In this document: one piece after another, positions 1 to 64,000 of the stretch
Numbering within the stretch: the first letter of the stretch is position 1
How the letters are laid out: each line of letters starts with the position of its first letter
DNA from: an uncultured Candidatus Saccharibacteria bacterium
GTDB lineage: Bacteria; Patescibacteriota; Minisyncoccia; Phycocordibacterales; PALSA-1337
Direction of reading: 5' to 3'
Length of the DNA stretch: 64,000 bases
Assembly (NCBI GenBank): GCA_964406895.1
Contig: CAYOTK010000004.1
Coordinates: 26,016-90,015, forward strand
The notes under the pieces: generated by a model
Told to the model about the DNA's origin: nothing
Seen by the model: only the letters and a program-made list of their open reading frames with translations
The model's database searches: none
Position numbers and translations under genes: made by a program

Positions 1-1236
1 CCCCATAGCGGGAAGACCGTCCTCATGGGTTTGCTTCGGGGCCTGTTGCCCCGGGACAAATTCATGGTTGCAGAGGCGGCACCTGATGGTGAAGGTATCA
101 CCGGATGGTCTGCCGAAGCGACGCAGGAGCTTGTCAAAGCGGTTCGCCGCAAGGGCAAGTTCCTGCCACAGTTCGTGGATTGGGTGTGCGCCTCGGTGCA
201 TAACTCCACGATGCCGATCACTCTCGTCGACTTGGGCGGAATGCTCTTGGACGATGAGGGAAAGTTCTCCGCCACGGGTGTCAGGCTGACAACGGAGAAT
301 GAACGAATCATGCGGGAATGCAGTCACTTGATCGTGATTGCGAACCCGAGCTACATGGAGTCGGCGGTGCCTACCTGGATCGCTGAAGCCAATCGTCTGG
401 GGGTCAAACCCTTGGCCATCCTCGAGTCGGTTCTTACGGGAGCTGATGATGAGATTGTAGCTGGGGGTGAACTCCCGATGCGAGCGCGTATCACGAAGCT
501 CGACCGGGAAAATCCTCCCCAATCCACAACCGCAAAGGTGGTCGTGGATTTGATCCTTTCACTCACAACAACGGAAGTCGTTGTGAAGGATGGTTCGGAA
601 GTCGCGGATGTGAATTTCCCGCGACTTGCCGAAACGCTCAACCTGCCGGTAAAAAACGGCGGGGCGGATCGCGACTGGCGACCTTCGGATCTTCCGAAAG
701 TACTGGCTGAAGCCAAAAAGCTTCTGGCCGGAAAATCGGAAGTGCGCCTTTGGGGAAACACTCCTCTCGGCGCACCGTACCATGTCCTCGCGGCAAATCT
801 GTCGCAGGAGGTTTGGTACGCTGATCCGAAAGTTCCGGGTGGCTATGTAGCTATTCCGGAAATGCCGGCCAGCACGGGAACACTCCTTGACTGGAAAGTC
901 GGGGAACGGGATGACAGCTCTCTCGTGGAGTTTGTCATTCCTGGGCAGGTGTTCAATGCGAACACTCTGCCCACACTCACCTTGCCGGAAGTGGACACTC
1001 GCAATGGTGTCGTAATTTCCGGCAAAGGACCACGTTGGCTCACCGGCGCAATCGCTCGGGCTTATGCTCGGGCAGGCGCCGCCTGGGTAGCGGTCTTTGA
1101 ACCGCGCGAGTCCAGCCGGATGCAGACTGACGGAAAGAAATGGTCGGAACACCATTCTGGCCAAGCTCCGGCAATTGTGGTCTACACGCGAGAGCGAGAC
1201 CACACCATCGGAACGATCATTCCGTTCAGTCTGTAA
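1..1236 (+). CDS. P-loop GTPase-like protein, paralog A (5' partial; continues upstream of window)
   Basis: Frame 1 is open from nt 1 and reads PHSGKTVLMG before the ATG at 25, so the Walker A/G1 lies at the window edge. ITLVDLGG is a G3-like DxxG motif. The N-terminus (PHSGK[ST]..L..LLP....FGAPDGE..W..EA.Q.LVK, hhhVDxGG) and the C-terminal block (GP.WL...IAR.YA.AGA.W.AVF.P.ES.R.Q...G.KWS..H) are homologous to ORF 7006..8715. Codon usage is GC-rich. Confidence 0.6.
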   Translation, partial: PHSGKTVLMGLLRGLLPRDKFMVAEAAPDGEGITGWSAEATQELVKAVRRKGKFLPQFVDWVCASVHNSTMPITLVDLGGMLLDDEGKFSATGVRLTTENERIMRECSHLIVIANPSYMESAVPTWIAEANRLGVKPLAILESVLTGADDEIVAGGELPMRARITKLDRENPPQSTTAKVVVDLILSLTTTEVVVKDGSEVADVNFPRLAETLNLPVKNGGADRDWRPSDLPKVLAEAKKLLAGKSEVRLWGNTPLGAPYHVLAANLSQEVWYADPKVPGGYVAIPEMPASTGTLLDWKVGERDDSSLVEFVIPGQVFNANTLPTLTLPEVDTRNGVVISGKGPRWLTGAIARAYARAGAAWVAVFEPRESSRMQTDGKKWSEHHSGQAPAIVVYTRERDHTIGTIIPFSL

Positions 1237-1370
1237 CAATTCAAAGGAATGGCAACTTCCTGATCCTTGATGGACAAATCGTTGCAGAAGCTTCGGAGAA
1301 GTGCTTCGGTTTTACTTCTCCACTTTATTCAACTCACGAATGGTTCGTGGGTTGACTGAGAAAGGTTTTC

Positions 1371-1871
1371 ATGAAAAAAGTTCTTGAGGCGATTGAGTTC
1401 GCTTTTTTGAAACACTTGGGCCAAGAGCGCCCAGGAGGTGAACCACAATTCGCACACGTGCTCCGAGTCGCCAAGTTGGCGGAGGAATGCGCGCAATGGC
1501 TGTCGCCAGAATCCGGTGAAGTTTTGGTCGTGTCGGAAATCCTCCACGATGTGTTGGAGGACACGCCGACGACGGACGCAGAAATCTGCAAGAAGTTCGG
1601 TGATGAGGTTGCCAAAATCGTCCGCGCTCTCTCGCATGAAAGCGAGGAGGAACCGGATGAGGTATATCTCCGCCGAGTAGCTCGGGGAGGTAAGATTGCA
1701 GTGTTAGCCAAACGGTTTGACCGACTGGACAACCTGCGATCGCTTGCCACAATGCCAGCGGAATTTCGCGAGCGAAAACTCGCGGAAGTTCGCTCGGCAC
1801 TTCCCATCTGGCGAGAGATCGATCCGGATGGAGCTTTGGAAATTGAGAAAGGAGTGGAGAGTTATGGATAA
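1371..1871 (+). CDS. Small HD-domain hydrolase, SpoT/Mesh1-like (small alarmone hydrolase-like)
   Basis: HLGQERPGGEPQFAHV...SEILHDVLEDTPTTDAEICKKFGDEVAKIV...VLAKRFDRLDNLRSL follows the RelA/SpoT hydrolase HD pattern block by block (H..Q.RKSGEPYI.HP / LLHDV(I/L)EDT / FG..VA.LV / KLADR.HNMR.L). It is 166 aa with no synthetase domain. Confidence 0.65.
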   Translation: MKKVLEAIEFAFLKHLGQERPGGEPQFAHVLRVAKLAEECAQWLSPESGEVLVVSEILHDVLEDTPTTDAEICKKFGDEVAKIVRALSHESEEEPDEVYLRRVARGGKIAVLAKRFDRLDNLRSLATMPAEFRERKLAEVRSALPIWREIDPDGALEIEKGVESYG

Positions 1872-2118
1872 CCGACCACTTTACGAACTCAAAATCAGAG
1901 CAACTTTTGTCCTTAGACTCCCCGAACCAGTTCGCGCTGAATTCGTGGAAATCGCGAGGGCAAAGTCTCCTTCGGCGAGTTTTGATCTCGCCCAGTTCGC
2001 CGCGCGAGCACGCGGAATTGTTAGTACGGAAGTCATTGCGATCGCAAAAGCTACGCGTTGGCTCTCAGTGATTCGCCGTGATCATGGCGATCAAGTGTTT
2101 GAACAGATTGTCGCTTAA
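1864..2118 (+). CDS. Ribbon-helix-helix (Arc/MetJ-like) DNA-binding protein
   Basis: The ATG at 1864 overlaps the HD gene stop (ATGGATAA), suggesting translational coupling. N-terminus MDNRPLYELKIRATFVLRLPEPVRAEFVEIARA matches the Arc-type beta-strand/helix signature (..R.P..L...L...A). It is 84 aa. Confidence 0.45.
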   Translation: MDNRPLYELKIRATFVLRLPEPVRAEFVEIARAKSPSASFDLAQFAARARGIVSTEVIAIAKATRWLSVIRRDHGDQVFEQIVA

Positions 2119-2136
2119 CGTGGTAACGGGGGTTTT

Positions 2137-2352
2137 ATGCCAAAGAAAAAAAAGATGCCCAACCGACGGATAAAGGTAAAAGGGTTCACATTGGAAGTAG
2201 TTTCTCCGAAATGTCCTTTTTCCGACGCTACGACGGAGGAGCGAGCAAAGGATCAGGCAGAAATGATTGCCAATGGAGGAATTCATCCTGCATGGTTCTC
2301 GGTTACAGCCGAAGACGTCCAACGCGAGTTAGATAAGGACAAGCTCAATTAG
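2137..2352 (+). CDS. Hypothetical small basic protein
   Basis: 71-aa ORF starting 19 nt after the RHH gene, same strand, with GC-rich codon usage. No recognisable motif. Confidence 0.3.
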   Translation: MPKKKKMPNRRIKVKGFTLEVVSPKCPFSDATTEERAKDQAEMIANGGIHPAWFSVTAEDVQRELDKDKLN

Positions 2353-2387
2353 GAGCACATCGCGCCACAACGCGAACAATTTCAATC

Positions 2388-2420
2388 GGCGAGTTTTTGT
2401 GGAAACTCGCCCACTTTTTT
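2388..2420 (+). terminator. Rho-independent terminator followed by an AT-rich promoter-like patch (to ~2470)
   Basis: GGCGAGUUU / AAACUCGCC stem followed by CACUUUUUU. Then cctataatatttgtttttttaaaattgtagg forms an AT-rich patch inside the otherwise GC-rich island, upstream of the MoxR gene. Confidence 0.45.
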
Positions 2421-2530
2421 GAGCCTATAATATTTGTTTTTTTAAAATTGTAGGCTCTTTGAGTAAACGCCACAAAAATGGCGACGGCTTCAAATAGGTG
2501 CGCCGGAATAAGCACCAGTGGAGAATCACA

Positions 2531-3742
2531 ATGAGTGATATCGTCCAATTGGGGATTGATCTCGCCCCCAAGGTGTCCGCTGTAATGACGGATGTCCTAA
2601 CGCGAAATCTCGGCCGTGAGGCAATTGTGCGGGCAACAATGCTCGCGCTCGTTTCGGGCAGACCGGCGTTTTTCCTGGGCAGTCCTGGGATCAACAAAAC
2701 CGGGACGGTGCAGGACATCGCCCGTCGGGTTGACGGTGCGGTGTTTTTTGACGCGCTCATGCCGACCATCGTGTCGGTTGAGCAACTGTTGGTGGAGAGC
2801 ACCTCCATCGTGGAGTCCCCGATAACTGATGGAGGTAAATCCATCAGCACCAGCGACAAGCTTGGGCGAGCAGCAAACGCGCACATTCTGTTCGCCGACG
2901 AGATTTGGAAAGCAGAACCTCGAGTTTTGCAGACCGTTTTGGACTTGGCGAAAGGCGACGGCGTTCGGCACGAGGGACGGATGATTAAAACCCCGCTTCT
3001 CGCTTTTGTGGCGGCCAGCAATGAGCTGCCGGATTCTGAAGGAAACCTCGGAGCACTGTGGTCACGAATGACCATTCGAGCCGAGGTGAAGTCCCTTGAC
3101 CGGGCCGGAAAAAAAAGCCTGGTCGCGACGCGATTGAACCGGCAACAGGCCGGCAAGTCAGCGCCGACAGGGGCGACTCTGACACTCGCTGAAGTGGAAA
3201 CGCTTCGCGAGGTTCGGCCGTTCGTGGAGGTTGGTGACGATATCGTCGAGATTGTACTCGACCTTTACCAATCGCTCCTTGACGGGGACAACGCCGGGTT
3301 CGCCTGGCTATGGGCCGACGACCGACGGTTCGGTCGTTGCATTGACGTTTTGCAGGCCAGTGCACTCCTTGACGGGAGAGCGCGAGTCGGCAAGCAGGAC
3401 CTTCGGGTTCTGGAGTTCTTGCTCTGGGACACCCCCGAGCAGATCCCCGTCGTCAAAAGCAAAATCGCCCCGCTCTGTCGGACACCACTGTCCGACGCGC
3501 AGGAGCTCGTAGACACACTCTTCGCTCCAGCGGGAGTGGTGGCGGAAGCGCTGGCTGGCGATCGGAACAAGATTGTTCCGGCCATCACCCAGTTTGAGGA
3601 GGCTGAGAAGGAACTCAGCCGGCTCGCGGGTGAGGCGAGTGGAACGGAAAAGGAGCAGATCGGCACGCTCCTCGCCAAAATTGCCGAGGAAAAACAGAAC
3701 GCGGTGGCGATCATACTTGGCGCCAAGCGTTGGAAAAAGTAG
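2531..3742 (+). CDS. MoxR-like AAA+ ATPase with atypical Walker A
   Basis: Start taken at the second ATG (MSDIVQLG), with GGAGA 8 nt upstream. Walker A is LGSPGINKTG (N replaces the conserved second G). Walker B is ILFADEIWKA. The MoxR sensor region DEI.KA.P.....LL....E......G......P..F..ASNELP parallels DEINRA...TQ.ALLEAM.E..V......-....F.VIATQNP. Confidence 0.7.
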   Translation: MSDIVQLGIDLAPKVSAVMTDVLTRNLGREAIVRATMLALVSGRPAFFLGSPGINKTGTVQDIARRVDGAVFFDALMPTIVSVEQLLVESTSIVESPITDGGKSISTSDKLGRAANAHILFADEIWKAEPRVLQTVLDLAKGDGVRHEGRMIKTPLLAFVAASNELPDSEGNLGALWSRMTIRAEVKSLDRAGKKSLVATRLNRQQAGKSAPTGATLTLAEVETLREVRPFVEVGDDIVEIVLDLYQSLLDGDNAGFAWLWADDRRFGRCIDVLQASALLDGRARVGKQDLRVLEFLLWDTPEQIPVVKSKIAPLCRTPLSDAQELVDTLFAPAGVVAEALAGDRNKIVPAITQFEEAEKELSRLAGEASGTEKEQIGTLLAKIAEEKQNAVAIILGAKRWKK

Positions 3743-3754
3743 AAAGGATCGGAA

Positions 3755-5491
3755 ATGCAAACGAAAGCCAGCCCGCTCATGCGGCAGGAGTTGCAGAAAC
3801 TCCTGGTCACGGATGCGGACGCTTTCACGGCGCTCCGCTTCCTGCGTCACCGCGAGCGCACCCCAGCGCTTTCGGAATTGGAAAACCAAGGAGGAAACGA
3901 GGTGCCCGGTTTTGCCGGAGCGCTTTGTGACCTCTACCACTCACTGTGGACGGAGACACCCAAGGTCAAGGAAGAAATTCCGGCTGACCGGCGGTTCTTC
4001 GCGGAGATTCTTCGGGGGGCGCTGGCATCGTCAGCGTTTGATGGTCTCCACGCGCAGACACAGTACTCAGACATCAAGTCGGTACTCGGCACCCTTTCCA
4101 TGGGTGATGCAGTGCTGGCAACGATGTCTCCGGAGGAAAAGAAAAATCTCCAAGACACTGCTAGTGCGCAGAAAACAGCGGATGAAGCCGAGGACGAGGC
4201 CAAACAGGCCGAGAACGAAGCTGATTCTGCTGAAGCACTCGCCCAGATGGTGGAGCAATCCGCCGGACAGGGCGAGAGCAGTGAGGGCGGACAAGAATCA
4301 TCCGGCGATCCTTCGGGAGAAGCCGAGGGTGGTTCTGGAGCGCCCAAATCAGGCAGTCCTTCAGGATCGCCAAGTGGTGGTTCACACGGAGCAGTTAGCG
4401 GAATGACGCCCGATGAAGCGCAGGCACTTGCGAACGAACTCGCTCGACAAGCGAGGGAGGCGCGTGCCAAAGCCAACTCGGCACGCGAAACTGCGAACAG
4501 CGCCAAAGAGGTCGCCGAATCCATCGCCAACCAACTTCTGGGGCAACCCGGAAGCGAGGAGGCGATGGAGAGAGCGAAAGATCTGGCGCGTCGTGGATTA
4601 GCCGCTGCTCAAAAGGCCCAAGCGAAGGTTGAGGAAGTATCCAAGACCATTGACTCGTGGGGGCTTGAGGAAGGCGAGCTCGTCCAGATGGGCATTCCGG
4701 AGGCCATGGGGCTTCTAGAAAAAATGCGCCAGAGCACGGCGCTCAAGAAGTTTGCTCAACTCCTGGGCCGAATCAAAAAGATTGCCGCTCGAAAAGCGGC
4801 GTCCGATGATAAAGCCGATGGAGTGCGAGTCACGAAGCCGGAAACGGGTCATGATATCAAAAGAGCGCTTCCGAGGGAGCTCACTGCTCTCTCGCACCCA
4901 TCGCTTCGTTTCGGCGCACTGACGCGCTGGAGCCGAGGAGAACTCGCTCTTCGGGGCGAGGAATCAAAGAGGAAATTGGGCGAGGGGCCGGTCGTGGTCT
5001 GCGAAGACTCGTCAGGCTCTATGGACGGGGTTAAGCAACAGTGGGCAAAGGCTGTAGTTTTAGCACTGGCCCATTACGCAAAGCTTCGTAACCGATCGTT
5101 CGCGTGGATCATGTTTGACACTGCTATCCAGCGGAGTCGCATTTACACTCGCGGGCGATTAACGCCCAAGGACCTTTTGGAAATCGCCGAGTCACGCTCA
5201 GGAGGTGGGACGAATTTTGAAATCCCCCTTCGCGAAGCCGTCAAAGTGATTCGTGGTGCTGGCCTTAAGAAAGCCGACATTGCGTTCATCACCGACGGGG
5301 ATTGCGCGATTTCGGACGAATTCGTTCGGGAGTTTGGTGGGGTCAAGAAGGCATTGGAAGTCAACGTGTTCGCAGTTCTCTGCGATGTTGGCCATACTGC
5401 CGAGGCGACCATTGCAAAATTCTCGGACAGAATTGAACAGGCTTCATCTTTCAACGAGGATGAAGCGGAACAATTTTTCCAAAAACTCTGA
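3755..5491 (+). CDS. von Willebrand factor A (vWA) domain protein with acidic/coiled-coil N-terminal region
   Basis: Starts 12 nt after MoxR, with AAAGGA upstream. The C-terminal vWA domain has a complete MIDAS: VVVCEDSSGSMDG (DxSxS), SRSGGGTNF (T) and AFITDGD (D). The N-terminal ~380 aa are Ala/Glu/Ser/Gly-rich low-complexity and coiled-coil. Confidence 0.75.
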   Translation: MQTKASPLMRQELQKLLVTDADAFTALRFLRHRERTPALSELENQGGNEVPGFAGALCDLYHSLWTETPKVKEEIPADRRFFAEILRGALASSAFDGLHAQTQYSDIKSVLGTLSMGDAVLATMSPEEKKNLQDTASAQKTADEAEDEAKQAENEADSAEALAQMVEQSAGQGESSEGGQESSGDPSGEAEGGSGAPKSGSPSGSPSGGSHGAVSGMTPDEAQALANELARQAREARAKANSARETANSAKEVAESIANQLLGQPGSEEAMERAKDLARRGLAAAQKAQAKVEEVSKTIDSWGLEEGELVQMGIPEAMGLLEKMRQSTALKKFAQLLGRIKKIAARKAASDDKADGVRVTKPETGHDIKRALPRELTALSHPSLRFGALTRWSRGELALRGEESKRKLGEGPVVVCEDSSGSMDGVKQQWAKAVVLALAHYAKLRNRSFAWIMFDTAIQRSRIYTRGRLTPKDLLEIAESRSGGGTNFEIPLREAVKVIRGAGLKKADIAFITDGDCAISDEFVREFGGVKKALEVNVFAVLCDVGHTAEATIAKFSDRIEQASSFNEDEAEQFFQKL

Positions 5492-5502
5492 AAGAGGAAA
5501 TT

Positions 5503-6156
5503 ATGGAAAATATCGTTGTAACGCTTCGAGCTGACCGGGGCAACAAGTTCGATGAAGACGGTCAGTGTATCGGGACCCATGAAAGGTCAATCGTCTTCAT
5601 GCCACGCGAGGTCAAGCCTGACCAAGTTGTCCGCGTCCGACTCATACCGATCATGGATCGAATGACGGGGAAAGAAAGAGTGGACAAAGGTGGCAGAGTT
5701 ATGTACCGCGCCGAACTCGCACCAGCGGAACTGCCGAGGAAATGCGAGGAAGACATTGCAAGGCAAGCAAAAGCCTTGCGGCAAGGCAAACCCTTTCCGA
5801 AGGATCAAGGCGAGGCACTCGCCAAATCCATATTTGGTAAGCGATTGGAACGTACTGACCACAAGTGGTACTACTTTTTCGCTGATGCCATCTTGGGGTC
5901 GCGGTTTTCACCCGCTGCCCTATTGATCTTAGAGGGGATGCCGATGTCTTCTGGTAGCTCATACGATGAGCTTATGGGGTGGTTGATCGGTAAAACTCGC
6001 TGGGGTTACAACTGGTACCACTTCCGAGAATCAGGAAAGATCGGAAAGGATGAGGTTCCGGAGTTTCCAGAAATAGAGCTCCGGACACTTATCGCGCGCC
6101 TTGAAAAAGGCGAATGGGTCATCGCAGACCTCTTGGTTAAGGAGGAACCGCGATGA
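5503..6156 (+). CDS. Hypothetical protein with TRAM-like (OB-fold) N-terminus; candidate vWA-MoxR-associated partner
   Basis: Starts 11 nt after the vWA gene. N-terminus VVTLRADRGNKFDEDGQCIGTHERSIVFMPREVKPDQVVRVRLIPI resembles the TRAM pattern (G.G.....g.vvFV....PGE.V.v.I). The rest is unassigned. Confidence 0.4.
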   Translation: MENIVVTLRADRGNKFDEDGQCIGTHERSIVFMPREVKPDQVVRVRLIPIMDRMTGKERVDKGGRVMYRAELAPAELPRKCEEDIARQAKALRQGKPFPKDQGEALAKSIFGKRLERTDHKWYYFFADAILGSRFSPAALLILEGMPMSSGSSYDELMGWLIGKTRWGYNWYHFRESGKIGKDEVPEFPEIELRTLIARLEKGEWVIADLLVKEEPR

Positions 6157-6191
6157 AAGGTTTTTGGTGCTGCAACACCAGTGGTTAAACC

Positions 6192-6235
6192 GGACGAATT
6201 TTTGCAGAAATTCGTCCACTTTATTCAATTCATAA
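6192..6235 (+). terminator. Hairpin after the TRAM-like gene (possible terminator)
   Basis: GGACGAAUUU / AAAUUCGUCC 10-bp stem, followed by ACUUUAUUCAAUUC, which is only moderately U-rich. Confidence 0.35.
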
Positions 6236-6327
6236 CTTCGGTTACGGATTGATAGAGTTTCAGCTCGAACCGCGTCCGCAGGCGCAACAATTTGCGGAAA
6301 AATTGCCCTTGAAAGGAGGGCTAACAG

Positions 6328-6774
6328 ATGAATTACAAAATCATCCCCGGATCCGTCGGGGTCCGGAAGTCGTTTCAGGTTACCTGCGGACTGCGCGTCG
6401 GGTACGACGCAGCCGCGGTGACTCACACCGGCGAGGAGGCCGTCGAGTCCGTCCTCGAACAATTGAAGTTCCGTGCGGCTGCGGGACTGCCGTACCTAAC
6501 CGGTACAATCACAACCGGAGAGGTCGTGTATGCATGGTCGGATGGGCCGGGCAAGGCCGGCGGCGGGCACGAGCCCGTCATCCGGTACGAGGGAGAAGTC
6601 AACCCCCTGTACAACAAGAATCTTCTCGAGAATCACGACGAGGTCGTCGCGATCTTGAACGAGCTCGGCATCGCCCTCGGAGCGGCGCTCGGGCAAACGC
6701 GGATCTACCTGGCCTACGACGGCCAGACGTGGATCCTCGAGGCGGAGAAGGCGGTTACCCCGACGGGTAACTAA
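6328..6774 (+). CDS. Hypothetical protein
   Basis: 148-aa ORF on the same strand within the island, with GGAGGG upstream. No recognisable motif. Confidence 0.35.
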   Translation: MNYKIIPGSVGVRKSFQVTCGLRVGYDAAAVTHTGEEAVESVLEQLKFRAAAGLPYLTGTITTGEVVYAWSDGPGKAGGGHEPVIRYEGEVNPLYNKNLLENHDEVVAILNELGIALGAALGQTRIYLAYDGQTWILEAEKAVTPTGN

Positions 6775-7005
6775 TTTCTCCAAAGGTTGTGTGAACCTTC
6801 AAAACATTCTGCGTCCCGCGTGGCGCAAAAAAATTTGGTTAACGGTGAGTGTATGCGGACACCCACAAAACTTTCAGCACCGGTCGGGTTGATCGGTGCT
6901 GGACTTTATTGAGTCCGTCCGCTTTTAGCGGGTTGATTCAAAAAGTTAAAGACAGCGACGAGAGTCGCCCGAGCCAGTCGGGTACTGGCATGAAAGGATA
7001 GCGGA

Positions 7006-8715
7006 ATGAAAAATATCCGCCGAGTAGTGGTTTGCGGACCCCCGCATTCGGGAAAGTCTGTGTTCCTAGCCAATCTCCAACGGCTATTGCCGGTTGAGCA
7101 TCACATGCTCATTTTCGGCGCTCCCGACGGTGAGTGGCATTGGAGCAACGAGGCCAACCAGAGCCTCGTCAAAAACCTGCGGGAAAAGAAAGGCTTCTCG
7201 CAGGACTGGTGCCGTCAAATCGTAACAGCGATCCAGAGTGCCGATCAGAAATTGGTACTCGTGGATACGGGTGGCAAGCGATTGCCACCGAACGATGAGA
7301 TCTTCTCGTCGTGCGATGGTTTCATCATTATTTCCTCATCGCCGGAGGAAATGATTGAGTGGCGGAAGTTCGGCGAGAGTTTCGGATGCCAGTGCTTGGC
7401 CGAGCTTGACTCGGTTTTGCATGGAACGTCAGAGCTCTATCCAGACCGCAAGGACGGCATCATCCGCGGTCAGATATGCGGTCTCGAGCGCGGGAAGACC
7501 ATTGAGTCGCCTGTGATGGACGCGGTGGCCAGTCGGCTTTGCGAAGTCATCAAAGCTAACGCTGAAATGACCAAGGCCGAACTTCTCGCCAACATCAATG
7601 GCGTGAAGTTGGTAGACCATCTGGGAATCACAGATCGCTCGGATCCGTATCTCGGAGTGAGGCCCTGGCACACGGCTCCTGCACTCAAACTCACGGCCGT
7701 GGCGCGCCGACTGGAAATCGTGCGAATCTGGAATGTCCGCACAAGTTTCCTGTCCTGCGCCTTCGCCTCGATGCTCCCAGGAAAAGTCCAGCTCTTCGGC
7801 GTGTCCGAGGGGTATGTGGAATTACCTGAAGTCGTTCCGGCTGGGAACGCTTCCGGCGATGGGGTGGAATGGGAAGTTACCGAACTGGCCGAGTATACCT
7901 TAGTGGAATTCCGCAAAACACGATTCTTCACTAAGGAACTGCTGGCGAGCGTGGTACCGCCCGTAGTCAATTCTCGCAAGGGGGTTGTGCTGTCTACGGA
8001 CGGTCCGCCCATCTGGCTAGACGCGACGATCGCAAGGTCGTATGCAAAAGCTGGCGCACCATGGATTGCTGTCTTCGTTCCGGTTGAGTCCGGACGAGTC
8101 CAGCCGTCTTTGGACGGCCAGAAATGGAGTGATGTGCACCCACCAGACGGACCGTGCGTGATAATTTACGGTCCGGAAAATCGGCTGGGAGAAATCATTC
8201 CCGTGCCGATTGCCCTGCTTAAATGGCAAGGGGGTGGACGTAAGTGGCGACTCGGGTCGGGCGAGCCAGTCGTGGATCGACAGAACAGCCACCTTGCCAC
8301 GCACGGCACGGTTTTGCCGTTCGTGGGTGAAGCCTTGCTCCAGATTCAATCCGGAGGACAAGACTTCATCGCCGAAGAAGTAGGTTTTGGCGAAGCCATC
8401 GGGCAGACGATTTGTGTCGCCACCCGCGAGGATGACGACATCGTTTTCGCCCAGCGGCCAAACCGAGCCGGACTCACACGGTTCGTGAAAGGTCGCGAGC
8501 CGGAGTCGTGCTCGACGGTTGTGGTTTGTCTAAAGCGAGCGCGGGAGGGCGGATACATCCTCCTTACTGCGTACATTGGTAGACGCACACCGGCCGAACC
8601 GTGGGACATGGAATGGGCAACGGATCAGTCCGTGCCTTTCTGGAATTCCCATGCTCTGATTTGGGGGCACGAATCAACAATACCAGGAACTGAAACGAAG
8701 GTTTGTTCTTGGTGA
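7006..8715 (+). CDS. P-loop GTPase-like protein, paralog B
   Basis: G1 is VVVCGPPHSGKS and G3-like is LVLVDTGGK. The N-terminal domain and a C-terminal block (GPPIWLDATIARSYAKAGAPWIAVFVPVESGRVQ...GQKWSDVH) are paralogous to ORF 1..1236. An additional ~170-aa C-terminal extension is present. Confidence 0.65.
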   Translation: MKNIRRVVVCGPPHSGKSVFLANLQRLLPVEHHMLIFGAPDGEWHWSNEANQSLVKNLREKKGFSQDWCRQIVTAIQSADQKLVLVDTGGKRLPPNDEIFSSCDGFIIISSSPEEMIEWRKFGESFGCQCLAELDSVLHGTSELYPDRKDGIIRGQICGLERGKTIESPVMDAVASRLCEVIKANAEMTKAELLANINGVKLVDHLGITDRSDPYLGVRPWHTAPALKLTAVARRLEIVRIWNVRTSFLSCAFASMLPGKVQLFGVSEGYVELPEVVPAGNASGDGVEWEVTELAEYTLVEFRKTRFFTKELLASVVPPVVNSRKGVVLSTDGPPIWLDATIARSYAKAGAPWIAVFVPVESGRVQPSLDGQKWSDVHPPDGPCVIIYGPENRLGEIIPVPIALLKWQGGGRKWRLGSGEPVVDRQNSHLATHGTVLPFVGEALLQIQSGGQDFIAEEVGFGEAIGQTICVATREDDDIVFAQRPNRAGLTRFVKGREPESCSTVVVCLKRAREGGYILLTAYIGRRTPAEPWDMEWATDQSVPFWNSHALIWGHESTIPGTETKVCSW

Positions 8716-9295
8716 AAAAAGTGTTAGAAAGTGCACCCAAAAAACTTTCCTCCGCTACAGAGCGTTGTGGCAAACATACGCATATGTAATTGTTCTTTTG
8801 GTCAACGGTAGTTCTGATGCGTCAGGGTTACCACAACAAAATTCCCAGCACCGCCTTGGTCGGTGGCGCTGGACTCAATTGAGTTCATGATTTTAGAGGA
8901 TCGTGAATTCATAGAGTATTACGCAGTGAAATAAGCATTAAAACAAAAAGAAGGCCCCATAAAGCTATAGGCCAGCATGACGGAATCAGATCAGGAAAAA
9001 GTGCGAGTGATTGCAAAATCTCTCTCCTCTAACCCTTCGACAAGCTCAGGATTATCCCGAGCAAAGTCGAGGGACAAACACGATTTCTTGGTTTGTCATC
9101 CAGTCGTTATGACCTGTAGCTTTATGGGGCTTTTTCATAATTCAAGACAATATACATTGCCACAATGTCAACATGGTTATTAGGTTGCTTAAAATATGGC
9201 TTATTATATAATTGATGCATGGTTCGAAACTCGATCCACCTTCACACTAGTGAATGGTAGGCCGAGACCATTTATTAGCATTAACAATAAATATA

Positions 9296-9568
9296 ATGAA
9301 CAAAGCAAGCATTGTAGAAGCAGTTCATGCAGTTCTCGGTGGAACAAAGGTTCAGGCCGAGCAAGCAGTAGAAGCAGTGATCAACAGTGTCATTGATTCT
9401 CTCAAGAAGGGTGAGGAGGTCTCAATCGCAGGTCTCGGCATCTTCTCGGTCAAACAGCGTGCAGCACGCGAGGCTCGTAACCCAAGGACAGGTGAATCCA
9501 TAAAGGTTCCTGCCATGAAGGTTCCTAAGTTCCGCGCCGCAAAGGCATTGAAGGATGCAGTAAAATAA
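9296..9568 (+). CDS. hup: HU family nucleoid DNA-binding protein
   Basis: MNKASIVEAVHAVLGGTKVQAEQAVEAVINSVIDSLKKGEEVSIAGLGIFSVKQRAAREARNPRTGESIKVPAMKVPKFRAAKALKDAV matches the HU/IHF signature (GFG.F.....R.GRNP.TGE...IPA...P.F.AGK.LKD). Start taken at the internal ATG (MNKAS). Confidence 0.85.
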   Translation: MNKASIVEAVHAVLGGTKVQAEQAVEAVINSVIDSLKKGEEVSIAGLGIFSVKQRAAREARNPRTGESIKVPAMKVPKFRAAKALKDAVK

Positions 9569-9598
9569 TACTTCAACTTCGTTTCTTACAGAAAAACA

Positions 9599-9635
9599 AG
9601 AACCACCCTGATTTTTAAGGGGTGGTTTTTGTTTT
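9599..9635 (+). terminator. Rho-independent terminator downstream of hup
   Basis: GAACCACCC / GGGUGGUU stem followed by UUUUGUUUUG. Confidence 0.5.
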
Positions 9636-9680
9636 GATAAAAAATTATGTACAGAGAGATGATATAATACGATCACAATC

Positions 9681-10433
9681 ATGGACATATCGCCAGACAG
9701 AAAACTTGTAACCAGTATGGAAATCGGCCCAGAAAGATTACCGAAAATCGAAGTCGACGTTTATAAAGACGCGGTAAATTACTGGGGTGCATGTAATCAT
9801 TCGATTCAATCTAAAGACTGGACGACTAGTATGGATCCCGATGTTGTTGAAAAAATTCGTGGCAAAACCAGAGAAGAGGCTGATAAGTTCCTCATCCCAT
9901 ATTTACAAGAAAAACATTTAGAAAAAACGCTCGAAATAGAGCGGTTTAAACAATTTGCACTCAAAGAGTTTAGCGAAAAATTTGAGACTGCATGTAATAA
10001 ACTTAAGCAGGTAATGTGTGGATATGAGATTTATAGAAATGATTTTACAATATTTATCACAACAATAAGTCGTCAACCCTACAACAAGGAAAACGGCTGG
10101 ATTTGGATGGGTATCAATAATACAGATCCGATACGCACATTTTTGCATGAATTATGTCATTTTCAATTTATTCATTATTGGCAAGAAAATACAGATTCGC
10201 CAGTAAGCAAACTTAGTCCTGAAGAATTCAATTATTTGAAAGAATCCTTAACAATGATTCTTGATGATGATTTCTTCCCTATTATACGAGCAGTAGACAG
10301 GGGCTATGAAGCACACCAAAGTTTTCGCGCCGTCTTAAAAGAATTCTGGTCAAAAAACAAAGATTTCAACGCGCTCGTTGATTATGCACTTAAAAGACTG
10401 CCGGAATTTATTTCAAAACCACAAAAAAATTAG
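9681..10433 (+). CDS. Hypothetical protein with HExxH motif (possible zinc metallopeptidase-like)
   Basis: 250-aa ORF with AT-rich codon usage. Contains FLHELCHFQF (HExxH). No further family assignment possible by eye. Confidence 0.5.
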   Translation: MDISPDRKLVTSMEIGPERLPKIEVDVYKDAVNYWGACNHSIQSKDWTTSMDPDVVEKIRGKTREEADKFLIPYLQEKHLEKTLEIERFKQFALKEFSEKFETACNKLKQVMCGYEIYRNDFTIFITTISRQPYNKENGWIWMGINNTDPIRTFLHELCHFQFIHYWQENTDSPVSKLSPEEFNYLKESLTMILDDDFFPIIRAVDRGYEAHQSFRAVLKEFWSKNKDFNALVDYALKRLPEFISKPQKN

Positions 10434-10454
10434 TATGTTCGTATTTTGTATACC

Positions 10455-11039
10455 CTATTTCCTCGCTACAAATTGAAACACATGCCCTGAGCGCACCTCA
10501 TGGTCTGCGTCTTTGTCATCATTCTCTTTCTCAACAAAATCCAAAATTTCTAAATCTTGCAATAATTTCTCGACCCTTTCCCTACTTGGATAAGTCTTAT
10601 CTAAACCACTATTACCAGCAGATTTGTCACGATTACCGAATAATTGACAGCAGAAAATACCGTCTTTCTTCAAACTATTCTTGATTTTCTCGAAAACCAT
10701 ATCGAAATTATTAGGGCTGCAAAAGTTCAAAGAAAACATTGCCGAAGCCAAGTCGTATTCATTTTCTGGAAATTGAAAATCCTCAAAAGATTCGATGACG
10801 GGGTGTAATTTATTATTGGCCAAACTGGTCGCCTCTTGAGCCAAAAGAGGACTATTATCAATAACCGTTACTTCGAAACCTTGTTTCAATAAATAAACAC
10901 AGTCTCTCAATGCCCCACCACCAATATCGATCGCCCTCCCTTTTGCTTTTACATACTTTTGAGCCTCAACAAGAAAAGAATATGGTGGCAAATTTCGAGT
11001 ATATTCATAATATTGAGACCAATCTGTTGTTTTTGCCAT
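10455..11039 (-). CDS. Class I SAM-dependent methyltransferase
   Basis: Motif I AIDIGGGALRD and a downstream acidic motif (VTVIDNSP). Overall TehB/UbiE-like fold pattern over 194 aa. Confidence 0.7.
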   Translation of the reverse strand: MAKTTDWSQYYEYTRNLPPYSFLVEAQKYVKAKGRAIDIGGGALRDCVYLLKQGFEVTVIDNSPLLAQEATSLANNKLHPVIESFEDFQFPENEYDLASAMFSLNFCSPNNFDMVFEKIKNSLKKDGIFCCQLFGNRDKSAGNSGLDKTYPSRERVEKLLQDLEILDFVEKENDDKDADHEVRSGHVFQFVARK

Positions 11040-11214
11040 AAGTTATATTTCTACTACTCACTTTTTCTACAAAATTTATTACAATACATTCATGACCTAA
11101 TAAATCTCTTATGAGAATGATCTGAAAAAATCTTAACACCGGAACAAATCAGTAGTGCCTGCACCGAGCGAGGAACAAACCCTCATCTTAGGCACAAACT
11201 TCAACGAATCGAGG

Positions 11215-11285
11215 TGCGGGCAGGGAGAATCGAACTCCCGTCTACACATTGGAAGTGTGTTATTCTACCACTAAACCATGCCCGC
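11215..11285 (-). tRNA. tRNA-Gly (anticodon UCC)
   Basis: The reverse complement reads GCGGGCAUGGUUUAGUGGUAGAAUAACACACUUCCAAUGUGUAGACGGGAGUUCGAUUCUCCCUGCCCGCA. It has a 7-bp acceptor, a GUUU/GAAU D-stem, an ACACA/UGUGU anticodon stem with loop CUUCCAA, and T-arm GGGAG-UUCGAUU-CUCCC. CC is encoded after the discriminator but the final A is not. Confidence 0.8.
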
Positions 11286-11363
11286 AATATTCAGTTATTT
11301 AAGAACAAAGTCAATACTAGCAATTATTTTTCGATATAACAAGACACTAATTTATCCAAAAAA

Positions 11364-11804
11364 TTATTTTTTATTTTCGTTTTCACTCTTTCCATCAACA
11401 ATCACCTCTTTGATCTCATCAATCTCCTTTTTCATCTCCTTGATTGTTGTTCTGATCTGCCCTATCTGCATTTCTTCCTCTTCTATTTCCTTCTCAGTTT
11501 TGTCCGTAACCTTCTTTTGCCCCTTCAAACCACTAATCAATATGGTGTCCCCTATAAAATAAGAAACAAACAATCCGGTAGCAAGCAAAACAATCAACAC
11601 CAAGATAAGACTTATAGGTTCATAGAATATGATGCCCCACCACCCTCCTTTGGCCTGAAGTATGTCGGCAGTATGCCAAACACCTCTCCAAAACAAAACA
11701 ATAGCCGTACCCCCTATCAACGTATAAAGAATAGGATAACGACTGAGGTGAACCCTGATCACATCCTCCAATTTATCAAAGAAATTTACTACTCTTTTTA
11801 TCAT
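11364..11804 (-). CDS. Hypothetical small membrane protein with Lys/Glu-rich C-terminus
   Basis: 146-aa ORF with two hydrophobic segments (LIGGTAIVLFW, ISLILVLIVLLATGLFV). AT-rich codon usage consistent with the host. Confidence 0.4.
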   Translation of the reverse strand: MIKRVVNFFDKLEDVIRVHLSRYPILYTLIGGTAIVLFWRGVWHTADILQAKGGWWGIIFYEPISLILVLIVLLATGLFVSYFIGDTILISGLKGQKKVTDKTEKEIEEEEMQIGQIRTTIKEMKKEIDEIKEVIVDGKSENENKK

Positions 11805-11831
11805 TTTTATGATTAATTTACTTAATATTCT

Positions 11832-11907
11832 TGGTCGGAGCGCCGGGATTCGAACCCGGAGTCACCTGTACCCAAAACAGGTATGTTAGCCGTTACACCA
11901 CGCTCCG
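11832..11907 (-). tRNA. tRNA-Pro (anticodon UGG), CCA encoded
   Basis: The reverse complement reads CGGAGCGUGGUGUAACGGCUAACAUACCUGUUUUGGGUACAGGUGACUCCGGGUUCGAAUCCCGGCGCUCCGACCA. Anticodon loop is UUUGGGU, T-arm is CCGGG-UUCGAAU-CCCGG, and the 3' CCA is genomically encoded. Confidence 0.8.
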
Positions 11908-11949
11908 TATGCAATGATATTAGCATAATATATCGAAATTGCACACGAA

Positions 11950-12348
11950 TCACAAAATAATATCCTGAATCCAATTGATATTCCCTGCCCTATTATCAGA
12001 ATCGATGTGAATTGCCAAAACGTGAAAATAAAATCTGATCTCATCACTTATTTTATTTTCATTCAAGTATGTTTCTATCATTCTGCGAATATGCTTCACC
12101 TTGAAACCATGAACATTCTCTTCCGGCCTATGGATGTCTGTTACATTTCCTATATTAAAAGTCGTGCTTTTTACCTCGAAGAAATGTATAGCACCATCCT
12201 TGAAACCAACAATATCTAATTCTCCCCATTTACGTTGGTAATTTCTAGCTATAATAGAAAAATTATTTTTCTTCAAGAAATCGCAAGCAATATCTTCTCC
12301 AATCTTTCCAAAGTATTTATTTTGTTTTTTGTTTGCATTATTTAACAT
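11950..12348 (-). CDS. YraN/UPF0102 family endonuclease-like protein
   Basis: 132-aa protein with GELDIVGFKDGAIHFFEVKS, matching the UPF0102 core (GE.DI.....L.FVEVK.R). Confidence 0.6.
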   Translation of the reverse strand: MLNNANKKQNKYFGKIGEDIACDFLKKNNFSIIARNYQRKWGELDIVGFKDGAIHFFEVKSTTFNIGNVTDIHRPEENVHGFKVKHIRRMIETYLNENKISDEIRFYFHVLAIHIDSDNRAGNINWIQDIIL

Positions 12349-12692
12349 AAATGTCCTGACTTTTAAACTTGAATAATAATAGTACGGCCCAAATTAGCCA
12401 CATTCACAGTATTCACAAATAATAGGACCAAAAAACACGAATATTAGCCATATTTCCTGTCTTTTATCACCACTATTAACAGACTTATCCACAGTTTGTC
12501 CTTTCAGCCCACGAATTTAAGCCGTATTTATCCGACTTATATGTGTATAAAGTACTGTCGTTTATACTTTACAATTCGTACTAATATTCCGCTCTAATAA
12601 AGCATTGTCTAACAAAAAACTACACACTTATTGTGCCTGCACCGAGCGAGGTGCTAAATCGAAATTATTTACTAATCACGAAAAAATTGAGG

Positions 12693-12763
12693 TGCGGGTA
12701 GGGAGAATCGAACTCCCACCTCGTCCTTGGCAAGGACGCGTCCTACCACTAAACGATACCCGC
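12693..12763 (-). tRNA. tRNA-Gly (anticodon GCC)
   Basis: The reverse complement reads GCGGGUAUCGUUUAGUGGUAGGACGCGUCCUUGCCAAGGACGAGGUGGGAGUUCGAUUCUCCCUACCCGCA. Anticodon loop is UUGCCAA. It is a paralog of the tRNA-Gly(UCC) and shares part of its 3' flank. Confidence 0.8.
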
Positions 12764-13001
12764 GGATTTCAACAAAAGGCATTATAGCCTATAATTTCAA
12801 AATTTGAAAGTTTTTACAAAACACTCTTGCTTCGCCAAAGGCTTCGCAAGACGAGTGCGTTTTTATAACTGTCCTACTACGCTCCTCACTCCGTTCGGAG
12901 CTTCGTAGGACTGCTTCGCGAAAGTGTATTATTGAGAATGCAATTAAACAAGTACTTGTACTGCGAAGCGACCCCAGCGATTAGCTGGGGTCGCGAAGCA
13001 G

Positions 13002-13075
13002 TACGCCCGGCAGGACTCGAACCTGCAACCCCTTGGTTCGAAGCCAAGTACTCTATCCAATTGAGCTACGGGCGC
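13002..13075 (-). tRNA. tRNA-Arg (anticodon UCG)
   Basis: The reverse complement reads GCGCCCGUAGCUCAAUUGGAUAGAGUACUUGGCUUCGAACCAAGGGGUUGCAGGUUCGAGUCCUGCCGGGCGUA. Anticodon loop is CUUCGAA, T-arm is GCAGG-UUCGAGU-CCUGC, with a G1-U72 wobble. CCA is not encoded. Confidence 0.7.
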
Positions 13076-13139
13076 GCATTGACATCATACCCTACTTGCA
13101 GTATTTGTGAAGTACTAAAATTAGTATATACTTGATTAC

Positions 13140-14609
13140 ATGATAATACCGAGTGAAATAAGCATAATCCTTGAAACGATCCGCAAATCCGGCCATGAAG
13201 CATATCTAGTCGGGGGTTGTGTTCGAGATATATTCCTCGGAAGAAAGCCAAAAGATTGGGACATAACAACGAATGCCAAGCCAGAAGAAATCCAGAAACT
13301 GTTTACAAAAACCGTGTATGAGAATATATACGGTACTGTAGCAGTAATAAACGAGGAAACTCTTGATGACACTCTAAGACAGGTAGAAATAACTCCCTAT
13401 CGACTAGAATCAATATATTCAGACAGCAGACACCCTGATCACGTAATATTTAGTGAGGAAATTGAAGATGATCTGAAAAGAAGAGACTTTACTATCAATT
13501 CCCTAGCTCTCAATGTCTCAGAAGATACAATAAAAGACACCATTGACCTTTTTGGCGGTTTAAAAGATATAAAAGACAAACTTATAAAGACAGTCGGCAA
13601 TCCAGACGATAGATTCACGGAAGATAGCCTTAGAATGATGCGTGCCATAAGACTGTCAGTTGAACTTGATTTCAAAATCGACATAGATACACTAAATTCT
13701 ATAAAGAAGCTAAACAAATCAATAAAACTGATAGCCATTGAGCGTGTAAGGGATGAATTCATAAAAATAATTATGTCTGACAGGCCTAAATTGGGCATTG
13801 AAATGCTGTATTCTACCGGATTATTGCAACATATAGTGCCAGAACTGATAAAAACAATCGGTGTTACACAAAACCAAGCTCATGCATATAATGTCTGGGA
13901 ACACCTGTTATTCAGTCTTCAACACGCTGCAGACAAGAAATGGCCTCTAGAAATAAGGCTTTCTGCCCTATTTCACGATATTTCAAAGCCACAAAAGAAG
14001 GGTCTTTCACGTGAAACAGGGATAATTACATTCTATGGACACGAATTGGCTGGTTCACGTGAAACACAAAAAATACTCGAAAGGCTCAAGTTTTCACGTG
14101 TAACTATAGACAAGATCGCCAAATTAGTGAGATGGCATATGTTCTTCTCGGATACCGAGATGATCACTCTATCGGCTGTTAGACGTATGATCGTTAACGT
14201 GGGACGCGAAAATATATGGGATTTAATGAATTTAAGAGTATGTGACAGAGTTGGCACCGGAAGACCTAAAGAAAATCCTTATAGGTTAAGAAAATACAAA
14301 GCAATGATCGAGGAGGCTCTGAGAGACCCAATCTCAGTTTCTATGCTGAAAATTGATGGAAACACTCTAATGAGTAAGTACAATCTCAAACCTGGTCCAA
14401 TCATAGGTAATATACTAAATGCACTTATGGAAGAGGTTCTAGAAGATCCAAAGCTAAATAATGAAGAATACCTGTTTTCACGTGTAAATGAACTAATATC
14501 TCTATCAGATAGTGAATTAAGAAAATTAGCAGATAAAGGCAAGGAAAAAAGAAATGAATTGGAAGAAAATGAAATAAAAGACATAAGAAATAAGCATCAC
14601 GTTGATTAG
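13140..14609 (+). CDS. cca: CCA-adding tRNA nucleotidyltransferase with C-terminal HD domain
   Basis: N-terminal nucleotidyltransferase motif YLVGGCVRD...DWDI, and an HD-domain region (HD at LFHDISKP). 489 aa. Confidence 0.85.
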   Translation: MIIPSEISIILETIRKSGHEAYLVGGCVRDIFLGRKPKDWDITTNAKPEEIQKLFTKTVYENIYGTVAVINEETLDDTLRQVEITPYRLESIYSDSRHPDHVIFSEEIEDDLKRRDFTINSLALNVSEDTIKDTIDLFGGLKDIKDKLIKTVGNPDDRFTEDSLRMMRAIRLSVELDFKIDIDTLNSIKKLNKSIKLIAIERVRDEFIKIIMSDRPKLGIEMLYSTGLLQHIVPELIKTIGVTQNQAHAYNVWEHLLFSLQHAADKKWPLEIRLSALFHDISKPQKKGLSRETGIITFYGHELAGSRETQKILERLKFSRVTIDKIAKLVRWHMFFSDTEMITLSAVRRMIVNVGRENIWDLMNLRVCDRVGTGRPKENPYRLRKYKAMIEEALRDPISVSMLKIDGNTLMSKYNLKPGPIIGNILNALMEEVLEDPKLNNEEYLFSRVNELISLSDSELRKLADKGKEKRNELEENEIKDIRNKHHVD

Positions 14610-14639
14610 TTTGTATAAAAGACAGAGTTATCCACAGTG

Positions 14640-15075
14640 TGTCCTTTACAGACATTCGTATAAGACATAAAATGTACACCAGATGGTTCGTCAACCGAGG
14701 AAAAAAGTTCAGAAAATATTTCCCATGAAATATCTGAACAAAAAGGACGAACACTGATCTTTGAAGTAAGGTGTGTTTGGGGTAAGGGTAGACCCCATCT
14801 AATTGATCAGTAACCATTAATATTTTTGTGTCGCTCTTTTGCTTGAGGAGCAATGAGAGTGCATGCTGTCATACAACAAAAATAGCCTCCCGACGGGAGA
14901 GCTCTTAAAAAAGACATGCGCACGCTCACCCAAGGAAAAGTCCTGACATCCATCCCTAGTAAGTGGTGTGAAAAGGGGATAAGGGTCTGTGGACCCATCG
15001 TGAGTTACTGACGCGCTTCGAGCCGCGTCCTTCGCATTCAATCTCTAGAGTGCCGACGCGGCTTCTTTTGTTATT
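14640..15075 (+). ncRNA. Candidate structured non-coding RNA in the 750-bp cca/TrmB-like gap (identity unresolved)
   Basis: About 50% GC in an AT-rich context with no credible ORF. Several hairpins (CUCCC-GAC-GGGAG, GGGUC-UGU-GGACCC, GACGCG...CGCGUC). An RNase P P4-like AGGAAAAGUCC motif is present, but its spacing to the following GUGAAAAGGGG element is not RNase-P-like. Ends with GCCG-ACG-CGGC plus UUCUUUUGUUAUUUG. Confidence 0.25.
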
Positions 15076-15361
15076 TGTAGAGTCTATTTTCAATTTAGTC
15101 CGCTCAGCAAAAACCCAGACATTTCACGCTACATTATTTGCATATAGACAAAAATTATTGTATTTCAAACTCGAGTTTTAGCAAAAATTCACAAGAATAC
15201 CGACATGATATGTAGTCAATAGTAAATTTCATTTAATGACGTCTATAAATTGAGTGAAAAAACGCCTAACGTTTTATTAATACGCTTATTTATGGCTGTA
15301 TAAAACAACCGTATTTTGAATTACTTTTTACTTCACCGTCAACCCTATAGGGCAATGATCA

Positions 15362-16129
15362 CTACCTATAAAAAACCTGATCCTTAGTTGTCTTCCACAT
15401 CACCTCAAAAAGCTCTTGATGCATCTTTATAGTACTTTTGTTTTCAATCACTATAGCCATAATCGGCATTTCTAACTGATGAATCAGAATCCTCTGTGGA
15501 GTTATAACCATATTTGTTGTTAATTTGGTCTCCGGCGGTAAAGCCCTGGCTTCCATGTTGAAATTCTTCTGAAATTGAAGGATCTTCTTACTTTCTTCAT
15601 TTTCCGGATCAGCAACTAAAATTCTGACACGGATTGGCAGTTTCGACCGCCTATCACGTAAGTCGTCGTAAAAAGCCTTGTCTAAGGCATAAGCCTTCTG
15701 CATACCAGCAATAATCATATAATCCTCTTTAGGCTTGATGTCAGTAAGTAAACTATTATAAACCGATCGAATTCCTTCCATGCCTTCATATATTCTTATT
15801 AAAGTCTCCCCGCCACCCTTATTGTATATATCCATAAAATCTCTTAAGCGGGTCTTCAGTTTGCTTTTCCTTTGTTCCAAAATAATTTCCAGCTTTTCTG
15901 GACTTTCGGCCGCAAATAAACTTTTAAAGCCTCTGAACTCAACTCTAACCAACCCTTTTTCTTTTAAAGCATCGATTACTGTGTATATGGTGGTTCTTTT
16001 TACTCCAGAAGCTCTAGAAATCTTCAAAACTGATGTAGGGCCAAGGGAAATCATGGCAAAATACACGGCCGACTCATGTTCGGATAGGCCAATGTCTTTC
16101 AGAATATCAAAATATTGATTCTTTTCCAT
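15362..16129 (-). CDS. TrmB-like HTH transcriptional regulator
   Basis: N-terminus MEKNQYFDILKDIGLSEHESAVYFAMISLGPTSVLKISRASGVKRTTIYTVIDALKEKGLV is a winged-helix TrmB-family pattern. 255 aa. Confidence 0.55.
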   Translation of the reverse strand: MEKNQYFDILKDIGLSEHESAVYFAMISLGPTSVLKISRASGVKRTTIYTVIDALKEKGLVRVEFRGFKSLFAAESPEKLEIILEQRKSKLKTRLRDFMDIYNKGGGETLIRIYEGMEGIRSVYNSLLTDIKPKEDYMIIAGMQKAYALDKAFYDDLRDRRSKLPIRVRILVADPENEESKKILQFQKNFNMEARALPPETKLTTNMVITPQRILIHQLEMPIMAIVIENKSTIKMHQELFEVMWKTTKDQVFYR

Positions 16130-16312
16130 TATTGTTTTAATAAAAGTGTCTAATAAATCGACAACATAAATACTAACATAATCAACAATATAATTAAACT
16201 TTCTTACGATATGACGACATTTTCGACTATTTTAGTGCTTAGTAATAAAATTTATCGAGAACGATTAAGCAATGTGCTTAATTGAAAAACGGTCTTAAAC
16301 ATAGGAGTCATT

Positions 16313-17059
16313 ATGTTGCAAGATAACAATAAGAAAATTCTCTGGTATCGTTTACGAGAAGCAGCGACAATAGGGAGCTCGTTGTTTCTTGTTTTTGGTC
16401 CCACTTTTCTATTTTGTGCAACCATAATTTATGGTTGTGAAAGGCGATATCCGATTGAATTATTCTCTGCCGCATCATGTGTCGTTGTGGCAATAGTAAT
16501 TGTCGGTTTTCTTTTGGCCCTTAGTGACAGTGTGCCGACAGGCAAATGGCTAATTGAAGTTCAGGGCGGAACAATTGTATTGGATAAGGAAACCAATAAA
16601 ATTGTGGAGGTACAGAATAAAAATGTGGTTCTAAGAAAGAGTCACCCAATCTTCAACGAAAAGTATCAATTTCTTACCATAAATCCCTCACAAGAAATTG
16701 GAATTACCATTCACCAATTGAAAGAAAAAAATGTAAACAATATTCATTGCAGGTTGACTCTGAAGATTAAGGAGGTGAATTGTCAAGGCTTTCAAGTCTT
16801 GTTTGACTTTCTAGTACGTAAAAAAATGTGGAAGGTTGACAGCGTTGATGGAGGAAAAACAGAGATCATTTGGCAGAGACCTGTTCGAGGCATGCTCTAT
16901 GATTTCTGCAACACGCATTCATTTCAACTGTCTGAGCTTTTCAACCCAATGAGAGAGGAGCAACAAGAACGGTTCGAAATCATTATGCACAGCTACTTTG
17001 ATCCACTTTTAGACGAATCCGGTATCGAAATCACTAGTTGCCGATTCTCAGTAAGCTGA
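16313..17059 (+). CDS. Hypothetical membrane protein (two N-terminal TM segments)
   Basis: 248-aa ORF with TM segments ATIGSSLFLVFGPTFLFCATIIYG and AASCVVVAIVIVGFLLAL. No known motif. Confidence 0.45.
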   Translation: MLQDNNKKILWYRLREAATIGSSLFLVFGPTFLFCATIIYGCERRYPIELFSAASCVVVAIVIVGFLLALSDSVPTGKWLIEVQGGTIVLDKETNKIVEVQNKNVVLRKSHPIFNEKYQFLTINPSQEIGITIHQLKEKNVNNIHCRLTLKIKEVNCQGFQVLFDFLVRKKMWKVDSVDGGKTEIIWQRPVRGMLYDFCNTHSFQLSELFNPMREEQQERFEIIMHSYFDPLLDESGIEITSCRFSVS

Positions 17060-17088
17060 AAAGCTATGTACCATTGATTCATTTTCAT

Positions 17089-17119
17089 CCCCCCGTCGAG
17101 TTTGCTCGTCGGGGGTTTT
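17089..17119. terminator. Bidirectional terminator between convergent ORF 16313..17059 and xth
   Basis: CCCCCGUCGAG / CUCGUCGGGGG stem with one U-U mismatch, followed by UUUUC on the + strand and an A-run on the other strand. Confidence 0.5.
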
Positions 17120-17148
17120 CATGAATTCAGAAAATATCACAAATAAAT

Positions 17149-17937
17149 TTACATTATCTCCAACCCTATCGGGCAATGATCTGAGCCCATAACATTGTCT
17201 AAAATTTCAGTTTTCTTAACTAAATCAATCAAACCTTGAGAAATAAAGAAATAATCAATACGCCACCCAACGTTACGATCTCGAGCAAAGGTTTTCATGT
17301 CCCAGTATGTATAAGCATCTTTCAAATCAGGGTGTTGATGGCGGAAAATATCGACATAACCAGATTCGATGACTTTGTCTATCCACGCGCGTTCAATAGG
17401 TAAGAAGCCTGTGTTTTCTTCATTTTCTTTTGGACGAGCAAGATCGATCTCAGTATGAGCAGTATTAACATCCCCACAAAAAATAACTTCGTAACCATTT
17501 TTTCTTTGCTTATTCACATATTTCAAGAATTCATCGTAGAATCTTAATTTGAAATCCAATCGATCAGGCCCACCACCACCGTTAGGGAAGTAGGTGTTGA
17601 TAATAACCAATTTATTCGGCATATTATTCAGGTCATGAAAAAATAGGGCAAGAAAACGACCTTCTTGATCAAGTTCCTCCTTACCAAGTCCATATTCAAC
17701 CTTATTGGGCTCAATTTTCGAATATATAGCGACACCACTATAGCCTTTGCGACCTTTTGAATGGTCGAAATATGCATAATAACCATTTGGATTTCTAACA
17801 CCTTCTTCCAGTTGATCGGGGTGAGCTTTTGTTTCCTGAATACAATAAACATCAGGAGATTCATTTATAAACCAATCAAAACCGCCTTTCTTAACATTTG
17901 CACGAAGGCCATTTAAGTTCCAAGAAATGATTCGCAT
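17149..17937 (-). CDS. xth: Exodeoxyribonuclease III (Xth/AP endonuclease family)
   Basis: MRIISWNLNGLRA start, with NTYFPNGG and GDVNTAHTEID, and the C-terminal SDHCPIGLEIM motif. True start taken at the internal ATG; the longer ORF to 18042 extends into the palindromic repeat. Confidence 0.85.
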   Translation of the reverse strand: MRIISWNLNGLRANVKKGGFDWFINESPDVYCIQETKAHPDQLEEGVRNPNGYYAYFDHSKGRKGYSGVAIYSKIEPNKVEYGLGKEELDQEGRFLALFFHDLNNMPNKLVIINTYFPNGGGGPDRLDFKLRFYDEFLKYVNKQRKNGYEVIFCGDVNTAHTEIDLARPKENEENTGFLPIERAWIDKVIESGYVDIFRHQHPDLKDAYTYWDMKTFARDRNVGWRIDYFFISQGLIDLVKKTEILDNVMGSDHCPIGLEIM

Positions 17938-17966
17938 GGGGAAATTATAACTTAATCCGGAAGGGG

Positions 17967-18134
17967 AAACAAAGCAGGTACAGCATGTACATACTAGTCG
18001 TTGCGAAAACTCACTCCTTAAATTTCTAAGAAAAAGCCTCACGAGGTCATCACGGTTCGGCTTTTTCTAAGAAATTTATAGTCGTTCAAACAGTTCGCAA
18101 CGACTAGTATGTACATGCTGTACCTGCTTTGTTT
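17967..18134. repeat. Palindromic element copy 1: perfect 41-bp inverted repeats flanking an 86-bp conserved core
   Basis: aaacaaagcaggtacagcatgtacatactagtcgttgcgaa at 17967-18007 is the exact reverse complement of 18094-18134. The core at 18008-18093 has its own internal inverted repeat (aaatttctaagaaaaagcc / ggctttttctaagaaattt) and is shared with 20813-20898 and, in reverse orientation, 62079-62167. Confidence 0.7.
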
Positions 18135-18261
18135 TCATCGAACACCACACCCTGCACATGAATTTTTGTGAGCAATCCAAATGAGGTGGTTACGCATGAC
18201 TATTGCATACGCACTTGTTTGCTCACAAAAATTCATGTGCAGGGTGTGGCGTGAAGAAAAA

Positions 18262-19209
18262 CTATTTCTTCTTATTATGAAACTTCTTATGAATATTCCT
18301 AAGCTCACTGTCTGTAACGTGAGTATAAATCTGAGTGGTTCCAATATTTGCATGACCAAGAAGCATTTGCACAGAACGCAAATCGGCACCATTTCTGAGT
18401 AAGTCAGTAGCGAAACTATGACGTATGACGTGTGGAGTAACTTTCTTCGAAATTCCAGCCTTAATAGCATAGTGTTTTATGATTCTTTCAACAGATCTTG
18501 TCGTCAACCTCGAAGCCTCCATATTGTTTTTCTTATTCGAAATCTGAACAAACAAAGCTTCTTCCATGTCATCTCTTTTGTCGAGATATTGCTTCAACCA
18601 TTTTTTGGCTTCATCAGAAAGAAAAACTACCCTTATCTTATCTCCTTTACCTCTGACAGAAAGCTCATCCAGCTTCATGTTGATTTCACGGGGCAGGGCA
18701 CAGAGCTCTGAAACACGCAAACCAGTCGAAAAAAGAAGTTCCATGATGGTTCGATCACGAAGGCCTCTCAATTTCGTTGTGTCGGGTGCATCCAATAATC
18801 GGCCTAATTCCTCGATTGTTATAAGATCCAGCGACCTTTCAGGAACTTTTGCCAATTCTATTCTCTCTGGCGGTAGTGATTTCACGCTCATTCTGGCAAG
18901 ATATTTGAGAAATGCTCTAAGAGCAATGAGATAGTAATTCTGAGTCTTCTTCTTCATGGTACCTGAAGCTAATCCTTTTGTTTTGCTTCCTTCTTGTCGA
19001 TTTAACCATAACCTAAACTCCCTAACCACATTATCTGTTATGTCATTTGGTGATTTCACCTTGGTAAATGATATGAAACGCGTCAAATATCGATCATAAT
19101 TTTCAACAGTCTTGAGTCCGCGACCTTTCTCTATCTCTATGTACTCCAAAAACTGTTGTTTCATGTCTTGAATATTGTGCGACATGAATACATTGTAGCA
19201 ATTATCCAC
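18262..19209 (-). CDS. xerC: Tyrosine site-specific recombinase, XerC/XerD family
   Basis: C-terminal catalytic motifs HVIRHSFATDLLRNGADLRSVQMLLGHANIGTTQIYTHV (R..H..R..LLGH...Y). N-terminal SAM-like domain (FLEYIEIEKGRGLKTVENYDRYL). Start could be any of the first three ATGs. Confidence 0.8.
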   Translation of the reverse strand: MDNCYNVFMSHNIQDMKQQFLEYIEIEKGRGLKTVENYDRYLTRFISFTKVKSPNDITDNVVREFRLWLNRQEGSKTKGLASGTMKKKTQNYYLIALRAFLKYLARMSVKSLPPERIELAKVPERSLDLITIEELGRLLDAPDTTKLRGLRDRTIMELLFSTGLRVSELCALPREINMKLDELSVRGKGDKIRVVFLSDEAKKWLKQYLDKRDDMEEALFVQISNKKNNMEASRLTTRSVERIIKHYAIKAGISKKVTPHVIRHSFATDLLRNGADLRSVQMLLGHANIGTTQIYTHVTDSELRNIHKKFHNKKK

Positions 19210-19249
19210 ATTTCAAACACACTTGACAAAAAAATGTGTGGTGGTAGTA

Positions 19250-19710
19250 TCTTACGTCAGATGACCTTTGGTAATGGTGAGGGCGCAGAACACACCACTC
19301 GTGGTGTGCAATACGCTTTGCATCGAAGGGTTGTCTGTGGCCTAACATCGAAAAAAAAGGCCACTATTGGAGGAAAGCCTATGAACAGTCCGCCCTGTGC
19401 GCTTCTCATGCGCACCAATGGAACGACCAAGAGTTCGGCGACATCCCGGGCGACCTGAAGCCCCGACCGGCCAACGGTACGCAGAACATCAACCAAAGAA
19501 AGGGGGTAGCGTGGAACGACTCGCAAAAATAGTCATCGCCCGAATGGTGGTGATTGAATGGCGGGCCAACACGGCCTTCACCTAACCAAACCTAGGGAAC
19601 CACAACAATTTCGCGGCCCTCCCTACCGCCCCGACCAGGCCGGTGAGCTAGTAAGAGCACGTACCCCACGTCGCTCGAGTTGGCTCACCGGCCGAATCTT
19701 TTTATATACC
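19250..19710 (+). ncRNA. GC-rich (~57%) candidate structured RNA (unidentified)
   Basis: A 460-nt non-coding GC island between the Xer gene and rpsO. It ends with an 11-bp stem (GGCCGGUGAGC...GCUCACCGGCC) followed by CGAAUCUUUUUAUAU. Contains a GAGGAAAGCC and a GUAAGAGCAC motif, and CGCAAAAAUAGUC resembling the tmRNA resume-codon context. No tRNA-like 3' domain was seen. ORFs in the track here are GC-biased and probably spurious. Confidence 0.3.
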
Positions 19711-19774
19711 TAGATAATGCAGATTTTAATACAGAAAGTTGCAAAAAAACCTCATTCATGCTATCATTTCCCAC

Positions 19775-20041
19775 ATGTTAACCACACGACAAAAGACAAA
19801 AGTAATCAAGGAAGTTGCTGTACATGACAAAGATACAGGCTCTTCTGAGGTTCAAATAGCTATTCTTACAAAGAGAATCACAGAATTAACCGACCATTTG
19901 AAGAAACACAAGAAAGACAATCACTCTCGACGTGGCCTTCTAGGCATGGTTGCAGACCGTCAAACACATTTGAATTATCTCAAACAATCTCATCCAAGAA
20001 GATACAGTACAGTAGTGAAGAAACTGGAGATTAAGAAATAA
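19775..20041 (+). CDS. rpsO: 30S ribosomal protein S15
   Basis: MLTTRQKTKVIKEVAVHDKDTGSSEVQIAILTKRITELTDHLKKHKKDNHSRRGLLGMVADRQTHLNYL is the S15 signature. Start taken at the second ATG. Confidence 0.85.
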   Translation: MLTTRQKTKVIKEVAVHDKDTGSSEVQIAILTKRITELTDHLKKHKKDNHSRRGLLGMVADRQTHLNYLKQSHPRRYSTVVKKLEIKK

Positions 20042-20081
20042 TGGTTCGACAAGCTCACCATAAATAATCAATAATCAAACA

Positions 20082-20135
20082 CCAATAACCAAGGACTAAC
20101 CTCGGTATGTTGGTTATTGGATCTTGGTTATTCTT
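20082..20135 (+). terminator. Hairpin downstream of rpsO (terminator/processing site)
   Basis: CCAAUAACCAA / UUGGUUAUUGG 11-bp stem with a 17-nt loop, followed by AUCUUGGUUAUUCUUCC. Confidence 0.4.
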
Positions 20136-20203
20136 CCATCACTGGTGTACAATACTGTATAGAGTCATTTTAATAATATTATTACTAATTTTTTCATAAA
20201 AAT

Positions 20204-20722
20204 ATGTCAGTCATAAAACACAAAGAACAGCGTGTTGGTATATTCATCGACGCTCAAAACCTATATCACAGCGGAAAGAATCTATATCATTCAAAGGTAA
20301 ATTTTGGTTCTATAGTCAAAGACGCTCTAGACGGCAGGAAACTAGTCCGTGCCGTGGCCTACGTTATTGCCACAGAATCTGGCGAAGAAAATAATTTCTT
20401 CGACGCCCTGACAAAAATGGGTATAGAAACCAAGGTCAAAGATTTACAAATATTCAGTTCTGGAGCCAAAAAAGCTGACTGGGACGTTGGTCTAGCTATT
20501 GATGCGGTGAAATTATCGCCAAAACTTGATGCTGTTATTCTTATTACCGGCGACGGAGACTTCGTGCCCCTTGTCGAGTATTTGCAGATGAATCAAGGTT
20601 GTCAGGTAGAAGTTGCCTCATTCGGCAAGTCAACCTCAGCTAAATTGATAGAATCAGCGGATCATTTCATGGATTTGGATGAAAACGCAGGTAAATATCT
20701 ATTGAGAGTAGGGAGGAAATAA
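20204..20722 (+). CDS. NYN/LabA-like (DUF88) domain protein
   Basis: VGIFIDAQNLYHS ... AVILITGDGDFVPLVEYLQ is the PIN-like NYN pattern (hhhD..N......GDGDF..L). 172 aa. Confidence 0.6.
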   Translation: MSVIKHKEQRVGIFIDAQNLYHSGKNLYHSKVNFGSIVKDALDGRKLVRAVAYVIATESGEENNFFDALTKMGIETKVKDLQIFSSGAKKADWDVGLAIDAVKLSPKLDAVILITGDGDFVPLVEYLQMNQGCQVEVASFGKSTSAKLIESADHFMDLDENAGKYLLRVGRK

Positions 20723-20774
20723 TATTTAAGCCCGCGTGAATTTATAAATCACCATTTTTAGTGTTGGGTGAATG

Positions 20775-20936
20775 TTTTTCAGCAGTACATGTGTGCTTTT
20801 GTTCGTTGCGAAAACTCACTCCTTAAATTTCTAAGAAAAAGCTTTACGAGGTCATCACGGTTCGGCTTTTTATAAGAAATTTATAGTCGTTCAAACAGTT
20901 CGCAACGAACAAAAGCACACATGTACTGCTGAAAAA
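20775..20936. repeat. Palindromic element copy 2: perfect 38-bp inverted repeats around the same 86-bp core
   Basis: tttttcagcagtacatgtgtgcttttgttcgttgcgaa at 20775-20812 is the exact reverse complement of 20899-20936. The core at 20813-20898 is ~95% identical to 18008-18093. The arm sequences differ from copy 1 but are again perfectly self-complementary. Confidence 0.7.
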
Positions 20937-21153
20937 CTCGTACCTTAGTAAGAAAGAATTTGATTCTCTGGAAAAAAATAAACTATCAATTTCTCCAGAA
21001 TCGTGTTAAATTACAAACATTAATATTAATAATTCGCCTGCAGATAGGCAGGTTTATCCTCCACAGCTTTTCCACATAAAAGCAAAAGAGGGAATCTGAA
21101 ATCTGAAGGCGAATAAGGTCGGACCTCTAAAAGGTCGGACCTCAAAGAAAAAA

Positions 21154-23289
21154 ATGAATAAAAAAGAATATACATTAGAATTGGGTGGCAAAACATTGAC
21201 CGCCGAATTCAACGATCTCGCAGACCAGACAAATGGTGCTGTGATGGTTAGATATGGAAATACCGTAATGCTTGCCACAGCAGTTATGGGAGATTATAAA
21301 GAAGGGGACTTTTTCCCACTTACAGTTGATTATGAGGAAAGGTTTTATGCAACAGGCAAAATTCTCGGTTCAAGATTCGTACGCAGAGAAGGAAGACCTT
21401 CTGAAGAAGCGATACTTTCTGGAAGAATAGTAGATAGAACGATCAGACCACTATTCAATCAAAAAATGAGAAATGAGGTTCAGGTTGTGCTAACAACAAT
21501 TGCCATCGATCAGGACGATCCTGATGTAGTGTCAGTCATTGCGGCTTCATTGGCACTCGGTGTATCAGATATACCTTGGAATGGACCAGTATCAGCTGTT
21601 CGTATAGGAAAGAATGGTGATTGGCTTATCAATCCAGACTTCAAGACAAGAGAAGATGAAAAAATAACCATCGACATGGTTGCTTGCGGAAAAGATGGAA
21701 TGATAAACATGATAGAAGTAGCAGGAAAAGAGGTCGATGAAAATACAGTCAATCAGGCTCTTAGTACAGCTTCTCTAGAAATCGAAAAAATACAAGCTTG
21801 GCAGAAGAAAATAATCGCTGAAATAGGCAAGCAAAAAACTGAAGTTAAGATAGAACAACCAACAGAGGGAACGAAAGAATTGTTTGATTCAGAAATATCA
21901 CCAATATTAGGTAAATTTGTTTTCAGTGGACCTGGGAAAAAGAAGCTTGCAGAGATAAATGAAAAGTGGATAAAACTTTTCACAGAGAAAATGCCTGAAG
22001 GAAATGTCGGCCAAGCACAAGAAGTGTTCGAAGAAGCTGTAAACGATCTACTACACAGCGAGGCGATCGATAATGATAAAAGACCTGACGGCAGAACAAT
22101 GGATGAAATCCGTCCACTTTTTGCAAAAGCAGGGGGTATTTCGTCAATACTGCACGGTACGGGAATATTCTTCCGCGGAGGCACACATGTTATGTCAGCA
22201 TTAACACTTGGATCACCTGGAGACGCTCTGGTTGTCGATGGGCTTATGGTTCAAGAAAACAAACGTTTCATGCATCACTATAACTTCCCACCATTTTCAA
22301 CAGGTGAGACAGGAAGGATGGGTGGAACAAACAGAAGAATGATTGGTCATGGAGCGCTTGCAGAAAAAGCCTTAGCGCCCATAATTCCTGCAAAAGAAAA
22401 ATTCCCTTATACAATTCGATTGGTATCAGAAGCTTTTGCTTCGAACGGTTCTACTTCTATGGGTTCAGTCTGCGCATCAACATTGGCACTTATGGACGGT
22501 GGAGTACCGATCAAAGCACCAGTTGCAGGAATTGCTTCTGGACTAATGATGCGAAATCAAAACGAATACAAAGTTCTTACAGATATTCAAGGTCCTGAAG
22601 ATCATCACGGGGACATGGATTTCAAGGTCGCCGGAACAAGAGAAGGAATAACAGCAGTACAAATGGATGTGAAAGTTGGGGGTATACCATTAAAAATCTT
22701 GACGGAAGCTTTCGTTAAGGCAAAAAATGCCCGCCTTCAAATTCTGGACCTAATCGAAAAGGAGATTTCACAACCTCGACAGACAATATCAGCCAATGCA
22801 CCTGAAATCATAATACTCAAGATAAAGCCTGATCAAATAGGTCTAGTTATTGGTACAGGAGGAAAAACTATAAACGAAATCAGGGACGTTACACACGTAG
22901 AAGACATAACCATTGAAGATGATGGAAGTGTTTTCATAACAGGAAAAGGGGGCACTGCAGAAAAAGCAAAAGAAATCATATATAACATGACCAGAGAATA
23001 TCTTCCTGGAGAAAAATTCGATGGGGAAGTTGTAAGAATGATGGACTTCGGTGCATTCGTGAAAATTGGCCCCAACGCAGAAGGACTAGTCCATGTATCT
23101 GAAATAGCTCCTTTCAGAGTTGAGAGAGTCGAAACTTACATCAAAGAAGGTGACAAAGTTCCTGTTGTGGTAAAAGAAATAGATGAAAAGGGAAGAATCA
23201 ATCTTTCTATTAAACAAGCGGATCCAAATTTCTTCACCAAGCGCGAGGAAACACCGAAGCCAAGACCAGCATTCAACAAGAGGCATTAG
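21154..23289 (+). CDS. pnp: Polyribonucleotide nucleotidyltransferase (PNPase)
   Basis: 711 aa with two RNase PH-like domains, KH (IGLVIGTGGKTINEI) and S1 (GEKFDGEVVRMMDFGAFVKI) domains. Typical N-terminus MNKKEYTLELGGKTL. Confidence 0.9.
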   Translation: MNKKEYTLELGGKTLTAEFNDLADQTNGAVMVRYGNTVMLATAVMGDYKEGDFFPLTVDYEERFYATGKILGSRFVRREGRPSEEAILSGRIVDRTIRPLFNQKMRNEVQVVLTTIAIDQDDPDVVSVIAASLALGVSDIPWNGPVSAVRIGKNGDWLINPDFKTREDEKITIDMVACGKDGMINMIEVAGKEVDENTVNQALSTASLEIEKIQAWQKKIIAEIGKQKTEVKIEQPTEGTKELFDSEISPILGKFVFSGPGKKKLAEINEKWIKLFTEKMPEGNVGQAQEVFEEAVNDLLHSEAIDNDKRPDGRTMDEIRPLFAKAGGISSILHGTGIFFRGGTHVMSALTLGSPGDALVVDGLMVQENKRFMHHYNFPPFSTGETGRMGGTNRRMIGHGALAEKALAPIIPAKEKFPYTIRLVSEAFASNGSTSMGSVCASTLALMDGGVPIKAPVAGIASGLMMRNQNEYKVLTDIQGPEDHHGDMDFKVAGTREGITAVQMDVKVGGIPLKILTEAFVKAKNARLQILDLIEKEISQPRQTISANAPEIIILKIKPDQIGLVIGTGGKTINEIRDVTHVEDITIEDDGSVFITGKGGTAEKAKEIIYNMTREYLPGEKFDGEVVRMMDFGAFVKIGPNAEGLVHVSEIAPFRVERVETYIKEGDKVPVVVKEIDEKGRINLSIKQADPNFFTKREETPKPRPAFNKRH

Positions 23290-23340
23290 AAATAAACTTA
23301 TCTTCTCGAATTATTTCATCATTCTAGGTATAATGAAGTC

Positions 23341-24906
23341 ATGAATGATGATAATAGTGATGCTCCACAACAATCCACAAAAGTCTTCGACATTTCATCA
23401 GACTTCGACATAAAACCTGCAAACGAAACAGATGAGTCAACGTCGTCTAGCAGTGATGTTGGTAAAATTTCTATTGTCAAAAAAAATCCCACAATATCTG
23501 CTACACCTACAAACAATACAACGAAACCAACAAACACCGATAATATTCCGGCTCAAACGCGAACTCCGTTTCCATCCAAACTAAATGTATTGAGTGCACA
23601 AGCAAATCTAGAGGTAAGAACTCCGCCTGTGGCAACACCACAACCAAAACCAATACCTACGATTACAAAGCCACTCACACAAACAACAGTGGTAAATCAG
23701 CCCGCACCAACGATACAAACGAATACTCCCGTAACGCCACCCCCAACGTCATCACCCGTCACACAAACGTCTCCAGCACCAACACTATCGACACCCACAA
23801 AAACCGCACAGACACCTTCATCTACTACTACTCCTGCAAATACGATATATCAAAGCCCAAACGTTAGGCCGATAAGAACCTATGAAGGCGATATGGCAGA
23901 AATCTTGGCACACAAGAGAACTTCTGTGGCAACAATTGCAATTGCTGAAAACAAAAAGAAGGAAGGCCAAGAGGTCATATCAAACAAAAAACCAGAACCG
24001 AAAGAAAGCTCTGGGTCTGGTCGCAAGATTTTATTATTCTTACTAAGTCTCATTTTGATAGGAGCGGGAATGATCGGAGCTTATTATCTATATACGAAGA
24101 GCCCTCTAGTAACAAGTAAACCAACATCTGTATACACGCCAAAGCCTGTTATAAAATCCATAATTCCTGCAGACACATATTATTCAATCAACATAGACAA
24201 CTCTACTCGAAATCAATTAAGGGAAAATCTTCTAGAAGAACTACATAAACAGCACGAGCCAAATACAGTCACTGATATTATAATTACAAGAACAATCAAT
24301 GGCGCGAAAACAAAAGTACCTCTAGCGGAGATGTTAAGTATTATGGATATAACCGCTCCTAGTATTCTCGTAAAATCATTCCTGCCTGATTGGATGTTGG
24401 GCATATACACTGACGAACAGGGAAACAATGACTTCTTTGTCACTGCGAATAGTGATTTCTTCCAGGATTCATTCGCAGGAATGTTAAATTGGGAAAAAGT
24501 AATGGCTGATGACATAAGGTCATACATAACTACTGAAAATATAAAAAACATAGTGAATGGACCACCACTACCACAAACAACTGTTGAAGTTAGAAAGCCA
24601 GAAACAAAAACTCAAACAAAAACAACGACCAAGAAAGTAACCAACACCAAAATTGCCACAACAAGCATAGAAACGGCCTCTACTACACCAGTCGCAGAAG
24701 AAGCTCCAGTGCCATTCCCAACACTGAGAGGACAATTCAGTGACAGAATCATAAAGAGTCGAGATGCCAGGGTATTCAAGACATCAGACGGAAAAACGTT
24801 ATTTATTTATTCCTTCATCAATGGAAAAACCCTTATTATTAGTGGCAGAGAGGCAACATTGTCAGAATTGATAACTCGCCTTGAAAAACAAGCCTACGTG
24901 CGCTAA
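23341..24906 (+). CDS. Hypothetical Pro/Thr-rich membrane-anchored protein
   Basis: 521-aa ORF. It has a long PT-rich low-complexity segment, a single TM segment (ILLFLLSLILIGAGMIGAYYLY) and an uncharacterised C-terminal domain. Confidence 0.5.
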   Translation: MNDDNSDAPQQSTKVFDISSDFDIKPANETDESTSSSSDVGKISIVKKNPTISATPTNNTTKPTNTDNIPAQTRTPFPSKLNVLSAQANLEVRTPPVATPQPKPIPTITKPLTQTTVVNQPAPTIQTNTPVTPPPTSSPVTQTSPAPTLSTPTKTAQTPSSTTTPANTIYQSPNVRPIRTYEGDMAEILAHKRTSVATIAIAENKKKEGQEVISNKKPEPKESSGSGRKILLFLLSLILIGAGMIGAYYLYTKSPLVTSKPTSVYTPKPVIKSIIPADTYYSINIDNSTRNQLRENLLEELHKQHEPNTVTDIIITRTINGAKTKVPLAEMLSIMDITAPSILVKSFLPDWMLGIYTDEQGNNDFFVTANSDFFQDSFAGMLNWEKVMADDIRSYITTENIKNIVNGPPLPQTTVEVRKPETKTQTKTTTKKVTNTKIATTSIETASTTPVAEEAPVPFPTLRGQFSDRIIKSRDARVFKTSDGKTLFIYSFINGKTLIISGREATLSELITRLEKQAYVR

Positions 24907-24915
24907 CATTAACTT

Positions 24916-25281
24916 ATGCAAGCAAAAGACTTAAAAAAATATAAAGAGCTATTACTAAAAGAAAAAGCTCGTTTGGAAGAGGACCTAAGCGGTATCGCAG
25001 AGAGAGATCCGAGTGCTTCCCGCGGTTGGGATGCCAAAACATCTGATATAGAGGTTGATTCTGCAGACGAAAATGAAGTTGCAGACAAATTCGAAGAACT
25101 CGAGGATAATGCGGGCATTGCTGATCAACTGGAAAATCAACTCCAAGAAGTTGATGCGGCATTACAAAGAATAGAAAGAGGTTCGTATGGCGTTTGTGAA
25201 AAATGCGGTAAACCAATAGAAAAAGACAGACTGGACGCAAACCCTTCTTCGAGAATATCTATCAAACACGATCACAAATAG
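24916..25281 (+). CDS. DksA/TraR-like protein (only one CxxC pair)
   Basis: Coiled-coil N-terminus and a C-terminal CEKCGKPIEKDRLDANPSSRISIKHDH. Resembles the DksA/TraR C4 finger but the second Cys pair is absent. Confidence 0.45.
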   Translation: MQAKDLKKYKELLLKEKARLEEDLSGIAERDPSASRGWDAKTSDIEVDSADENEVADKFEELEDNAGIADQLENQLQEVDAALQRIERGSYGVCEKCGKPIEKDRLDANPSSRISIKHDHK

Positions 25282-25343
25282 TCTCGAGCAAATCTTTAAT
25301 TAAAATTTAATAAATCTTTAACGTCGTACTGTATATTTGGCTA

Positions 25344-26879
25344 ATGAGCATAGCCAAAACCTTCAGTGCACAAACAATAGGATTAAAAACCGAAATAATA
25401 AGCGTTGAAATAGACATATCTAATGGTCTTAATTCCTTTTCTATTGTTGGAATGGGTGACAGGGCGGTTGCAGAAGCAAAAGACCGCATATCAGCAGCAA
25501 TCAAAAATTCTGGCTACACATCACCAAAACAAAAGAATCAAAAAGTCGTCATATCACTTGCTCCTGCCGATGTCAGGAAAGAAGGGCCGTCATTCGATCT
25601 TTCTATGGCAATCGGATATCTCAAGGCGTCAGGAGATGTTGATTTCGATACAGAAGGTAAATTATTTTTGGGAGAACTTTCATTATTGGGAGAAGTAAAA
25701 CAAATAAACGGCATATTGCCGATACTTTGTGCCGCGAAAAATATGGGCTTCAATCAAGCCTTTATTCCTGAAAAAAATAAAAAAGAGGCTTCTCTGGCTA
25801 AAAATATTGATATATATGCAGTTTCTTCACTGCAAGAATTGATAGAACATTTGTCCAACAAAAAACAAGCACCTAAAATACTTTTTGTCACACCACAGTC
25901 ACGCAGTTTCGTAGCAAAATACACAGACATGTCTTCTATACGTGGCAATGAAAACATAAAAAGAGGCCTAGAAATAGCCGCAGCAGGAGCTCATAACGTT
26001 ATCATGTGTGGCCCTCCTGGAACAGGCAAGACTATGCTTGCCCAAAGTTTTGTCACAATTCTGCCAGAACTTACGCAAGAACAATGCATTGAAGTTACTA
26101 GCATACATTCCATAGCAAAAATTCTAAAAGAAGAGCTGATAACAAATCCGCCGTTCCGTTCGCCACATCATACCGCCTCATATCCATCCATTGTCGGAGG
26201 CGGGAATATACCCAAACCTGGAGAAATTACCCTGGCACATAGAGGTGTGCTTTTTCTCGACGAACTACCAGAATTTGACCCGAAAGTATTAGAGGCTTTG
26301 AGACAACCCTTAGAAGAGAAAATTATTACAATATCTAGAGCGCGAGGATCTGTGGCATTCCCAGCACAATGCATTTTGATAGCCTCAATGAACCCGTGTC
26401 CATGTGGAAGAGGGGCTTCGAGAGGATGTGTTTGCCCCAATCACATTGTTGAGTCATACAAAAGAAGAATTTCTGGACCAATTACGGATAGGATTGATAT
26501 TTGGCTAAATGTTGAAAAAGTTGACTATGATAAACTTTCTGCGAGAAACCCTAGTGGAGAAAATTCTGCATCGATAGCCAATAGGGTAAAAGAAGCTAGA
26601 ATTTTACAAGAAGAAAGATTTTTAAAAATAAATAATAAAAATGATACACAAAAGTATTTCAACAGTGAAATGAACGCCGAAGACATAGATAAACTCATAG
26701 AAATGTCCGATGAATCGCGAAATACTCTTACTAAAACCTCACAAAAATTCCAATTATCAGGAAGATCTTTCCACAGATTAATAAAAGTCTCGAGAACTAT
26801 AGCGGATCTCTGCAAAAGCCCAATAATTCAAAACGAGCACGTTCTCGAAGCTATACAATATAGACAAAAAATATTTTAG
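25344..26879 (+). CDS. comM: YifB/ComM family Mg-chelatase-like AAA+ ATPase
   Basis: N-terminal Lon-like substrate-binding region (SIVGMGDRAVAEAKDRISAAI). Walker A is CGPPGTGKTMLA and Walker B is VLFLDELPEF. C-terminal ChlI-like region. 511 aa. Confidence 0.8.
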   Translation: MSIAKTFSAQTIGLKTEIISVEIDISNGLNSFSIVGMGDRAVAEAKDRISAAIKNSGYTSPKQKNQKVVISLAPADVRKEGPSFDLSMAIGYLKASGDVDFDTEGKLFLGELSLLGEVKQINGILPILCAAKNMGFNQAFIPEKNKKEASLAKNIDIYAVSSLQELIEHLSNKKQAPKILFVTPQSRSFVAKYTDMSSIRGNENIKRGLEIAAAGAHNVIMCGPPGTGKTMLAQSFVTILPELTQEQCIEVTSIHSIAKILKEELITNPPFRSPHHTASYPSIVGGGNIPKPGEITLAHRGVLFLDELPEFDPKVLEALRQPLEEKIITISRARGSVAFPAQCILIASMNPCPCGRGASRGCVCPNHIVESYKRRISGPITDRIDIWLNVEKVDYDKLSARNPSGENSASIANRVKEARILQEERFLKINNKNDTQKYFNSEMNAEDIDKLIEMSDESRNTLTKTSQKFQLSGRSFHRLIKVSRTIADLCKSPIIQNEHVLEAIQYRQKIF

Positions 26880-27928
26880 AACGGATTTCTGGCTCCACGA
26901 ATCTCAAAATGAAGGTGGGGGCCAGTCGATCTGCCTGTAGAACCAACATATCCAATTGTTTCACCTTGTTCTACTTTGGCCCCAACACGAGTTGCGCTCT
27001 TGATTATGTGAGCATAAAGGGTTTGTGTGCCGTTTGGATGCGAAACTACAATATAGTTTCCATATCCTCCATGCCAACCACCATCAGCAAGACTTATGAT
27101 AACTATTCCATCAGCTGACGCGCGTATAGGTGTGCCAATAGGAGCGGCCAAATCTACACCGTTGTGACCGTGTAGCCCCTGACTCCTATATCCTCCAATA
27201 ATAGGACGTATATAATAGCCGGAATATGCAGGCAAACCGGAGGAACTGCCACTAGAAATTTTGGATGCAACTGAAATTTCGGCATCTGGAATGATAATTG
27301 TCTGACCAGAAATAAGTTTGGTATTGATAGTAATATCGTTATATCTCAATACTTCTTCGATATCTGCTTTATATTTCTTTGTAATGGATGAAATTGTATC
27401 TCCCTTTGAAACTGTGTATTTAACACCAGAAACAGGCAAAATAATAAGAGTCTGACCGACCCTTAGGACTGATTTGCTACCACCTAGATCATTTGCCCAA
27501 ACAATTGTACTTATAGAAACATTAAACATCTTGGCAATACTGGACAAACTATCTCCTTCACGGACTATATATGTACTAATAGATGTATTATAGTCAGCTT
27601 CATCAATATTGGAACTCGATAATGCCTCTGCAGTAAGTACATTGCCTTGAATGGGTAGAGAATCAGCAGGTTTATTTGGATTTGGATCAAGATTCACGGC
27701 GGCCTGAAGTATGGGCATATTTTGTGAATTCATAACAACAGGTGGGTTAGATTTGGCAGAAGCAGACTCACCGCCAACCAATGAATTCACGAGTGAAACG
27801 ATGCTTGCATCAGCAGTTTTTGCTCCAAAAATAGTAGATGAAATAACCAGAACAGAAATTACAAATACAAAAAATATATTGCGGAATTCGAAAACATATT
27901 TAATTAATTTTTTATCAAATAATATCAT
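26876..27928 (-). CDS. LysM-domain M23 family metallopeptidase
   Basis: N-terminal TM/signal. Two LysM repeats (YIVREGDSLSSIAKMFNVSISTIVWANDL; YTVSKGDTISSITKKYKADIEEVLRYNDI). M23 motifs HNGVDLAAPIGTPIRA and YVGSTGRSTGPHLHFEIR. Confidence 0.8.
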   Translation of the reverse strand: MILFDKKLIKYVFEFRNIFFVFVISVLVISSTIFGAKTADASIVSLVNSLVGGESASAKSNPPVVMNSQNMPILQAAVNLDPNPNKPADSLPIQGNVLTAEALSSSNIDEADYNTSISTYIVREGDSLSSIAKMFNVSISTIVWANDLGGSKSVLRVGQTLIILPVSGVKYTVSKGDTISSITKKYKADIEEVLRYNDITINTKLISGQTIIIPDAEISVASKISSGSSSGLPAYSGYYIRPIIGGYRSQGLHGHNGVDLAAPIGTPIRASADGIVIISLADGGWHGGYGNYIVVSHPNGTQTLYAHIIKSATRVGAKVEQGETIGYVGSTGRSTGPHLHFEIRGARNPF

Positions 27929-28171
27929 AATACTTTTGAGAATCTTGCAATATTTTTATCGAGTCAATTCCGGAAATAAAACTTACTTCTATAATAAACA
28001 AATGGCTCTACAAAGCCATATAAGTAGTTTTTCTCGTTTGGGTATGTCTAAAGGGTATCAATCACAGAAATAAAGTCAACACTAAATATACACAGTCACA
28101 AATATCGTGGTTTTGTCAAATATTATGATTATATTTTTAGTTTTCTTATTGATCGTGTTAACATAGACCAA

Positions 28172-30103
28172 ATGAATCTAAACGAGGAACAGAAAAAAGC
28201 CGTCGAAACCACTGAGGGACCAGTTCTTATCGTGGCGGGAGCCGGATCAGGCAAAACAAAAGTCATAACTCACAGAATATTGAATCTTATGAAAAAGGGA
28301 ATTCCGGCATCTTCGATTCTGGCAATTACTTTCACCAACAAAGCTGCACGAGAAATGAAAGATCGTGTAGGCATACTTCTTTCTGAAGACAGAGAATTGA
28401 ATCGCCCGATTAGCTCCAACGAGAGACCATTCATAAGCACATTTCACGCATTAGGAGTTCATATAATTCGCGAGAATGCTTCAAAATTGGGTCTAAATAA
28501 ACATTTCAGCATATACGATAGGTCAGATTCCAAAAGAGCCATCAAAGAAGCAATGGAAAATTGCAATATTGATCCGAAAAAATTTGATCCCAATATGATT
28601 TTGAATCTAATTTCTAGGGCCAAGGGTGATGGCATGAATTATATTCAATATAGAGATACAGCCAAAGGATACATGGAGGAAGTAACAGCAGATATATGGG
28701 AAAAATATGACATCATAATGAATAAAGAAAAATCTTTAGACTTCGATGATCTATTGCTGAAAACCGCGCAACTTCTCGGTAATAACAGCGTTATAAGGGA
28801 GCATTACAATAATGTGTGGAAATATATTCACATTGATGAATATCAAGATACAAACAAAGTTCAATATCAGATTTCGCGATATTTGGCGGAAAAAAAACGA
28901 AACATTTGTGTAGTTGGCGATGCAGATCAAAATATATACACATGGCGAGGGGCAACAATCGAAAACATATTGAAATTTGAAAAAGATTATCCGGAATCTA
29001 CAGTCATTACTCTAGAAAAAAACTATCGATCAACAAAAACAATACTTTCAGCGGCAAATAGTGTAATTGAAAGAAATACTTTAAGAAAAAAGAAAAAACT
29101 ATATACTGACAATGAAGACGGAGAAAAAATATCACTTTTCGTCTCATATACAGAACAAGACGAAGCTAGAACAATTGCAGACACAACGAAAGAACTGATC
29201 AAATCAGGAGTTTCTCCTTCTCAAATAGCTGTACTATATAGAACTAACTTTCAATCAAGAGTCCTTGAAGAATTTTTCTTGAAAAAAAATCTTCCTTATC
29301 AATTACTGGGCACCAAATTCTTTGAAAGAAAAGAAATCAAAGATATTATTGCCTATATCAAAGCCTCACTTAACCGAGAAGGGTGGGGAGATATAGGTCG
29401 TTGTATAAATACTCCAACGAGAGGAATCGGCAAGGCCACTTTGGCCAAACTCGCCAGTGGACAAGAAAACTTGATAAACGAATCAACAAAAGTCAAAATC
29501 GCTGATTTCTGGAAACTTCTCGATGATATAAAAGAAGAAATTCATACAAAAAAACCTTCTGAGGTCATAAAATTTGTTCTAGAAAACACTGGTTTAGAAA
29601 GAAGCTTGCGTACGGGGGACAATGAGGATGAAGAGAGAATATTGAATGCAAGAGAGCTTGTTTCTGTAGCAAAACAATACGACCACCTAAGTTCCGACGT
29701 GGGTATGGAGACCTTCCTCACAAACGCCGCGCTTTCATCAGATCAAGATGAAATAAAAGAAAACAGTGAGGCGGTGAAACTCATGACTGTTCACGCCGCC
29801 AAAGGCCTAGAATTCGAACATGTTTTCGTTGCCGGCCTAGAAGAAAATCTTTTTCCATTGAAACATCTAGATGAGGGGGAAATAAGCAAATCCGAAGAAG
29901 AGGAAGAGCGCAGATTATTCTATGTCGCTATAACCAGAGCAAAAAAGAACCTGTATCTTAGCTATTCTATTGTTAGAACAATATACGGCTCCGAAAGAGT
30001 AAACGCCCCATCGGAATTCATAAATGACATAGAAAAGAAATTAATAGAAGAAAATACAGAACCCAAGCCAACGGGTGTTAAAGCAATTTTCATAGATTTC
30101 TGA
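28172..30103 (+). CDS. pcrA: ATP-dependent DNA helicase, UvrD/PcrA family
   Basis: Motif I AGAGSGKTKVITHRI, motif II VDEYQDTN, motif III GDADQNIY, motif V/VI (LMTVHAAKGLEF, VAITRA). 643 aa. Confidence 0.85.
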   Translation: MNLNEEQKKAVETTEGPVLIVAGAGSGKTKVITHRILNLMKKGIPASSILAITFTNKAAREMKDRVGILLSEDRELNRPISSNERPFISTFHALGVHIIRENASKLGLNKHFSIYDRSDSKRAIKEAMENCNIDPKKFDPNMILNLISRAKGDGMNYIQYRDTAKGYMEEVTADIWEKYDIIMNKEKSLDFDDLLLKTAQLLGNNSVIREHYNNVWKYIHIDEYQDTNKVQYQISRYLAEKKRNICVVGDADQNIYTWRGATIENILKFEKDYPESTVITLEKNYRSTKTILSAANSVIERNTLRKKKKLYTDNEDGEKISLFVSYTEQDEARTIADTTKELIKSGVSPSQIAVLYRTNFQSRVLEEFFLKKNLPYQLLGTKFFERKEIKDIIAYIKASLNREGWGDIGRCINTPTRGIGKATLAKLASGQENLINESTKVKIADFWKLLDDIKEEIHTKKPSEVIKFVLENTGLERSLRTGDNEDEERILNARELVSVAKQYDHLSSDVGMETFLTNAALSSDQDEIKENSEAVKLMTVHAAKGLEFEHVFVAGLEENLFPLKHLDEGEISKSEEEEERRLFYVAITRAKKNLYLSYSIVRTIYGSERVNAPSEFINDIEKKLIEENTEPKPTGVKAIFIDF

Positions 30104-30123
30104 ATATATGCTATTTTAAAGAT

Positions 30124-30918
30124 ATGCAAATCAGAGCAAAAAAATCATTAGGGCAACATTTCTTGAATTCAAAAAAGGCACTAGATCAAATAGTGCAAGC
30201 CTCTGGTCTATCAAAAAACGATATTGTGCTCGAAATAGGCCCTGGCACAGGAATATTAACAAAAGAAATACTATCTTCGGGGGCCAAAGTCATTGCTATA
30301 GAGAAAGATATCAGGGCCTTTGATTTGATAAAACAAAATTTCAAAAATGAAATAAAGTCAAACCAATTGCAAATCATTAACAAAGACATTCTAGAGATGG
30401 ACATGAATTCAATTGGCCTCCAGAATTCAAAATACGTCATTGTGGCAAATATTCCATATTATATAACTGGGACAATACTAGAAAAATTCCTAGAATATGA
30501 ACCGAGACCGCAAAAAATGGTTTTGCTGGTACAAAAAGAAGTCGCAGAAAGAATCATAACGAGAGACGGCAAGGAAAGCATATTATCAATATCTGTAAAG
30601 GCTTTTGGTAATCCCAAAATCATTGATACTGTGCCTCGCGGAGCCTTCGTGCCCCCACCAAACGTTGATTCTGCGATTTTACTCATAGATGAAATATCTG
30701 ATACGAAATTTTCAACACAAGGAATCAACATAAAACATTTTTTCAAAATAGTTAAAGCCGGTTTCGCACACAAAAGAAAATACCTGATAAGAAACATTGA
30801 GAGTGTTATTCCGAATCAAACAATCACAGAAATATGGTCAAAAAATAACATTGATCCTAAGATTCGCCCAGAAAATGTAAATATTTCAACATGGCTAAAT
30901 ATAGCCAAAGGTCAATAA
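30124..30918 (+). CDS. rsmA: 16S rRNA (adenine1518-N6/adenine1519-N6)-dimethyltransferase
   Basis: N-terminus KSLGQHFL, SAM motif LEIGPGTGILT, and NIPYYIT. Confidence 0.85.
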   Translation: MQIRAKKSLGQHFLNSKKALDQIVQASGLSKNDIVLEIGPGTGILTKEILSSGAKVIAIEKDIRAFDLIKQNFKNEIKSNQLQIINKDILEMDMNSIGLQNSKYVIVANIPYYITGTILEKFLEYEPRPQKMVLLVQKEVAERIITRDGKESILSISVKAFGNPKIIDTVPRGAFVPPPNVDSAILLIDEISDTKFSTQGINIKHFFKIVKAGFAHKRKYLIRNIESVIPNQTITEIWSKNNIDPKIRPENVNISTWLNIAKGQ

Positions 30919-30942
30919 ATATATCTGTGATATAATTATTTC

Positions 30943-31980
30943 ATGAAAAAAAATGTACTCAAATATACATTTATGTTGCTAGCTCTTTTTGTTATGTCTC
31001 GTGATGCATATGCACAGAACAACATTCCTCAGGACTTATTAAGTTCGGGTTTCAAATTTGAGAAAAACCTCAAGATGGGTGATTCTTCATATCCGGATGT
31101 CAATTATTTGCAATATTTCTTGAACAAAGATGACAGGACGATGGTTTCCAGAATCGGTGCAGGCTCAGACAAACAAACTACTTCATTTTTCGGGTCAAAA
31201 ACCAAGAAAGCTCTCAATAATTTCCAAAATATATACAAATTACCACAAGGAATATTCGGCCCAGAATCGAGAGCAAAAGCCAATCAAATACTGGATATTA
31301 TGAGAAGCGCCACCACGACTGCGAGCAAACAAGGCTCGAATAATTCATTTAGAGTAGATGATGAAAAAGTTATAAATCTAATGTCAGAGAAAATCGACAA
31401 ACAAACAAACAAAATCACCAGCAATTCGCAGAAAGAATCAATAAAAACCAACATTATAGCCAAACTCAAAGACGAAATACGTAGAGCAAGATTCCAATCA
31501 TATATCAACAAATCTGGTTTCCAAATGGTATATGACAGTGATAAAGAAGATCTGACATTCAAAAAAGATTCTCTAGGCCCTTCGGGTTGGGAAAAATTCT
31601 TAACATATGCAAAAAAAGCATTTTCAACAACAGTAGCGCATGCATACTCGAAATCTAGCTCCAATCAAAATCTCGCACTCGGTTTCGGTGGAGGGGGAGC
31701 AGAAACACCTTTTGGTGGAATGCACGTATTAGCTATACAATGCACTTGCGGACAAAATACTCTGCACTATATTCTGGATTATAGAACTAATAATCTTTTG
31801 GCTCTAATATATCAACCTGGAAGCTCAATTCTTTATTCGAACTATAACCTATATGGAACGTATGAGCTCGGAACATACGGCCAAGTCACACAAAGCTGCC
31901 AAATCGAAGCAGGCGAGGATTGTGTTGAACTACAATCAGACGGAGATTTGGGTCATTCACCTGGAACAGGAACATCATAA
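30943..31980 (+). CDS. Hypothetical secreted protein
   Basis: Signal peptide MKKNVLKYTFMLLALFVMSRDAYA. 345 aa with no recognisable catalytic motif. First gene of a block of secreted/membrane proteins leading to the VirB4 locus. Confidence 0.45.
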   Translation: MKKNVLKYTFMLLALFVMSRDAYAQNNIPQDLLSSGFKFEKNLKMGDSSYPDVNYLQYFLNKDDRTMVSRIGAGSDKQTTSFFGSKTKKALNNFQNIYKLPQGIFGPESRAKANQILDIMRSATTTASKQGSNNSFRVDDEKVINLMSEKIDKQTNKITSNSQKESIKTNIIAKLKDEIRRARFQSYINKSGFQMVYDSDKEDLTFKKDSLGPSGWEKFLTYAKKAFSTTVAHAYSKSSSNQNLALGFGGGGAETPFGGMHVLAIQCTCGQNTLHYILDYRTNNLLALIYQPGSSILYSNYNLYGTYELGTYGQVTQSCQIEAGEDCVELQSDGDLGHSPGTGTS

Positions 31981-32014
31981 AAAGACCGAGATGTTAACAT
32001 GTATTGGCGATTAA

Positions 32015-32914
32015 ATGCCTGATATAATTGAGTTTGGTATGTCTACCACCAAACTATTTCGTTTCAAAAATATTTTTGTATTGTTTATTTGCATATTGGC
32101 TGTATTCCTGACTCTTTTGTATACAAGAAACAAACAAAATGGTGGTAACACTGCCCAAAACAGCATTTCTGTTACAAATACAAAAACGCCTAACAAATTA
32201 CCTGAGAATTCTGAATGGAAAAAAGATTTTTTCACTGGTTCAGTGACAACAAACAAGGCAGATCAGAAAAGTTCAAAATCCACAAACGTCGAGAAACCAC
32301 TTACTTTGACTGACAAATTGGGCAGGGAATTCTTCACTAAATATGTTGAGTTGAAACAACAAAATTTGGCTGATGATCAAAAAACAGTCGCAAGCGCAAT
32401 GGAACAAACACTAGCAAACGCTCTAAGTGATATACCTCAAATAAAGAAATACACTCTAAATCAACTAAACATAACGAATACAAACGACAAAGAAAGCATA
32501 AAGAGTTATGCAAACTCTATTGGTCTTGTCTTCATAGAATTATGGCCAACAACAGATCCAGCACAAATTACGAACGAAGCATTTGAAAGCGGAAATGTGA
32601 AACTGTTGAAAAATATAGAGCCTCTCACTATTTCTTATGATAAAATAGTGAAAAGACTTCTTATTATCCCTGTGCCGAAAATTCTTGCTTCAGATCATCT
32701 CGACATTCTCAATTCCGCAAGTTCACTACTCAATATTTCCCAAGGATTAAGAAGTGTAGAAGCGGATCCAACAAAAGCAATTATTGCGTTAAATGACTAT
32801 CAAAATACCATGGACACATTGAAATACGCCCTCATAAATCTCAACACTTATTTCAAAAGTTATGGTTTGTATTTTGGGGATTCAGAGCCTGGAAATGTAT
32901 TTAGCACGATATAA
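32015..32914 (+). CDS. Hypothetical membrane-anchored protein
   Basis: N-terminal TM segment (IFVLFICILAVFLTLLY). 299 aa. Confidence 0.45.
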   Translation: MPDIIEFGMSTTKLFRFKNIFVLFICILAVFLTLLYTRNKQNGGNTAQNSISVTNTKTPNKLPENSEWKKDFFTGSVTTNKADQKSSKSTNVEKPLTLTDKLGREFFTKYVELKQQNLADDQKTVASAMEQTLANALSDIPQIKKYTLNQLNITNTNDKESIKSYANSIGLVFIELWPTTDPAQITNEAFESGNVKLLKNIEPLTISYDKIVKRLLIIPVPKILASDHLDILNSASSLLNISQGLRSVEADPTKAIIALNDYQNTMDTLKYALINLNTYFKSYGLYFGDSEPGNVFSTI

Positions 32915-32915
32915 A

Positions 32916-34700
32916 ATGAAATTTTATTTTACAAAAATTCAAAAAAGAATTCTGTTCATGAGCATGGTTGTAATCTTGCTCTTTGTATCGAATATTCAAA
33001 CAACAAAGGCCCAGCAAAGCCAGAATACCGTCCCTATAGGAACAGGATTTGATTTCCAGAGCATAATGAATTACAACAAGAATTTTAAATACGACAAAAT
33101 CGCCTATACAATTGCAAAGCAAATTCTTCACCAAATGACCGTTAGTGTAGTCAATTGGATCAATTCTGGTTTCAAGGGTAGTCCTGCATTCCTTACAAAT
33201 CCAGAAGGATTTTTCTTGGATGTTGGAGATCAACTCACGGGACAATTTATTTCAAATAGCGGACCGTTAGCCAGACTTTGTTCTCCGATCAATCTTGATC
33301 TACGACTTCAACTCGCACTCAATCAATCCGAATTCGTAGATCAGAGATATTCTTGTACCCTTAGCACGGTTATTGGCAATGTGAAGAGAGCACGAGTTCA
33401 AACTGGCATAGATATATCATCTCGACAGGGTGGAGCAACCATAGGAGATATGATTTCAGGAGATATTTTGACCAATCCGAATCAATTAAGTCTAGGTGCC
33501 GGTGGGACATCGCTGGATGCCGAAGGTCGTTTCTTATCTGGTAATTTCGATGAGGCGGGCTGGCAAGGATTCTTAGCATTAGCACTAGAACCACAAAACA
33601 ATTATTACGGAGCATACATGTTGGCCCAGAATGATCTGCAAACTCAAATAGCACAGAAACAGGCTGCTATAAATGCTGATTTGAATAGAGGTAACGGTTT
33701 CTTGTCTTGGCAAAAATGCGATGATGTTACAAGTCAGTTTTCTTTGTCTGCAAGCGATCCAAAAGGAGAAGGAGGGGCTGCCGGAAACTCATATGGATTA
33801 AATACCGATCAAATCAATCAGCTCAATGCGGGAGGTCCACAAGCAGTTAAGCTTCCTGCTGGCTCAAGCATACAAAAGAAAATCGATGTCAAAACTGGCA
33901 AAACAACATTTGAAAAATGTGAGACTGAAACCCCTGGCTCCGTCATATCTAATACACTTAAGAAGCAACTAGATGTTCCAGCCACAGAACTTGAGCTTGC
34001 GGATAACATAAATGCTGTTGTAAATGCTCTTGTAAGTCAGATGATAAGCAAAATGTTAGGCGGAGGTTTGCGCAGTTTGAGTCCTAATGGCTCTAGTAAT
34101 GGTGAGTCATTCACCAATCAAGTTATAAGAGAGGAAATCATTAATCCGCCGTATACAGGAGCACAAATTGCAAAATTAAATTCGGATATAGAAACAGCCA
34201 AAAAATCCGCTAATGATTACAAGTCCATATACGACCAATCGATAGGTTTGATGACTGATACCAAAACAAGATTTGAAACAGCCCAAGCATGTTTCGTAAC
34301 TCTGAATAATAATCCGATGGCTATATATACCATAAAGCAGAGAGCCGTAGATGGCATCGTAAATATAGAAAGTAAAATTAAAAATGTAATAGATCCAAAA
34401 CTGAAAGAATTAGCCTCTCAACAAAGGTACGCAAATTCCACAATAGACAAAATAAACCAGGTTCAGGCTGACGTTGCCGGACAAACAGCAAATAACAGCA
34501 CGAAACTGAGTGCTCAAGATTATTCAGAAACATATACGACTATAATAGAATCAACCATTAACTCTAACAATTCTGTGGCTACAGCCCAAAAGGCATTAGA
34601 CGAACTCAAGAAAACAATTACCGAATTAAACGCGGAAGCAAAGAGGTTACAAGATGAGTGTTACCAACTCAGTTATAATGCAGACAAACAAAATCGTTAA
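32916..34700 (+). CDS. Hypothetical secreted protein with coiled-coil C-terminus
   Basis: Start taken at MKFYFTK (signal peptide ILFMSMVVILLFVSNIQTTKA), 2 nt after the previous stop. About 595 aa. Confidence 0.45.
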   Translation: MKFYFTKIQKRILFMSMVVILLFVSNIQTTKAQQSQNTVPIGTGFDFQSIMNYNKNFKYDKIAYTIAKQILHQMTVSVVNWINSGFKGSPAFLTNPEGFFLDVGDQLTGQFISNSGPLARLCSPINLDLRLQLALNQSEFVDQRYSCTLSTVIGNVKRARVQTGIDISSRQGGATIGDMISGDILTNPNQLSLGAGGTSLDAEGRFLSGNFDEAGWQGFLALALEPQNNYYGAYMLAQNDLQTQIAQKQAAINADLNRGNGFLSWQKCDDVTSQFSLSASDPKGEGGAAGNSYGLNTDQINQLNAGGPQAVKLPAGSSIQKKIDVKTGKTTFEKCETETPGSVISNTLKKQLDVPATELELADNINAVVNALVSQMISKMLGGGLRSLSPNGSSNGESFTNQVIREEIINPPYTGAQIAKLNSDIETAKKSANDYKSIYDQSIGLMTDTKTRFETAQACFVTLNNNPMAIYTIKQRAVDGIVNIESKIKNVIDPKLKELASQQRYANSTIDKINQVQADVAGQTANNSTKLSAQDYSETYTTIIESTINSNNSVATAQKALDELKKTITELNAEAKRLQDECYQLSYNADKQNR

Positions 34701-34703
34701 AAC

Positions 34704-36614
34704 ATGAATAGAAATTATCAAAACAGAATATATAAAATACTTTCACTGATAATTGTCTTTGTTATTGTTGGTACCAATATCGTGCACGGTCAAGCAGCCG
34801 CATCTTCATTCACGTCTTTCCTTGGTGTTCCCGATATTTATGGCTTGGTAAATCAAGTACTTGGCTGGCTTGCCAACTATCTGCTCATGATAATGTCTTT
34901 GCTATTGAGCATGGCCGCTGCCGCGCTCAATACTTCAATAGTCATAACAATGCATATAAGGGAATTCGTTGATAGCACTCCTGTTATATATGAAGTCTGG
35001 AAAATAATAAGAGACATTTCAGGAATATTCTTCATATTCGTATTGCTTATTGCTGCAATCAAAATCATTCTTGGTCTTGATACGAAAATAAGCGAAGTTA
35101 TAAAAAACATAGTAATAGCCGGTGTTCTCATCAATTTCAGTTTCTTCATCGTTAGCGTCCTTATCGATGCTTCAAACATTGTTTCACAGACAATATACAA
35201 TGCCATGATACCCAATTCTCCAGCCGTAACTATGTCTGATTTTGGTCCTGCAGTTTCTGATGGTAAGGGTGGTTCGAACGGTGGCATCAAGGCATTGACT
35301 CAAAAATACTTCTCGAACACTCCTTCGAAGGGAAGTATAACCGACATATTCATGCAAAGTCTCAGTGTGCAGAGTTTGTACAACAAACAGCTCATGAATA
35401 ACAATCAATACAAAAATATTGATAATAATTCCAGTAGTGGCATCATGACAATGATCAAAATCATACTTATTGCAGTTGTTGGTTCAATAATCATGTTTAC
35501 ATCTGCTGTTAGTTTCATGATTGCCGCGGGAGCATTCATTGTAAGACTTGTAATATTATTGTTCTTATTGGCATTTTCACCGATATATTTTGCTGGAATG
35601 GTCATTCCTGGAATAAAAGAATACGTTGGCGACTTCAAAAATCAGCTCCAATCACAGCTTATATTCATGCCTGTATACTTACTGCTTATGTACGTGGCTC
35701 TAAGAGTTTTGAATGAAAGCAAAATATTAGGAACTGGCTATATGCAGTTATACCAGGGCAATCTGGGTAATTCATGGGCTATCGATCTTATAGCTCTTGG
35801 TGTTAACTTCGCACTAGTTATTGTCATTCTAAACATACCGCTTATAGGCGCCATGAAATTGGGCGGTTCTGCCACCAAGCTGTTCAGTAATTTGGCTTCG
35901 AAATATGGAGCGTCCAATGTGTGGAAAAATGTTGGCAGTTTCGCCGGAAGAAATACTATTGGTGTATCAGCTTCAATGCTTAATAACAGTCAGATTGCAA
36001 AAAGTATCTATGCATATACTCCTGGTCTAGGCAGAATCGTAAACAATAGACTATCCAAGATAAGCGGTTCTGGTTTCGGAGTTAAGGGTGGAAGCTATGA
36101 TCAAACCAGAAAAGAACACGTGGAGTCGGTCAGGAAATTCAGTGAGTCATTGGGGCATGATCCAAGCCTAACAAGCAAGGAGGCTATTGACAAGATAAAA
36201 GCAGACACGACACTTGAGTACAGTGGTCGTATTGTAGCAAAGGAATCTGCTGTGTCCATGGCTGAAAGAGCCATGATTGCAGAGACAGATCCAGTTCGCA
36301 AGGCATACAAAACTGAGGAGTACGATAAACTGAAGAGAGAGCTTGATGACATGCAGAAAAATAGAGAAACAAATATAAACAAACAATCGGAAGAAAAGAT
36401 AAATAAAATAAAAAATGAAAGAAAAAATAAAGTGGCAGATTACTATGAAAACGGGGTAAGGAATACTGTGCTGGGAGCTGTTGGTGTTAAACCAAAATTC
36501 AACATGGATATAGTTAGAGCTATTAAAAAAGAAAAAAAAGAAAGTGATGAAATAATGAATTTACTCAGAAAAATCGATGGCAAAGCAGGAAGTTCAGGTG
36601 ATTCAAAAAAATAA
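34704..36614 (+). CDS. Polytopic membrane protein, VirB6/TrbL-like candidate
   Basis: 636 aa, with at least 8 hydrophobic segments over the first ~400 aa and a hydrophilic Lys/Glu-rich coiled-coil tail. Lies 4 kb upstream of a VirB4-type ATPase. Confidence 0.4.
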   Translation: MNRNYQNRIYKILSLIIVFVIVGTNIVHGQAAASSFTSFLGVPDIYGLVNQVLGWLANYLLMIMSLLLSMAAAALNTSIVITMHIREFVDSTPVIYEVWKIIRDISGIFFIFVLLIAAIKIILGLDTKISEVIKNIVIAGVLINFSFFIVSVLIDASNIVSQTIYNAMIPNSPAVTMSDFGPAVSDGKGGSNGGIKALTQKYFSNTPSKGSITDIFMQSLSVQSLYNKQLMNNNQYKNIDNNSSSGIMTMIKIILIAVVGSIIMFTSAVSFMIAAGAFIVRLVILLFLLAFSPIYFAGMVIPGIKEYVGDFKNQLQSQLIFMPVYLLLMYVALRVLNESKILGTGYMQLYQGNLGNSWAIDLIALGVNFALVIVILNIPLIGAMKLGGSATKLFSNLASKYGASNVWKNVGSFAGRNTIGVSASMLNNSQIAKSIYAYTPGLGRIVNNRLSKISGSGFGVKGGSYDQTRKEHVESVRKFSESLGHDPSLTSKEAIDKIKADTTLEYSGRIVAKESAVSMAERAMIAETDPVRKAYKTEEYDKLKRELDDMQKNRETNINKQSEEKINKIKNERKNKVADYYENGVRNTVLGAVGVKPKFNMDIVRAIKKEKKESDEIMNLLRKIDGKAGSSGDSKK

Positions 36615-36617
36615 TAT

Positions 36618-37238
36618 ATGAATAATCAAATAAACATAGAGCAAGCAATAGAAGAGAAATACTCGAAATTACCAGAACCTTTGAAAAGGGCCATAAACAG
36701 TCCTGACCTGATGACAAAAGTCATAGCAATTGGCAAACAAAACGATTTGATGATAGACCAAATAGGACAACTACGAACAAATGTGTTGCTAACGATGCTA
36801 GGATTACAACCATCATCAACATTCACTGATATTTTGAAGGGGGACATGGGTGTACCGGAAATAAAAGCAAATAAAATCGCGACTGAAATCAACACTGCAG
36901 TTTTCCAGTCAATAAAAACTTATTTAGCCGAATTCGAGGAAGAAAACGAGACCGAAGAAGAAGCACCGGCTACAAATTCAGATCCACGCATCTCTTCCGT
37001 AGAAAAAGTAGGTGGATTCACAGTAGAGAAGCACGGTGATATACCAAAATTTGAAAAACCCGCCCCAACAGAGAAGGCAAATCCAGCACAAGGCAATACT
37101 CATGTAGAAGCTATTGTTGAAAACCTACTAACAACACCAAACATTCAACACGAACAGATAATCAATAAATCTGCCAGTGTAAATAATGCAGGCGTAAGCA
37201 TAAATCCGAGCACAGATCCTTACAGAGAAGAGTTCTAG
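36618..37238 (+). CDS. Hypothetical protein
   Basis: 206-aa ORF, 3 nt after the previous gene. No motif. Confidence 0.4.
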   Translation: MNNQINIEQAIEEKYSKLPEPLKRAINSPDLMTKVIAIGKQNDLMIDQIGQLRTNVLLTMLGLQPSSTFTDILKGDMGVPEIKANKIATEINTAVFQSIKTYLAEFEEENETEEEAPATNSDPRISSVEKVGGFTVEKHGDIPKFEKPAPTEKANPAQGNTHVEAIVENLLTTPNIQHEQIINKSASVNNAGVSINPSTDPYREEF

Positions 37239-37275
37239 GCTTTGGTAACTGCTTTTTGTACGTTATAATACTGTC

Positions 37276-37710
37276 ATGCGTTTACAAGTTCCTCAATTTA
37301 TTGAAGTCGAAGATAAGATATTCAATCAGCTAACACTCAAGCAATTCATATATTTGGCTGGTGGGGGAGGCTTATCATTCATGGTATATGCTTTCTTGGG
37401 CAATTTCCTCCTAGCACTTATACCTATAGCAATAATCATGGGGATATCTTCAACATTTGCCTTCTACAAAATCAACAACAAGCCTTTCATAAATGTTGTT
37501 GAGGCGGCATTCAAATATTATTTTGGTAACAAATTGTATATTTGGAGAAAAGAAGACAAGCCAAAACAGAATACAGAAGCAAATAACATAGCACAAGCCA
37601 AAAATTACGCATCAATAATGGTCCCCAAGATATCAGATAGTAAACTGAAAGATCTAACCTGGAGCCTAGATATCAAAGAAAGCATGTATTCAAATCGCAA
37701 TCAACAATAA
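37276..37710 (+). CDS. Small two-TM protein, PrgI/VirB3-like candidate
   Basis: 144 aa with two adjacent TM segments (FIYLAGGGGLSFMVYAFLG; LLALIPIAIIMGISSTFAFY). It sits immediately upstream of the VirB4-like ORFs, as VirB3/PrgI does. Confidence 0.4.
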   Translation: MRLQVPQFIEVEDKIFNQLTLKQFIYLAGGGGLSFMVYAFLGNFLLALIPIAIIMGISSTFAFYKINNKPFINVVEAAFKYYFGNKLYIWRKEDKPKQNTEANNIAQAKNYASIMVPKISDSKLKDLTWSLDIKESMYSNRNQQ

Positions 37711-37711
37711 T

Positions 37712-38350
37712 ATGGCCAACTCACAAACAACTCAAAATTTCGTACCAATCCAAGAAATAAGAGACGGTATTGTTATCCTGAAAGACGGAGGAATGAGATC
37801 TATTGTACTTGCATCTTCACTCAATTTTGCACTCAAATCCGCTGATGAACAAAATTCCATAATGCTTCAGTTCCAAAATTTCCTCAACTCTTTGGATTTT
37901 TCTGTTCAAATTTTCGTACAATCCAAGAAACTAGACATCCGACCATACATAGCGCTTCTAGAAGAGAGGTATAAAGAACAAGTAACAGATCTAATGAAGA
38001 TTCAGGTACGTGAATATATTGAGTTCATAAAAGCATTCGTCGAGAATACAAACATAATGTCGAAAAGTTTCTTCGTAGTCATACCGTATGATCCCGCACT
38101 GATTAATACAGGAGGGAATCCGCTATCAAAGGTCCTACCAGGCAAAAAAACTAGCACAGAAACATCCGACGCACAGAATGAGCAATTCCAAGAATACAGA
38201 AGTCAACTAGAGCAAAGAGTTGCAGTGGTTGAACAAGGATTAGTTAGATGTGGAATAAGAGCAGCAGAACTCGGAACCGAAGAAGTGGTAGAATTGTTCT
38301 ACAAGATATTCAATCCTGGAGAAACAGAAAAGCCAATTCAAATATCATAA
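37712..38350 (+). CDS. VirB4 N-terminal-domain-like protein (possible split or frameshifted VirB4)
   Basis: IQEIRDGIVILKDGGMRSIVLASSLNFALKSADEQNSIMLQFQNFLNSLDFSVQIFV resembles the VirB4/TraC N-terminal domain. Its stop is 1 nt before the ATG of the ATPase ORF, which is in a different frame. Confidence 0.4.
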   Translation: MANSQTTQNFVPIQEIRDGIVILKDGGMRSIVLASSLNFALKSADEQNSIMLQFQNFLNSLDFSVQIFVQSKKLDIRPYIALLEERYKEQVTDLMKIQVREYIEFIKAFVENTNIMSKSFFVVIPYDPALINTGGNPLSKVLPGKKTSTETSDAQNEQFQEYRSQLEQRVAVVEQGLVRCGIRAAELGTEEVVELFYKIFNPGETEKPIQIS

Positions 38351-38351
38351 T

Positions 38352-40166
38352 ATGTCATTATTTAGCAAATTATTTGGGAAAAAAGAAGAATCACCGCTGG
38401 TGTCCATATTGCCAGAGGAAATTTATCAAGCAGGCGTTCTAGAACTAAAAGACGTCATTGCTCCATCAGCGCTCAAAATAAGCCCGAAGGAAATGAATCT
38501 GGGTGAGAAAATAGGTCGTACTTTGTTCGTTATTTCATATCCTAGATTCCTAGACGAGAATTGGTTCGCGCCCATCATAAACCTAGACAAGGTTTTCAAT
38601 GTTTCAATATTCATACATCCTGTGGATACAGCAAAAATACTACGACACTTCCAGAAAAAAGTCGCCGAGGTTCAAAGCCAAATACAAATAAGAGAGCGCA
38701 AGGGTCTAGTTAGGGATCCTCAGCTCGACACAGCGTATCAGGATCTAGAAGCCTTGAGAGATCAACTCATGCAAGCACAAGAACACCTTTTCGATGTTGG
38801 TGTATATATAAACATCTTTGCCGACAATGAAAATGAGTTGGACAAACTAGAATCAGAAATAAAATCTATACTAGAATCAAAGCTCGTCTATGTTAAACCC
38901 GCTCTATTCCAGCAAGAACAGGGGTTCAAGAGTGTTATTCCAATAGCTGACGACTCTTTGGCGGTACACTCCAAACTCAACTCTTCACCATTGTCGAGCT
39001 TATTCCCATTCGTTTCTTTCGATCTAACATCTGACAAGGGCATACTTTATGGTATTAACAGACACAATTCTTCACTCGTTCTTTTCGATCGTTTTTCTCT
39101 CAACAATTACAATTCTGTAACATTTGCCGTTGCTGGTTCTGGTAAATCCTACTGTACGAAACTTGAGATTCTGAGAACACTCATGTTCGACACAGATGTC
39201 ATAGTTATAGATCCGGAAAAAGAATATGAGTATATGGCAGAAGCAACAGGAGGTAAGTATTTCAATATATCACTCAATTCTGAACACCATATCAATCCAT
39301 TTGATCTGCCAATACCGAGAGAAGACGAGGCTGCTTCGGACGTATTGCGTTCAAACATTGTTAACCTGGTCGGTCTATTCAGGATCATGTTGGGTGGATT
39401 GACCCAAGAAGAAGACGCCATCATAGATAGAGCCATAACAGAAACATATGCCTTGAAGGATATAACGGCTGATTCTAATTTCAAAAACGTTGAACCGCCA
39501 CTATTGTCTGATTTTGAATTAGTCTTGGCAGGAATGGAGGGCACTGACTCTCTCGTCCAGAGACTTACCAAATATACAAAAGGCACATGGGCCGGATTCA
39601 TCAATCGCCCATCGAACGTAGATATAAATAAGCGCTTCGTTGTATTCTCATTGCGAGACATGGAAGACGAATTGAAGCCTGTTGCCATGTATATAGTTAC
39701 ACATTATATATGGAACGCTATTCGCAAGAATTTGAAAAAGCGCTTATTGGTTATTGATGAGGCTTGGTGGATGATGAAATCAGAAGACACGGCATCATTC
39801 CTATTTGGTCTGGCCAAAAGAGGTCGTAAATATTTCTTGGGATTGTCTACTATTACTCAGGACGTGGACGACTTCTTACGATCTCCATATGGATTACCCA
39901 TAGTTACGAACTCTTCTATACAGATATTGCTCAAACAATCTCCTGCGGTCATCGATAATATTCAAAAAACCTTCAATCTCACAGATGAGGAAAAATACTT
40001 ACTTCTAGAGTCTGATGTGGGGGAGGGCATATTCTTCGTTGGACTAAAACACGTCGCCATAAAGATTGTTGGTTCATATACTGAAGATCAAATAATAACC
40101 ACAAATCCGGCACAGATATTACAGATAGAAAGATCGAAGAAAGAACTAGAACAGGCAAGCCGCTAA
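38352..40166 (+). CDS. virB4: Type IV secretion VirB4/TraC-family ATPase
   Basis: Walker A VTFAVAGSGKSYCTK and Walker B RLLVIDEAWWMM, plus a C-terminal RGRKYFLGLSTITQ sensor region. 604 aa. Confidence 0.75.
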   Translation: MSLFSKLFGKKEESPLVSILPEEIYQAGVLELKDVIAPSALKISPKEMNLGEKIGRTLFVISYPRFLDENWFAPIINLDKVFNVSIFIHPVDTAKILRHFQKKVAEVQSQIQIRERKGLVRDPQLDTAYQDLEALRDQLMQAQEHLFDVGVYINIFADNENELDKLESEIKSILESKLVYVKPALFQQEQGFKSVIPIADDSLAVHSKLNSSPLSSLFPFVSFDLTSDKGILYGINRHNSSLVLFDRFSLNNYNSVTFAVAGSGKSYCTKLEILRTLMFDTDVIVIDPEKEYEYMAEATGGKYFNISLNSEHHINPFDLPIPREDEAASDVLRSNIVNLVGLFRIMLGGLTQEEDAIIDRAITETYALKDITADSNFKNVEPPLLSDFELVLAGMEGTDSLVQRLTKYTKGTWAGFINRPSNVDINKRFVVFSLRDMEDELKPVAMYIVTHYIWNAIRKNLKKRLLVIDEAWWMMKSEDTASFLFGLAKRGRKYFLGLSTITQDVDDFLRSPYGLPIVTNSSIQILLKQSPAVIDNIQKTFNLTDEEKYLLLESDVGEGIFFVGLKHVAIKIVGSYTEDQIITTNPAQILQIERSKKELEQASR

Positions 40167-40170
40167 ATTC

Positions 40171-40620
40171 ATGAAAAAAGTAAATAAAAACACTTGGACA
40201 AAGTTATATGTCACAGCGGGTATTATAGATATCGTTCAATTAATCATTGATTTAACCGGCGTTGGTGTTGCCATAAACACTTTTGCCGATCCTGTAATTG
40301 GGATTGGATTTATTGCGTATCTGAATCACATTGGGGTAAGTGTGTTTAAGCATCCTTCTAGATTTGCATCAATGGTTGGTGTGGGTTTATTAGAAAATTT
40401 CACAGGTGGAATTGCACCAGCATGGATAGCTGATATATTCTACATTCATCATTCATACAAGAAAGAACTTGCTCAATATGAAGAAGATGAAAAAATAACA
40501 CAGTTAACATCAAATACTCGACCCACCATGTACGACGGGGGAATGAGGAATCCAGAAAGTTCAAACACAAATCAAAACGAACCCTTGGTCAATAACGGGT
40601 ACAGAAGGCCACAAAGATAA
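40171..40620 (+). CDS. Hypothetical small membrane protein
   Basis: 149 aa with hydrophobic segments. Immediately downstream of virB4. Confidence 0.4.
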   Translation: MKKVNKNTWTKLYVTAGIIDIVQLIIDLTGVGVAINTFADPVIGIGFIAYLNHIGVSVFKHPSRFASMVGVGLLENFTGGIAPAWIADIFYIHHSYKKELAQYEEDEKITQLTSNTRPTMYDGGMRNPESSNTNQNEPLVNNGYRRPQR

Positions 40621-40678
40621 ATATAAATTCAGCTAGCTGTGAATTGATGATATGTGACGTTCACGATACAATATAGTC

Positions 40679-41740
40679 ATGATTTCTCTCTTTTCGCAAA
40701 AAAATAAAATAATAAAGGAATATATCGGTATTTCTATTTTTGCTCTGTTATTTTTCAGTATTTTTTACACAGCACGAGCACAAGGTTTACCATCAGTAAT
40801 TGGCGGACTTGAGCTTACACCATCAACGTCTAGTCCCGCCCCAGGACAAACAGTAACAATTACCGCTCAAAGCTTCAGTTCAAACATAAATTCCGCTAAA
40901 ACAACATGGTCAGTGGGTGGCAAAGTATTACAATCAGGCACAGGACTTACAAAACTCGACATCGTTGCACCTGTTTTGGGTCAAAAAAAGACAGTTTTAT
41001 TGACAATAGTCACTAGCGAAGGGCAGACAATATCAAAAAGCATAGACATAATTCCTGGGTCCATAGATATGATCGTAGAAACGAATGGCTACAAACCGCC
41101 GTTATTTCTAGGCAAACTATCTCCCGTATATCAAAACGAAGTCAAAATAATCGCAATACCCCACATTGCCATCAATACAAAAGAAGAATTAGACCCCAAC
41201 AAATTGGTGTATCAATGGAAGAAGAATGATCAAGTACTACAGAGTCAATCTGGTTTCGGTAAGAATTTCGTCACCGTTTCTGGAGACATAATACCGAGGC
41301 CTTATATCGTAACTGTTACAGCAAGCACACAGGATGGTAGATATTCTTCGACCGGAGCAGTAAATATTGCAGAATCAGACCCACAAATATCTTTCTACAT
41401 TAACGATCCTTTATATGGGATTCTTTTTAACAAAATAGCAGACAGCAACATAAGGATTGATACAAACAGGAGAGTGAACGTTCTTTCAGTGCCTTATGGT
41501 TTCAATCCGAACACGGATCTTAGCAACATTGTTCTTGATTGGATAATAAACGGTGAATCTCATCAAGAATTAGCCAAGAGCACATCAGTTGTTTTGCGCG
41601 CACCTGAAGGCAAGGCAGGATACTCGAACATACAATTACAAATTAGCAATTCAGAGAAATTACTACAAAGAGCGTCTTCTGGTTTTTCGACCACTTTTAC
41701 AGCGAATAAAAGTTCAGCAGATAATAATGTGACATTTTGA
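40679..41740 (+). CDS. Hypothetical secreted protein
   Basis: Signal/TM IGISIFALLFFSIFYTARA. 353 aa, beta-rich composition. Confidence 0.45.
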   Translation: MISLFSQKNKIIKEYIGISIFALLFFSIFYTARAQGLPSVIGGLELTPSTSSPAPGQTVTITAQSFSSNINSAKTTWSVGGKVLQSGTGLTKLDIVAPVLGQKKTVLLTIVTSEGQTISKSIDIIPGSIDMIVETNGYKPPLFLGKLSPVYQNEVKIIAIPHIAINTKEELDPNKLVYQWKKNDQVLQSQSGFGKNFVTVSGDIIPRPYIVTVTASTQDGRYSSTGAVNIAESDPQISFYINDPLYGILFNKIADSNIRIDTNRRVNVLSVPYGFNPNTDLSNIVLDWIINGESHQELAKSTSVVLRAPEGKAGYSNIQLQISNSEKLLQRASSGFSTTFTANKSSADNNVTF

Positions 41741-43047
41741 TAAACATGAAAATAAATACAAAAAAAACAATTAGTGCATACATTTTGGCGATATTAATAT
41801 TGAGTTCATTTTCATATTCAGTATCAGCAATCACAAATACGAGAACCGCAAAAGCTGCGAGTGATGGGGAATATACACTTCTCGAACCCTTGCCTTGTAT
41901 TCCTGGGTCAGGTGTAACATGTCCTTCATCAATGAAAACGACAATTGATTTCAGGAATTACATGCAGTATGCGTTCAATCTTTTGATTGGCCTAGCCGCT
42001 GCTGCCGCCGTATTCATGATGGTTTGGGGTGGTTTCAAATACATGAGCACTGATTCTTGGTCAGATAAGTCTGAAGGTTTGGACATATTCAAACACGCAA
42101 TTTATGGATTGCTACTCGTCTTGTCTTCATATCTTATATTGAAAACCATCGATCCTCGCCTCGTTGAAATACCGAGCAATATTGTGCCAACGATTACGTT
42201 GAAAAAGAGTCTGGAAGCACCAATGGATGACTTTTTTGTTCAAATGATAAATGAGGCATCAAAATATCAAGAGCAAGGGCAAGGACTTGTTGAAAAAGCT
42301 AAAAAATCAAAAGCGGATGTTAGTGTACTTGAATCACAAAAACAAGACATAATCAAACAAATAAACGATTTAAAGAATCCAGATGAAATTACCCCTCTTG
42401 AGCAAGGACTAAATGAATCAGATCCAAAAATACAAGAACTTAGAGCAAAAATTGAAAATATTGACAATGAAATAAACAGAATAAAGGCTGAAATTTCAAT
42501 TGACGTTGGTTTGTCTACCATGACAAATGGGGTTGTTTCTCAAACGCTAAATGACTTGGCATTAAACAAGATTCGCCAAGACAGTGTGTTTAGAGAATTT
42601 TATACAGGAAATAAAAACATAAACAAAAGCACAATAGATGCAATTTTTGCTGAATCAAACATAGCTGTAGAAAAGATTGTTGCACAAAGGACCAGACAAC
42701 TTGAGGAATTGGGCAGTCAAGATAAAATAGGGCTTATTCAAGAAAAAGCACGAGAAGTTTATCTTACCTTAGATATAGCAAAGGTTAACGCAATAATTCA
42801 AAACACAAAAAGCCAAAATGATGTAAACGGAGCATTTGGAAATTTTGTATCTCGTAGTGACACAGAAACAGCATATGTCGGCAGCGAAAAAATGGGCACA
42901 AAGCAGGAACTAAGAAACAAACTTCAAACAGACATAAACAATATTTCAACTAAAATTAATAGCGTGAATAATCAAGATTCGAAAGCAGATCTCCAAAAAA
43001 AACTGAACGACACAAAAAATTTATTGATTGAAAAATTCGGCCATTAA
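41737..43047 (+). CDS. Membrane protein with pilin-like hydrophobic hairpin and long coiled-coil
   Basis: Signal peptide, then FNLLIGLAAAAAVFMMVWGGFKYM...IYGLLLVLSSYLIL (TrbC/VirB2-like two-helix hairpin), then a ~280-aa coiled-coil. Overlaps the previous gene by 4 nt. Confidence 0.4.
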   Translation: MINMKINTKKTISAYILAILILSSFSYSVSAITNTRTAKAASDGEYTLLEPLPCIPGSGVTCPSSMKTTIDFRNYMQYAFNLLIGLAAAAAVFMMVWGGFKYMSTDSWSDKSEGLDIFKHAIYGLLLVLSSYLILKTIDPRLVEIPSNIVPTITLKKSLEAPMDDFFVQMINEASKYQEQGQGLVEKAKKSKADVSVLESQKQDIIKQINDLKNPDEITPLEQGLNESDPKIQELRAKIENIDNEINRIKAEISIDVGLSTMTNGVVSQTLNDLALNKIRQDSVFREFYTGNKNINKSTIDAIFAESNIAVEKIVAQRTRQLEELGSQDKIGLIQEKAREVYLTLDIAKVNAIIQNTKSQNDVNGAFGNFVSRSDTETAYVGSEKMGTKQELRNKLQTDINNISTKINSVNNQDSKADLQKKLNDTKNLLIEKFGH

Positions 43048-43048
43048 A

Positions 43049-44356
43049 ATGACAAAAAAAACACTTATATTATTCATAGGATTGATAATACTTGCGGGAA
43101 TTGCTGGGGGAGCATATTGGTATTTCCTTATGCGCACGCCCGATGTGGGCCCAATAAATAGGAACAACAACCCAAGCAATAACTCAGGGGGATTTTCGCC
43201 CATATCAAGACCAGTTTCACAAAACAATTCTACAAGCACAGATATCACGGAGCCAGAAGTAAGCCCAACCCCAACTCAGACGAGCACAAGGAATACGCCT
43301 GACATATTGAGACTTATAAGCGAAACACCAGTGGGCGGTTATGGCATGCTGACAACAGCAACGACCACAATAATAAGATGGGTAGACAGGGGCAGAGGAA
43401 ACGTATATGAAACAACAGGGGAGAGTAACGAGATATCGACATTGTCGAACACTATTTTACCTAGAATATACAACAGCTTATGGAACAAAAACATCACTTC
43501 TTTCATAGGCAACATGATAGACAGTGAAGGAAATGATTATTCAACAATATTTGCCGAATTGAAACTTAGACCAGCAGAAAAAAGCGCAACAACATCAACG
43601 AGCACGGCAATAAGCACAGTTACAAAATACGAATTGAAAGGCAAGGAATTGCCCCAAAACATAATAACCATTGCAGTATCGCCCAAAAAAGACAAAATAT
43701 TTTTCGTAGTTGTAGGATCAGAAAAGGGAACAGGCTATGTTTCAACATTCGACGGTAAAAATATAGTGAAAATATTCGACACCCCCGTTACAGAAATAAC
43801 AGCCGACTGGCCAACAGAAGACTCCATAACCATAAACACGAAGGCGGCATCTGACATGTTCGGATTCATGTACAAAGTAGACCCCAAAACAGGAAAATGG
43901 AAAAAGCTTGTTAGTGGTTTGCCTGGAATGCAAACAAAAATGAGTCACGATGGTAAATACGTCATAATATCGGCATCAGGGAGCAATAGGGATGTGGTTA
44001 CAAGCATATACAATGTGCAGAAAAACACCGGCACAAGCATGCTAGTCAAAACAATGGCTGATAAGTGTGTTTGGGGCAATCAATACAAAAACGTTGTATA
44101 TTGTGCCGTACCATCTCAATTACCATCTGCTACATATCCTGACGATTGGTATGTGGGCAACGTGGTAACATCAGATAAAATCTGGCAAATAAACGCCGAT
44201 ACAGGAGAATTGCACTTGGTATCTTCAATTGTAGACAAAGCCAACAGACAAATAGACGCATACAACCTCATACTCGATGAAAAAGATAACTACTTATTAT
44301 TCACAAACAAAAGAGACCTCTCTCTTTGGTCTTTAGACCTGACTGCAACCAACTAG
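43049..44356 (+). CDS. Hypothetical secreted protein
   Basis: Start taken at MTKKTLILFIGLIILAGIAGG, 2 nt after the previous stop. 435 aa. Confidence 0.45.
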   Translation: MTKKTLILFIGLIILAGIAGGAYWYFLMRTPDVGPINRNNNPSNNSGGFSPISRPVSQNNSTSTDITEPEVSPTPTQTSTRNTPDILRLISETPVGGYGMLTTATTTIIRWVDRGRGNVYETTGESNEISTLSNTILPRIYNSLWNKNITSFIGNMIDSEGNDYSTIFAELKLRPAEKSATTSTSTAISTVTKYELKGKELPQNIITIAVSPKKDKIFFVVVGSEKGTGYVSTFDGKNIVKIFDTPVTEITADWPTEDSITINTKAASDMFGFMYKVDPKTGKWKKLVSGLPGMQTKMSHDGKYVIISASGSNRDVVTSIYNVQKNTGTSMLVKTMADKCVWGNQYKNVVYCAVPSQLPSATYPDDWYVGNVVTSDKIWQINADTGELHLVSSIVDKANRQIDAYNLILDEKDNYLLFTNKRDLSLWSLDLTATN

Positions 44357-44358
44357 AA

Positions 44359-45099
44359 TTATTTCTTCAGGAATTTCTTGCTAATATAAAGCTCCTGACA
44401 AAGTGTAAATAGGGAAGTAACAGACCAATAAATAGCAATTACCGCAGCTGCTCCAGGGAAACTCTTGGGGATGATCCAATATGTAGAAACAAAGGCGATT
44501 ATAGGAAAAACGTATTTCATTTGTGCGTTCATAGAATAAGCCACTTGAGCAGAAATATCTGATGTGTTGTTTGGTTTGGCAAGGCCTTTTTGTTGCCTAG
44601 AAGCGATACTAAAATACAATTGCAAGAATTGGGCCACAGCTGTTATGAGAGCCAAAACGAAACTTTTATGGGTTAGATCCAAACCCAGCAAGGAAGCCTT
44701 GATATGTGGAACACTAACAAAAGAATAAAGGAATTCTGGTCTGACTTCAGGAATAATCTTATAAAAAACTGATATTATACCGATAAGTATTGGTATCTGA
44801 ATCAAAAGCAACCAAACACTAGCAAAAGGTTTAATCTTCTTGTCTTTGTATAATTGCATGATCTTCAGGGCCTGAGTTTGTTTGTCGTTTGAATATTTTG
44901 ATTTTATTTCATTGGTCTCTGGTTCAACTTCTTTCATTCTTGCCTGCGTCAATAGTGCGCTTTTGGAAAGAGGGAAAAGAATAAATCTAACCACTATAGT
45001 AAAAAGGATAACAGCAACGCCGACATCAATTCCTGGTACAGAATTCATGATTAAGACAAGACCATTATAAAGCGGACGGAAAATTAATTCGTGATACAT
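44359..45099 (-). CDS. yidC: Membrane protein insertase YidC (short form)
   Basis: 246 aa with 5 TM segments in a YidC/Oxa1 arrangement. Gene order rpmH-rnpA-yidC. Confidence 0.8.
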   Translation of the reverse strand: MYHELIFRPLYNGLVLIMNSVPGIDVGVAVILFTIVVRFILFPLSKSALLTQARMKEVEPETNEIKSKYSNDKQTQALKIMQLYKDKKIKPFASVWLLLIQIPILIGIISVFYKIIPEVRPEFLYSFVSVPHIKASLLGLDLTHKSFVLALITAVAQFLQLYFSIASRQQKGLAKPNNTSDISAQVAYSMNAQMKYVFPIIAFVSTYWIIPKSFPGAAAVIAIYWSVTSLFTLCQELYISKKFLKK

Positions 45100-45113
45100 A
45101 TAATTGTATTATT

Positions 45114-45452
45114 CTACTTCAAAAACCCCAATTTAACAAAGATTTGTCTAACACCTTCATCAAGACTCTTATAGTCTGCTTTTATAACACCCGCTTTTGC
45201 CAAAAATATACCTTGAATAGGAATGGGTGTATTACCGATCACCCTTTCTATTGAACCATATATTCTTCTGCGTATTTTGTTTCTTTCAACGGCTGTTTTT
45301 GAAATCTTCTTAGGCGCAACAGAAACCAGCCCCATGGATTCAGCTTTATTCAAAGAATATACGAAAGTAAAAAAAGGGCTATGTATGGCCTTGCCCTGTG
45401 ACATTATTGAATCAAACTGCTTCTTTGAGAGTCTGTGCTTTTTTTGTAGCAT
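45114..45452 (-). CDS. rnpA: Ribonuclease P protein component
   Basis: 112-aa basic protein (KHRLSKKQFDSIM...RNKIRRRIYG). Sits between rpmH and yidC. Confidence 0.75.
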   Translation of the reverse strand: MLQKKHRLSKKQFDSIMSQGKAIHSPFFTFVYSLNKAESMGLVSVAPKKISKTAVERNKIRRRIYGSIERVIGNTPIPIQGIFLAKAGVIKADYKSLDEGVRQIFVKLGFLK

Positions 45453-45453
45453 A

Positions 45454-45588
45454 TCAAACCGCTATTCTATGGCGGCCCTTACTGCGTCTCTTGGCCAAAA
45501 CCTTTCGACCAGAAGTCTTCTTCATGCGGACTCTGAAACCATGACTCTTGGCGCGCTTTCTTTTTTTGGGATTATAAGTGAATGACAT
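45454..45588 (-). CDS. rpmH: 50S ribosomal protein L34
   Basis: Not in the ORF track (44 aa). The reverse complement translates to [44 protein letters not shown]. Confidence 0.85.
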
Positions 45589-45747
45589 GTCGATACTATA
45601 ATCTATACACGAACAAAAAGCAAATTTGATTTTTTATGAAAATTTATCAAAAAAGTTTTGAAAATTATCTTATGCACAACTTATCAACATATTTTGGAGT
45701 TCTCCACAAGTTTTCAGATTTATAAACAGGTATATACTTATAACACC
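45589..45747. promoter_or_regulatory. oriC-type region upstream of dnaA with DnaA-box cluster
   Basis: TTATGCACA (45670-45678), TTATCAACA (45681-45689) and TTCTCCACA (45700-45708) are each one mismatch from TTATCCACA. They lie in the AT-rich divergent rpmH/dnaA intergenic region. Confidence 0.5.
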
Positions 45748-47094
45748 ATGAACGATTATTCAAAAATTTGGCAATCAGCTTTGGTCGAAATAGAGACCAG
45801 CGTATCACAAGCCAACTTTTCTACATGGTTCAAAGACACAAGGATAGTAAAAGAGTCTGACGGAACGGTTTATCTGGGTGTACCAAACTCTTTCACACAA
45901 GAATGGCTATTCAAAAAGTTCCACAACTCCATTTTGAGAATATTAAGACAAATGAATGAGCAGGTGAGGGCACTGGAATACATTGTAGAGTCAGAAAATA
46001 GCCGTTCTAAGGATGATTCACGCAGAAAAGGCTCTGTTGCCCCAACAATGTCCATGCCTTTGCAGGATTTCTATATAAACAAAGAAGACAATCTCAATCC
46101 GCGTTACACATTCGAGAATTTTGTAGTCGGCCCTTTCAACGAAATAGCTCATGCCGCATCAAAAACCATAGTCAAAACCCCCGGACAAACATACAACCCG
46201 CTGTTTATATATGGTGACCCAGGAAGAGGAAAGACCCATCTCATACAAGCAGTCGGCAATCAGATCAAAAAAGACCATCCCAACAAAAAAGTCTATTATT
46301 TAACATCAGAATCTTTCTGTTCAGAGTTTTTAAGCGCACTCCAAGAAAGTCGCGCTCAAGTATTCAAGGAAAAATATCGTAAATATGACGTTGTTATCAT
46401 GGATGACGTTCAGTTCTTCTCAAACAAAGAGAAATTCCAGGAAGAACTTTTCCATCTTTTCAACACATTCAAGGATACGGGCAGACAATTGGTATTTTCT
46501 TCAGATAGAAATCCGAATATTATTCCTGGGCTGGAAGATCGTATAAGAAGCCGTTTTAGTGCAGGAATGATCGTAGATATACCAGAACCAGACAAAGAGT
46601 CTCGTGCAGAAATAGTGAAGATCAAATGCGCTGTTCACAACATAAGCTTACAAGACGAAATCATAGAGCTTTTGACCAATTCAGTTGAAGGCAACATAAG
46701 AGAAATAGAGGGTATAGTCAATATAATAGCCTGCCAAATACAAGTCAAAAACAGACCATTATCACTCAACGAAGTTAAAAACATACTCAAAAACAATTCC
46801 CGACCGAAGAAAAACCTTTCTGTGAAGGACGTTGTTAAGATAGTTTCTGATTTCTACAACATTAGCGAGGAAAGCATATATAACAAGACTCGTCGAAAAG
46901 AAGTTGTGAGGCCGAGACAAGTCGTTATGTACCTTTTGAGAGAGGATTTCAACGTGTCTTTTCCTTCAATTGGAGAAAAGATGGGTGGAAGAGATCATAC
47001 TACAGCCATTCACTCTTATGAGAAGGTAAAAGAAGAGTTGAAAACCGATCAGCTTTTGTTGCAGGAAATAGGTCAGATCCGTTCGATGTTGTAA
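45748..47094 (+). CDS. dnaA: Chromosomal replication initiator protein DnaA
   Basis: Start at MNDYSKIWQSAL. Walker A GDPGRGKTHL, Walker B VVIMDDVQF, and DnaA box-binding domain IV (RPRQVVMYLLRE...HTTAIHSYEK). Confidence 0.9.
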   Translation: MNDYSKIWQSALVEIETSVSQANFSTWFKDTRIVKESDGTVYLGVPNSFTQEWLFKKFHNSILRILRQMNEQVRALEYIVESENSRSKDDSRRKGSVAPTMSMPLQDFYINKEDNLNPRYTFENFVVGPFNEIAHAASKTIVKTPGQTYNPLFIYGDPGRGKTHLIQAVGNQIKKDHPNKKVYYLTSESFCSEFLSALQESRAQVFKEKYRKYDVVIMDDVQFFSNKEKFQEELFHLFNTFKDTGRQLVFSSDRNPNIIPGLEDRIRSRFSAGMIVDIPEPDKESRAEIVKIKCAVHNISLQDEIIELLTNSVEGNIREIEGIVNIIACQIQVKNRPLSLNEVKNILKNNSRPKKNLSVKDVVKIVSDFYNISEESIYNKTRRKEVVRPRQVVMYLLREDFNVSFPSIGEKMGGRDHTTAIHSYEKVKEELKTDQLLLQEIGQIRSML

Positions 47095-47320
47095 TGTGAA
47101 TAAGTTGTGATTAGTAAGTTAATAAAAACGTAATAAGTTGTTAATCAAGTATGAAGAGGTGTGAGGTGAGAGAGTTATTCAAACAATATTATTGAGAAAT
47201 CAACAGTTTATCCAATATTATCCAAGAAAAATACGGCTCAAAATATAAATAAAAAAAGTTAACCACATATCAACAGCCCTAATAATAACAATAAATTTTT
47301 AAAAAATAATTAATACTATT
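47095..47320. promoter_or_regulatory. dnaA-dnaN intergenic region with DnaA-box-like repeats and AT-rich stretch (DUE candidate)
   Basis: Tandem TTATCCAAT (47208-47216) and TTATCCAAG (47218-47226), followed by ~90 nt that is more than 85% AT. Confidence 0.4.
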
Positions 47321-48427
47321 ATGAACATAGAAGTCAGCGCCGAAAAATTCAAAGAAGCTATCCATTTGATCGAGAGAATTGCTGGTAAGCATCCAACACT
47401 TCCTGTTCTATCTTGTATTTTGATAGAAAGCACAAAAAACGCAGTTATTTTGAGAGCTACCAATCTTGATGTCGGAATGGAAATTTCAATACCAGCCAAA
47501 ACTGATTCAGAAACACGTATTGCGGTCCCTGCAAATATCCTATCTTCATTTATTGGCCAAATATCAGAACAAAACCAGACTATCAAGCTATCCGAAAGTT
47601 CAGGAAATGTAACAATTTCATCTCAAAAAACAAAAAGCATACTCAAAACACTTCCAAATGAAGATTTTCCGAGTGTTCCAAGAGTAAGCCAAGGAGAAAA
47701 GCTCGTTATAAATTCAGGTCTTGTATCAAAAGGCTTAAGTTCTGTTAGTTATAGTTCATCTATTTCGAGTGTTAAACCCGAATTATCAAGCGTTTATGTA
47801 TATTCTGAGTCAAATCAACTAGTTTTTGCGGCAACAGATTCATTTAGGCTTGCGGAGAAAAGAATCAGACTAACAAATCAAATTTCAAAATGTGATATTT
47901 TGATACCGTTCAAAAATACACCAGATATTATTCGTTTCCTAGAATATGTGAACAAAGACGTTGATATCAAATACAACAAAAACTTGATTTCGTTTGAAAC
48001 TAACGACGTTTATTTGGTTTCCAGAGTTATTGATGGTGTTTTCCCTGACTATAAACAGATAATTCCGAAATCTTTTGCTTCTGAAGCGGTGGTATTGAAA
48101 CAAGATTTTTGGAATGCAATAAAAATATCCAACATATTCTCTGATAAATTCAATCAAATTCATTTTTACATTGACCCCGCCAAGAAATTATTCGAAATCC
48201 AAACGAAAAATAGCGACATAGGTGAGAATAAAACCTCGATAGACGCCGCTCTTACAGGGGAGAGTGTAGAGATCAATTTCAATTACAAATACATATCAGA
48301 TTGTTTCCAGTCAATTGATTCAGATAGTTTGTCTTTACAACTTTCAGGTACAAATAAACCCATGGTTATAAGACCAATTGCGGGAGATCAGAATTTCATG
48401 TATCTAGTAATGCCTATGAATAGATAA
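47321..48427 (+). CDS. dnaN: DNA polymerase III beta subunit (sliding clamp)
   Basis: 368 aa with a three-domain beta-clamp pattern, directly downstream of dnaA. Confidence 0.85.
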   Translation: MNIEVSAEKFKEAIHLIERIAGKHPTLPVLSCILIESTKNAVILRATNLDVGMEISIPAKTDSETRIAVPANILSSFIGQISEQNQTIKLSESSGNVTISSQKTKSILKTLPNEDFPSVPRVSQGEKLVINSGLVSKGLSSVSYSSSISSVKPELSSVYVYSESNQLVFAATDSFRLAEKRIRLTNQISKCDILIPFKNTPDIIRFLEYVNKDVDIKYNKNLISFETNDVYLVSRVIDGVFPDYKQIIPKSFASEAVVLKQDFWNAIKISNIFSDKFNQIHFYIDPAKKLFEIQTKNSDIGENKTSIDAALTGESVEINFNYKYISDCFQSIDSDSLSLQLSGTNKPMVIRPIAGDQNFMYLVMPMNR

Positions 48428-48428
48428 T

Positions 48429-48686
48429 ATGTTCAATATCGGTCAATACATATCGAAACTGAACAATAAGAGGCTCAATCATATAACGAAAATCAACAAC
48501 ATCTCTGTTGTTATAAACAAAATAAGTGGTTTGAATGTTGGTGTGAATGACATTAAGATTCGAAATGGTGTTTTGTATATAGACAAAGTAAACAGCGTTG
48601 GAAGAAATGAAATTTTTATCAAAAAAAGTCTTCTTATAAAAGAAATTAATAATATTTGCGGAGAAAGTATCTCCGATATTAGATAA
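48429..48686 (+). CDS. Hypothetical small protein (possibly DUF721-like)
   Basis: 85 aa, 1 nt after dnaN. Pattern V..NG.L.I...NS....E.......L...IN. Confidence 0.3.
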   Translation: MFNIGQYISKLNNKRLNHITKINNISVVINKISGLNVGVNDIKIRNGVLYIDKVNSVGRNEIFIKKSLLIKEINNICGESISDIR

Positions 48687-51233
48687 TTACTGACTTTTGA
48701 AATTAATCGACGCCAGGCCTTTGTTATACGCTTGGTCGTAGACTGTGATGGACAAAGTGTTTTCTGTGTCTAGATCGGTCAAATCTGAAGGAATAAAGGA
48801 TATATTCAACGGGTCAGTGGTTGAAGTTAATATGTATTTATTATTTATATAAACTTCTGTTTTGATAATACTTCTACCATCCGCAATTTTTATCTGTAGA
48901 TTCAAAAGTTTTTGAGGATCAATAACTGTTCCGGAAACAGGGGAAAATATACTAACAACAGGACCTTTCCCCGCGAGGTGAACATCGTCTGTTTGGGTCG
49001 GTATTGTGAAAGATGTAGCTTCTTTGAATTCAGGATGTAATTTTTGCCAATTGTCGAACCATTGTCTAACGCCATACTCCCAATATTCATATTGTGAATC
49101 ATTTTTTGGATCTGCTGGCGCTGGACCACGAGGATCGTCTTTGTTTAACCATTGTAATATCGTATGAACACCATTTGATATTACGTCCTTCTGGGTTTCG
49201 ATCGGTGTTAGATCCGTTGCAACCTTTCCGGAAATTTTGTCGACTCGATAATACTGTCCACCAGACCAAACACCTCTAAGCACAGGTTTGCCGTCTAATA
49301 GTGGTTCTGGTGGGCTTTTGAAATTCTCAACAGGCAAAGATTTCACCGCTTGAGACATGAAGGCGCCCCAAAGAGGAGATATTATTAGTCCGGCGACATT
49401 GTGTTGCATGGGAACATTGTCACTATTTCCCGCCCAAGCCCCTACTACCAGGTTAGGTGTATATCCTATTGTCCAAACGTCACGGTAGTCATTTGTAGTA
49501 CCTGTTTTTATCGCTACTTGTCTTCCGACTCCATCCGCTATTGGTTTCAAGCTGTTCATTCTGACGGAGTTATCAGATAGTATGCTTGATATTTGTCTTG
49601 CTATTTCTGGTTGCAAGGCTTGGAAAGGAGAAACGGTTGCTTCCTCAATAACATTTCCCTTAGTGTCTTCTATTCTTAAGACTTCTCTTACAGGATTCCT
49701 CACGCCATCATTTGCGAAAACTCCATATGCGCTGGTTATATCGAGAAGTCGGACTTCACCACCACCTAGCACTAGTGTAAGGCCGTATCGATTTGGATCA
49801 GTTAAGGTTGTTATACCCATATCTCTTGCTGTGTTGATCGCATTTGCTATGCCGGCCAAGTAAAGTGTTTTGACTGCTGGTATGTTTCTCGATTGGGCAA
49901 GAGCTTTCCTCATAGGCATTGGGCCATCGAATATTTCATCATATTCATTTGGTGAATAACAAACTTTGGTGGGATCGTCGTTTGGATTCTTAGGTTTTCC
50001 TTCCACCGTACATTTGGTCGAGAATTCCGTTCTGACATCGAAAAGCATTGTTTCTGGCGTATAACCTTTCTTGAAAGCTGTTGCATATACGAATGGTTTG
50101 AATGTTGAGCCTGGTTGTCTCAAGGCAAGAGCCACATTGTAATTTCCAGCTATTGATGCGTCGAAATAATCTTTTGAACCAACCATTGCTAATATGTCTC
50201 CAGTTTTTGGATCTATAGCTACCATGGCCGTGTTGCTAGCGTTGAAGTTTGATGCGAGGGTGGGGGAGAATTTCTTGATTACCGACTCTGCTTTTTGTTG
50301 CATATCATAATCTAGCGTCGTTATTACTCTCAATCCTCCTGACGACACTCTCTCCTCGCCATATTTTTGTGTTAAATAGTCTTTGACCATCATGACGAAA
50401 TGTGGAGCCCTGATGCTGCCGTCATTTTTTGCAAGAAACTGTACTTTTTCCGCTGAGGCTTTCTTGAATTCGGCATCAGTTATGAAGCCCACAGATTTCA
50501 TTCTTTGTAATACAAGTTTTTGTCTGGCATCAAGTTCTGCCTTATGTGTACCGTAGGGCGAGAATCTTGACGGTGCTTGTGGTATTGCAGCCAAATATGC
50601 TGCTTCCGCCAATGTCACGTCCATCGATGTTTTCCCGAAGAATGACCTGCTGGCTTCTTCGACTCCATATATCGTGCCACCATACGATGTTTCATTCAGG
50701 TATGTTTCTAAGATTTTATTCTTAGGCATGATTTTTGTGAGTTTGATAGCCAAAACCCATTCTTTGATCTTTCTTGTTATGGTTTTGTCTTGAGTTAGAA
50801 GAGTGTTCTTAACGACCTGTTGGGTTATGGTTGATGCTCCTTGTCCATATCCGCCCGAAACAAGGTTCGCAATCACAGCCCTTATGATAGATGTCGGTTC
50901 TATACCAATGTTGTTATAGAAATTGGCATCCTCAATAGCTACTGTGGCTTTTTGTATATATGTTGAAACGTCGTCTATAGAAACATCGGTTCTTCGGACA
51001 TTGACACCAGAATCATAAAGCAGGATTTTCCCGGTCTTGTCATAGAATTTTGTGGACTCGATTATTTGCCTAGAATTGAACGAGGCCAGATCTGGCATTC
51101 TGAGCGTGGCTACCCACAAAGAAGCTGCTCCTGCCAGAATAAGGACGGCTGAAATGAACAGCAGAACTAACGATCTCAAGTGGTGGGTCGCCTTGCGACG
51201 CCTGTGTTTCATATGAGGGATATTATACAACAA
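48687..51233 (-). CDS. Bifunctional penicillin-binding protein 1A (transglycosylase/transpeptidase)
   Basis: GT51 motifs (EDANFYNNIGIE, GASTITQQ, RKIKE). Transpeptidase motifs SxxK (GSTFKP), SxN and KTG (KTGTTND). C-terminal extension. 848 aa. Confidence 0.85.
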   Translation of the reverse strand: MLYNIPHMKHRRRKATHHLRSLVLLFISAVLILAGAASLWVATLRMPDLASFNSRQIIESTKFYDKTGKILLYDSGVNVRRTDVSIDDVSTYIQKATVAIEDANFYNNIGIEPTSIIRAVIANLVSGGYGQGASTITQQVVKNTLLTQDKTITRKIKEWVLAIKLTKIMPKNKILETYLNETSYGGTIYGVEEASRSFFGKTSMDVTLAEAAYLAAIPQAPSRFSPYGTHKAELDARQKLVLQRMKSVGFITDAEFKKASAEKVQFLAKNDGSIRAPHFVMMVKDYLTQKYGEERVSSGGLRVITTLDYDMQQKAESVIKKFSPTLASNFNASNTAMVAIDPKTGDILAMVGSKDYFDASIAGNYNVALALRQPGSTFKPFVYATAFKKGYTPETMLFDVRTEFSTKCTVEGKPKNPNDDPTKVCYSPNEYDEIFDGPMPMRKALAQSRNIPAVKTLYLAGIANAINTARDMGITTLTDPNRYGLTLVLGGGEVRLLDITSAYGVFANDGVRNPVREVLRIEDTKGNVIEEATVSPFQALQPEIARQISSILSDNSVRMNSLKPIADGVGRQVAIKTGTTNDYRDVWTIGYTPNLVVGAWAGNSDNVPMQHNVAGLIISPLWGAFMSQAVKSLPVENFKSPPEPLLDGKPVLRGVWSGGQYYRVDKISGKVATDLTPIETQKDVISNGVHTILQWLNKDDPRGPAPADPKNDSQYEYWEYGVRQWFDNWQKLHPEFKEATSFTIPTQTDDVHLAGKGPVVSIFSPVSGTVIDPQKLLNLQIKIADGRSIIKTEVYINNKYILTSTTDPLNISFIPSDLTDLDTENTLSITVYDQAYNKGLASINFKSQ

Positions 51234-51252
51234 TAGTTGTTTGAGAAGAAAT

Positions 51253-51531
51253 CTATTGCTCCCATTTATCGCCGAAAGGATCTATTTCTTCATCGTCTGG
51301 ACTGAATGAATCGTCTTCTTCTTCAGGCAACAGAATATCACCGTCAGTTTTTTCATCTACTTCTGTAACGGTATCCACCTCATCAATTTCGATTGCTGTT
51401 ATGATTTTCTTTGGTTCAATCTCTGTTTCTTCAGATTCTTCTACGGGTGTTGCGACTTTTTTGATTTCTTTTTTGTCCGACTTCTCGGCTTTTATTGTTT
51501 TTTTGCTTTTGGATTTTTTTTGCTTTTTCAT
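51253..51531 (-). CDS. Hypothetical acidic protein
   Basis: 92-aa ORF with a Lys-rich N-terminus and an Asp/Glu-rich remainder. Confidence 0.35.
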   Translation of the reverse strand: MKKQKKSKSKKTIKAEKSDKKEIKKVATPVEESEETEIEPKKIITAIEIDEVDTVTEVDEKTDGDILLPEEEDDSFSPDDEEIDPFGDKWEQ

Positions 51532-51583
51532 AAATAATGTCTCCAGACTATTAATATTTATATGACATTATTATCAGACCGTA

Positions 51584-52111
51584 TTATTTTTTGCAATAAA
51601 GCCTTCCTGTGGATAATCTTGTGAGAGCAACAGCGATGGCGTCGTATTCATCGTCGAGAGCTTTTTTGTTTTTGATTTCTATCAATAGTTCTAGCATTTT
51701 TTTGATTCTTGCCTTATCGCTCGAACCGTCTCCCGTGATTGCCATTTTGATTTCCATTGGGCTGAATTCATATATGTCCATATTGTTTTTCATGGCTTCA
51801 TTTATGATTATTCCGCGCACCTCAGAAACGCGCATGGCAGTTTTTTGGTTTTTTGTAATAAACAAAGTTTCTATTGCCAGCGAATCGGGCTCATATTCTT
51901 TTATTATTTTTGTGACGAACTTACTTATCTCAAACATTCTTGTATATATGTTTGATTTCGATGATGTTTGTAAACAGTGTGAATACAGCAATTCTTCTTT
52001 GTTGTTAGGGTCTTTCTTGATAATACAAATACCCAAACGATCATAGCCTGGATCTATGCCGAGAACCACCTCGCTTGCTTTCACTGTTTTGATCAAATTA
52101 TTATTCCGCAT
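51584..52111 (-). CDS. ruvC: Crossover junction endodeoxyribonuclease RuvC
   Basis: VVLGIDPGYDRLGICII (first catalytic Asp), and later motifs (AIETLF, DAIAVAL). Start taken at MRNNNL to avoid overlapping yebC. Confidence 0.75.
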   Translation of the reverse strand: MRNNNLIKTVKASEVVLGIDPGYDRLGICIIKKDPNNKEELLYSHCLQTSSKSNIYTRMFEISKFVTKIIKEYEPDSLAIETLFITKNQKTAMRVSEVRGIIINEAMKNNMDIYEFSPMEIKMAITGDGSSDKARIKKMLELLIEIKNKKALDDEYDAIAVALTRLSTGRLYCKK

Positions 52112-52631
52112 TAGTGAAAACTTCTTGGACATCATCATTGTTCTCCAAGTCTTCAACTAATTTACCCAATAATTCAATATCCGAATCTTCAAGGGGCATT
52201 GTCGATGTTGCGGTCCAAATATTATCTTGCTTTTGGAATGCCCACGACGCACTCCCTGGAGAGGCGAGAGCAATGCCGTGTTGAGACAGTATGTGTTTGA
52301 TCTCTTGGGAAGACTTGTTTCGATTGTCTGTAAGAGCTTCTATGAGCATTGCTACTCCTCCTGGACCGTAGGCTTCGTATATTATTGTTTCCATCTCAGC
52401 GCTGTTATCAGTCATGGCCTTCTTCACAGCCCTGTCGATAGTATCGTTCGGCATGTTTTCTTTCTTCGCCTTCTCTATGGCTGTTGCAAGTCCTGGGGAT
52501 GAAAGATTGCCCTTGGCTTTTTTGGCCTCAACGGTTATTAGTCTGACTAATTTGCCAAAAGCTTTGCTTTTTTGAGCGTCATTTTTGGCTTTTAAATGTT
52601 TTATTTTGGAAAATTTATTATGTCCAGACAT
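52101..52631 (-). CDS. yebC: YebC/PmpR family DNA-binding regulator (short)
   Basis: MSGHNKFSKIKHLKAKNDAQKSKAFGKLVRLITVEAKKAKGNLSSPGLATAIEKAKKENMPNDTIDRAVKKAM is the YebC N-terminal signature. 176 aa is shorter than typical. Confidence 0.7.
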   Translation of the reverse strand: MSGHNKFSKIKHLKAKNDAQKSKAFGKLVRLITVEAKKAKGNLSSPGLATAIEKAKKENMPNDTIDRAVKKAMTDNSAEMETIIYEAYGPGGVAMLIEALTDNRNKSSQEIKHILSQHGIALASPGSASWAFQKQDNIWTATSTMPLEDSDIELLGKLVEDLENNDDVQEVFTNAE

Positions 52632-52656
52632 TTTGTTTATTATTATTGGTAATTAT

Positions 52657-53670
52657 TTACAAACTGAGTTTGTGTGGGCCTTTTTCACCCAAATGTGTAT
52701 AGGCTTTATCAGTAGCTATCCTACCTCGCGGGGTGCGCTCGAGCAAGCCGAGTTGTATGAGATATGGTTCATAGACTTCTTCGATCGTGGCTTGTTCTTC
52801 GGATAATGCGGCCGCAATAGTGTTGAGTCCCACTGGCCCGCCGTTAAATTTGTTGATTATGCTCCGCAGAATCTCTCTGTCTGCGTGATTGAGACCCAAG
52901 CGATCAACACCCAACATTGCCAGAGCTTTTTCTACAACTTCTTTTGTTAGATTTTTCTTTTCTATTTGGGCAAGATCTCTACATCTTTTCAAGTGATAAT
53001 TCGCTGTTCGTGGCGTGAATCTTGAACGAATAGCTATTTCTTTGATGGCGTCTTCTTCTATGCTCATGTCTAATATTTTCGAAGACCTTCTCACGATATC
53101 TGCTATTTCTTCATTGCTATAAAATTCGAGTTTGAATACTCCGCCCGAGAAACGTGAGCGCAACGGGGAAGATATCATTGCTATTCTCGTCGTGGCCGCA
53201 ATGAGAGTGAATGGTGGGAGGTCGAGTTGAATTGTTCTTGCAGAAGGTCCTTTGCCGATGATGATGTCTAGTTTGCCAGATTCCATAGCGGGGTAGAGGA
53301 CTTCTTCTATGGCTTTATTTAGTCTGTGTATTTCGTCTATGAACAATATATCTCCAGCCGAAAGATTGGTGACAATAGATGCCAGATCTCCAACCTTGAG
53401 AATTGCTGGGCCGGATGTGATCTTCATCTGTGCGCCAGTTTCTTTTGCTATAAGATGAGCTAGGGTTGTCTTGCCCAATCCTGGAGGACCGTAAAAAAGC
53501 ATGTGTTCAGGCGGGTGATTGCGTTCTTTTGCTGCCGTTAGAAGTATGTGAAGATTGTCTTTTATGTTTTTTTGACCAATGTATTCATGCCATCTTGATG
53601 GTCTCAGTGTTTGGTCTAGAAAACCCGTATCTTTGTCTCCAGTATTTGTATTGTTTTTCTTGCTTGACAT
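52657..53670 (-). CDS. ruvB: Holliday junction branch migration ATPase RuvB
   Basis: LRPSRWHEYIGQ, Walker A FYGPPGLGKTTLA, Walker B ILFIDEIHRL. Confidence 0.9.
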   Translation of the reverse strand: MSSKKNNTNTGDKDTGFLDQTLRPSRWHEYIGQKNIKDNLHILLTAAKERNHPPEHMLFYGPPGLGKTTLAHLIAKETGAQMKITSGPAILKVGDLASIVTNLSAGDILFIDEIHRLNKAIEEVLYPAMESGKLDIIIGKGPSARTIQLDLPPFTLIAATTRIAMISSPLRSRFSGGVFKLEFYSNEEIADIVRRSSKILDMSIEEDAIKEIAIRSRFTPRTANYHLKRCRDLAQIEKKNLTKEVVEKALAMLGVDRLGLNHADREILRSIINKFNGGPVGLNTIAAALSEEQATIEEVYEPYLIQLGLLERTPRGRIATDKAYTHLGEKGPHKLSL

Positions 53671-53999
53671 TTGAGTTTGAGTATGATAGTATACTTACGT
53701 AAAAGATTTTTATACAGTTCGTACCGGAAATGACAGAGAAATGCTGTTGTTTTATTTTTTCCTTGTAAATTGAGCTCGCAAACCTCTAAGCAATGGCCTT
53801 CCGAAGGTTTGGGTATAGTGCTAAGGACATTTTGGTTGAAAAGCTTGTCTTTTTTTTACTGAAATTATCCTCGGGACTTTACCTCGCTTAACGCATCACG
53901 CGATAAGATATTGCTTAGAGATTTACGCGCTTAATCTCTATTCACATACTACCTCTACGTCTATAGAAAAATCAATTGACACAGCTGTGGATTGCTGTT

Positions 54000-54320
54000 T
54001 TATCTCAACCCTACACCTGCATCATGTATTGTTTTTTGGAATGATTGCTGGGTTTTCGTGAGTTCTGTTGATTGGTCTCTTATTTTTTTCTCTGCAATAA
54101 CAACGTCGTTTTTCAATTGAGTGACTTTTCTCTCCGTGCCGACGAGGTTGGCTTTTTTTGTATCCAATTGTCTTTGTAGATTCGTTATGTCTTGTTTTGC
54201 AGACACTAAATTTGCTTCGGATTTTTGTAATTCGAGTTTTTTCGTCTGCAATTCACGACTTTCTTTTTCGATCTGTGTTCTAAGGGCGTTGACGAGCTGT
54301 GATAGATTCTGGTTTTGCAT
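54000..54320 (-). CDS. Hypothetical coiled-coil protein
   Basis: 106 aa, entirely heptad-like. Upstream of pilB on the same strand. Confidence 0.35.
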   Translation of the reverse strand: MQNQNLSQLVNALRTQIEKESRELQTKKLELQKSEANLVSAKQDITNLQRQLDTKKANLVGTERKVTQLKNDVVIAEKKIRDQSTELTKTQQSFQKTIHDAGVGLR

Positions 54321-54329
54321 GATTGTTTA

Positions 54330-56003
54330 TTAATCTTGTAAAGAAATGACTCTTTCTAACTCTTCCATAGAGGTCATTCCTTGAAGAATTTTCAATATAC
54401 CATCTTGTTTCATGGTTAGTATTCCTTGGCCTTTTGCTGCTTGCCAAATTTCTCTTTCGCTAGGGTTGAGCTCTACGGCATTTTCTATTTTGTCATCTGT
54501 AAGTATTGCTTCATATATACCTGTTCTGCCTTTGTATCCAATCTGGTTGCATTTGTCACAACCTACGGGAGTGTATATTTTTGTCGTATTTGCAGGAATG
54601 TAATTCTTGTCTTCTATCTCTGATAATGTTTGATCGATTTTGTTTTTTGTTTCTCCCTCGGCCAATACTTCTTTCTTGCAGAATTGACATAGTTTCCTAA
54701 CCAGTCTCTGTGCCATTGCTATTCGAAGTGCAGAAGTTATAACTTTTGAGTTTATTCCTAGATCAATAAGTCTTGGAAATGTGCCTGCCGCATCGTTCGT
54801 GTGTAGGGTAGAGAATACAAGGTGTCCTGTAAGAGCTGAGTTTATGGCTATACTTGCTGTTTCATTGTCTCGTATTTCACCTATCATGATAATGTCGGGA
54901 TCTTGTCTAACTGTTGCTCTCAATCCTTCTGCGAAGTTGTAGCCTTTCTCGTTTGTTTGTGTCTGTACGATTCCTGGAAGATGATATTCTATCGGGTCTT
55001 CTATTGTTACTATCTTGATTCCGGGGGTTTGAACTCTCTTTAGGAATGCGTATAGAGTGGTGGTTTTTCCTGATCCTGTTGGGCCTGTGGTCAGTATCAT
55101 GCCGTCAGGTCTGTCCATCTCTCTTTTCAATATATTAAGAAGTTTTTCGTTTATGCCCAAATCTTCCAATGGAACATTGATTGACTTTGGGTTAAGGATT
55201 CTCATAACGACTGATTCGTTGTACGCTCCAGGCAATATGGAAACACGAACCTCTACTTCTCCTGACGGTAGTCTTATGCTGAATCTACCATCCTGAGAAT
55301 CTTTCTTTATGTTTAATTTCATTCCTGAAATAAGCTTTATTCGTGAAAGAAGTAGGTTGTATGTTTCGGTGTCGAGTTTGGTTACTTCTGTTAATACTCC
55401 ATCCAATCTGTATCTGAGTTCGACATATGTTTCTTCCGGTTCCATATGAATATCAGAAGCGTCTATAGACAATGCTCCCGCTACTAATGTTTCTAGTATT
55501 CTAGATACTCTGTATGCTTTTTTTCCTGAAACCGAGGAATTCAGTATGTCGACTATTGCGGGTAGGTTTTTGGCTTGTTCTATGATTGTAGCCACTTCTT
55601 CATTTGATATTTCGAGAGATCCTGCTCGGCTTTCGTATGCAAAAGAAAGATCGTTATACATTTTCCATGCTTTCTCAAGGCTCTGTGTTGAGGCTATGTT
55701 GATTTCGATAATATAACCTTTCTCTTCGAGACCCTTCACCACCTCTAGTGTTTTTTCATCGTCTGGATTGCGTGCTGCTATTTTGAGTTTTTTGTCAGAA
55801 ATCGCATATGCTGCCATGAGTCTTTCTCTGGCTGTTTTCTCTTCTATAAGTCTCAGTGCGTCTGTGTTTATCGATATCGCTAGTAGGTTGACGTAATTCA
55901 CGCCGTATTTCGATGATAAAATTTGCACCAAGTCTTCTTCTTCGCGATGCAGAAGATCGTCTATTTTTCTTTTTTGCTTATCTTCGTCGAATTGAACTGT
56001 CAT
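54330..56003 (-). CDS. pilB: Type IV pilus / type II secretion assembly ATPase PilB/GspE
   Basis: Walker A TGPTGSGKTTTLYA, Asp box, Walker B MIGEIRD, His box, and tetracysteine CQFC...CDKC. N-terminal GspE_N-like domain. 557 aa. Confidence 0.85.
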   Translation of the reverse strand: MTVQFDEDKQKRKIDDLLHREEEDLVQILSSKYGVNYVNLLAISINTDALRLIEEKTARERLMAAYAISDKKLKIAARNPDDEKTLEVVKGLEEKGYIIEINIASTQSLEKAWKMYNDLSFAYESRAGSLEISNEEVATIIEQAKNLPAIVDILNSSVSGKKAYRVSRILETLVAGALSIDASDIHMEPEETYVELRYRLDGVLTEVTKLDTETYNLLLSRIKLISGMKLNIKKDSQDGRFSIRLPSGEVEVRVSILPGAYNESVVMRILNPKSINVPLEDLGINEKLLNILKREMDRPDGMILTTGPTGSGKTTTLYAFLKRVQTPGIKIVTIEDPIEYHLPGIVQTQTNEKGYNFAEGLRATVRQDPDIIMIGEIRDNETASIAINSALTGHLVFSTLHTNDAAGTFPRLIDLGINSKVITSALRIAMAQRLVRKLCQFCKKEVLAEGETKNKIDQTLSEIEDKNYIPANTTKIYTPVGCDKCNQIGYKGRTGIYEAILTDDKIENAVELNPSEREIWQAAKGQGILTMKQDGILKILQGMTSMEELERVISLQD

Positions 56004-56096
56004 ATGACTATGATTATAACAAGAAAGAATTGTCTGCGCATGTTGCTGTGTGATTTATCAAAAGCAGTCACACGCAATTTTGGACATGTTTTGATA

Positions 56097-56225
56097 ACAA
56101 AGAGGGGTTTTGTGTGCTTTGGGACATGCGGGAAATTTTCTGCAGAAAATTTCCCTTATCCTCGGCATTTTTCTGCTGAAAAATGCCTCCGGACATGTCC
56201 CAAAGCACACAAAACCCCTCTTTGT
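56097..56225. repeat. Nested perfect palindrome in the pilB/tsaE divergent region
   Basis: 56097-56128 is the exact reverse complement of 56194-56225 (32 bp). The inner segment contains a 26-bp perfect palindrome GGGAAATTTTCTGCAGAAAATTTCCC and a near-palindrome GGCATTTTTCTGCTGAAAAATGCC. Confidence 0.6.
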
Positions 56226-56269
56226 GGTGCAAACATGGCATTATTTCTCAATTGTATTATCATTAAGTC

Positions 56270-56755
56270 ATGAAAACTCACGTTACTAATTCACTGGAAG
56301 AAACTGAATCCTTGGCTCGTCTTTGGCTCGAGAATGTTTCGGCGAAATATGCTGGTATTGATAGCGCTCTTGTTGTGACTCTTTCTGGTCATATCGGAGC
56401 GGGCAAGACCGCTTTCGTGAATATGGTTGCCAAGATTTGTGGCGTTGAGGAGTCTGTGACAAGTCCAACTTTCGTTATCATGAAAATATATGAGTTGAAA
56501 GGTGGGGTGCGAAAGAGCGGGGAAGCGCCGGAAGTTCCAAATAATTGGAAGCGCCTGGTTCATATAGATGCATATCGCCTAGAAAAAGCCGAAGAATTCG
56601 AAATTGTTGGTTTGGAACAGCTGGTCGCGGACAAAAATAATTTGATTATGATCGAATGGCCAGAGAATGTTGCGGAGGCGCTCGCAGGTATTGAGCCTTT
56701 GGAAAAGATCAATTTCACTGTGATGGGTGAAAAGTCTAGGAGTGTGGAGTTTTAG
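56270..56755 (+). CDS. tsaE: tRNA threonylcarbamoyladenosine biosynthesis protein TsaE (YjeE ATPase)
   Basis: P-loop LSGHIGAGKTAFV and SPTFVIM motif. 161 aa. Confidence 0.75.
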   Translation: MKTHVTNSLEETESLARLWLENVSAKYAGIDSALVVTLSGHIGAGKTAFVNMVAKICGVEESVTSPTFVIMKIYELKGGVRKSGEAPEVPNNWKRLVHIDAYRLEKAEEFEIVGLEQLVADKNNLIMIEWPENVAEALAGIEPLEKINFTVMGEKSRSVEF

Positions 56756-56899
56756 AATATCACATTCATTTGACAATCACGCAATTATTATTGTAGTCTG
56801 ATTTCAGACCACCCCTGATTGCACCTGACCCTGTTTCTTGGCCCTGCAAATGAGAGGGTAAGAGAAATATGGACGGCACCATGACGGCGTGGAAGACAT

Positions 56900-57307
56900 A
56901 TGAATAGAAACGATCAATTCGGCCCCATCTTTGCCTTGGCGGCCCGGTTCGCCTCCGAAATCGCTGGCATGAATCTGCCCACTGAGGTAATTCAGAAAGC
57001 GAAAGAGCAAAAGAATCACCCTCTCTGGACGGCGGTAAACAGAGCGTTGTCGCCGGATGGTAACCCCAATCCGATCAGCGATGAGACCTCCCTGGTCCTG
57101 TCGAGACGCTTCACTCTTTTCATCGATTTTTTGGGATTGCCTGAAGAGGTGGCCGTGGCTGCGACAAAAAATGATCACCCGCTCTGGGGCGCCGTGAGAA
57201 AGGCGCTGTTGCCCGAAGAGATGTCGATGTCACCGGGTCTTGCCCTTAAGGAAAAGGGTGGAGACAAAAAGGTCGGGCGCTTCATTGTTTTGGATAATTT
57301 GTGGTGA
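56900..57307 (+). CDS. Hypothetical protein with internal tandem repeat (GC-rich ORF)
   Basis: 135 aa. Internal duplication KNHPLWTAVNRALSPD / KNDHPLWGAVRKALLPEE. It lies in a ~600-bp ~52% GC patch within AT-rich DNA. Confidence 0.35.
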   Translation: MNRNDQFGPIFALAARFASEIAGMNLPTEVIQKAKEQKNHPLWTAVNRALSPDGNPNPISDETSLVLSRRFTLFIDFLGLPEEVAVAATKNDHPLWGAVRKALLPEEMSMSPGLALKEKGGDKKVGRFIVLDNLW

Positions 57308-57380
57308 ACACGGGCAAAAGTGCACCTGTGAAGATCTGTCGTATCGGTCAGACCTTTTTGTTCTTTTGTCCTTTTTTCAT

Positions 57381-57418
57381 CCCTCCGCCTGTTTGCAGGC
57401 GGAGGGGTTTTCTTTTTG
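57381..57418 (+). terminator. Strong rho-independent terminator
   Basis: CCCUCCGCCUG-UUUG-CAGGCGGAGGG (11-bp GC-rich stem) followed by GUUUUCUUUUUG, immediately before the polA start. Confidence 0.65.
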
Positions 57419-57431
57419 CTACAATATACCC

Positions 57432-59885
57432 ATGCCCAAGCCTGAAAATAACAAGAAAAGACTCGTATTACTAGATGCGCACGCAATACTGCACCGTGCA
57501 TATCACGCTCTGCCCGATTTTCATACCAAGAAAGGCGAGCCAACGGGGGCATTATACGGCCTATCGGCAATGCTTATAAAGATAATAGAAGACTTGAAGC
57601 CAGACTATCTCGTGGCGTGTTACGACGTGCACGCGCCAACTATGAGGCATGAAATATACAAGGATTACAAGGCGGGTAGGAAAAAAGCCGAAGACGATTT
57701 GATATCGCAGATCAAGCGTTCAAGAGATGTTTTCGAAGCACTCAATGTTCCCATATATGAAAAGGCGGGTTACGAAGCGGATGACATTCTTGGGACAATC
57801 GTTTTAGAGGTCGGACTTCGAGGAGGTCGGACCTCTAAAAGGTCGGACCTCGAAATCATAATTGCTTCAGGAGATATGGATACGATGCAACTCATTTCTG
57901 GCGAAGATGTGAAAGTCTACACATTGAAAAAGGGGATTAAAGACACAATCATGTACGACGAGGAAGCTGTGAAAGAAAGATTTGGTTTTGGCCCGAAACT
58001 AATTCCTGACTACAAGGGTCTTTCTGGTGATCCGTCGGACAATATTGTGGGCGTGAAGGGTATAGGTGAGAAGACAGCGACGACACTCATCACAACTTTC
58101 GGCACCGTAGAAAAAATTTACCAAGAATTAGAAGCTGGTCACGAGAAGTCTTTCGAAAAGGCCGGAATAAAACCGCGAATCATTCAACTTTTGAAGGATA
58201 ATAAGGAAGAGGCAGAGTTCAGTAAAATGTTAGCGACTATAAGAACGGACGCGCCGATTGATTTCAAATTACCGGAAAAAACATTCAAGGAAACGCTCGA
58301 CGTCAAAAAAGCAAAATCATTCTGGACAGAGCTTGAATTCAGGACTTTGGGACAGAGATTGGAGCAAGTTATTTCAGGCGATAATAAAATCGTTACAAAA
58401 GGCGAGAATGTGACCAAGGAAGAAGTAGTGCAAAATGAAGAGGGATTATTTGGTTCAGAACAAAACAAAAAGACGCTCGAGAATATTCCGGCCGAAAGAC
58501 TAGAGAAGGTGGCTTTGGCTCTGTGGGTCGTTGATTCCAATATAACTAACCCGACTCTGGAAGACATTTTGAATTTCTCCAATACAGACAGCTTTGAAAC
58601 TGCTGAGAAAGCTATTTTCGATGAGCTAGAAAAGAGAGGCTTGAAGAAAGTCTATGAAGAAATAGAGTTGCCACTTATACCGATCATCAAAAAGATGGAA
58701 ACTCGCGGCGTGAAGATAGATCGTGCCACTCTCAAGGATCTTGCCACAAAATATCACACTGAAGCTGAGCGGTTGGAGAAGGAAATATGGCAGTTGGCAG
58801 GTGTAGAATTTAATATAAGTTCACCGAAACAGTTGGGAGAAGTTTTGTTCGACAAGCTTCAGCTCACCGCCAAGAATATGAAGAAAACTAGTGGTGGTGC
58901 TCGTTCAACCCGAGAATCAGAGCTGGAGAAATTGAGAGATCTTCACCCAATAGTTCCTCTCATATTCAGTCATCGCGAGCTTAGCAAACTCCTTTCGACT
59001 TACATAGACGCTATACCACCACTTCTTGATTGGAATGATCGTCTGCATACACATTTCATATCAACAGGCGCAACTACAGGCAGAATGGCGTCACAGAATC
59101 CAAATCTTCAGAATATTCCTATAAAAACAGAACTCGGTCGTGCCATAAGAAAAGCTTTTGTTGCAGAAAAAGATTTTGTTTTGGCTAGCTTCGATTATTC
59201 TCAAGTAGAATTGCGCATCGCCGCTTTTCTTTCTCACGATGAGAAGCTTATAGAGATTTTCAGGAAAGGGGAAGACGTGCATACTTCTGTGGCCTCATCG
59301 GTTTTCAAGGTTCCGTTTAATGAAGTTAGTGCAGAAATGCGCAGACGAGCTAAGGTTATAAATTTCGGCATCATATATGGCATGGGTGTTTTGGCCTTGA
59401 AGGACAATCTAGGCACGAGTAGAGATGAAGCGCAGAAATTCATGAATGATTATTTTGAAACATTTTCGACTTTGGCTAATTATCTCGACAAAATAAAAGT
59501 TGAGACCAATAAGAAAGGTTATACAGAAACTTTTTTCGGGCGTCGCAGGTATTTCGAGGGTATAAAGTCTAAAATTCCATATATTAGGGCACAGGCCGAG
59601 AGAATGGCTATCAATGCTCCTATTCAAGGAACGGGTGCAGATATCGTGAAAATTTCAATGAAAAATATCGATCGTTTCATTCAGGAAAAAGGTCTTGAAG
59701 GTTCTGTTTTTCCACTTCTCCAGGTTCACGATGAATTGATATATGAAATTCGTGCAGACGTTGCCGATAAGGTCTCGGCACAAATCAGAGAAATAATGGA
59801 GAAAGTGATTGATCCAAAAGAAATAGAGGGCATAATTTTGAAATCCAGTTGCTCACTCGGCAAGAATTGGGGGGAATTGAAGTGA
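57432..59885 (+). CDS. polA: DNA polymerase I
   Basis: Start at MPKPENNKKRLVLLDAHA. 5'-nuclease motifs (LLDAHAILHRAYHA, GYEADD). Polymerase motif A (ASFDYSQVELRI), motif B (RRRAKVINFGIIYG) and motif C (LQVHDELI). 817 aa. Contains an in-frame GC-rich tandem repeat at 57811-57856. Confidence 0.9.
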   Translation: MPKPENNKKRLVLLDAHAILHRAYHALPDFHTKKGEPTGALYGLSAMLIKIIEDLKPDYLVACYDVHAPTMRHEIYKDYKAGRKKAEDDLISQIKRSRDVFEALNVPIYEKAGYEADDILGTIVLEVGLRGGRTSKRSDLEIIIASGDMDTMQLISGEDVKVYTLKKGIKDTIMYDEEAVKERFGFGPKLIPDYKGLSGDPSDNIVGVKGIGEKTATTLITTFGTVEKIYQELEAGHEKSFEKAGIKPRIIQLLKDNKEEAEFSKMLATIRTDAPIDFKLPEKTFKETLDVKKAKSFWTELEFRTLGQRLEQVISGDNKIVTKGENVTKEEVVQNEEGLFGSEQNKKTLENIPAERLEKVALALWVVDSNITNPTLEDILNFSNTDSFETAEKAIFDELEKRGLKKVYEEIELPLIPIIKKMETRGVKIDRATLKDLATKYHTEAERLEKEIWQLAGVEFNISSPKQLGEVLFDKLQLTAKNMKKTSGGARSTRESELEKLRDLHPIVPLIFSHRELSKLLSTYIDAIPPLLDWNDRLHTHFISTGATTGRMASQNPNLQNIPIKTELGRAIRKAFVAEKDFVLASFDYSQVELRIAAFLSHDEKLIEIFRKGEDVHTSVASSVFKVPFNEVSAEMRRRAKVINFGIIYGMGVLALKDNLGTSRDEAQKFMNDYFETFSTLANYLDKIKVETNKKGYTETFFGRRRYFEGIKSKIPYIRAQAERMAINAPIQGTGADIVKISMKNIDRFIQEKGLEGSVFPLLQVHDELIYEIRADVADKVSAQIREIMEKVIDPKEIEGIILKSSCSLGKNWGELK

Positions 59886-59902
59886 TTTGTTATACTGCCA
59901 CT

Positions 59903-60631
59903 ATGCTATACGTAATTCATGGCCCAGATAAAAAAATAGCCACAGATAAAGCTCTTTCTTTGGTGCATTCTCTGCAAAGCAAAAAGCCAGATGCAACACT
60001 GGTAAAAATCGATGGTGATAATTGGAATTCTGCGATCATTCAGGAAAATTTCGGTGGTCAGGGACTTTTCTCGAACAAATATATAGTTTTTTTGAATCGT
60101 GTTTGCGAGAACGCTTCCGCAAAAGAAAAGATTCTGGATTTCGTTTCTGCCATGAAAGAATCAACAAATATTTTTATTATTCTCGAAGGAACCTTGAATG
60201 CAGAGCTGAAAAAATCATTCGAAAAATCCGCAGAGAAAATGGTTTTGTGCGAAGAAAAGACCGCCGTCAAAAAGGGTTTTGGTGATTTCAATATTTTTGC
60301 GCTTGGTGACGCACTAGGAGAAAAGAAATTCATGAATGCATGGGTACTATATAGGAAGGCCTTGGAGAAGGGTTTGGAAGTAGAAAGTATATTGGGCACC
60401 ATATTCTGGCAGATGAAATCTATATTACTCGCTTCTCGCTCAAGTTCCGCGTCCGAGGCAGGTCTCAGCCCCTTTGTTTTCAATAATTGCAAAAGGTTTG
60501 CGAAAAATTATTGTACCGAGGAATTAGAAAACACTTTGAGAAAATTAATTACTATTTATCACGATGGTCATAGGGGATTGGTCGATATGGAGGTTGAGGT
60601 GGAGGGGTGGGTGGTGAGGGGGTTAGATTAG
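59903..60631 (+). CDS. holA: DNA polymerase III delta subunit-like (HolA) protein
   Basis: Start taken at MLYVIHGPDKK (the delta N-terminus typically reads vyllyGee). Length 243 aa, consistent with a reduced delta. Confidence 0.45.
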   Translation: MLYVIHGPDKKIATDKALSLVHSLQSKKPDATLVKIDGDNWNSAIIQENFGGQGLFSNKYIVFLNRVCENASAKEKILDFVSAMKESTNIFIILEGTLNAELKKSFEKSAEKMVLCEEKTAVKKGFGDFNIFALGDALGEKKFMNAWVLYRKALEKGLEVESILGTIFWQMKSILLASRSSSASEAGLSPFVFNNCKRFAKNYCTEELENTLRKLITIYHDGHRGLVDMEVEVEGWVVRGLD

Positions 60632-60862
60632 TCTTTTTCTTGTAAAAGCAAAACCAGAACCTTGTTTCAGGTATTTTTCAAAAGAAAGACTTTTAACTTT
60701 ATTTTCAAAACAACAATACCAAATAATTTTGACTGGTCTTCTGTTTGATGTGCTTTGAACTGAACCTTTATTGTGATAGTTAATACGGTTTTTTAAATTG
60801 TTGGATGAGCCAACATAATATGAATTATCAGAACATTTAAGAATGTAAACATAATAAGGCAT
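60623..60862 (-). CDS. GIY-YIG nuclease-domain protein (YhbQ/UPF0213-like)
   Basis: MPYYVYILKCSDNSYYVGSSNNLKNRINYHNKG...RRPVKIIWY carries the GIY-YIG motifs. The longer track ORF (to 60994) runs into the repeat region and is not supported. Confidence 0.65.
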   Translation of the reverse strand: MPYYVYILKCSDNSYYVGSSNNLKNRINYHNKGSVQSTSNRRPVKIIWYCCFENKVKSLSFEKYLKQGSGFAFTRKRLI

Positions 60863-61024
60863 GAATAAAATTATAGCAGAATAGTGTCTTACTACGCTCG
60901 CTACGCGAGCTTCGTAGGACTGCTTTCCTGCTCCGCCAAAGGCTACGCAGGACAAGCGCGTTTTATGCATTATTGTGCCTGCACTGCGAAGCAACCCCAG
61001 CGATTAGCTGGGGTTGCGAGGCAG

Positions 61025-61098
61025 TGCGCCCAGTTGGATTCGAACCAACGACCCACTCCTTAAAAGGGAGTTGCTCTACCAGGCTGAGCTATGGGCGC
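61025..61098 (-). tRNA. tRNA-Lys (anticodon UUU)
   Basis: The reverse complement reads GCGCCCAUAGCUCAGCCUGGUAGAGCAACUCCCUUUUAAGGAGUGGGUCGUUGGUUCGAAUCCAACUGGGCGCA. Anticodon stem is ACUCC/GGAGU with loop CUUUUAA. CCA is not encoded. Confidence 0.8.
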
Positions 61099-61104
61099 GC
61101 GGAT

Positions 61105-61467
61105 TTATAGTGGCATATCGAAGGCAAAAAATCCAGCACCTGTAAGAGCTAGAGATACCGCCAATATAAAAAGTATTAAATAATAATTTACACCATCTGT
61201 AAGTAGCGCTCGTGATTTGGCCTTGTCGAAAAGCCTTATAAACATATCGATCGCTATTACAATTGCTGCTAATTGTGTCCAAAGTCCAATCAAAATAAGG
61301 ATTGCTGATAGTGATTCTACAACAGAAATGGCTTTTTCTTTGGGGGTGGCGTGAGGCTGTTTGAAAGTCTTGTATCTTAGAAATATAAGAGTAATTCCCA
61401 AGCATAATCTAATCAAAAAAGGAGAAAGTTGATTCCATGAAAGCAGACTAGGGAATAAAGATAGCAT
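61105..61467 (-). CDS. DoxX-like small membrane protein
   Basis: 120 aa with 3-4 TM segments (LIRLCLGITLIFLRY...; ILILIGLWTQLAAIVIAIDMFI; YYLILFILAVSLALTGAGFFAF). Confidence 0.45.
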   Translation of the reverse strand: MLSLFPSLLSWNQLSPFLIRLCLGITLIFLRYKTFKQPHATPKEKAISVVESLSAILILIGLWTQLAAIVIAIDMFIRLFDKAKSRALLTDGVNYYLILFILAVSLALTGAGFFAFDMPL

Positions 61468-61508
61468 AATAGTTAATTGTTATGTTAATGTGCATATTAT
61501 AAACCAAT

Positions 61509-62030
61509 ATGCGAACGAAACCAAATTCAAAGCACAACATAAGGACGCGTAGGTCTTTCGAAAAAACAATTCTTCTTGATAATATCAGAAGCGTTCACAA
61601 TGTTGGTTCAATATTCCGTACAGCAGAGACAATAGGTATAAGCAAAATATTTTGTTGTGGCACCACACCTGCTCCTGTAGACAGATTCGGCAGGAAGAGG
61701 GAAGATTTTGCTAAGGTCGCTTTGTGTGCCGAAAATGCAATCAGCTGGTCTTACGCGCCATCTTCCGAATCACTCTTGAAAAGTTTGAAGAAAAAAAATA
61801 AAAAATTGATAATAATTAGTCTTGAACAAGATAAGAACTCTGTTGATTATAAGAAAATAAAAATTAATTCTGATTGTCTCATTATTTTGGGTAATGAAGT
61901 GGAAGGTGTTTCTAAAAAACTATTGAAATTGTCTGATATTATTGCCGAAATACCAATGCGAGGCAAAAAAGAGTCCTTGAATGTTTCAGTGGCGGCCGGC
62001 ATTTTCCTTTTTAGGATTTTCGATAGGTAA
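61509..62030 (+). CDS. SpoU/TrmH family RNA 2'-O-methyltransferase
   Basis: LLDNIRSVHNVGSIFRTAETIG (motif 1), LGNEVEGVS (motif 2) and IPMRGKKESLNVSVAAGIFLF (motif 3). Confidence 0.75.
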   Translation: MRTKPNSKHNIRTRRSFEKTILLDNIRSVHNVGSIFRTAETIGISKIFCCGTTPAPVDRFGRKREDFAKVALCAENAISWSYAPSSESLLKSLKKKNKKLIIISLEQDKNSVDYKKIKINSDCLIILGNEVEGVSKKLLKLSDIIAEIPMRGKKESLNVSVAAGIFLFRIFDR

Positions 62031-62078
62031 TGTGTTGGTGGTGGGGAGGGGTGATGCACAAGATGTTGTATTTTTGTA

Positions 62079-62167
62079 TGCAGAGCAACTGTTTGAGCGA
62101 GTATAAATTTCTTGGAAAAAGCCGAACCGTGATGACCTCGTGAGGCTTTTTCCTAGAAATTTAACGA
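62079..62167. repeat. Palindromic element core, copy 3 (reverse orientation, without perfect outer arms)
   Basis: ctgtttgagcgagtataaatttcttggaaaaagccgaaccgtgatgacctcgtgaggctttttcctagaaatttaacgagcgagtt is ~85% identical to the reverse complement of 18008-18093. Confidence 0.6.
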
Positions 62168-62417
62168 GCGAGTTTTGTCGAGGACGATAATACATCATGC
62201 CTAGGGTTTCTTTTAATAAAGCTCCCGCCGGTTTTGGCCGGCGGGGTGAGGGTTCTTTCAAGACCTCCATGGACGCACTGGTCTCGATGCCCTTTTTTTC
62301 GCTCGTCTGATTTGAACTAGAAGCGCTTTAAGGGCTTTGAACTCTACTTTGATTCGTATGGGCATCAAATCCTCCTTGTTGAATTTATAACATCTTACAT
62401 CAAAAACAAAAAAACAC

Positions 62418-63332
62418 CTATTTTTGATGCAATGGACAAAAATGCGTACCACGACCAGCAACAACGATGCGTGCAATTATCCCACCGCAACCTTTTTTCA
62501 GGCATTTGAGGCCTTTCCTGCGATAAACACAATGCTTTTCTTGGAAACCACCTTTCTCGCCATGAATATTTCTATAATCAGACATAGAATCACCGCCAAG
62601 CTCTATGCCGTGCGCCAGTGTCTGCCTTATCGCCGTATATAATTTGCGTTTCGAGGAAGTGCTTAAACTTCTTACTAGAGTTTTTGGGTGAATATTTGCA
62701 CGCCAGAGGGATTCATCGGCGTAAATGTTGCCAATGCCGGCAATAACAGTTTGATCGAGCAGTGTCTGTTTGATTTTCCAATTATTTTTTGCAGTGATCT
62801 TCTCAGAAAAAATTTTGAAAGTAAATTTGTCATCCAAGGGTTCTGGACCAAGATCTTTTGTATGTATTGAGCTTTGTAATTCTGATGATTTGATGAGAGT
62901 AACCTTCGCGAATCTTCTCATATCAGAAAGGGCAATGAATTTTCCATTACTCATGCTGAGAACGAATCTGACTCTTCTGTTGAAGGGATCTTTGAGCCCA
63001 GAAGGGGATATTGGCTCCCATGGGTCCGATTTAATTCTAGGATTAAATTTGTATAGACCGTAGAGAAGATGGCCAGTCATTTTCATATGGACTAGAATAG
63101 TGTTTCCATTTTCGAGATTGATGAGAACATTCTTGGCTCTTCTTTTCACAGAAATAATTTTGCTACCAGTAACAGCCTTTTTGAATTTGGTAAAATAGGC
63201 GGTGTCTTTTATTGTTTCGGAGCCTTTGAAATATGAACTATTGTAATTCGACCAGACGTCGCGAATGACCAAGCCAACAATGTGCTCGTTTAAACCCGTT
63301 ACAGTTGTTTGAACTTCTGGTAATTCTGGCAT
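62418..63332 (-). CDS. mutM: Formamidopyrimidine-DNA glycosylase (Fpg/MutM)
   Basis: Start at MPELPEV (catalytic Pro2/Glu3). C-terminal zinc finger CxxC...CxxC (CLKKGCGGII...CPLHQ). H2TH region. Confidence 0.8.
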   Translation of the reverse strand: MPELPEVQTTVTGLNEHIVGLVIRDVWSNYNSSYFKGSETIKDTAYFTKFKKAVTGSKIISVKRRAKNVLINLENGNTILVHMKMTGHLLYGLYKFNPRIKSDPWEPISPSGLKDPFNRRVRFVLSMSNGKFIALSDMRRFAKVTLIKSSELQSSIHTKDLGPEPLDDKFTFKIFSEKITAKNNWKIKQTLLDQTVIAGIGNIYADESLWRANIHPKTLVRSLSTSSKRKLYTAIRQTLAHGIELGGDSMSDYRNIHGEKGGFQEKHCVYRRKGLKCLKKGCGGIIARIVVAGRGTHFCPLHQK

Positions 63333-63407
63333 AATCACACTATACAAGTCTTTTGAGATATTAAGCAAGATTGAAAAAAGACTGTTCGTGTTATAATTAT
63401 TTTCATT

Positions 63408-64000
63408 ATGAGATATTTCGTTGCTCTCGCAATAGTCATGGGTATATTTGTTTTGCCGTGGCTATATGTTAATTATCCAACGAAGATCAATTACGTACTC
63501 AATTCTATCGGTAGTGCAGGGGAACAAATTGCCGCTGTTATTTTGTCTCATAAGCCCAAAACCATAGATGAACTCAAATCAAAATACAATGTTGCACAGG
63601 ATTCCAACAATATCAAAGTTAAGATACTGATCGTTCCTGGACATGAACCGAGTTACGGTGGAGCTGAATATGGCAATATAAAAGAAAGAGAAATGACGGT
63701 AGAATTGGCCAATTATCTAGCTGATTTCCTGAAGAATAATAATAGGTATAGAGTCTATATGACTCGCGATAACAATTCTTGGAGTTCAGAATTCAATACG
63801 TATTTCACGAATAATTGGAACAACATAGAGGAGTGGAGGAAGGCTCACAAAGAAGAAGTTGCAGAACTCATTCGTGTTGGGAGTTTCCGTCCAGTCAATC
63901 CAGAGGTTTATCACAACAATGCTCCGACCGATGTTGCTATAAGATTGGCGGGTATCAACAAGTGGGCAGACGATAATGATATAGACATGGTCATTCATGT
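63408..64000 (+). CDS. N-acetylmuramoyl-L-alanine amidase (Amidase_3 family), 3' partial at window edge
   Basis: Not in the ORF track (no stop in window). Translation reads MRYFVALAIVMGIFVLP...ILIVPGHEPSYGGAEYGNIKEREMTVELANYLADFLKNNNRYRVYMTRDNN...DIDMVIH, following the Amidase_3 pattern (DAGHGG..GA...E......la..l...g..V..TR..D.....adlfiSiH). Confidence 0.6.
   Translation, partial: MRYFVALAIVMGIFVLPWLYVNYPTKINYVLNSIGSAGEQIAAVILSHKPKTIDELKSKYNVAQDSNNIKVKILIVPGHEPSYGGAEYGNIKEREMTVELANYLADFLKNNNRYRVYMTRDNNSWSSEFNTYFTNNWNNIEEWRKAHKEEVAELIRVGSFRPVNPEVYHNNAPTDVAIRLAGINKWADDNDIDMVIH

Follow-up and report, generated by a model that had tools for sequence, protein, structure and literature searches.

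A GC-rich cassette of Csx3-type and MoxR-VWA genes at a variable locus of an AT-rich, apparently patescibacterial chromosome

The window, meaning the whole 64-kb stretch of DNA analysed here, begins inside a GC-rich gene cassette that comprises a Csx15-like protein, two P-loop-Csx3 proteins, a SpoT-like HD hydrolase, a MoxR ATPase and its VWA partner, and small unassigned proteins. Every ORF with a homologue or domain match within 1-8715 lies on the + strand, so that the preliminary description of all ORFs there as + strand is borne out for ORFs of this kind. The first (1..1236, +; GC3 0.62) encodes paralogue 1 of the P-loop NTPase-Csx3 proteins, 420 aa in full, with matches to Pfam Cas_csx3 (E 1.6e-12) and PADLOC C3a67 'AAA-Csx3' (E 3e-47); its first nine codons lie outside the window, the true start being at position 2969 of L001, a 25,956-bp Logan contig (SRR12487045) that matches window 1-9364 at 100% and holds the full-length ORF. 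There follows a small HD-domain hydrolase (HD_4) of 166 aa (1371..1871, +; Pfam HD_4 E 2e-12), RelA/SpoT-hydrolase-like in that it matches the N-terminal region of NCBIfam spoT_relA (E 1e-17, far under the family cut-off), with a further match to PHROG 990 phosphohydrolase (E 8e-24) and conservation in the related loci L008, L010, L013, L014, L017 and L024. Two small + strand ORFs of 84 aa (1864-2118) and 71 aa (2137-2352), called in L001 at 4859-5113 and 5132-5347, gave no match in family searches, and the former recurs at 46-57% identity (tblastn) in L008, L010, L013, L014, L020 and L024.

The central part of the cassette encodes a MoxR-class AAA+ ATPase of 403 aa (2531..3742, +), 87% identical to its L017 homologue, which matches Pfam bpMoxR at 67.7 bits (cut-off 27), AAA_lid_8 and AAA_5, and also the RavA model at E 3e-32, yet far under the equivalog cut-off. 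Its VWA-domain partner (578 aa; 3755..5491, +), whose gene always adjoins MoxR in relatives, has a low-complexity middle section rich in Ala, Glu and Ser, and matches the ViaA model (E 1e-11), PHROG 24053 (E 7e-54) and, just under the cut-offs, Pfam VWA_CoxE and VWA_2. A conserved 217-aa protein (u217; 5503..6156, +), always encoded downstream of the VWA gene, has homologues in the same six loci as the HD hydrolase and no match in Pfam, NCBIfam, PADLOC, PHROG or PDB. Family searches, Pfam included, likewise gave no match for a 148-aa protein (u148; 6328..6774, +; GC3 0.80), found by tblastn at 68% identity in L017 and 50% in L008; in relatives its gene directly adjoins that of the 569-aa protein encoded by the last island gene (7006..8715, +). 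The latter combines a P-loop NTPase and a Csx3 domain with a RelE/BECR-like domain at its C terminus. The Csx3 fold can be superposed on AfCsx3. The 64-kb window contains no CRISPR array, and no cas genes beyond Csx3/Csx15-type accessory domains were recognised among the called genes of the loci.

Composition sets this block apart from its surroundings. Window 1-8715 has 55% GC and a GC3 of 0.62, against 38% and 0.35 in the remainder of the window. GC in 1-kb windows is 0.51-0.60 over 1-9000 and 0.33-0.45, mostly 0.36-0.40, past 9000, and in 200-nt steps values of 0.56-0.62 give way to 0.45 at the 8715 stop codon, which ends the last island gene, and have dropped to 0.35-0.42 by 9100. The seven island genes have GC1/2/3 of 0.64/0.45/0.62 and the 31 host genes 0.46/0.36/0.35, with no overlap between the GC3 spans (0.55-0.80 vs 0.26-0.43), and the island proteins have more Ala, Arg, Gly, Val and Trp and less Lys, Ile, Asn and Tyr. 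Tetranucleotide usage correlates between island and host at r = 0.62, whereas in a control 11 island-sized host segments, each compared with the remaining host, gave r of 0.78-0.89. The preliminary description of a GC-rich block abutting AT-rich DNA is thus upheld by GC windows, GC3, amino acid content and tetranucleotides alike.

The bounds of the variable segment follow from L034, a related genome with the same flanks around a different insert: the segment measures ~10.1 kb, starts 1.3 kb ahead of window position 1 and extends to window ~8800-8824. On its left lie, in order, a large gene with a GNAT domain, a TrmB-family regulator gene in divergent orientation, and a conserved leader of ~450 nt that appears to be structured, with a promoter-like site (TTGACA-17-TATTAT) upstream of the leader; on its right lies an HU gene with upstream hairpins. 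These flanking genes and the leader recur in L034 (relative to the window and L001, 90% aa identity for TrmB, 100% for HU, 79-81% nt identity in the flanks), where exactly the same points enclose a GC-rich insert of 1.66 kb with two ORFs unrelated to the window cassette. On the left, homology to L034 stops precisely where the conserved hairpin has its 3' end (L001 1685-1687); on the right, within a boundary zone at 8716..8823, it restarts at ~8800 (MAFFT) to 8824 (BLAST), and a JGI contig, L037, departs from the window sequence after 8809. The GC-rich block is the current occupant of a variable locus in an AT-rich small-genome chromosome, the host of which appears to be Patescibacteria/CPR-like, judging by synteny and the taxonomy of relatives. 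The earlier proposal of a horizontally acquired island with its other boundary upstream therefore gains support, that boundary lying only ~1.3 kb upstream of position 1 and the acquisition being backed by the different insert of L034 and by low synonymous divergence of the cassette relative to host genes.

The host flank to the right carries a short GC-rich hairpin (CCAGCACCGCC...GGTGGCGCTGG; 8845..8872, +), which is kept in L034, where two changes in the 3' arm improve pairing. A match of this hairpin to isrB was rejected as spurious, reflecting only the stem. Further into the flank, a long, highly structured hairpin element with a U run at its end occupies 8951..9133 (+); its inverted-repeat arms (8951-8986 and 9098-9133) are 36 nt long and 78% complementary, the + strand folds at -91.7 kcal/mol (z = -10.8 vs shuffles), and no Rfam family matches it. 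The stems are nearly identical in L034, with a 45-nt inner arm missing. This element is probably a structured terminator or small RNA upstream of the promoter of the HU/IHF-type DNA-binding protein gene (9296..9568, +; Pfam Bac_DNA_binding, E 2e-30), the first host gene right of the island, the protein being identical and the 5' UTR 100% conserved in L034. The preliminary description was right that a long inverted repeat exists, but the repeat belongs to the host flank and not to the junction or the island: its position is 150-330 nt into the conserved flank, and it is present in L034, a relative without this island.

At least eight other contigs, nearly all with a Patescibacteria label, have a homologous cassette adjoining TrmB, and these cassettes are usually GC-richer than the host. 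Contigs from other metagenomes that measure 159 kb, 206 kb, 209 kb and 1.03 Mb hold them in the same position. Cassette and host GC3 are 0.64 vs 0.33-0.41 in the 1.03-Mb contig and 0.72 vs 0.38-0.44, 0.67 vs 0.29-0.42 and 0.69 vs 0.38-0.44 at three further loci; cassette and host do not differ in one host of 63% GC, and at L015 the polarity is reversed, the whole block being AT-richer than its flanks. GC-richness of the cassette recurs in many hosts, and the adjacent TrmB gene follows host GC. In L017 and L005 the TrmB gene and cassette lie between yebC and ruvB, two genes that are adjacent at window 52101-53670.

In comparison with the nearest relative, fourfold-site differences for AAA-Csx3, MoxR and VWA are 0.41-0.50, against a saturation expectation of 0.69-0.72 (z -6 to -11), whereas those for host genes and TrmB, at 0.69-0.78 (|z| <= 1.1), are saturated. 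With core genes below saturation and host genes saturated, sequence divergence indicates that the cassette has moved between these lineages after their hosts split; it is also a mosaic, synonymous sites in HD, u217 and u148 being nearly saturated. Patescibacteria commonly carry genomic islands and exchange genes within the phylum (PMC12455944). The source is probably a pool of GC-rich cassettes circulating among Patescibacteria, with exchange probably effected by recombination in the conserved flanks following DNA uptake. A simple recent import from a GC-rich donor fits the recurrent GC-richness less well, as a search of the relatives gave just a single GC-rich host, and the generic high-GC donor implied by the preliminary description lacks support, the 569-aa protein family having come up almost exclusively in Patescibacteria genomes. 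We consider it very likely that the block is a real, horizontally exchanged cassette of ~10 kb in a CPR recombination hotspot, carrying a CRISPR-accessory-like signalling module with no CRISPR nearby.

Three other accounts of the block were weighed. A chimeric assembly or binning join, in which a foreign GC-rich contig was fused to an AT-rich CPR contig at ~8.8-8.9 kb, had been offered as an alternative at the outset and would explain the abrupt compositional step; several short-read contigs, moreover, stop less than ~500 nt from the island borders (ends at window 9195, 9220 and 9364; L003 begins at 9340 and L035 at L001 1492), showing that the assembly graph branches there. Such breaks, however, are expected from strain-level cassette polymorphism (L034, L037). 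The 26-kb contig L001 continues upstream of the block into AT-rich DNA (GC 0.31-0.40) with the TrmB gene, so the block is embedded, not terminal, and has AT-rich host DNA on both sides. Both junctions lie within JGI contig L035 (3300045330), which matches at 100%, the right one is also crossed by contigs from SRR23702522 and JGI 3300045378, and a 102-kb NCBI contig holds the host RuvB protein and island proteins together, although some of these supporting contigs from other assemblies may share the same or related samples with the source assembly; homologous cassettes adjoin orthologous TrmB and leader in many unrelated assemblies, among them the 1.03-Mb contig. On these sequence grounds a chimeric join, extremely improbable, appears effectively excluded. 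It is also very unlikely that the cassette is old and vertically inherited with TrmB, its high GC held by codon or mRNA selection or by GC-biased gene conversion. It does adjoin TrmB in nearly all relatives and is GC-rich in hosts of 35% to 63% GC while TrmB follows host GC; ordering the loci by identity to the window gives roughly the same ranking for TrmB and for the cassette, and the AAA-Csx3 tree makes the GC-rich state look ancestral. Yet relative to L017 and L005 the core genes are far below synonymous saturation and every host gene, TrmB included, is saturated; the L005 AAA-Csx3 is 83% identical to that of the window and its TrmB just 34-36%; the close relative L034 is without the cassette at the same site; and the AT-richer block of L015 again points to transfer. 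We know of no precedent for selection holding a GC3 of 0.62 across 9 kb in a genome of GC3 0.35, which also counts against vertical inheritance.

Also very unlikely is a reading of the block as the cargo of a self-mobile or hitch-hiking element, or as what remains of one, be it a prophage, an ICE or IME, or a user of the host Xer recombinase (IMEX). Homologues in PHROG or in phages exist for HD, MoxR, VWA and the C-terminal domain of the 569-aa protein, and the window encodes a four-tRNA cluster (11213-13075), a VirB4-type conjugation ATPase (38352-40166) and a XerD-like tyrosine recombinase (18262-19209, - strand), so that the earlier statement that no integrase is visible holds for the island but not for the window. 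The phage homologues, however, occur singly, in jumbo phages or archaeal viruses, and form no syntenic blocks, and the Xer gene, 9.5 kb from the segment and of host composition, looks like a housekeeping gene. Between the borders, Pfam, NCBIfam, PADLOC and PHROG searches revealed no integrase, relaxase, capsid, terminase or replication genes; an IMG/VR search was without match, and no mobility gene, att duplication or circular form of the cassette was found. The ~10.1-kb cassette lacks a recombinase and is not inserted at a tRNA, and no direct repeat of at least 10 nt is common to both junctions.

The block would be transcribed as a single + strand operon from a promoter upstream of the leader under TrmB control, and its gene content suggests a conflict or defence module that works through a nucleotide second messenger. 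AAA-Csx3 has been described as a type III accessory family with no known function (PMC6546367), and Csx3/Crn3 and Csx15 are cA4 ring nucleases (10.1101/2024.09.24.614671; PMC13148439). In such a module, cyclic oligoadenylate-type signals would be ligands or substrates of the Csx3 and Csx15-like domains, with the HD hydrolase removing the signal, the RelE/BECR-like C-terminal domain serving as RNase effector and MoxR-VWA as an ATP-driven sensor or remodeller. Rather unlikely is a non-defence role as a housekeeping-type MoxR-VWA chaperone or metal-insertion operon (RavA-ViaA or NorQ-NorD like) with accessory nucleotide-binding proteins: the best-known role of such pairs is that of maturation chaperone (PMC9976466, PMC3893208), the top NCBIfam matches are the RavA and ViaA models, and no signal-generating cyclase was found in the loci, but the top Pfam model, bpMoxR, was defined from conflict systems (PMC7159879). 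A toxin-like fold and three domains of the CRISPR type III ancillary type also occur in the cassette, which is horizontally exchanged and whose locus varies between close relatives, with HicAB and ParE toxin-antitoxin genes there in L005. Such features are typical of defence islands rather than housekeeping chaperones.

Among known systems, hotspot genomic or defence islands share with this locus foreign composition, conserved host genes on either side and evidence of lateral transfer, different content at identical points in close relatives (window and L034), and defence-type genes, including toxin-antitoxin modules at the same locus in L005. Unlike them, the present locus has no integrase, tRNA target or flanking repeat, its left border is the 3' end of a conserved structured leader beside the TrmB gene, the TrmB-leader-cassette unit lies at different chromosomal sites in related genomes, and the occupants are GC-rich in most hosts. 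Integron-like platforms also place interchangeable, recombinase-less, possibly promoterless cassettes behind a fixed platform with a promoter-like site, and L005 has a second short copy of the platform hairpin ahead of the cassette genes; here, however, the platform gene is a TrmB-type regulator rather than an integron integrase, no attC-like repeats were identified, and the cassette is a multi-gene operon. The AAA-Csx3 (C3a67)/Csx3-AAA accessory proteins of type III CRISPR-Cas (Shah et al. 2018, PMC6546367) and the Crn3/Csx3 ring nuclease are likewise close, by the same order of P-loop NTPase and then Csx3 domain, strong PADLOC HMM matches and the superposition on AfCsx3, but near the cassette cas10, other cas genes and a CRISPR array are absent, the 569-aa form adds its RelE/BECR-like domain, MoxR, VWA and HD genes surround the genes for these proteins, and the hosts are Patescibacteria, mostly without CRISPR-Cas (PMC12455944). 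The CARF-RelE effectors of type III CRISPR (Csm6-RelE class; Cami1) also count among the closest known systems. The MoxR-vWA ternary conflict systems (Kaur, Burroughs, Iyer, Aravind 2020, PMC7159879), in whose survey Csx3 was noted as an occasional effector domain and CPR genomes were outside the statistical analysis, resemble the cassette in the above-cut-off bpMoxR match, the VWA gene directly downstream and the associated effector-like and Csx3 domains; they differ in that no beta-propeller third component was found here, the conserved third gene being u217, and in that HD and P-loop-Csx3 genes are the constant partners of the cassette.

Measures of GC, codon position and tetranucleotide usage all bear out the abrupt junction, proposed in the preliminary description, between a GC-rich block and an AT-rich chromosome. 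In 1-kb windows, GC is 0.51-0.60 across positions 1-9000 and mostly 0.36-0.40 beyond (0.55 for the island vs 0.38 for the host), and at 200-nt resolution the drop sets in at the stop codon (8715) that closes the last GC-rich gene and ends by about 9100. GC at the three codon positions is 0.64/0.45/0.62 in island genes vs 0.46/0.36/0.35 in 31 host genes, with disjoint GC3 ranges (0.55-0.80 and 0.26-0.43, respectively). As expected for such a shift, the island proteins are raised in Ala, Arg, Gly and Val and lowered in Lys, Ile, Asn and Tyr. Tetranucleotide deviations of island and host correlate at r = 0.62, against 0.78-0.89 for equally sized host segments compared with the remaining host. By GC, GC3 and tetranucleotides the block therefore has the foreign composition of a genomic island. 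All ORFs with homologues or domain matches in 1-8715 lie on the + strand, in agreement with the single-strand coding originally noticed.

Two origins had been offered for this step: a chimeric assembly or binning join, or a horizontally acquired island whose other boundary lies upstream of the window. The choice between them comes from other assemblies of the same DNA, recovered by exact-protein look-ups. A Logan contig of 25,956 bp (L001, from SRR12487045) is identical to window 1-9364 and extends 2,995 bp further upstream, where GC returns to 0.31-0.40 near L001 1930 and a TrmB-family regulator gene has host-like GC3 (0.30). AT-rich DNA thus lies beyond both ends of the GC-rich block, which is therefore an insert. 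Both junctions are spanned at 100% by a JGI contig (L035; 3300045330, 10,724 bp), the right junction is crossed by contigs from SRR23702522 (L002) and JGI 3300045378 (L036), and a single NCBI contig of 102,364 bp encodes the host RuvB together with the island MoxR and Csx3 proteins. Several short-read contigs end within a few hundred bases of the borders, which fits strain-level variation at the locus. Because Logan and JGI contigs repeat both junctions at 100%, the chimera was rejected, and the locus is a documented case, relevant to genome curation, of an abrupt GC step in a metagenome-assembled genome that is not a mis-join. The acquired island, by comparison, is borne out by the AT-rich upstream DNA as well as by the allelic locus and the synonymous-site discordance considered below.

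The borders were defined with an allelic locus from a related genome (L034, a 45-kb Logan contig from SRR12901027), which encodes an identical HU protein, the product of the first host gene to the right of the island. Compared with the window genome, L034 shows 79-81% nucleotide identity in the flanks and amino-acid identities of 90% for TrmB and 100% for HU, and the order of genes is the same: large GNAT-domain protein, TrmB, conserved non-coding region, insert, HU. The insert itself is 1.66 kb and holds two GC-rich ORFs (180 and 292 aa) that are unrelated to any island gene and gave no signal in Pfam, NCBIfam, PADLOC, PHROG or PDB. The occupant is thus replaced between relatives at conserved flanks, as in a genomic island. 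Left homology stops at L001 1685-1687, precisely where a conserved hairpin has its 3' end (...AAGAGGGGTTG), and right homology restarts between window positions of about 8800 (MAFFT) and 8824 (BLAST), so that the variable segment measures about 10.1 kb, of which the last 8.8 kb or so lie in the window. A JGI contig (L037; 3300045331) tracks the last island gene and its 3' UTR to 8809 and then, directly after TTGGTCAACGGT, continues into 38 nt of unrelated AT-rich sequence (L037 2412-2449); this may be a third or alternative right junction variant or a contig-end artefact.

The long inverted repeat noted earlier near the junction exists and is strongly folded, but it belongs to the host and is not an island terminus. 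Its arms lie at 8951-8986 and 9098-9133, and on the + strand the region folds at -91.7 kcal/mol (z = -10.8 vs shuffles). The element, of about 183 nt (8951-9133, +), has a near-perfect 23-bp closing stem and inner arms and is followed by a U run. L034 retains this long hairpin, a short GC-rich hairpin at 8845-8872, and both the promoter and the 5' UTR of HU; in its copy of the long hairpin the stems are almost identical and one 45-nt inner arm is cleanly deleted. It is this conservation that assigns the repeat to the host. A MITE or att site was considered and rejected, as the repeat is single-copy in the window and the compared loci and is kept in L034, which lacks the island. Situated upstream of the HU promoter, the element probably serves as a small RNA or a structured terminator.

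Neither the borders nor the island ORFs carry the integrase or transposase, tRNA target or flanking direct repeats by which genomic islands are also recognized. The borders are not at a tRNA, no island ORF has a recombinase domain, and no direct or inverted repeat of at least 10 nt is common to both ends, which share a weak GAGGG(G)TTG resemblance only. The large protein upstream of TrmB was rejected as a recombinase, having a GNAT acetyltransferase domain only. The initial statement that no integrase is visible holds for the island but not for the window, in which a XerC/XerD-like tyrosine recombinase gene (Phage_integrase plus N-terminal SAM-like domain) lies at 18262-19209 (-), at a distance of 9.5 kb from the island, and probably has a housekeeping role. 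Genes for four tRNAs (Gly-TCC, Pro-TGG, Gly-GCC and Arg-TCG) cluster at 11213-13075 (-), 2.4-4.3 kb to the right of the island, in a stretch that partly differs in L034, with rearranged BLAST pieces and one tRNA region 96% identical.

On the left, a conserved non-coding region of about 450 nt separates TrmB from the first cassette gene (L001 1240-1690, or 1.3-1.8 kb upstream of window position 1). Copies detected by nhmmer (E 1e-8 to 1e-16) occur in L034 (7485-7936), in L017 (5740-6200) and partly in L005 (4262-4641), the last two being the closest relatives, and in a further locus, L014 (7195-7735). Within the leader, an invariant 17-mer, CAATGTTATTCCTCTTC, pairs with ARGAGGGGTYGYAT, one hairpin has a GNRA cap, and compensatory changes occur in several helices. 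The last leader hairpin has its 3' end at the point of cassette exchange. Upstream of the leader, the + strand has a promoter-like site close to consensus (TTGACA-17-TATTAT, extended -10). A covariance model of the 3' domain recovered weaker copies in L013 and L005, where they immediately precede the cassette, plus a further copy in L014, and no leader in L008, L010, L015, L020, L023 or L024; the leader is therefore not universal to the cassette family. The further L014 copy (2313-2453, E 2e-4) is situated in a stretch of about 1.7 kb without long ORFs (1800-3550), downstream of a second TrmB paralogue and followed by GC-richer sequence. Rfam searches at gathering and permissive thresholds, covering the window, the 3' and 5' junctions and seven loci, returned tRNAs only and no family for either boundary RNA, the leader included; matches to isrB, SNORA17 and miRNA families were dismissed as chance. 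Comparison of the five sequences is suggestive of an undescribed structured leader RNA or ncRNA.

From the 274-aa gene just upstream of the window to the closing 569-aa gene, the cassette forms an operon-like array. The 274-aa product is a marginal Csx15 match (NCBIfam 36.4 bits vs a cut-off of 35). It is followed by a 420-aa P-loop-Csx3 protein, a 166-aa HD_4 (SpoT-hydrolase-like) protein, two small ORFs of 84 and 71 aa, a MoxR ATPase (bpMoxR, 67.7 bits vs a cut-off of 27) and, starting 13 nt downstream of MoxR, a 578-aa VWA protein, whose VWA Pfam scores are slightly under their cut-offs and which matches ViaA at E 1e-11. Next come 217-aa and 148-aa proteins, to which no search (Pfam, NCBIfam, PADLOC, PHROG or PDB) assigned a function, and last the 569-aa P-loop-Csx3 protein. 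No recombinase, cyclase or cas gene beyond the Csx3/Csx15-type accessory domains was detected in the island.

Pfam, PADLOC, PDB profile and fold agree in supporting the Csx3 identity. Both Csx3 proteins match PADLOC C3a67 'AAA-Csx3' (the 420- and 569-aa proteins giving E 3e-47 and 2.5e-49 over about 355-380 residues), and the profile of the 569-aa family matches AfCsx3 in PDB. Crn3/Csx3 NCBIfam scores of 28-33 lie under the cut-off of 55.4, the likeness being one of fold. In the AlphaFold model of the 569-aa protein (pLDDT 79), a P-loop domain resembling MinD, MeaB and FtsY-type NTPases precedes a Csx3 domain, the arrangement that defines AAA-Csx3, and the latter superposes on AfCsx3, including its cA4 complex (6yud, 3wzg), with target-normalised TM-scores of 0.84-0.86. 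Residues ~420-569 (window 8263-8715) appear to adopt a RelE/BECR-like fold in the model. This C-terminal domain shares about 42% identity with hypothetical proteins (phrog_23674) that stand alone in Rak2-like jumbo phages of about 355 kb infecting Erwinia, Serratia, Yersinia and Pectobacterium, as exemplified by Serratia phage BF gp376 (L038 3953-4423); the phage copies could be effectors or decoys.

About 60 full-length relatives of the 569-aa protein, at 50-86% identity, were found. Scanning a single genome for each GTDB species located the family in five genomes: four are labelled Patescibacteria, Candidatus Adlerbacteria or Candidatus Kaiserbacteria, and the fifth is a MAG labelled Gammaproteobacteria in which the flanks are AT-rich. 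All long contigs examined have the cassette directly beside an opposite-strand TrmB-family gene, beyond which most loci have a large GNAT-domain gene. The usual order in relatives is AAA-Csx3(569), HD, the 84-aa protein, MoxR, VWA and the 217-aa protein, the pair formed by the 148-aa and 569-aa genes being at the beginning in relatives and at the end in the window. A second TrmB-family gene in the window, at 15362-16129 (-), shares only about 25% identity with the TrmB genes associated with islands at related loci, and no leader RNA copy was found beside it. At L005/L026 (4666-9052), two HicA/HicB pairs and a ParE-like toxin gene replace HD-MoxR-VWA at a TrmB-flanked locus, and the leader hairpin recurs as a short second copy (5155-5251) directly before the first cassette gene; on these grounds the locus behaves as a mosaic defence/toxin-antitoxin hotspot.

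In most loci the cassette exceeds its host in GC: GC3 is 0.64 vs 0.33-0.41 on a 1.03-Mb contig (L010), 0.72 vs 0.38-0.44 in L013, 0.67 vs 0.29-0.42 in a Kaiserbacteria locus (L016), 0.69 vs 0.38-0.44 in L020 and 0.64 vs 0.41-0.55 in L017. It equals the host in a Patescibacteria MAG of 63% GC (L008/L012). At L015 the polarity is reversed, the large gene, TrmB and cassette (3974-16599) being AT-richer (GC3 0.39-0.52) than the flanks (0.61-0.64), a sign that the block may also move as a whole. A neighbour-joining tree of the 569-aa protein shows the GC-rich state to be widespread, with the two low-GC cassettes forming one derived clade. The recurrence of GC-rich occupants, the unrelated L034 insert included, suggests a GC-rich cassette pool, which explains that recurrence only in part.

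Evidence for transfer comes from position and from divergence. In L017 and L005, TrmB and the cassette separate yebC from ruvB; the window has an uninterrupted run of ruvC, yebC, ruvB, pilB and tsaE (51584-56755), and the chromosomal site of the TrmB-cassette unit therefore differs among related genomes. Between the window and L017, host proteins are 79% (RuvB), 67% (YebC), 58% (PilB), 46-47% (RuvC), 42-47% (TsaE) and 54% (TrmB) identical, vs 85% for AAA-Csx3, 87% for MoxR and 86% for VWA in the cassette core; HD and the 217- and 148-aa proteins, at 65-68%, are not clearly discordant with host genes. Synonymous divergence was judged by fourfold-site permutation, since NG86 dS, at 1.0-1.3 for the core, is incomputable for the saturated host genes. 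Fourfold-site differences in AAA-Csx3, MoxR and VWA are 0.41-0.50 vs a composition-matched saturation of 0.69-0.72 (z = -6 to -11), whereas host genes including TrmB are at saturation (0.69-0.78, |z| <= 1.1). Divergence of these three genes is thus discordant with that of the host, as in a genomic island, and the window and L017 cassette cores share a later ancestor than their hosts. L005, which is without MoxR-VWA, has an AAA-Csx3 83% identical to that of the window and a TrmB only 34-36% identical. Together, the L034 allele and the synonymous data support lateral exchange among Patescibacteria, in which most detected transfers are reported to be intra-phylum (PMC12455944).

A viral vehicle was also weighed. 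PHROG matches are confined to HD, ATPase, VWA and one unknown family, short of what marks a prophage or viral element, and phage tblastn matches are to isolated genes; IMG/VR yielded no cassette relative, and a viral origin was rejected. Lateral exchange of the cassette might use recombination in the conserved flanks after DNA uptake, or a recombinase in trans; the window has the XerD-like gene at 18262-19209. The window encodes a VirB4/CD1110-type conjugative-transfer ATPase (38352-40166), inside a long same-strand (+) gene block of host-like GC (~30-48 kb), and a PilB/GspE-type pilus ATPase (54330-56003); it is possible that these represent DNA-uptake or transfer machinery relevant to cassette exchange.

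As for function, the cassette would be expressed as a single + strand operon driven from the leader, under TrmB control, and would act in conflict or defence. Csx3/Crn3 and Csx15 are ring nucleases (10.1101/2024.09.24.614671, PMC13148439), and the Csx3 and Csx15-like domains may accordingly bind or degrade messengers of the cyclic oligoadenylate type, with the RelE-like domain as putative effector and the HD protein presumably clearing nucleotides. MoxR-VWA may be an ATP-driven sensor or remodeller, by analogy with the role proposed for MoxR-vWA conflict systems (PMC7159879). No Cas10 or CD-NTase that could supply the signal was found in the loci. A bolder reading, which we consider improbable, is that TrmB and the ~450-nt structured leader form a Patescibacteria cassette-docking platform, with the hairpin as exchange point, that swaps recombinase-less GC-rich cassettes between lineages, and that its commonest occupant is a CRISPR-independent, cyclic-oligonucleotide-type immune system specific to ultra-small bacteria; its parts may then be a P-loop-Csx3-RelE-like effector, Csx15-like and HD signal removers and a MoxR-VWA sensor.

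CPR/Patescibacteria have tiny genomes, reportedly for the most part without CRISPR-Cas (PMC12455944), and their phage resistance and gene exchange are poorly understood. The locus offers a recurrent, laterally exchanged cassette of type III ancillary domains, a putative toxin-like fold, HD and MoxR-VWA at a regulator-flanked hotspot. Should it be functional, it would represent an immune or conflict system specific to the lineage, in which second-messenger sensor domains work without Cas10. GC-rich occupants across hosts of differing GC, and the structured-RNA border, provide handles on gene flow in uncultivated bacteria.

Several known systems overlap with the cassette. It shares Csx3/Csx15-type sensor domains, Csx15 marginally, with type III CRISPR-Cas accessory modules, but lacks their adjacency to cas10, another cas gene or an array: the 64-kb window has no CRISPR array, and no cas gene other than the Csx3/Csx15-type accessory domains was recognized within 10 kb on either side at any locus. 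With the MoxR-vWA-beta-propeller ternary systems it has in common a bpMoxR-type ATPase and an adjacent vWA gene; the third component differs, the conserved third gene of the cassette encoding the 217-aa protein, and no cassette protein has a propeller or WD40 match. Scores remain well below the RavA-ViaA equivalog level (112 bits vs a cut-off of 681 for RavA, 45 vs 500 for ViaA). An integron is likewise a poor fit, the platform gene being TrmB, with no adjacent integrase. The island belongs to a familiar type, that of genomic or defence islands in hotspots; less usual are its combination of genes, its restriction to CPR in the collections searched, its structured-leader border and its repeated compositional discordance.

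What the first reader, a model, noticed from the sequence alone, without database searches (positions are those of the whole stretch)
1..8715. Two paralogous GTPase-like proteins bracket the MoxR-vWA core; the first is cut by the window edge
ORF 7006..8715 and the 5'-partial ORF 1..1236 share an N-terminal domain with G1 GPPHSGK[ST] and G3-like hhhVD(L/T)GG, and also a C-terminal block (W.AVF.P.ES.R.Q..G.KWS..H....P.....Y..E...G.IIP). The His directly preceding SGK in the P-loop and the DxGG G3 variant are unusual and do not match AAA+ (no hhhhDE). Inverted duplication of a signalling NTPase around an effector core is typical of diversifying conflict loci.
Basis: seen in the sequence. Interest (0 to 1): 0.7.

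Follow-up and report, generated by a model that had tools for sequence, protein, structure and literature searches.

The report
Two Csx3 sensor NTPases, MoxR-vWA operon
The two "GTPase-like" genes are old, divergent copies of a known but functionally uncharacterised CRISPR-accessory protein (a MinD/BioD-type NTPase fused to Csx3 signal-binding domains), and here they sit, with no CRISPR nearby, in a conserved operon of tiny-genome (CPR) bacteria together with an alarmone-type hydrolase, a MoxR-vWA chaperone pair and a possible RNase domain.

Summary
ORF 1..1236 and ORF 7006..8715 are real paralogs (31% identity over about 400 aa, E 3e-47) and share GPPHSGK[ST], APDGE and hhVDxGG motifs.

- Both genes are on the + strand, so the duplication is direct, not inverted.
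- The window cuts only 9 codons from the first gene.
- The duplication is ancient, and the orthologs are under purifying selection (dN/dS 0.08).
- The N-domain is a SIMIBI-class P-loop (MinD/ParA/BioD-like). It is neither AAA+ nor a classical GTPase.

New findings:
- The middle region is a degenerate second Csx3 repeat.
- The ring-nuclease histidines are absent from both proteins.
- The 569-aa protein carries an extra 165-aa domain that is widespread as a standalone protein, including in jumbo phages. Its fold resembles CdiA-CT/RelE RNases only weakly.
- AAA-Csx3, SpoT-like HD, a small protein, MoxR, vWA and a protein of unknown family form a conserved, GC-rich island in Patescibacteria, with no cas genes within 10 kb.

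I read it as a CRISPR-independent nucleotide-signal sensing module. That mechanism is inferred, not shown. It is a new variant of a known kind.

The parts
1..1236 (+). Paralog A. An AAA-Csx3 (C3a67-type) protein truncated at the 5' end by 9 codons; the full length is 420 aa. Domains: SIMIBI-type P-loop (about window 1-545), degenerate first Csx3-like repeat (about 568-879), Csx3 domain (about 880-1233).
   Evidence: PADLOC C3a67 E 3.9e-42 covering profile positions 13-360 of 382. Pfam Cas_csx3 47.4 bits against a cutoff of 21. Match to AfCsx3 in the PDB, E 1e-8. Full gene recovered from L001:1478-2740. Its Csx3 motifs are SGKG and EPR in the C-terminal repeat and GN..DPK in the middle repeat.
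1371..1871 (+). Small HD-domain hydrolase (166 aa) of the RelA/SpoT-hydrolase / Mesh1 / small alarmone hydrolase type.
   Evidence: Pfam HD_4 47.5 bits against a cutoff of 27.2. NCBIfam spoT_relA hydrolase region, E 1e-17. PDB matches to Rel/SpoT hydrolase domains, Mesh1 and small alarmone hydrolases, E 2e-11 to 1e-6, with the HDxxED and DRLxNxR motifs aligned. Conserved directly after the AAA-Csx3 gene in L008, L010, L013, L014 and L024.
1864..2118 (+). Conserved small ORF (84 aa) that overlaps the end of the HD gene. Function unknown. It has a very weak Arc/RHH-like hit.
   Evidence: Homologs at the same position in L008, L010, L013, L014 and L018. Pfam Arc E 0.085 only.
2137..2352 (+). Small ORF (71 aa), called as a gene in the identical public contig but not found in the related loci.
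   Evidence: Gene call in L001. No homolog in the other loci.
2498..3742 (+). MoxR-family AAA+ ATPase, RavA-like (414 aa from the GTG at 2498; 403 aa from the ATG at 2531).
   Evidence: Pfam bpMoxR 67.7 bits, AAA_lid_8 and AAA_5. PDB RavA E 5e-28. NCBIfam RavA E 3e-32, below the equivalog cutoff.
3755..5491 (+). vWA co-chaperone-type protein (578 aa). The N-terminal region of about 400 aa has no family assigned and is Ala/Glu/Ser-rich in part. The vWA domain is C-terminal and ViaA/CoxE-like.
   Evidence: Pfam VWA_CoxE and VWA_2, just below their cutoffs. NCBIfam ViaA E 1e-11. phrog_24053 E 7e-54. 36% identity to the 'metalloprotein chaperonin subunit' of Bacillus phage 0305phi8-36, and similarity to the vWA co-chaperone of Acidianus two-tailed virus.
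5503..6156 (+). Conserved third partner 'E' (217 aa) of unknown family. It always follows the vWA gene. In relatives the same domain sits in proteins of 200 to 1090 aa.
   Evidence: Cluster c4 is present in 8 loci immediately after vWA. No hit in Pfam, NCBIfam, PADLOC or PHROGs.
6328..6774 (+). ORF 'F' (148 aa) of unknown family, found upstream of the 569-aa type gene in several relatives.
   Evidence: Homologs in L008, L014 and L018. The only hit is a weak one to PADLOC Mvol_0529-fam, another type III accessory family, at E 0.027.
7006..7575 (+). Paralog G, domain 1 (aa 1-190): SIMIBI-class P-loop NTPase with GPPHSGKS, APDGEW and LVLVDTGG.
7576..7863 (+). Paralog G, domain 2 (aa 191-286): degenerate Csx3-like repeat.
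   Evidence: hhalign of the middle-region profile against AfCsx3: probability 85.6%, E 5.6e-6, in register with VVISGRGPIWL..VAVYDPRLGAV. Pfam Cas_csx3 hits the homologous middle region of family members P0075 (22.9 bits, above the cutoff of 21) and P0081 (E 0.0028).
7864..8214 (+). Paralog G, domain 3 (aa 287-403): Csx3 fold with a degenerate ligand and catalytic site (STDGPP in place of SGRG-P; R/A in place of H57/H60; V-P-V in place of D69-P-R71).
8215..8715 (+). Paralog G, domain 4 (aa 404-569): an independent alpha+beta domain of unknown function, with a possible distant RNase (CdiA-CT RNase A-like / RelE-like) fold. Invariant residues include S428, H429, H433, R484, R487, T491, R492, K495, T521 and E531-P-W-D534.
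8947..9138 (+). Highly structured element of about 190 nt (a long imperfect hairpin) at the 3' border of the island. A related element follows the same system in L024.
   Evidence: Inverted repeat with 36-nt arms. MFE -91.7 kcal/mol, z -10.3. Homologous element at L024:9451-9600, z -6.3. No Rfam match.

Best explanation
SHOWN
- The two genes encode divergent members of the AAA-Csx3 (C3a67) family.
- Each has an N-terminal P-loop NTPase of the SIMIBI class (MinD/ParA/BioD/SRP-like, not AAA+), then a degenerate Csx3-like repeat, then a well-formed Csx3 domain.
- The 569-aa copy adds a fourth, separable domain.
- They belong to a conserved gene set of Patescibacteria (CPR): AAA-Csx3, then an HD hydrolase of the SpoT/Mesh1 type, an 84-aa protein, a RavA-like MoxR ATPase, a ViaA-like vWA protein, and a protein of unknown family (E). 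Either paralog type can lead this set.
- The set forms a GC-rich island among housekeeping genes, with no cas genes nearby.

INFERRED
- The Csx3 repeats act as a sensor for a small adenylate-type ligand (cA4-like cyclic or linear oligoadenylate, or an RNA 3' end) and not as a ring nuclease.
- Ligand binding controls the NTP-dependent (probably dimerisation-based) switch of the SIMIBI domain.
- The output passes through the MoxR-vWA chaperone pair and protein E and, in the 569-aa copy, through the C-terminal domain, which may be an RNase.
- The HD hydrolase resets a nucleotide signal.
- The less degenerate copy (paralog A) is the more likely ligand binder. The 569-aa copy may be an effector or adaptor.
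For: Family identity:
- PADLOC C3a67 at E 3.9e-42 and 2.5e-49, covering almost the whole profile.
- Pfam Cas_csx3 above its gathering score in both proteins.

P-loop class:
- The same P-loop family occurs in the opposite domain order in cyanobacterial Csx3-AAA proteins (PADLOC PDLC01045).

Tandem Csx3 architecture:
- hhalign of the middle region against AfCsx3.
- Pfam hits on the middle region of other family members.

Sensor rather than nuclease:
- AfCsx3 H57 and H60, which are absolutely conserved in Csx3 and of which H60 is essential (PMC7371418), are replaced by R and A in both proteins and are absent in all 43 family members examined.
- Paralog A keeps S44, G45, K46 and E69-P-R71.

Conserved operon:
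- The same gene order occurs in L008/L012, L010/L011, L013, L014 and L024, and without the HD gene in L015 and L018. The organisms are labelled Patescibacteria, Adlerbacteria and Kaiserbacteria.

Functional constraint:
- dN/dS 0.06-0.10 in every domain.

Island character:
- The system's GC content is 8-17 points above its flanks in most loci.
- The 569-aa protein is 83% identical between the window and L004, while the neighbouring T2SSE ATPase is only 56% identical.
- Toxin-antitoxin genes are inserted within the system in L004.

Precedent:
- CARF proteins coupled to vWA-MoxR modules, and CARF with pppGpp hydrolase plus RelA, have been reported next to type III CRISPR loci (PMC10910872).
- Shah et al. 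proposed that cOA regulates the NTPase of AAA-Csx3 allosterically (PMC6546367).
Against: - No cyclase (Cas10, CD-NTase) or any cas gene lies in the window or within 10 kb in about a dozen related loci. The source of any ligand is therefore unknown.
- The ligand-contact residues of the 569-aa copy are largely replaced: STD for SGR, V-P-V for D-P-R.
- SIMIBI NTPases and MoxR-vWA pairs are classically assembly or maturation factors, not defence proteins.
- PADLOC recognises only the two Csx3 proteins in this island. MoxR, vWA, HD and E match no defence model.
- No experiment exists on any P-loop-Csx3 fusion. Reviews call the domain's function unknown (PMC12409355, PMC9676260).
Confidence: 0.55

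Rival explanations
1. The proteins are Crn3-type ring nucleases. They degrade cA4 to switch off cyclic-oligoadenylate signalling, as AfCsx3 does, and the NTPase is an accessory.
Against: H60, D69 and R71 are required for AfCsx3 activity, and H57 and H60 are absolutely conserved in Csx3 (PMC7371418). Here H57/H60 are R/A in both proteins, and D69/R71 are V/V in the 569-aa copy. The NCBIfam equivalog scores 32.8 and 28.6 bits against a cutoff of 55.4. No cOA-activated effector or cyclase lies nearby.
Confidence: 0.12
2. This is a housekeeping assembly or maturation system. A SIMIBI NTPase plus a MoxR-vWA chaperone pair inserts a cofactor into, or assembles, a cellular complex, as CooC, CoxD/E, NorQ/D or RavA/ViaA do. 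On this reading the Csx3 domains are just an RNA- or nucleotide-binding module.
For: The closest P-loop structures include the maturation factors Mrp/ApbC, HypB-type proteins, CooC, UreG and NifH. MoxR is most similar to RavA, and the vWA protein to ViaA/CoxE and to phage 'chaperonin subunit' proteins. Purifying selection is strong. The operon lies among housekeeping genes in reduced genomes.
Against: Only 5 of 185,579 representative genomes matched the 569-aa type, although that pattern-seeded scan undercounts. The composition is island-like. The system is more conserved than a flanking housekeeping gene. Toxin-antitoxin genes are inserted within it. In L004, L017 and L019 a DEAD/HA2 helicase replaces the downstream MoxR module. 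The family profile comes from type III CRISPR accessory genes.
Confidence: 0.2
3. One reading: two paralogous signalling GTPases produced by an inverted duplication around an effector core, typical of a rapidly diversifying conflict locus.
For: The G1 and DxxG-like motifs are present and invariant. The fold belongs to the GTPase-related division. The two-paralog arrangement recurs in the closest relatives, L004 and L008.
Against: Both genes are on the + strand. There is no NKxD motif, and the nearest folds are mostly ATPases. The paralogs are 31% identical with no DNA similarity. dN/dS is 0.08. Most related loci carry only one copy.
Confidence: 0.08
4. The junction between the 55% GC island and the 37% GC remainder of the window is an assembly chimera, so the genomic context to the right of about 9.2 kb says nothing about this system.
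For: Two independent public contigs (L001, L002) are identical to the window and both stop exactly at window position 9220. Exact 32-37-mers spanning the junction, or lying just beyond it, are absent from the metagenome contig collection. GC content drops from 0.55-0.60 to about 0.37 across 8.6-9.3 kb.
Against: The same system shows a similar GC excess over its flanks in many independent CPR contigs, up to 1 Mb long. The relatives' flanks carry the same kinds of neighbours (PBP1, T2SSE, PolA, RuvC, YebC) as the rest of the window.
Confidence: 0.25

Closest known systems
AAA-Csx3 (cluster 67 / C3a67, e.g. Caur_2269) and Csx3-AAA (cluster 35, e.g. Synechocystis Slr7080): type III CRISPR accessory proteins (Shah et al. 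2018, PMC6546367)
   Same: The P-loop family is the same, with the invariant GPPHSGKS / PDGE / VDxGG motifs, and it is fused to Csx3. Both window proteins match the C3a67 profile end to end. As with those proteins, the function is unknown, and allosteric control of the NTPase by cOA has been proposed.
   Different: There is no type III CRISPR-Cas locus nearby. The hosts are Patescibacteria. The proteins are embedded in an HD-MoxR-vWA-E operon. One copy carries an extra C-terminal domain. The analysis here re-classifies the 'AAA' domain as SIMIBI-class and shows a second, degenerate Csx3 repeat.
Crn3/Csx3 ring nuclease (AfCsx3, PDB 3WZH/6YUD; PMC7371418)
   Different: The metal and catalytic histidines H57 and H60 are absent from both proteins, and D69/R71 are absent from the 569-aa copy. 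AfCsx3 is a standalone protein of about 110 aa that acts as head-to-tail stacked homodimers, whereas here two unequal repeats lie in one chain behind an NTPase.
CARF-linked vWA-MoxR(-VMAP) modules and CARF with pppGpp hydrolase plus RelA next to type III CRISPR loci (Altae-Tran et al. 2023, PMC10910872); MoxR-vWA ternary conflict systems (Kaur et al. 2020, PMC7159879)
   Same: A cyclic-oligonucleotide-type sensor domain is combined with a MoxR-vWA pair and with an alarmone-type HD hydrolase. Kaur et al. also list Csx3 among the effector domains of VMAP systems.
   Different: No VMAP, iSTAND, FtsH or beta-propeller third component was detected. The MoxR P-loop is canonical (GSPGINKT) and not the GxxxTAKS variant. 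The vWA protein is ViaA/CoxE-like. There is no CRISPR array. The lineage is CPR and not multicellular bacteria.
RavA-ViaA and phage or archaeal-virus MoxR-vWA chaperone pairs
   Same: These give the best sequence matches for the MoxR protein (RavA, E 5e-28) and the vWA protein (ViaA; phage 0305phi8-36 ORF063 at 36% identity; ATV co-chaperone).
   Different: Those pairs are not linked to Csx3, to SIMIBI NTPases or to SpoT-type hydrolases.
CARF/SAVED-effector fusions such as Csm6/Csx1 (CARF-HEPN) and CARF-RelE
   Same: If the C-terminal domain is an RNase, the 569-aa protein has the same logic: a sensor domain fused to an RNase effector.
   Different: The sensor is Csx3 and not a Rossmann-fold CARF. 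An NTPase sits in front of it. The putative nuclease belongs to an uncharacterised family with only weak fold similarity to CdiA-CT/RelE.

Membership tests
AAA-Csx3 (C3a67) CRISPR accessory family | Full-length match to the family profile (P-loop domain followed by Csx3) | tested here: met
   PADLOC PDLC01059: E 3.9e-42 (profile positions 13-360 of 382) for paralog A and E 2.5e-49 (4-354 of 382) for the 569-aa protein.
AAA-Csx3 (C3a67) CRISPR accessory family | Encoded next to a type III CRISPR-Cas module | tested here: not met
   No cas gene other than Csx3 lies in the window or within +/-10 kb in about 12 related loci. Whole genomes could not be scanned.
Crn3/Csx3 ring nuclease | Csx3 fold | tested here: met
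Crn3/Csx3 ring nuclease | Catalytic and metal residues H57, H60, D69 and R71 (AfCsx3 numbering) | tested here: not met
   Paralog A has R, A, E, R. The 569-aa protein has R, A, V, V (alignments; table). The NCBIfam equivalog TIGR02579 scores 32.8 and 28.6 bits against a cutoff of 55.4.
Crn3/Csx3 ring nuclease | Binds and cleaves cA4 in a Mn2+-dependent manner | not testable with these tools
   This needs biochemistry.
Classical (TRAFAC) GTPases | G1 (GxxxxGK[ST]) and G3 (DxxG) motifs | tested here: met
   GPPHSGKS and VDTGG / VDLGG are invariant across the family.
Classical (TRAFAC) GTPases | G4 [NT]KxD guanine-specificity motif and closest fold among GTPases | tested here: not met
SIMIBI-class P-loop NTPases (MinD/ParA/Mrp, BioD, SRP/FlhF, G3E) | Fold closest to members of this class | tested here: met
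SIMIBI-class P-loop NTPases (MinD/ParA subgroup) | Deviant Walker A with a signature lysine (KGGxxGK[ST]) | tested here: not met
   The Walker A is CGPPHSGKS or GGPPHSGKT, with no N-terminal signature Lys. The domain is therefore not a ParA/MinD-subgroup member. It is SIMIBI-like in a broad sense only.
AAA+ ATPases (as the family name implies) | ASCE-type core with Walker B hhhhDE and an AAA lid | tested here: not met
MoxR-vWA ternary conflict systems (Kaur et al. 2020) | Adjacent MoxR ATPase and vWA genes | tested here: met
   Pfam bpMoxR 67.7 bits against a cutoff of 27. The vWA gene starts 12 nt downstream.
MoxR-vWA ternary conflict systems (Kaur et al. 2020) | Third component with a VMAP / iSTAND / FtsH / beta-propeller module and a variable effector | tested here: not met
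   The third conserved gene (E, 217 aa) and its longer homologs hit no Pfam family. No such domains appear in any gene of the island. Remote homology cannot be excluded.
RelA/SpoT-homolog hydrolase (small alarmone hydrolase / Mesh1) | HD_4 domain with the HDxxED and DRLxNxR motifs | tested here: met
   Pfam HD_4 47.5 bits against a cutoff of 27.2. The alignment to a Rel hydrolase domain (PDB 7oiw) shows LHDVLEDT and DRLDNLRSL aligned.
BECR / bacterial RNase A-like toxin fold (CdiA-CT, RelE, colicin E5/D) | Significant structural or profile similarity, with a plausible catalytic set | tested here: inconclusive

The most novel reading that the evidence does not exclude
The operon is a CRISPR-independent second-messenger immune or stress module of CPR bacteria. 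A tandem-Csx3 sensor gates a SIMIBI NTPase switch. A MoxR-vWA pair sets the activation threshold. The previously unrecognised 165-aa C-terminal domain is a new nuclease family that acts as the effector. Its standalone homologs in jumbo phages (GAP32, the Erwinia pEa_SNUABM phages, Serratia BF, CBB) would then be RNA-processing or anti-signalling enzymes.
Probability: 0.2. Interest if true: 0.8.

Novelty: new variant of a known kind. Interest (0 to 1): 0.58.

Why it matters
P-loop-Csx3 fusions have been listed since 2018 as CRISPR accessory proteins 'of unknown function', and their NTPase is still called AAA+. This locus changes that picture in four ways.

1. The NTPase is a MinD/BioD/SRP-type switch domain. 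That points to nucleotide-dependent dimerisation and not to unfoldase activity.
2. The family carries two Csx3 repeats in one chain and lacks the ring-nuclease histidines. It is therefore more likely a sensor than an off-switch.
3. In CPR bacteria the sensor is wired to an alarmone-type hydrolase and a MoxR-vWA pair with no CRISPR nearby. This is a compact, conserved six-gene set in which Csx3 signalling can be studied apart from Cas10.
4. A widespread domain with no Pfam family (1309 cluster representatives, and present in jumbo phages) gains a first functional context.

If the signalling reading is right, it would extend cyclic-oligoadenylate-like signalling to reduced-genome episymbionts, which mostly lack CRISPR.

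Tried and rejected
I rejected it because at 31% identity with no DNA similarity dS is saturated. I used orthologs instead.
- **AFDB50 fold search of the C-terminal domain.** The library was not available.
- **Profile search of the C-terminal domain against PDB sequences.** It returned only noise, E about 1.
- **Context of standalone C-domain homologs.** In phages they lie among tRNA and nucleotide-metabolism genes. In a Persicobacter replicon they lie among transposases. Neither context is decisive.
- **Domain partners of the C-domain.** Pfam scans of multi-domain members gave only a weak 2H-phosphoesterase (tRNA_lig_CPD) hit and a weak RNAse_A_bac hit.
- **IMG/VR viral contigs.** No relatives of the 569-aa protein were found.
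- **Independent support for the 9220 junction.** Two exact-pattern scans of the metagenome contigs found nothing.
- **RNAalifold on the two copies of the 3' hairpin.** MAFFT mis-aligned the 3' arms, so covariation could only be judged by eye.
- **Membership in the bpMoxR/beta-propeller ternary system.** I considered and rejected it: there is no beta-propeller and the MoxR P-loop is canonical (together with the sequence).
- **The JGI start for the 569-aa gene** (window 7105, giving 536 aa). I rejected it because it would remove the conserved P-loop.
- **The STIV_B116 (Crn2-like) gene upstream in L017.** The hit is weak (19.4 bits against a cutoff of 26), so I did not rely on it.

Full report
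**1. The observation**

Window 1..8715 holds nine ORFs, all on the + strand. This stretch is 55% GC against about 37% GC for the rest of the window.

ORF 1..1236 and ORF 7006..8715 are homologous. BLASTP gives 31% identity over 417 columns, E 3e-47, from the P-loop to the end of the shorter protein.

Across 43 family members reaching down to 22% identity, these residues are invariant: P-H-S-G-K of the Walker A, P-D-G-E about 25 residues later, and D-x-G-G of the Walker B. The odd His in the P-loop is therefore a family signature.

Four details needed correction:
- Both genes are on the same strand, so the repeat is direct, not inverted.
- The window begins at PHSGKT. A public contig that is 100% identical over window 1..9220 (L001) shows that only nine codons are missing, giving a 420-aa protein starting MPKIAIGGPPHSGKT.
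- The 569-aa protein has an extra 165-aa C-terminal domain.
- The two genes share no DNA-level similarity, so the duplication is ancient.

No further paralog lies in the window.

**2. What the two proteins are**

The shared C-terminal block is a Csx3 (Crn3) domain:
- Pfam Cas_csx3 scores 47.4 and 24.7 bits against a cutoff of 21.
- Both proteins match A. fulgidus Csx3 in the PDB.

Both proteins also match the PADLOC model 'C3a67, AAA-Csx3' over nearly its whole length, at E 3.9e-42 and 2.5e-49. Their N-domains match the P-loop half of the model for cyanobacterial 'Csx3-AAA'.

These families were defined by Shah et al. as type III CRISPR accessory proteins, with the suggestion that cOA regulates the ATPase (PMC6546367). 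Later papers still describe the domain as being of unknown function (PMC8284326, PMC12409355, PMC9676260).

**3. Domain anatomy from structure prediction**

- Then an unbroken run of SIMIBI-class NTPases: MinD 13.0, McdA, SegA/Soj, dethiobiotin synthetase, ParA, Mrp/ApbC, FlhG, NifH, CooC, Get3, UreG, Ffh.
- Then Rab GTPases at about 10.7 and dephospho-CoA kinase at 9.9.
- No AAA+ protein in the top 60.

The 'AAA' label is therefore a misnomer. The domain belongs to the kinase-GTPase division, SIMIBI class. However, there is no NKxD motif and no ParA-type signature lysine, so nucleotide specificity is open.

The region between the P-loop and Csx3 (aa 191-286) is a degenerate second Csx3 repeat:
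- Its profile aligns to AfCsx3 in register with the GRGP loop, the helix and the DPRLG strand (hhalign probability 85.6%, E 5.6e-6).
- Pfam Cas_csx3 directly hits the homologous middle region of two other family members, one at 22.9 bits (above threshold) and one at E 0.0028.

The family architecture is therefore P-loop, then Csx3', then Csx3.

**4. Sensor or nuclease?**

In AfCsx3, H60, D69 and R71 are needed for cA4 cleavage, and H57 and H60 are absolutely conserved. The cA4-binding face uses I22, S44, G45, R46, I49 and R71 (PMC7371418).

Mapping these positions gives:

| Protein | C-terminal Csx3 repeat | Middle repeat | H57 / H60 positions |
|---|---|---|---|
| Paralog A | S-G-K and E-P-R | G-N..D-P-K | R / A |
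| 569-aa protein | S-T-D-G-P-P and V-P-V | N-V-R..G-V-S | R / A |

None of the 43 family members keeps the two histidines. The NCBIfam ring-nuclease equivalog scores well below its cutoff.

I conclude that these are not Crn3-type ring nucleases. Paralog A looks competent to bind an adenylate ligand. The 569-aa copy has a remodelled site that is nevertheless conserved, since R344, Y346, P334-P335, W337 and P359-V-E-S362 are invariant in its subfamily.

**5. The extra C-terminal domain**

- It folds confidently on its own (pLDDT 89.9).
- It is a separate ORF in L019/L020, so it is an independent module.
- An exhaustive profile search found 1309 cluster representatives. Most are standalone proteins of 150-190 aa, some are tandem, and one is fused to a 2H-phosphoesterase-like region.
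- It matches PHROG 23674 at E 8e-25.
- It occurs as a hypothetical protein in giant phages (GAP32, Erwinia pEa_SNUABM phages, Serratia BF, CBB, Yersinia fHe-Yen9, Pseudomonas Milchi) among tRNA and nucleotide-metabolism genes.
- No Pfam family covers it.

An RNase-like function is therefore a lead, not a finding.

**6. Context**

The 569-aa type occurs in Patescibacteria, in genomes labelled Adlerbacteria, Kaiserbacteria and 'Patescibacteria group'.

In L008/L012, L010/L011, L013 and L014 it is followed directly by the same genes as in the window: HD hydrolase, the 84-aa protein, MoxR, vWA and E. L015 and L018 have a more divergent MoxR-vWA-E and lack the HD gene. In L024 an ortholog of paralog A (62% identity) leads the same operon, and no 569-aa type gene is present.

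The conserved unit is therefore [AAA-Csx3][HD][small][MoxR][vWA][E], and either paralog type can lead it. The window has A in the leader position and F plus G appended at the end.

The two-paralog state recurs only in the closest relatives. L004 has both copies, and L008 has a copy split into a P-loop ORF and a Csx3 ORF.

Other features of the related loci:
- In L004, L017 and L019 a DEAD/HA2 helicase replaces the MoxR module.
- A divergently transcribed TrmB-like regulator and a protein of 800-1050 aa often lie upstream.
- No cas gene or cyclase appears in any locus.

The partner proteins:
- The HD protein is a RelA/SpoT-type hydrolase close to Mesh1 and the small alarmone hydrolases, with its motifs intact.
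- MoxR is RavA-like.
- The vWA protein is ViaA/CoxE-like and close to phage 'chaperonin subunit' proteins.

Terminator-like hairpins fall in the intergenic gaps after A, after the 71-aa ORF, after E, after F and after G. This suggests several transcription units, although the number of such hairpins is not above what shuffled sequence gives.

**7. Evolutionary behaviour**

dN/dS between the 569-aa gene and its 83%-identical ortholog is 0.08, and 0.06-0.10 in each of the four domains. For MoxR and vWA against L008 it is 0.11-0.14, and for A against its L024 ortholog 0.23. dS is high, so these are rough values. They show purifying selection, not diversifying selection.

The system is nonetheless island-like:
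- Its GC content exceeds its flanks by 8-17 points in most loci.
- The 569-aa protein is 83% identical between the window and L004, whereas the nearby T2SSE ATPase is 56% identical.
- Toxin-antitoxin pairs are inserted within it in L004.

**8. Caveat on the window itself**

Two public contigs that are identical to the island both end at window position 9220. Exact probes across that point, and just beyond it, were not found in the metagenome contig collection. A chimeric join cannot be excluded. The GC offset seen in long contigs of relatives argues that such a junction is natural.

**9. Mechanism**

Shown:
- Domain identities, the conserved operon, the loss of the ring-nuclease residues, purifying selection, and the absence of cas genes nearby.

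Inferred:
- The Csx3 repeats sense a small adenylate-type ligand.
- That signal is coupled to the NTP-dependent switch of the SIMIBI domain.
- The MoxR-vWA pair with E, and possibly the C-terminal domain of the 569-aa protein, provide the output.
- The HD hydrolase resets a nucleotide signal.

There is precedent for CARF sensors wired to vWA-MoxR modules and to pppGpp hydrolases next to type III CRISPR loci (PMC10910872).

The main rival is a housekeeping assembly or chaperone role, since SIMIBI NTPases and MoxR-vWA pairs are classical maturation factors. I give the sensor-module reading about 0.55, the chaperone reading about 0.2 and the ring-nuclease reading about 0.1.

**10. Verdict**

The finding is real. 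It is a member of a known family (AAA-Csx3) in a new setting and with new anatomy, so it is a new variant of a known kind. It is interesting mainly because it offers a compact, CRISPR-free context for an uncharacterised signalling protein, and because it gives a first functional context to a widespread domain that has no Pfam family.

Noticed in passing
window 8947-9138 (+); L024:9451-9600: A long imperfect hairpin of about 190 nt lies directly 3' of the last gene of the island (36-nt inverted-repeat arms; MFE -91.7 kcal/mol, z -10.3). It has no Rfam match. A related element, whose 5' half is about 80% identical, follows the same operon in L024 and is itself followed by a tRNA-Arg gene. The outer stem shows compensatory changes by eye (AUAAAGC/GCUUUAU against ACCGGGC/GCCCCGU). 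It could be a ncRNA, an island border or a MITE.
   Followed up: partly
window 8600-9300, especially position 9220: GC content falls from about 0.58 to about 0.37 here. Two independent public contigs identical to the island (L001, L002) both stop exactly at 9220. Probes across and just beyond that point are absent from the metagenome contig collection. This is either an assembly join or a strain-variable island border.
   Followed up: partly
window 8215-8715; phage loci L022 (GAP32 275687-276160) and L023 (Pseudomonas phage Milchi): The C-terminal domain of the 569-aa protein belongs to a large family with no Pfam model (1309 cluster representatives; phrog_23674). The family is present as standalone ORFs in giant phages, next to tRNA genes, a 5'-3' deoxyribonucleotidase gene and a dNMP kinase gene. 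One bacterial member (P0107) is fused to a 2H-phosphoesterase-like domain.
   Followed up: partly
window 6328-6774: The 148-aa ORF upstream of the 569-aa gene gives a weak PADLOC hit (E 0.027) to Mvol_0529-fam, another type III CRISPR accessory family. Relatives carry either this ORF or a different small ORF family at the same position, so it may be a partner or immunity-like protein.
   Followed up: no
L008:8643-9726; L017:9383-9730; L004:6645-9052: The upstream region varies among relatives. L008 has a copy of the A-type protein split into a 197-aa P-loop ORF and a 113-aa Csx3 ORF. L017 has a weak STIV_B116/DUF1874 (Crn2/AcrIII-1-like) ORF (19.4 bits, below the cutoff). L004 has HicAB and ParE-like toxin-antitoxin pairs inserted between the system genes.
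   Followed up: partly
L004, L008, L010, L014-L019 (upstream of the system): A divergently oriented TrmB-like regulator gene is present in 9 of the 12 loci compared. An adjacent protein of 800-1050 aa, with only a weak GNAT hit, accompanies it in 6 of them. Whether these belong to the system or only reflect CPR synteny is unknown. The window's own upstream region is not available beyond 1.5 kb.
   Followed up: no
window 11213-13075 and 61024-61098: Four tRNA genes (Gly-TCC, Pro-TGG, Gly-GCC, Arg-TCG) are clustered on the minus strand 2.5-4.4 kb downstream of the island, and a tRNA-Lys gene lies at 61 kb.
   Followed up: no
window 28172-47094: A long run of + strand genes includes UvrD, several large ORFs with no Pfam hit (32862-36614) and a TraG/VirB4-like P-loop ATPase (38352-40166). 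This may be a type IV secretion or DNA-uptake cluster in this CPR-like genome.
   Followed up: no

Follow-up and report, generated by a model that had tools for sequence, protein, structure and literature searches.

What does a lone hydrolase of the alarmone type do next to a MoxR-vWA gene pair in the genome of a Saccharibacteria bacterium? The gene in question lies on the forward strand at positions 1371-1871 of the window, by which we mean the whole 64-kb stretch of DNA that was analysed, and encodes a protein of 166 amino acids with an HD domain. Small alarmone hydrolases are familiar in three settings: on their own, in phages as counter-defence genes, and in toxSAS modules as antitoxins. 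The earlier note on this DNA, made from the sequence alone, described the protein as a stand-alone SpoT/Mesh1-like hydrolase encoded just ahead of a ribbon-helix-helix regulator, and suggested that it forms an alarmone-linked control layer together with the vWA and MoxR genes.

The first part of that description holds. The 166-residue protein passes the Pfam HD_4 model (PF13328) with 47.5 bits against a cut-off of 27.2 (E = 2.1e-12), matches positions 1-134 of the NCBIfam model TIGR00691 (spoT_relA) with E = 1.1e-17, and finds its best relatives in the PDB among Rel enzymes (with their hydrolase domains), Mesh1 from Drosophila and humans, and small alarmone hydrolases (E values from 2e-11 to 2e-06). 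A phage protein family, phrog_990, is matched as well (8e-24). The HD domain spans residues 7-137, and the protein has no synthetase, TGS, or ACT domain. In the PDB matches, residues H29, H59-D60, E63-D64, D117, and N121 align with those of Rel and Mesh1, and the H, HD, ED, and DxxxN motifs (the last being the D and N of the DRLxN helix) are all present. An alignment of 45 relatives shows that H15, Q18, R20, E24, H29, H59, E63, T65, K114, D117, R118, and N121 are invariant, with D60 and D64 being conserved in at least 90% of the sequences. On these alignments, the protein is a genuine stand-alone RelA/SpoT-type HD hydrolase with an intact active site, its best matches lying within this family and not with another family of HD phosphohydrolases. 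The enzyme looks active and probably depends on Mn2+. Membership in the RSH fold family does not fix the substrate, since Mesh1 is also an NADPH phosphatase.

A full-library profile search places the protein in a clade of 39 clusters (E <= 1e-30) among 33,872 HD_4-like proteins, with a score gap separating the clade from generic RSH hydrolases and with two motifs, SHExEEEPDEVYL and IDPxGA, that belong to the clade itself. This clade is rare and found almost only in Patescibacteria (CPR): we found 14 loci among 185,579 species genomes, 11 of them in Patescibacteria/CPR, two labelled Gammaproteobacteria, and one labelled Pacearchaeota. The CPR groups represented are Adlerbacteria, Saccharibacteria, Paceibacterota, Doudnabacteria, Berkelbacteria, Falkowbacteria, Roizmanbacteria, and unclassified Patescibacteria, and nearly all named sources are metagenome-assembled genomes of Patescibacteria. 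Scans of metagenome and viral loci with the HD alignment were dominated by generic SpoT-like HD genes (27-41% identity) and yielded no contexts of this family.

The stop codon of the hydrolase gene (TAA, 1869-1871) overlaps the start of a second gene on the same strand (1864-2118), which encodes a protein of 84 residues; the overlap with its ATG at 1864 amounts to 8 nt, within ATGGATAA, and the sequence AAGGAG lies 9 nt 5' of this ATG. The overlap, to which the earlier note had drawn attention, recurs in relatives, being present in five of five pipeline gene calls from five different genomes (4-23 nt). The 84-residue ORF is a real conserved gene, with 36 homologue clusters and the invariant motifs KSPS..F and AKATRWL..IRRD.G. 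In three HD members of 267-268 residues (P0029, P0025, and P0018), moreover, the partner and HD domains form one fused polypeptide with the partner domain at the N-terminal side, and a BLASTP comparison of the partner with the fused domain gives E = 1e-09 and 44% identity spanning both motifs. The proposal that this gene encodes a ribbon-helix-helix regulator had to be abandoned. The AlphaFold model (pLDDT 94.7) is all-alpha with six helices and without the N-terminal beta-strand architecture, and no ribbon-helix-helix model was passed. The sole hint is a match to Arc with E = 0.085 over 22 residues, which is under the Pfam cut-off, and small size together with this weak similarity is what the protein shares with the Arc/MetJ/CopG regulators. 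A profile built from homologues of the 84-residue protein has no match among PDB sequences. Bacillus phage 0305phi8-36 gp64 (85 residues), a candidate homologue of the partner, was rejected because it shows no similarity. Given the fusions and the overlapping genes in five genomes, we interpret the 84-residue protein as a subunit that partners or regulates the hydrolase rather than as a repressor that binds DNA.

Both genes lie in an island of ten genes and 9.8 kb, which extends from a Csx15 homologue to the second of two P-loop NTPase-Csx3-like fusions (copies A and B). This block has a GC content of about 55%, compared to about 37% for the genome, with sharp edges at gene boundaries, and a GC excess around the module recurs in five other loci (L008, L013, L179, L181, and L184). 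The island is horizontally transferred. Direct repeats of at least 12 nt flanking the island were not found, and family-specific motifs have no match in the IMG/VR viral contigs. We also read the gene set from an identical contig (L001), which provides 8.6 kb of sequence upstream of the window. The Csx15 homologue (274 residues; L001 7576-8400) lies just upstream of the window and is followed by copy A (1-1236, forward strand; Pfam Cas_csx3, 1.6e-12; PADLOC AAA-Csx3, 9e-39). The window begins inside the gene for copy A, so that its 5' end is missing, and the complete product of 420 residues is seen in L001. Beyond the hydrolase and partner genes, and likewise on the forward strand, the island encodes a lineage-specific 71-residue basic protein (2137-2352) without a homologue in any of the other module loci, a RavA-like AAA+ ATPase of the MoxR type (2531-3742, with the start taken from the L001 gene call), a vWA protein (3755-5491), a 217-residue protein (5503-6156), a 148-residue protein resembling SAM lyases and SAM-AMP lyases of the PII superfamily (6328-6774), and copy B (7006-8715; PADLOC AAA-Csx3, 2.5e-49), which carries an additional C-terminal domain of 170 residues.

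Between the gene for the 71-residue protein, the last before a terminator-like hairpin, and the MoxR gene lie that hairpin (2388-2411), a T run, and then a promoter-like site (2419-2448). Terminator-like hairpins and the promoter-like site split the island into four parts, these being the hydrolase, partner, and 71-residue protein genes; the MoxR, vWA, and TRAM protein genes; the lyase-like gene; and copy B. The first of these units appears, from such signals, to be transcribed separately from MoxR-vWA in the window, an arrangement that counts against the reading we favour below. Genes for tRNA adjoin the module, and Rfam models identify five tRNAs and nothing else. The 8.6 kb upstream encode ClpP, RNase Y, a 951-residue GNAT-containing protein, TrmB, and two hypothetical proteins. 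Pfam assignments for window ORFs of at least 150 residues include the CCA-adding enzyme, PNPase, a XerC/D-type recombinase, KsgA, UvrD, DnaA, DnaN, RuvABC-related proteins, PolA, T4SS-like genes, and many hypothetical proteins.

The MoxR protein matches Pfam bpMoxR with 67.7 bits against a cut-off of 27 (E = 9.6e-19), together with AAA_lid_8 and AAA_5, and the NCBIfam RavA model with E = 3e-32. The vWA protein resembles ViaA and CoxE, has an extended N-terminal region, and carries DSSGS as its MIDAS motif; it matches NCBIfam ViaA (1e-11) and, with 25.5 bits and E = 1e-05, falls just under the Pfam cut-off of 26.4 for VWA_CoxE. It also has a strong phage relative in phrog_24053 (7e-54), and gp63 of Bacillus phage 0305phi8-36 is an example of such a relative that sits with a MoxR gene.

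The association of the hydrolase with this pair is not peculiar to the window. The order P-loop(-Csx3), HD, partner, MoxR, vWA is kept in at least 13 distinct loci (the window/L001, L005, L006, L008, L013, L015, L017, and L179-L184) with HD identities of 42-61%, and all named loci with the full order are from Patescibacteria/CPR. The P-loop NTPase of these loci is usually fused to a Csx3 domain, and in 12 of the 13 the vWA gene is followed by one for a protein that has the N-terminal domain of the 217-residue protein. This domain is a TRAM-like RNA-binding barrel, to which an alpha/beta C-terminal part is joined; relatives in other loci are far longer, and a profile of the 217-residue protein has no match in the PDB. 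A variant operon without MoxR-vWA is present in L007 and L009-L012, which share 79-89% DNA identity among themselves. It encodes a protein of 677 residues that ends with the same P-loop, one of 688 residues that ends with the HD domain, an HrpA-like DEAH RNA helicase (TIGR01967, 6e-112), and a 290-residue Csx3 protein. As the variant keeps HD, P-loop, and Csx3, the invariant association is that of the HD domain with the P-loop and Csx3 domains. The TRAM domain and the helicase of the variant operon point to RNA and not to a small nucleotide, against the reading that we favour below. A DHH/NrN-like identity considered for two proteins (L011_677 and L182_273) was dropped, the motifs having been seen by eye without support from Pfam, NCBIfam, or the PDB.

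Several of the remaining island proteins resemble components of type III CRISPR signalling. The two Csx3 domains score 47.5 and 24.7 bits with Pfam PF09620, both above its cut-off of 21, and that of copy B matches AfCsx3 in the PDB with E = 8e-07. In true Csx3, H57 and H60 are absolutely conserved and needed for ring-nuclease activity. At the positions of H57, H60, D69, and R71, copy A has R, A, E, and R, and copy B has R, A, V, and V, and H60 is missing in nine of nine module Csx3 domains aligned. The Csx3 domains of the island are probably binders, not ring nucleases. Lacking these histidines they may not handle cyclic oligoadenylate, a point that speaks against nucleotide signalling. The C-terminal domain of copy B matches phrog_23674 (1.4e-23) and occurs as a stand-alone protein, with 42% identity, within a tRNA gene region of Rak2-like jumbo phages; its profile has no match in the PDB. 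The homologue of Csx15, a CRISPR-associated, CARF-like family, scores 36.4 bits with the NCBIfam model NF040560, above its cut-off of 35 (E = 5.3e-09), and the functions of both Csx15 and P-loop-Csx3 fusions are described as unknown in the ring-nuclease literature.

The 148-residue protein matches the SAM-AMP lyase of C. botulinum (PDB 9lqd and 9gad) over almost its full length, at the marginal profile E value of 0.01 and the equally marginal hhalign probability of 77%, and its invariant residues E82 and Q123 align with the catalytic E71 and Q108 of the lyase. Independent proteins from L184 and L181, whose genes adjoin the module there, match the same lyase (E = 3e-04), share the WGCPxxGE motif with it when inspected by eye, and also match the AcrIII-1/STIV_B116 family weakly (0.006 and 0.013). 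The marginal level of the SAM-AMP lyase match and of the better AcrIII-1-like match is a further point against a signalling role.

The P-loop-Csx3 fusions, Csx15, and the lyase-like and TRAM proteins, together with the foreign base composition, all missed in the earlier note, move the likely context from the classical stringent response to a mobile module for conflict mediated by a nucleotide signal or by RNA. Of the alarmone-linked control layer proposed in the earlier note, the functional link to MoxR-vWA stands on the synteny in at least 13 loci. Within this context we favour, with a probability of roughly 0.45, a reading in which the HD enzyme would be the arm of a conflict module that erases a purine-nucleotide signal by stripping it of its 3'-(pyro)phosphate. 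The enzyme and its 84-residue partner or regulatory subunit would act together as one arm of the transferred module of about 10 kb, the other genes of which would encode proteins of types that bind or degrade signals, namely Csx15, the two P-loop-Csx3 fusions, and the protein resembling SAM-AMP lyase, in addition to the TRAM RNA-binding protein and the MoxR-vWA chaperone pair. Candidate signals are (p)ppApp, (p)ppGpp, or a relative, and removal of the 3'-(pyro)phosphate by the hydrolase would reset or limit the response of the module. Kaur, Burroughs, Iyer, and Aravind (2020) report that the effectors encoded in MoxR-vWA conflict systems include RelA-type synthetase domains, which makes an opposing hydrolase plausible.

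Pfam searches reveal no RelA_SpoT synthetase in non-shadow ORFs of at least 150 residues in the window and the 8.6 kb upstream, and the genes called in seven related loci do not include one either. This agrees with what the earlier note had seen in the window, but its suggestion that a synthetase might lie upstream finds no confirmation in the 8.6 kb taken from the identical contig. Nor did the island, the window, and the 8.6 kb upstream of it reveal any enzyme capable of producing 3'-pyrophosphorylated nucleotides, or a Cas10 or cyclase, and the 64-kb window contains no CRISPR array. As no signal-generating enzyme has been identified, the signal is hypothetical, and this is the main weakness of every signalling model.

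The main rival to a nucleotide signal is the repair or editing of RNA ends, which we consider unlikely. The hydrolase would clear 3'-pyrophosphate or phosphate from tRNA or other RNA, for example from CCA ends pyrophosphorylated by toxSAS-type toxins, with the TRAM protein binding RNA and the degenerate Csx3 domains sensing RNA ends. Published work shows that MESH1 and ATfaRel restore aminoacylation of CCA-pyrophosphorylated tRNA, and the activity originally ascribed to Csx3 was that of an RNA deadenylase. The TRAM-like barrel of the 217-residue protein and the RNA helicase of the variant operon fit this explanation, as does the phage homologue of the copy B C-terminal domain, which is found among phage tRNA genes. 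So does the location of modules, which adjoin tRNA genes in the window, lie between fusA and tuf in L179, and, as read by eye from translations, adjoin the S12, S7, and EF-G genes in L012.

Somewhat less probable, in our estimation, is a counter-defence cassette, the enzymes and sponges of which would neutralise immune messengers such as cyclic oligoadenylate, SAM-AMP, (p)ppApp, or pyrophosphorylated tRNA, which could originate from the cell, from a competitor, or from the host of the episymbiont. The enzyme families of the island are known to have members that act in viral anti-defence or erase signals, including phage small alarmone hydrolases, phage SAM-AMP lyases, and the Crn3/Csx3 ring nucleases; Csx15 might serve as a sponge, AcrIII-1-like domains adjoin the module in both L184 and L181, the vWA protein, the hydrolase, and the C-terminal domain of copy B all match phage families, and the GC content of the island is foreign. 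The Csx3 domains look catalytically dead, however, MoxR-vWA is not known from anti-defence loci, the island holds no phage structural or secretion genes, and the family-specific motifs are missing from IMG/VR.

It is improbable that the protein simply hydrolyses (p)ppGpp as a housekeeping enzyme in a reduced genome, surrounded by functionally unrelated neighbours. It has exactly the catalytic residues of (p)ppGpp hydrolases, and the hydrolase unit ends in its own terminator-like hairpin, but the gene lies inside an island of foreign GC content, its clade is very rare (14 of 185,579 species genomes), and distant CPR lineages retain the same gene order, with neighbours even being fused to the HD domain in some of them. 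The role of type IV antitoxin in a toxSAS module, an idea already raised in the earlier note, or a variant in which the hydrolase and the 84-residue protein form a toxin-antitoxin pair of their own, is very improbable, for although the PbcSpo hydrolase ATfaRel is a toxSAS antitoxin and small, overlapping genes are frequent in toxin-antitoxin pairs, the searches of the window, the upstream flank, and the gene calls of seven related loci yielded no RelA_SpoT synthetase, and the fusion of both domains in one polypeptide speaks against such a pair.

The favoured reading, that of a hydrolase erasing a nucleotide signal, can be drawn into a broader and more tentative proposal for the island as a whole. 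It may represent a hitherto undescribed system by which CPR bacteria use nucleotide signalling, independently of CRISPR, in conflict or counter-defence. A two-subunit SpoT-like hydrolase would then erase either a new messenger, an adenylate or guanylate modified at its 3' position, or a mark on RNA 3' ends, which would be sensed by the degenerate Csx3 domains and Csx15 and gated by the MoxR-vWA chaperone. The enzyme belongs with the RSH hydrolases and can be classed as a small alarmone hydrolase, and the island as a whole is a candidate for a new system. Full-text searches of the literature on Csx3 with vWA or MoxR, and on small alarmone hydrolases in Patescibacteria, turned up no account of this module. 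What is new is a small alarmone hydrolase with an obligate helical partner inside a mobile island, and one that joins MoxR-vWA chaperones to domains of type III CRISPR signalling with neither Cas10 nor a synthetase seen nearby. If our interpretation is correct, the island would offer an entry point to the roles of P-loop-Csx3 fusions and Csx15, and would bear on the substrates of RSH hydrolases beyond (p)ppGpp and on how CPR episymbionts handle immune or stress nucleotides.

The island can be compared with known systems. Homologues of the type III CRISPR ancillary proteins Crn3/Csx3, Csx15, SAM-AMP lyase, and AcrIII-1/Crn2 are encoded in or beside it, and Csx3 fused to an uncharacterised P-loop domain occurs in CRISPR loci too; the island differs in having no Cas10 or CRISPR array in 64 kb, in the loss of H57 and H60 from its Csx3 domains, and in the weakness of the lyase and AcrIII-1 matches. 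With the MoxR-vWA ternary conflict systems (Kaur et al. 2020) and with RavA-ViaA, the island has in common a MoxR gene followed by a MIDAS-containing vWA gene and then a variable third protein. Like the ternary systems it is linked to nucleotide-related and Csx3 domains, and the distribution of both is sporadic, consistent with horizontal transfer. The third protein of the island, however, has a TRAM-like domain instead of VMAP, iSTAND, FtsH, or beta-propeller components, none of which were detected in the island with Pfam and NCBIfam models. Its hosts, moreover, are tiny, non-multicellular CPR bacteria, and a SpoT-like hydrolase has not been reported in MoxR-vWA systems. Closest to the hydrolase itself are the small alarmone hydrolases Mesh1, PbcSpo/ATfaRel, PaSpo, P. 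aeruginosa SAH, and C. glutamicum RelH, which likewise consist of a single HD_4 domain in about 170-200 residues, carry the same H, HD, ED, and D..N metal and catalytic motifs, and have no synthetase, TGS, or ACT domain. Unlike these enzymes, the hydrolase of the window belongs to a discrete, almost exclusively CPR clade of 39 clusters with motifs of its own, is encoded within a MoxR-vWA/P-loop-Csx3 island and not next to a synthetase, and always comes with a new all-alpha partner of 84 residues, supplied either by an overlapping gene or by fusion.

The module lies within a high-GC island of 9.8 kb that occupies window positions 1-8720 together with about 1.1 kb upstream, or 7550-17345 of L001, the identical contig that reaches beyond the window start. 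GC content is about 55% in this island compared to about 37% genome-wide, and the edges of the GC excess are sharp and coincide with gene boundaries. A search for direct repeats of at least 12 nt flanking the island found none. A GC excess of this kind also extends around the homologous modules of several other CPR genomes. Just outside the island, a small ORF of about 50% GC (9297-9569, + strand) was recognized by eye as encoding a putative HU/IHF-type DNA-binding protein.

In most loci carrying related HD domains, the region 1-5 kb upstream of the module contains a divergently oriented gene for a TrmB-family regulator, next to one for a protein of 600-970 residues with a weak GNAT match. In L001 the regulator (5825-6628, - strand) likewise adjoins a protein with a weak GNAT match, and the equivalent position is occupied in L005, L013, L015, L179, L181, L183, and L184. 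Because the L001 regulator gene has the low GC content native to the genome, this arrangement points to conservation either of the insertion site or of the regulator as a neighbor of the module. A second TrmB paralogue is present at 15362-16129 (- strand) in the window. In L179, a contig of 1.03 Mb, the module has EF-G on one side and the EF-Tu/S10 genes on the other. The L012 copy of a variant operon, which retains the HD domain, P-loop and Csx3 and lacks MoxR-vWA, adjoins ORFs that by eye resemble ribosomal proteins S12 and S7 and EF-G. These positions could mean that the str operon region is a hotspot for insertion or that the module is linked to translation.

The variant operon (L007, L009, L010, L011, and L012) encodes a P-loop protein of 677 residues, a 688-residue protein with the HD domain at its C-terminus, an HrpA-like DEAH helicase, and a Csx3 protein of 290 residues. 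Its copies share 79-89% nucleotide identity across genomes labelled as Gammaproteobacteria, Pacearchaeota, Falkowbacteria, Berkelbacteria, and Saccharibacteria, a distribution that points to a mobile element or to errors in binning.

Beyond the island, four clustered tRNA genes (Gly-TCC, Pro-TGG, Gly-GCC, and Arg-TCG; 11213-13075, - strand) lie 2.5 kb from its edge and are followed by a CCA-adding enzyme with an HD domain of its own (13140-14609, + strand). Large genes lacking Pfam matches lie at 30943-44356, on both sides of genes for a TraG/VirB4-like P-loop ATPase (38352-40166) and a T4SS pilin-domain protein (41737-43047), and this region may encode a pilus or a system resembling type IV secretion. 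The genes yidC (- strand), dnaA, and dnaN occur together at 44359-48427, a segment that probably contains the chromosomal replication origin; the sign of the AT skew switches near 48 kb.

Several island proteins resemble known families. The first gene (L001 7576-8400), which stops about 230 nt short of the window, encodes a 274-residue Csx15-like protein, the C-terminal half of which matches NF040560 (CRISPR-associated Csx15) at 36.4 bits (cut-off, 35). Its vicinity contains no type III CRISPR locus. A 148-residue protein (6328-6774) resembles SAM lyase and SAM-AMP lyase at marginal E-values, and the residues corresponding to the catalytic E71 and Q108 do not vary among the four aligned sequences. 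Finally, the C-terminal 170 residues (8191-8715) of the 569-residue P-loop-Csx3 protein, copy B, have no Pfam or NCBIfam match and are matched by phrog_23674 (1.4e-23). In Rak2-like jumbo phages, this domain is encoded by a stand-alone gene, such as BF_0376 of Serratia phage BF, surrounded by phage tRNA genes.
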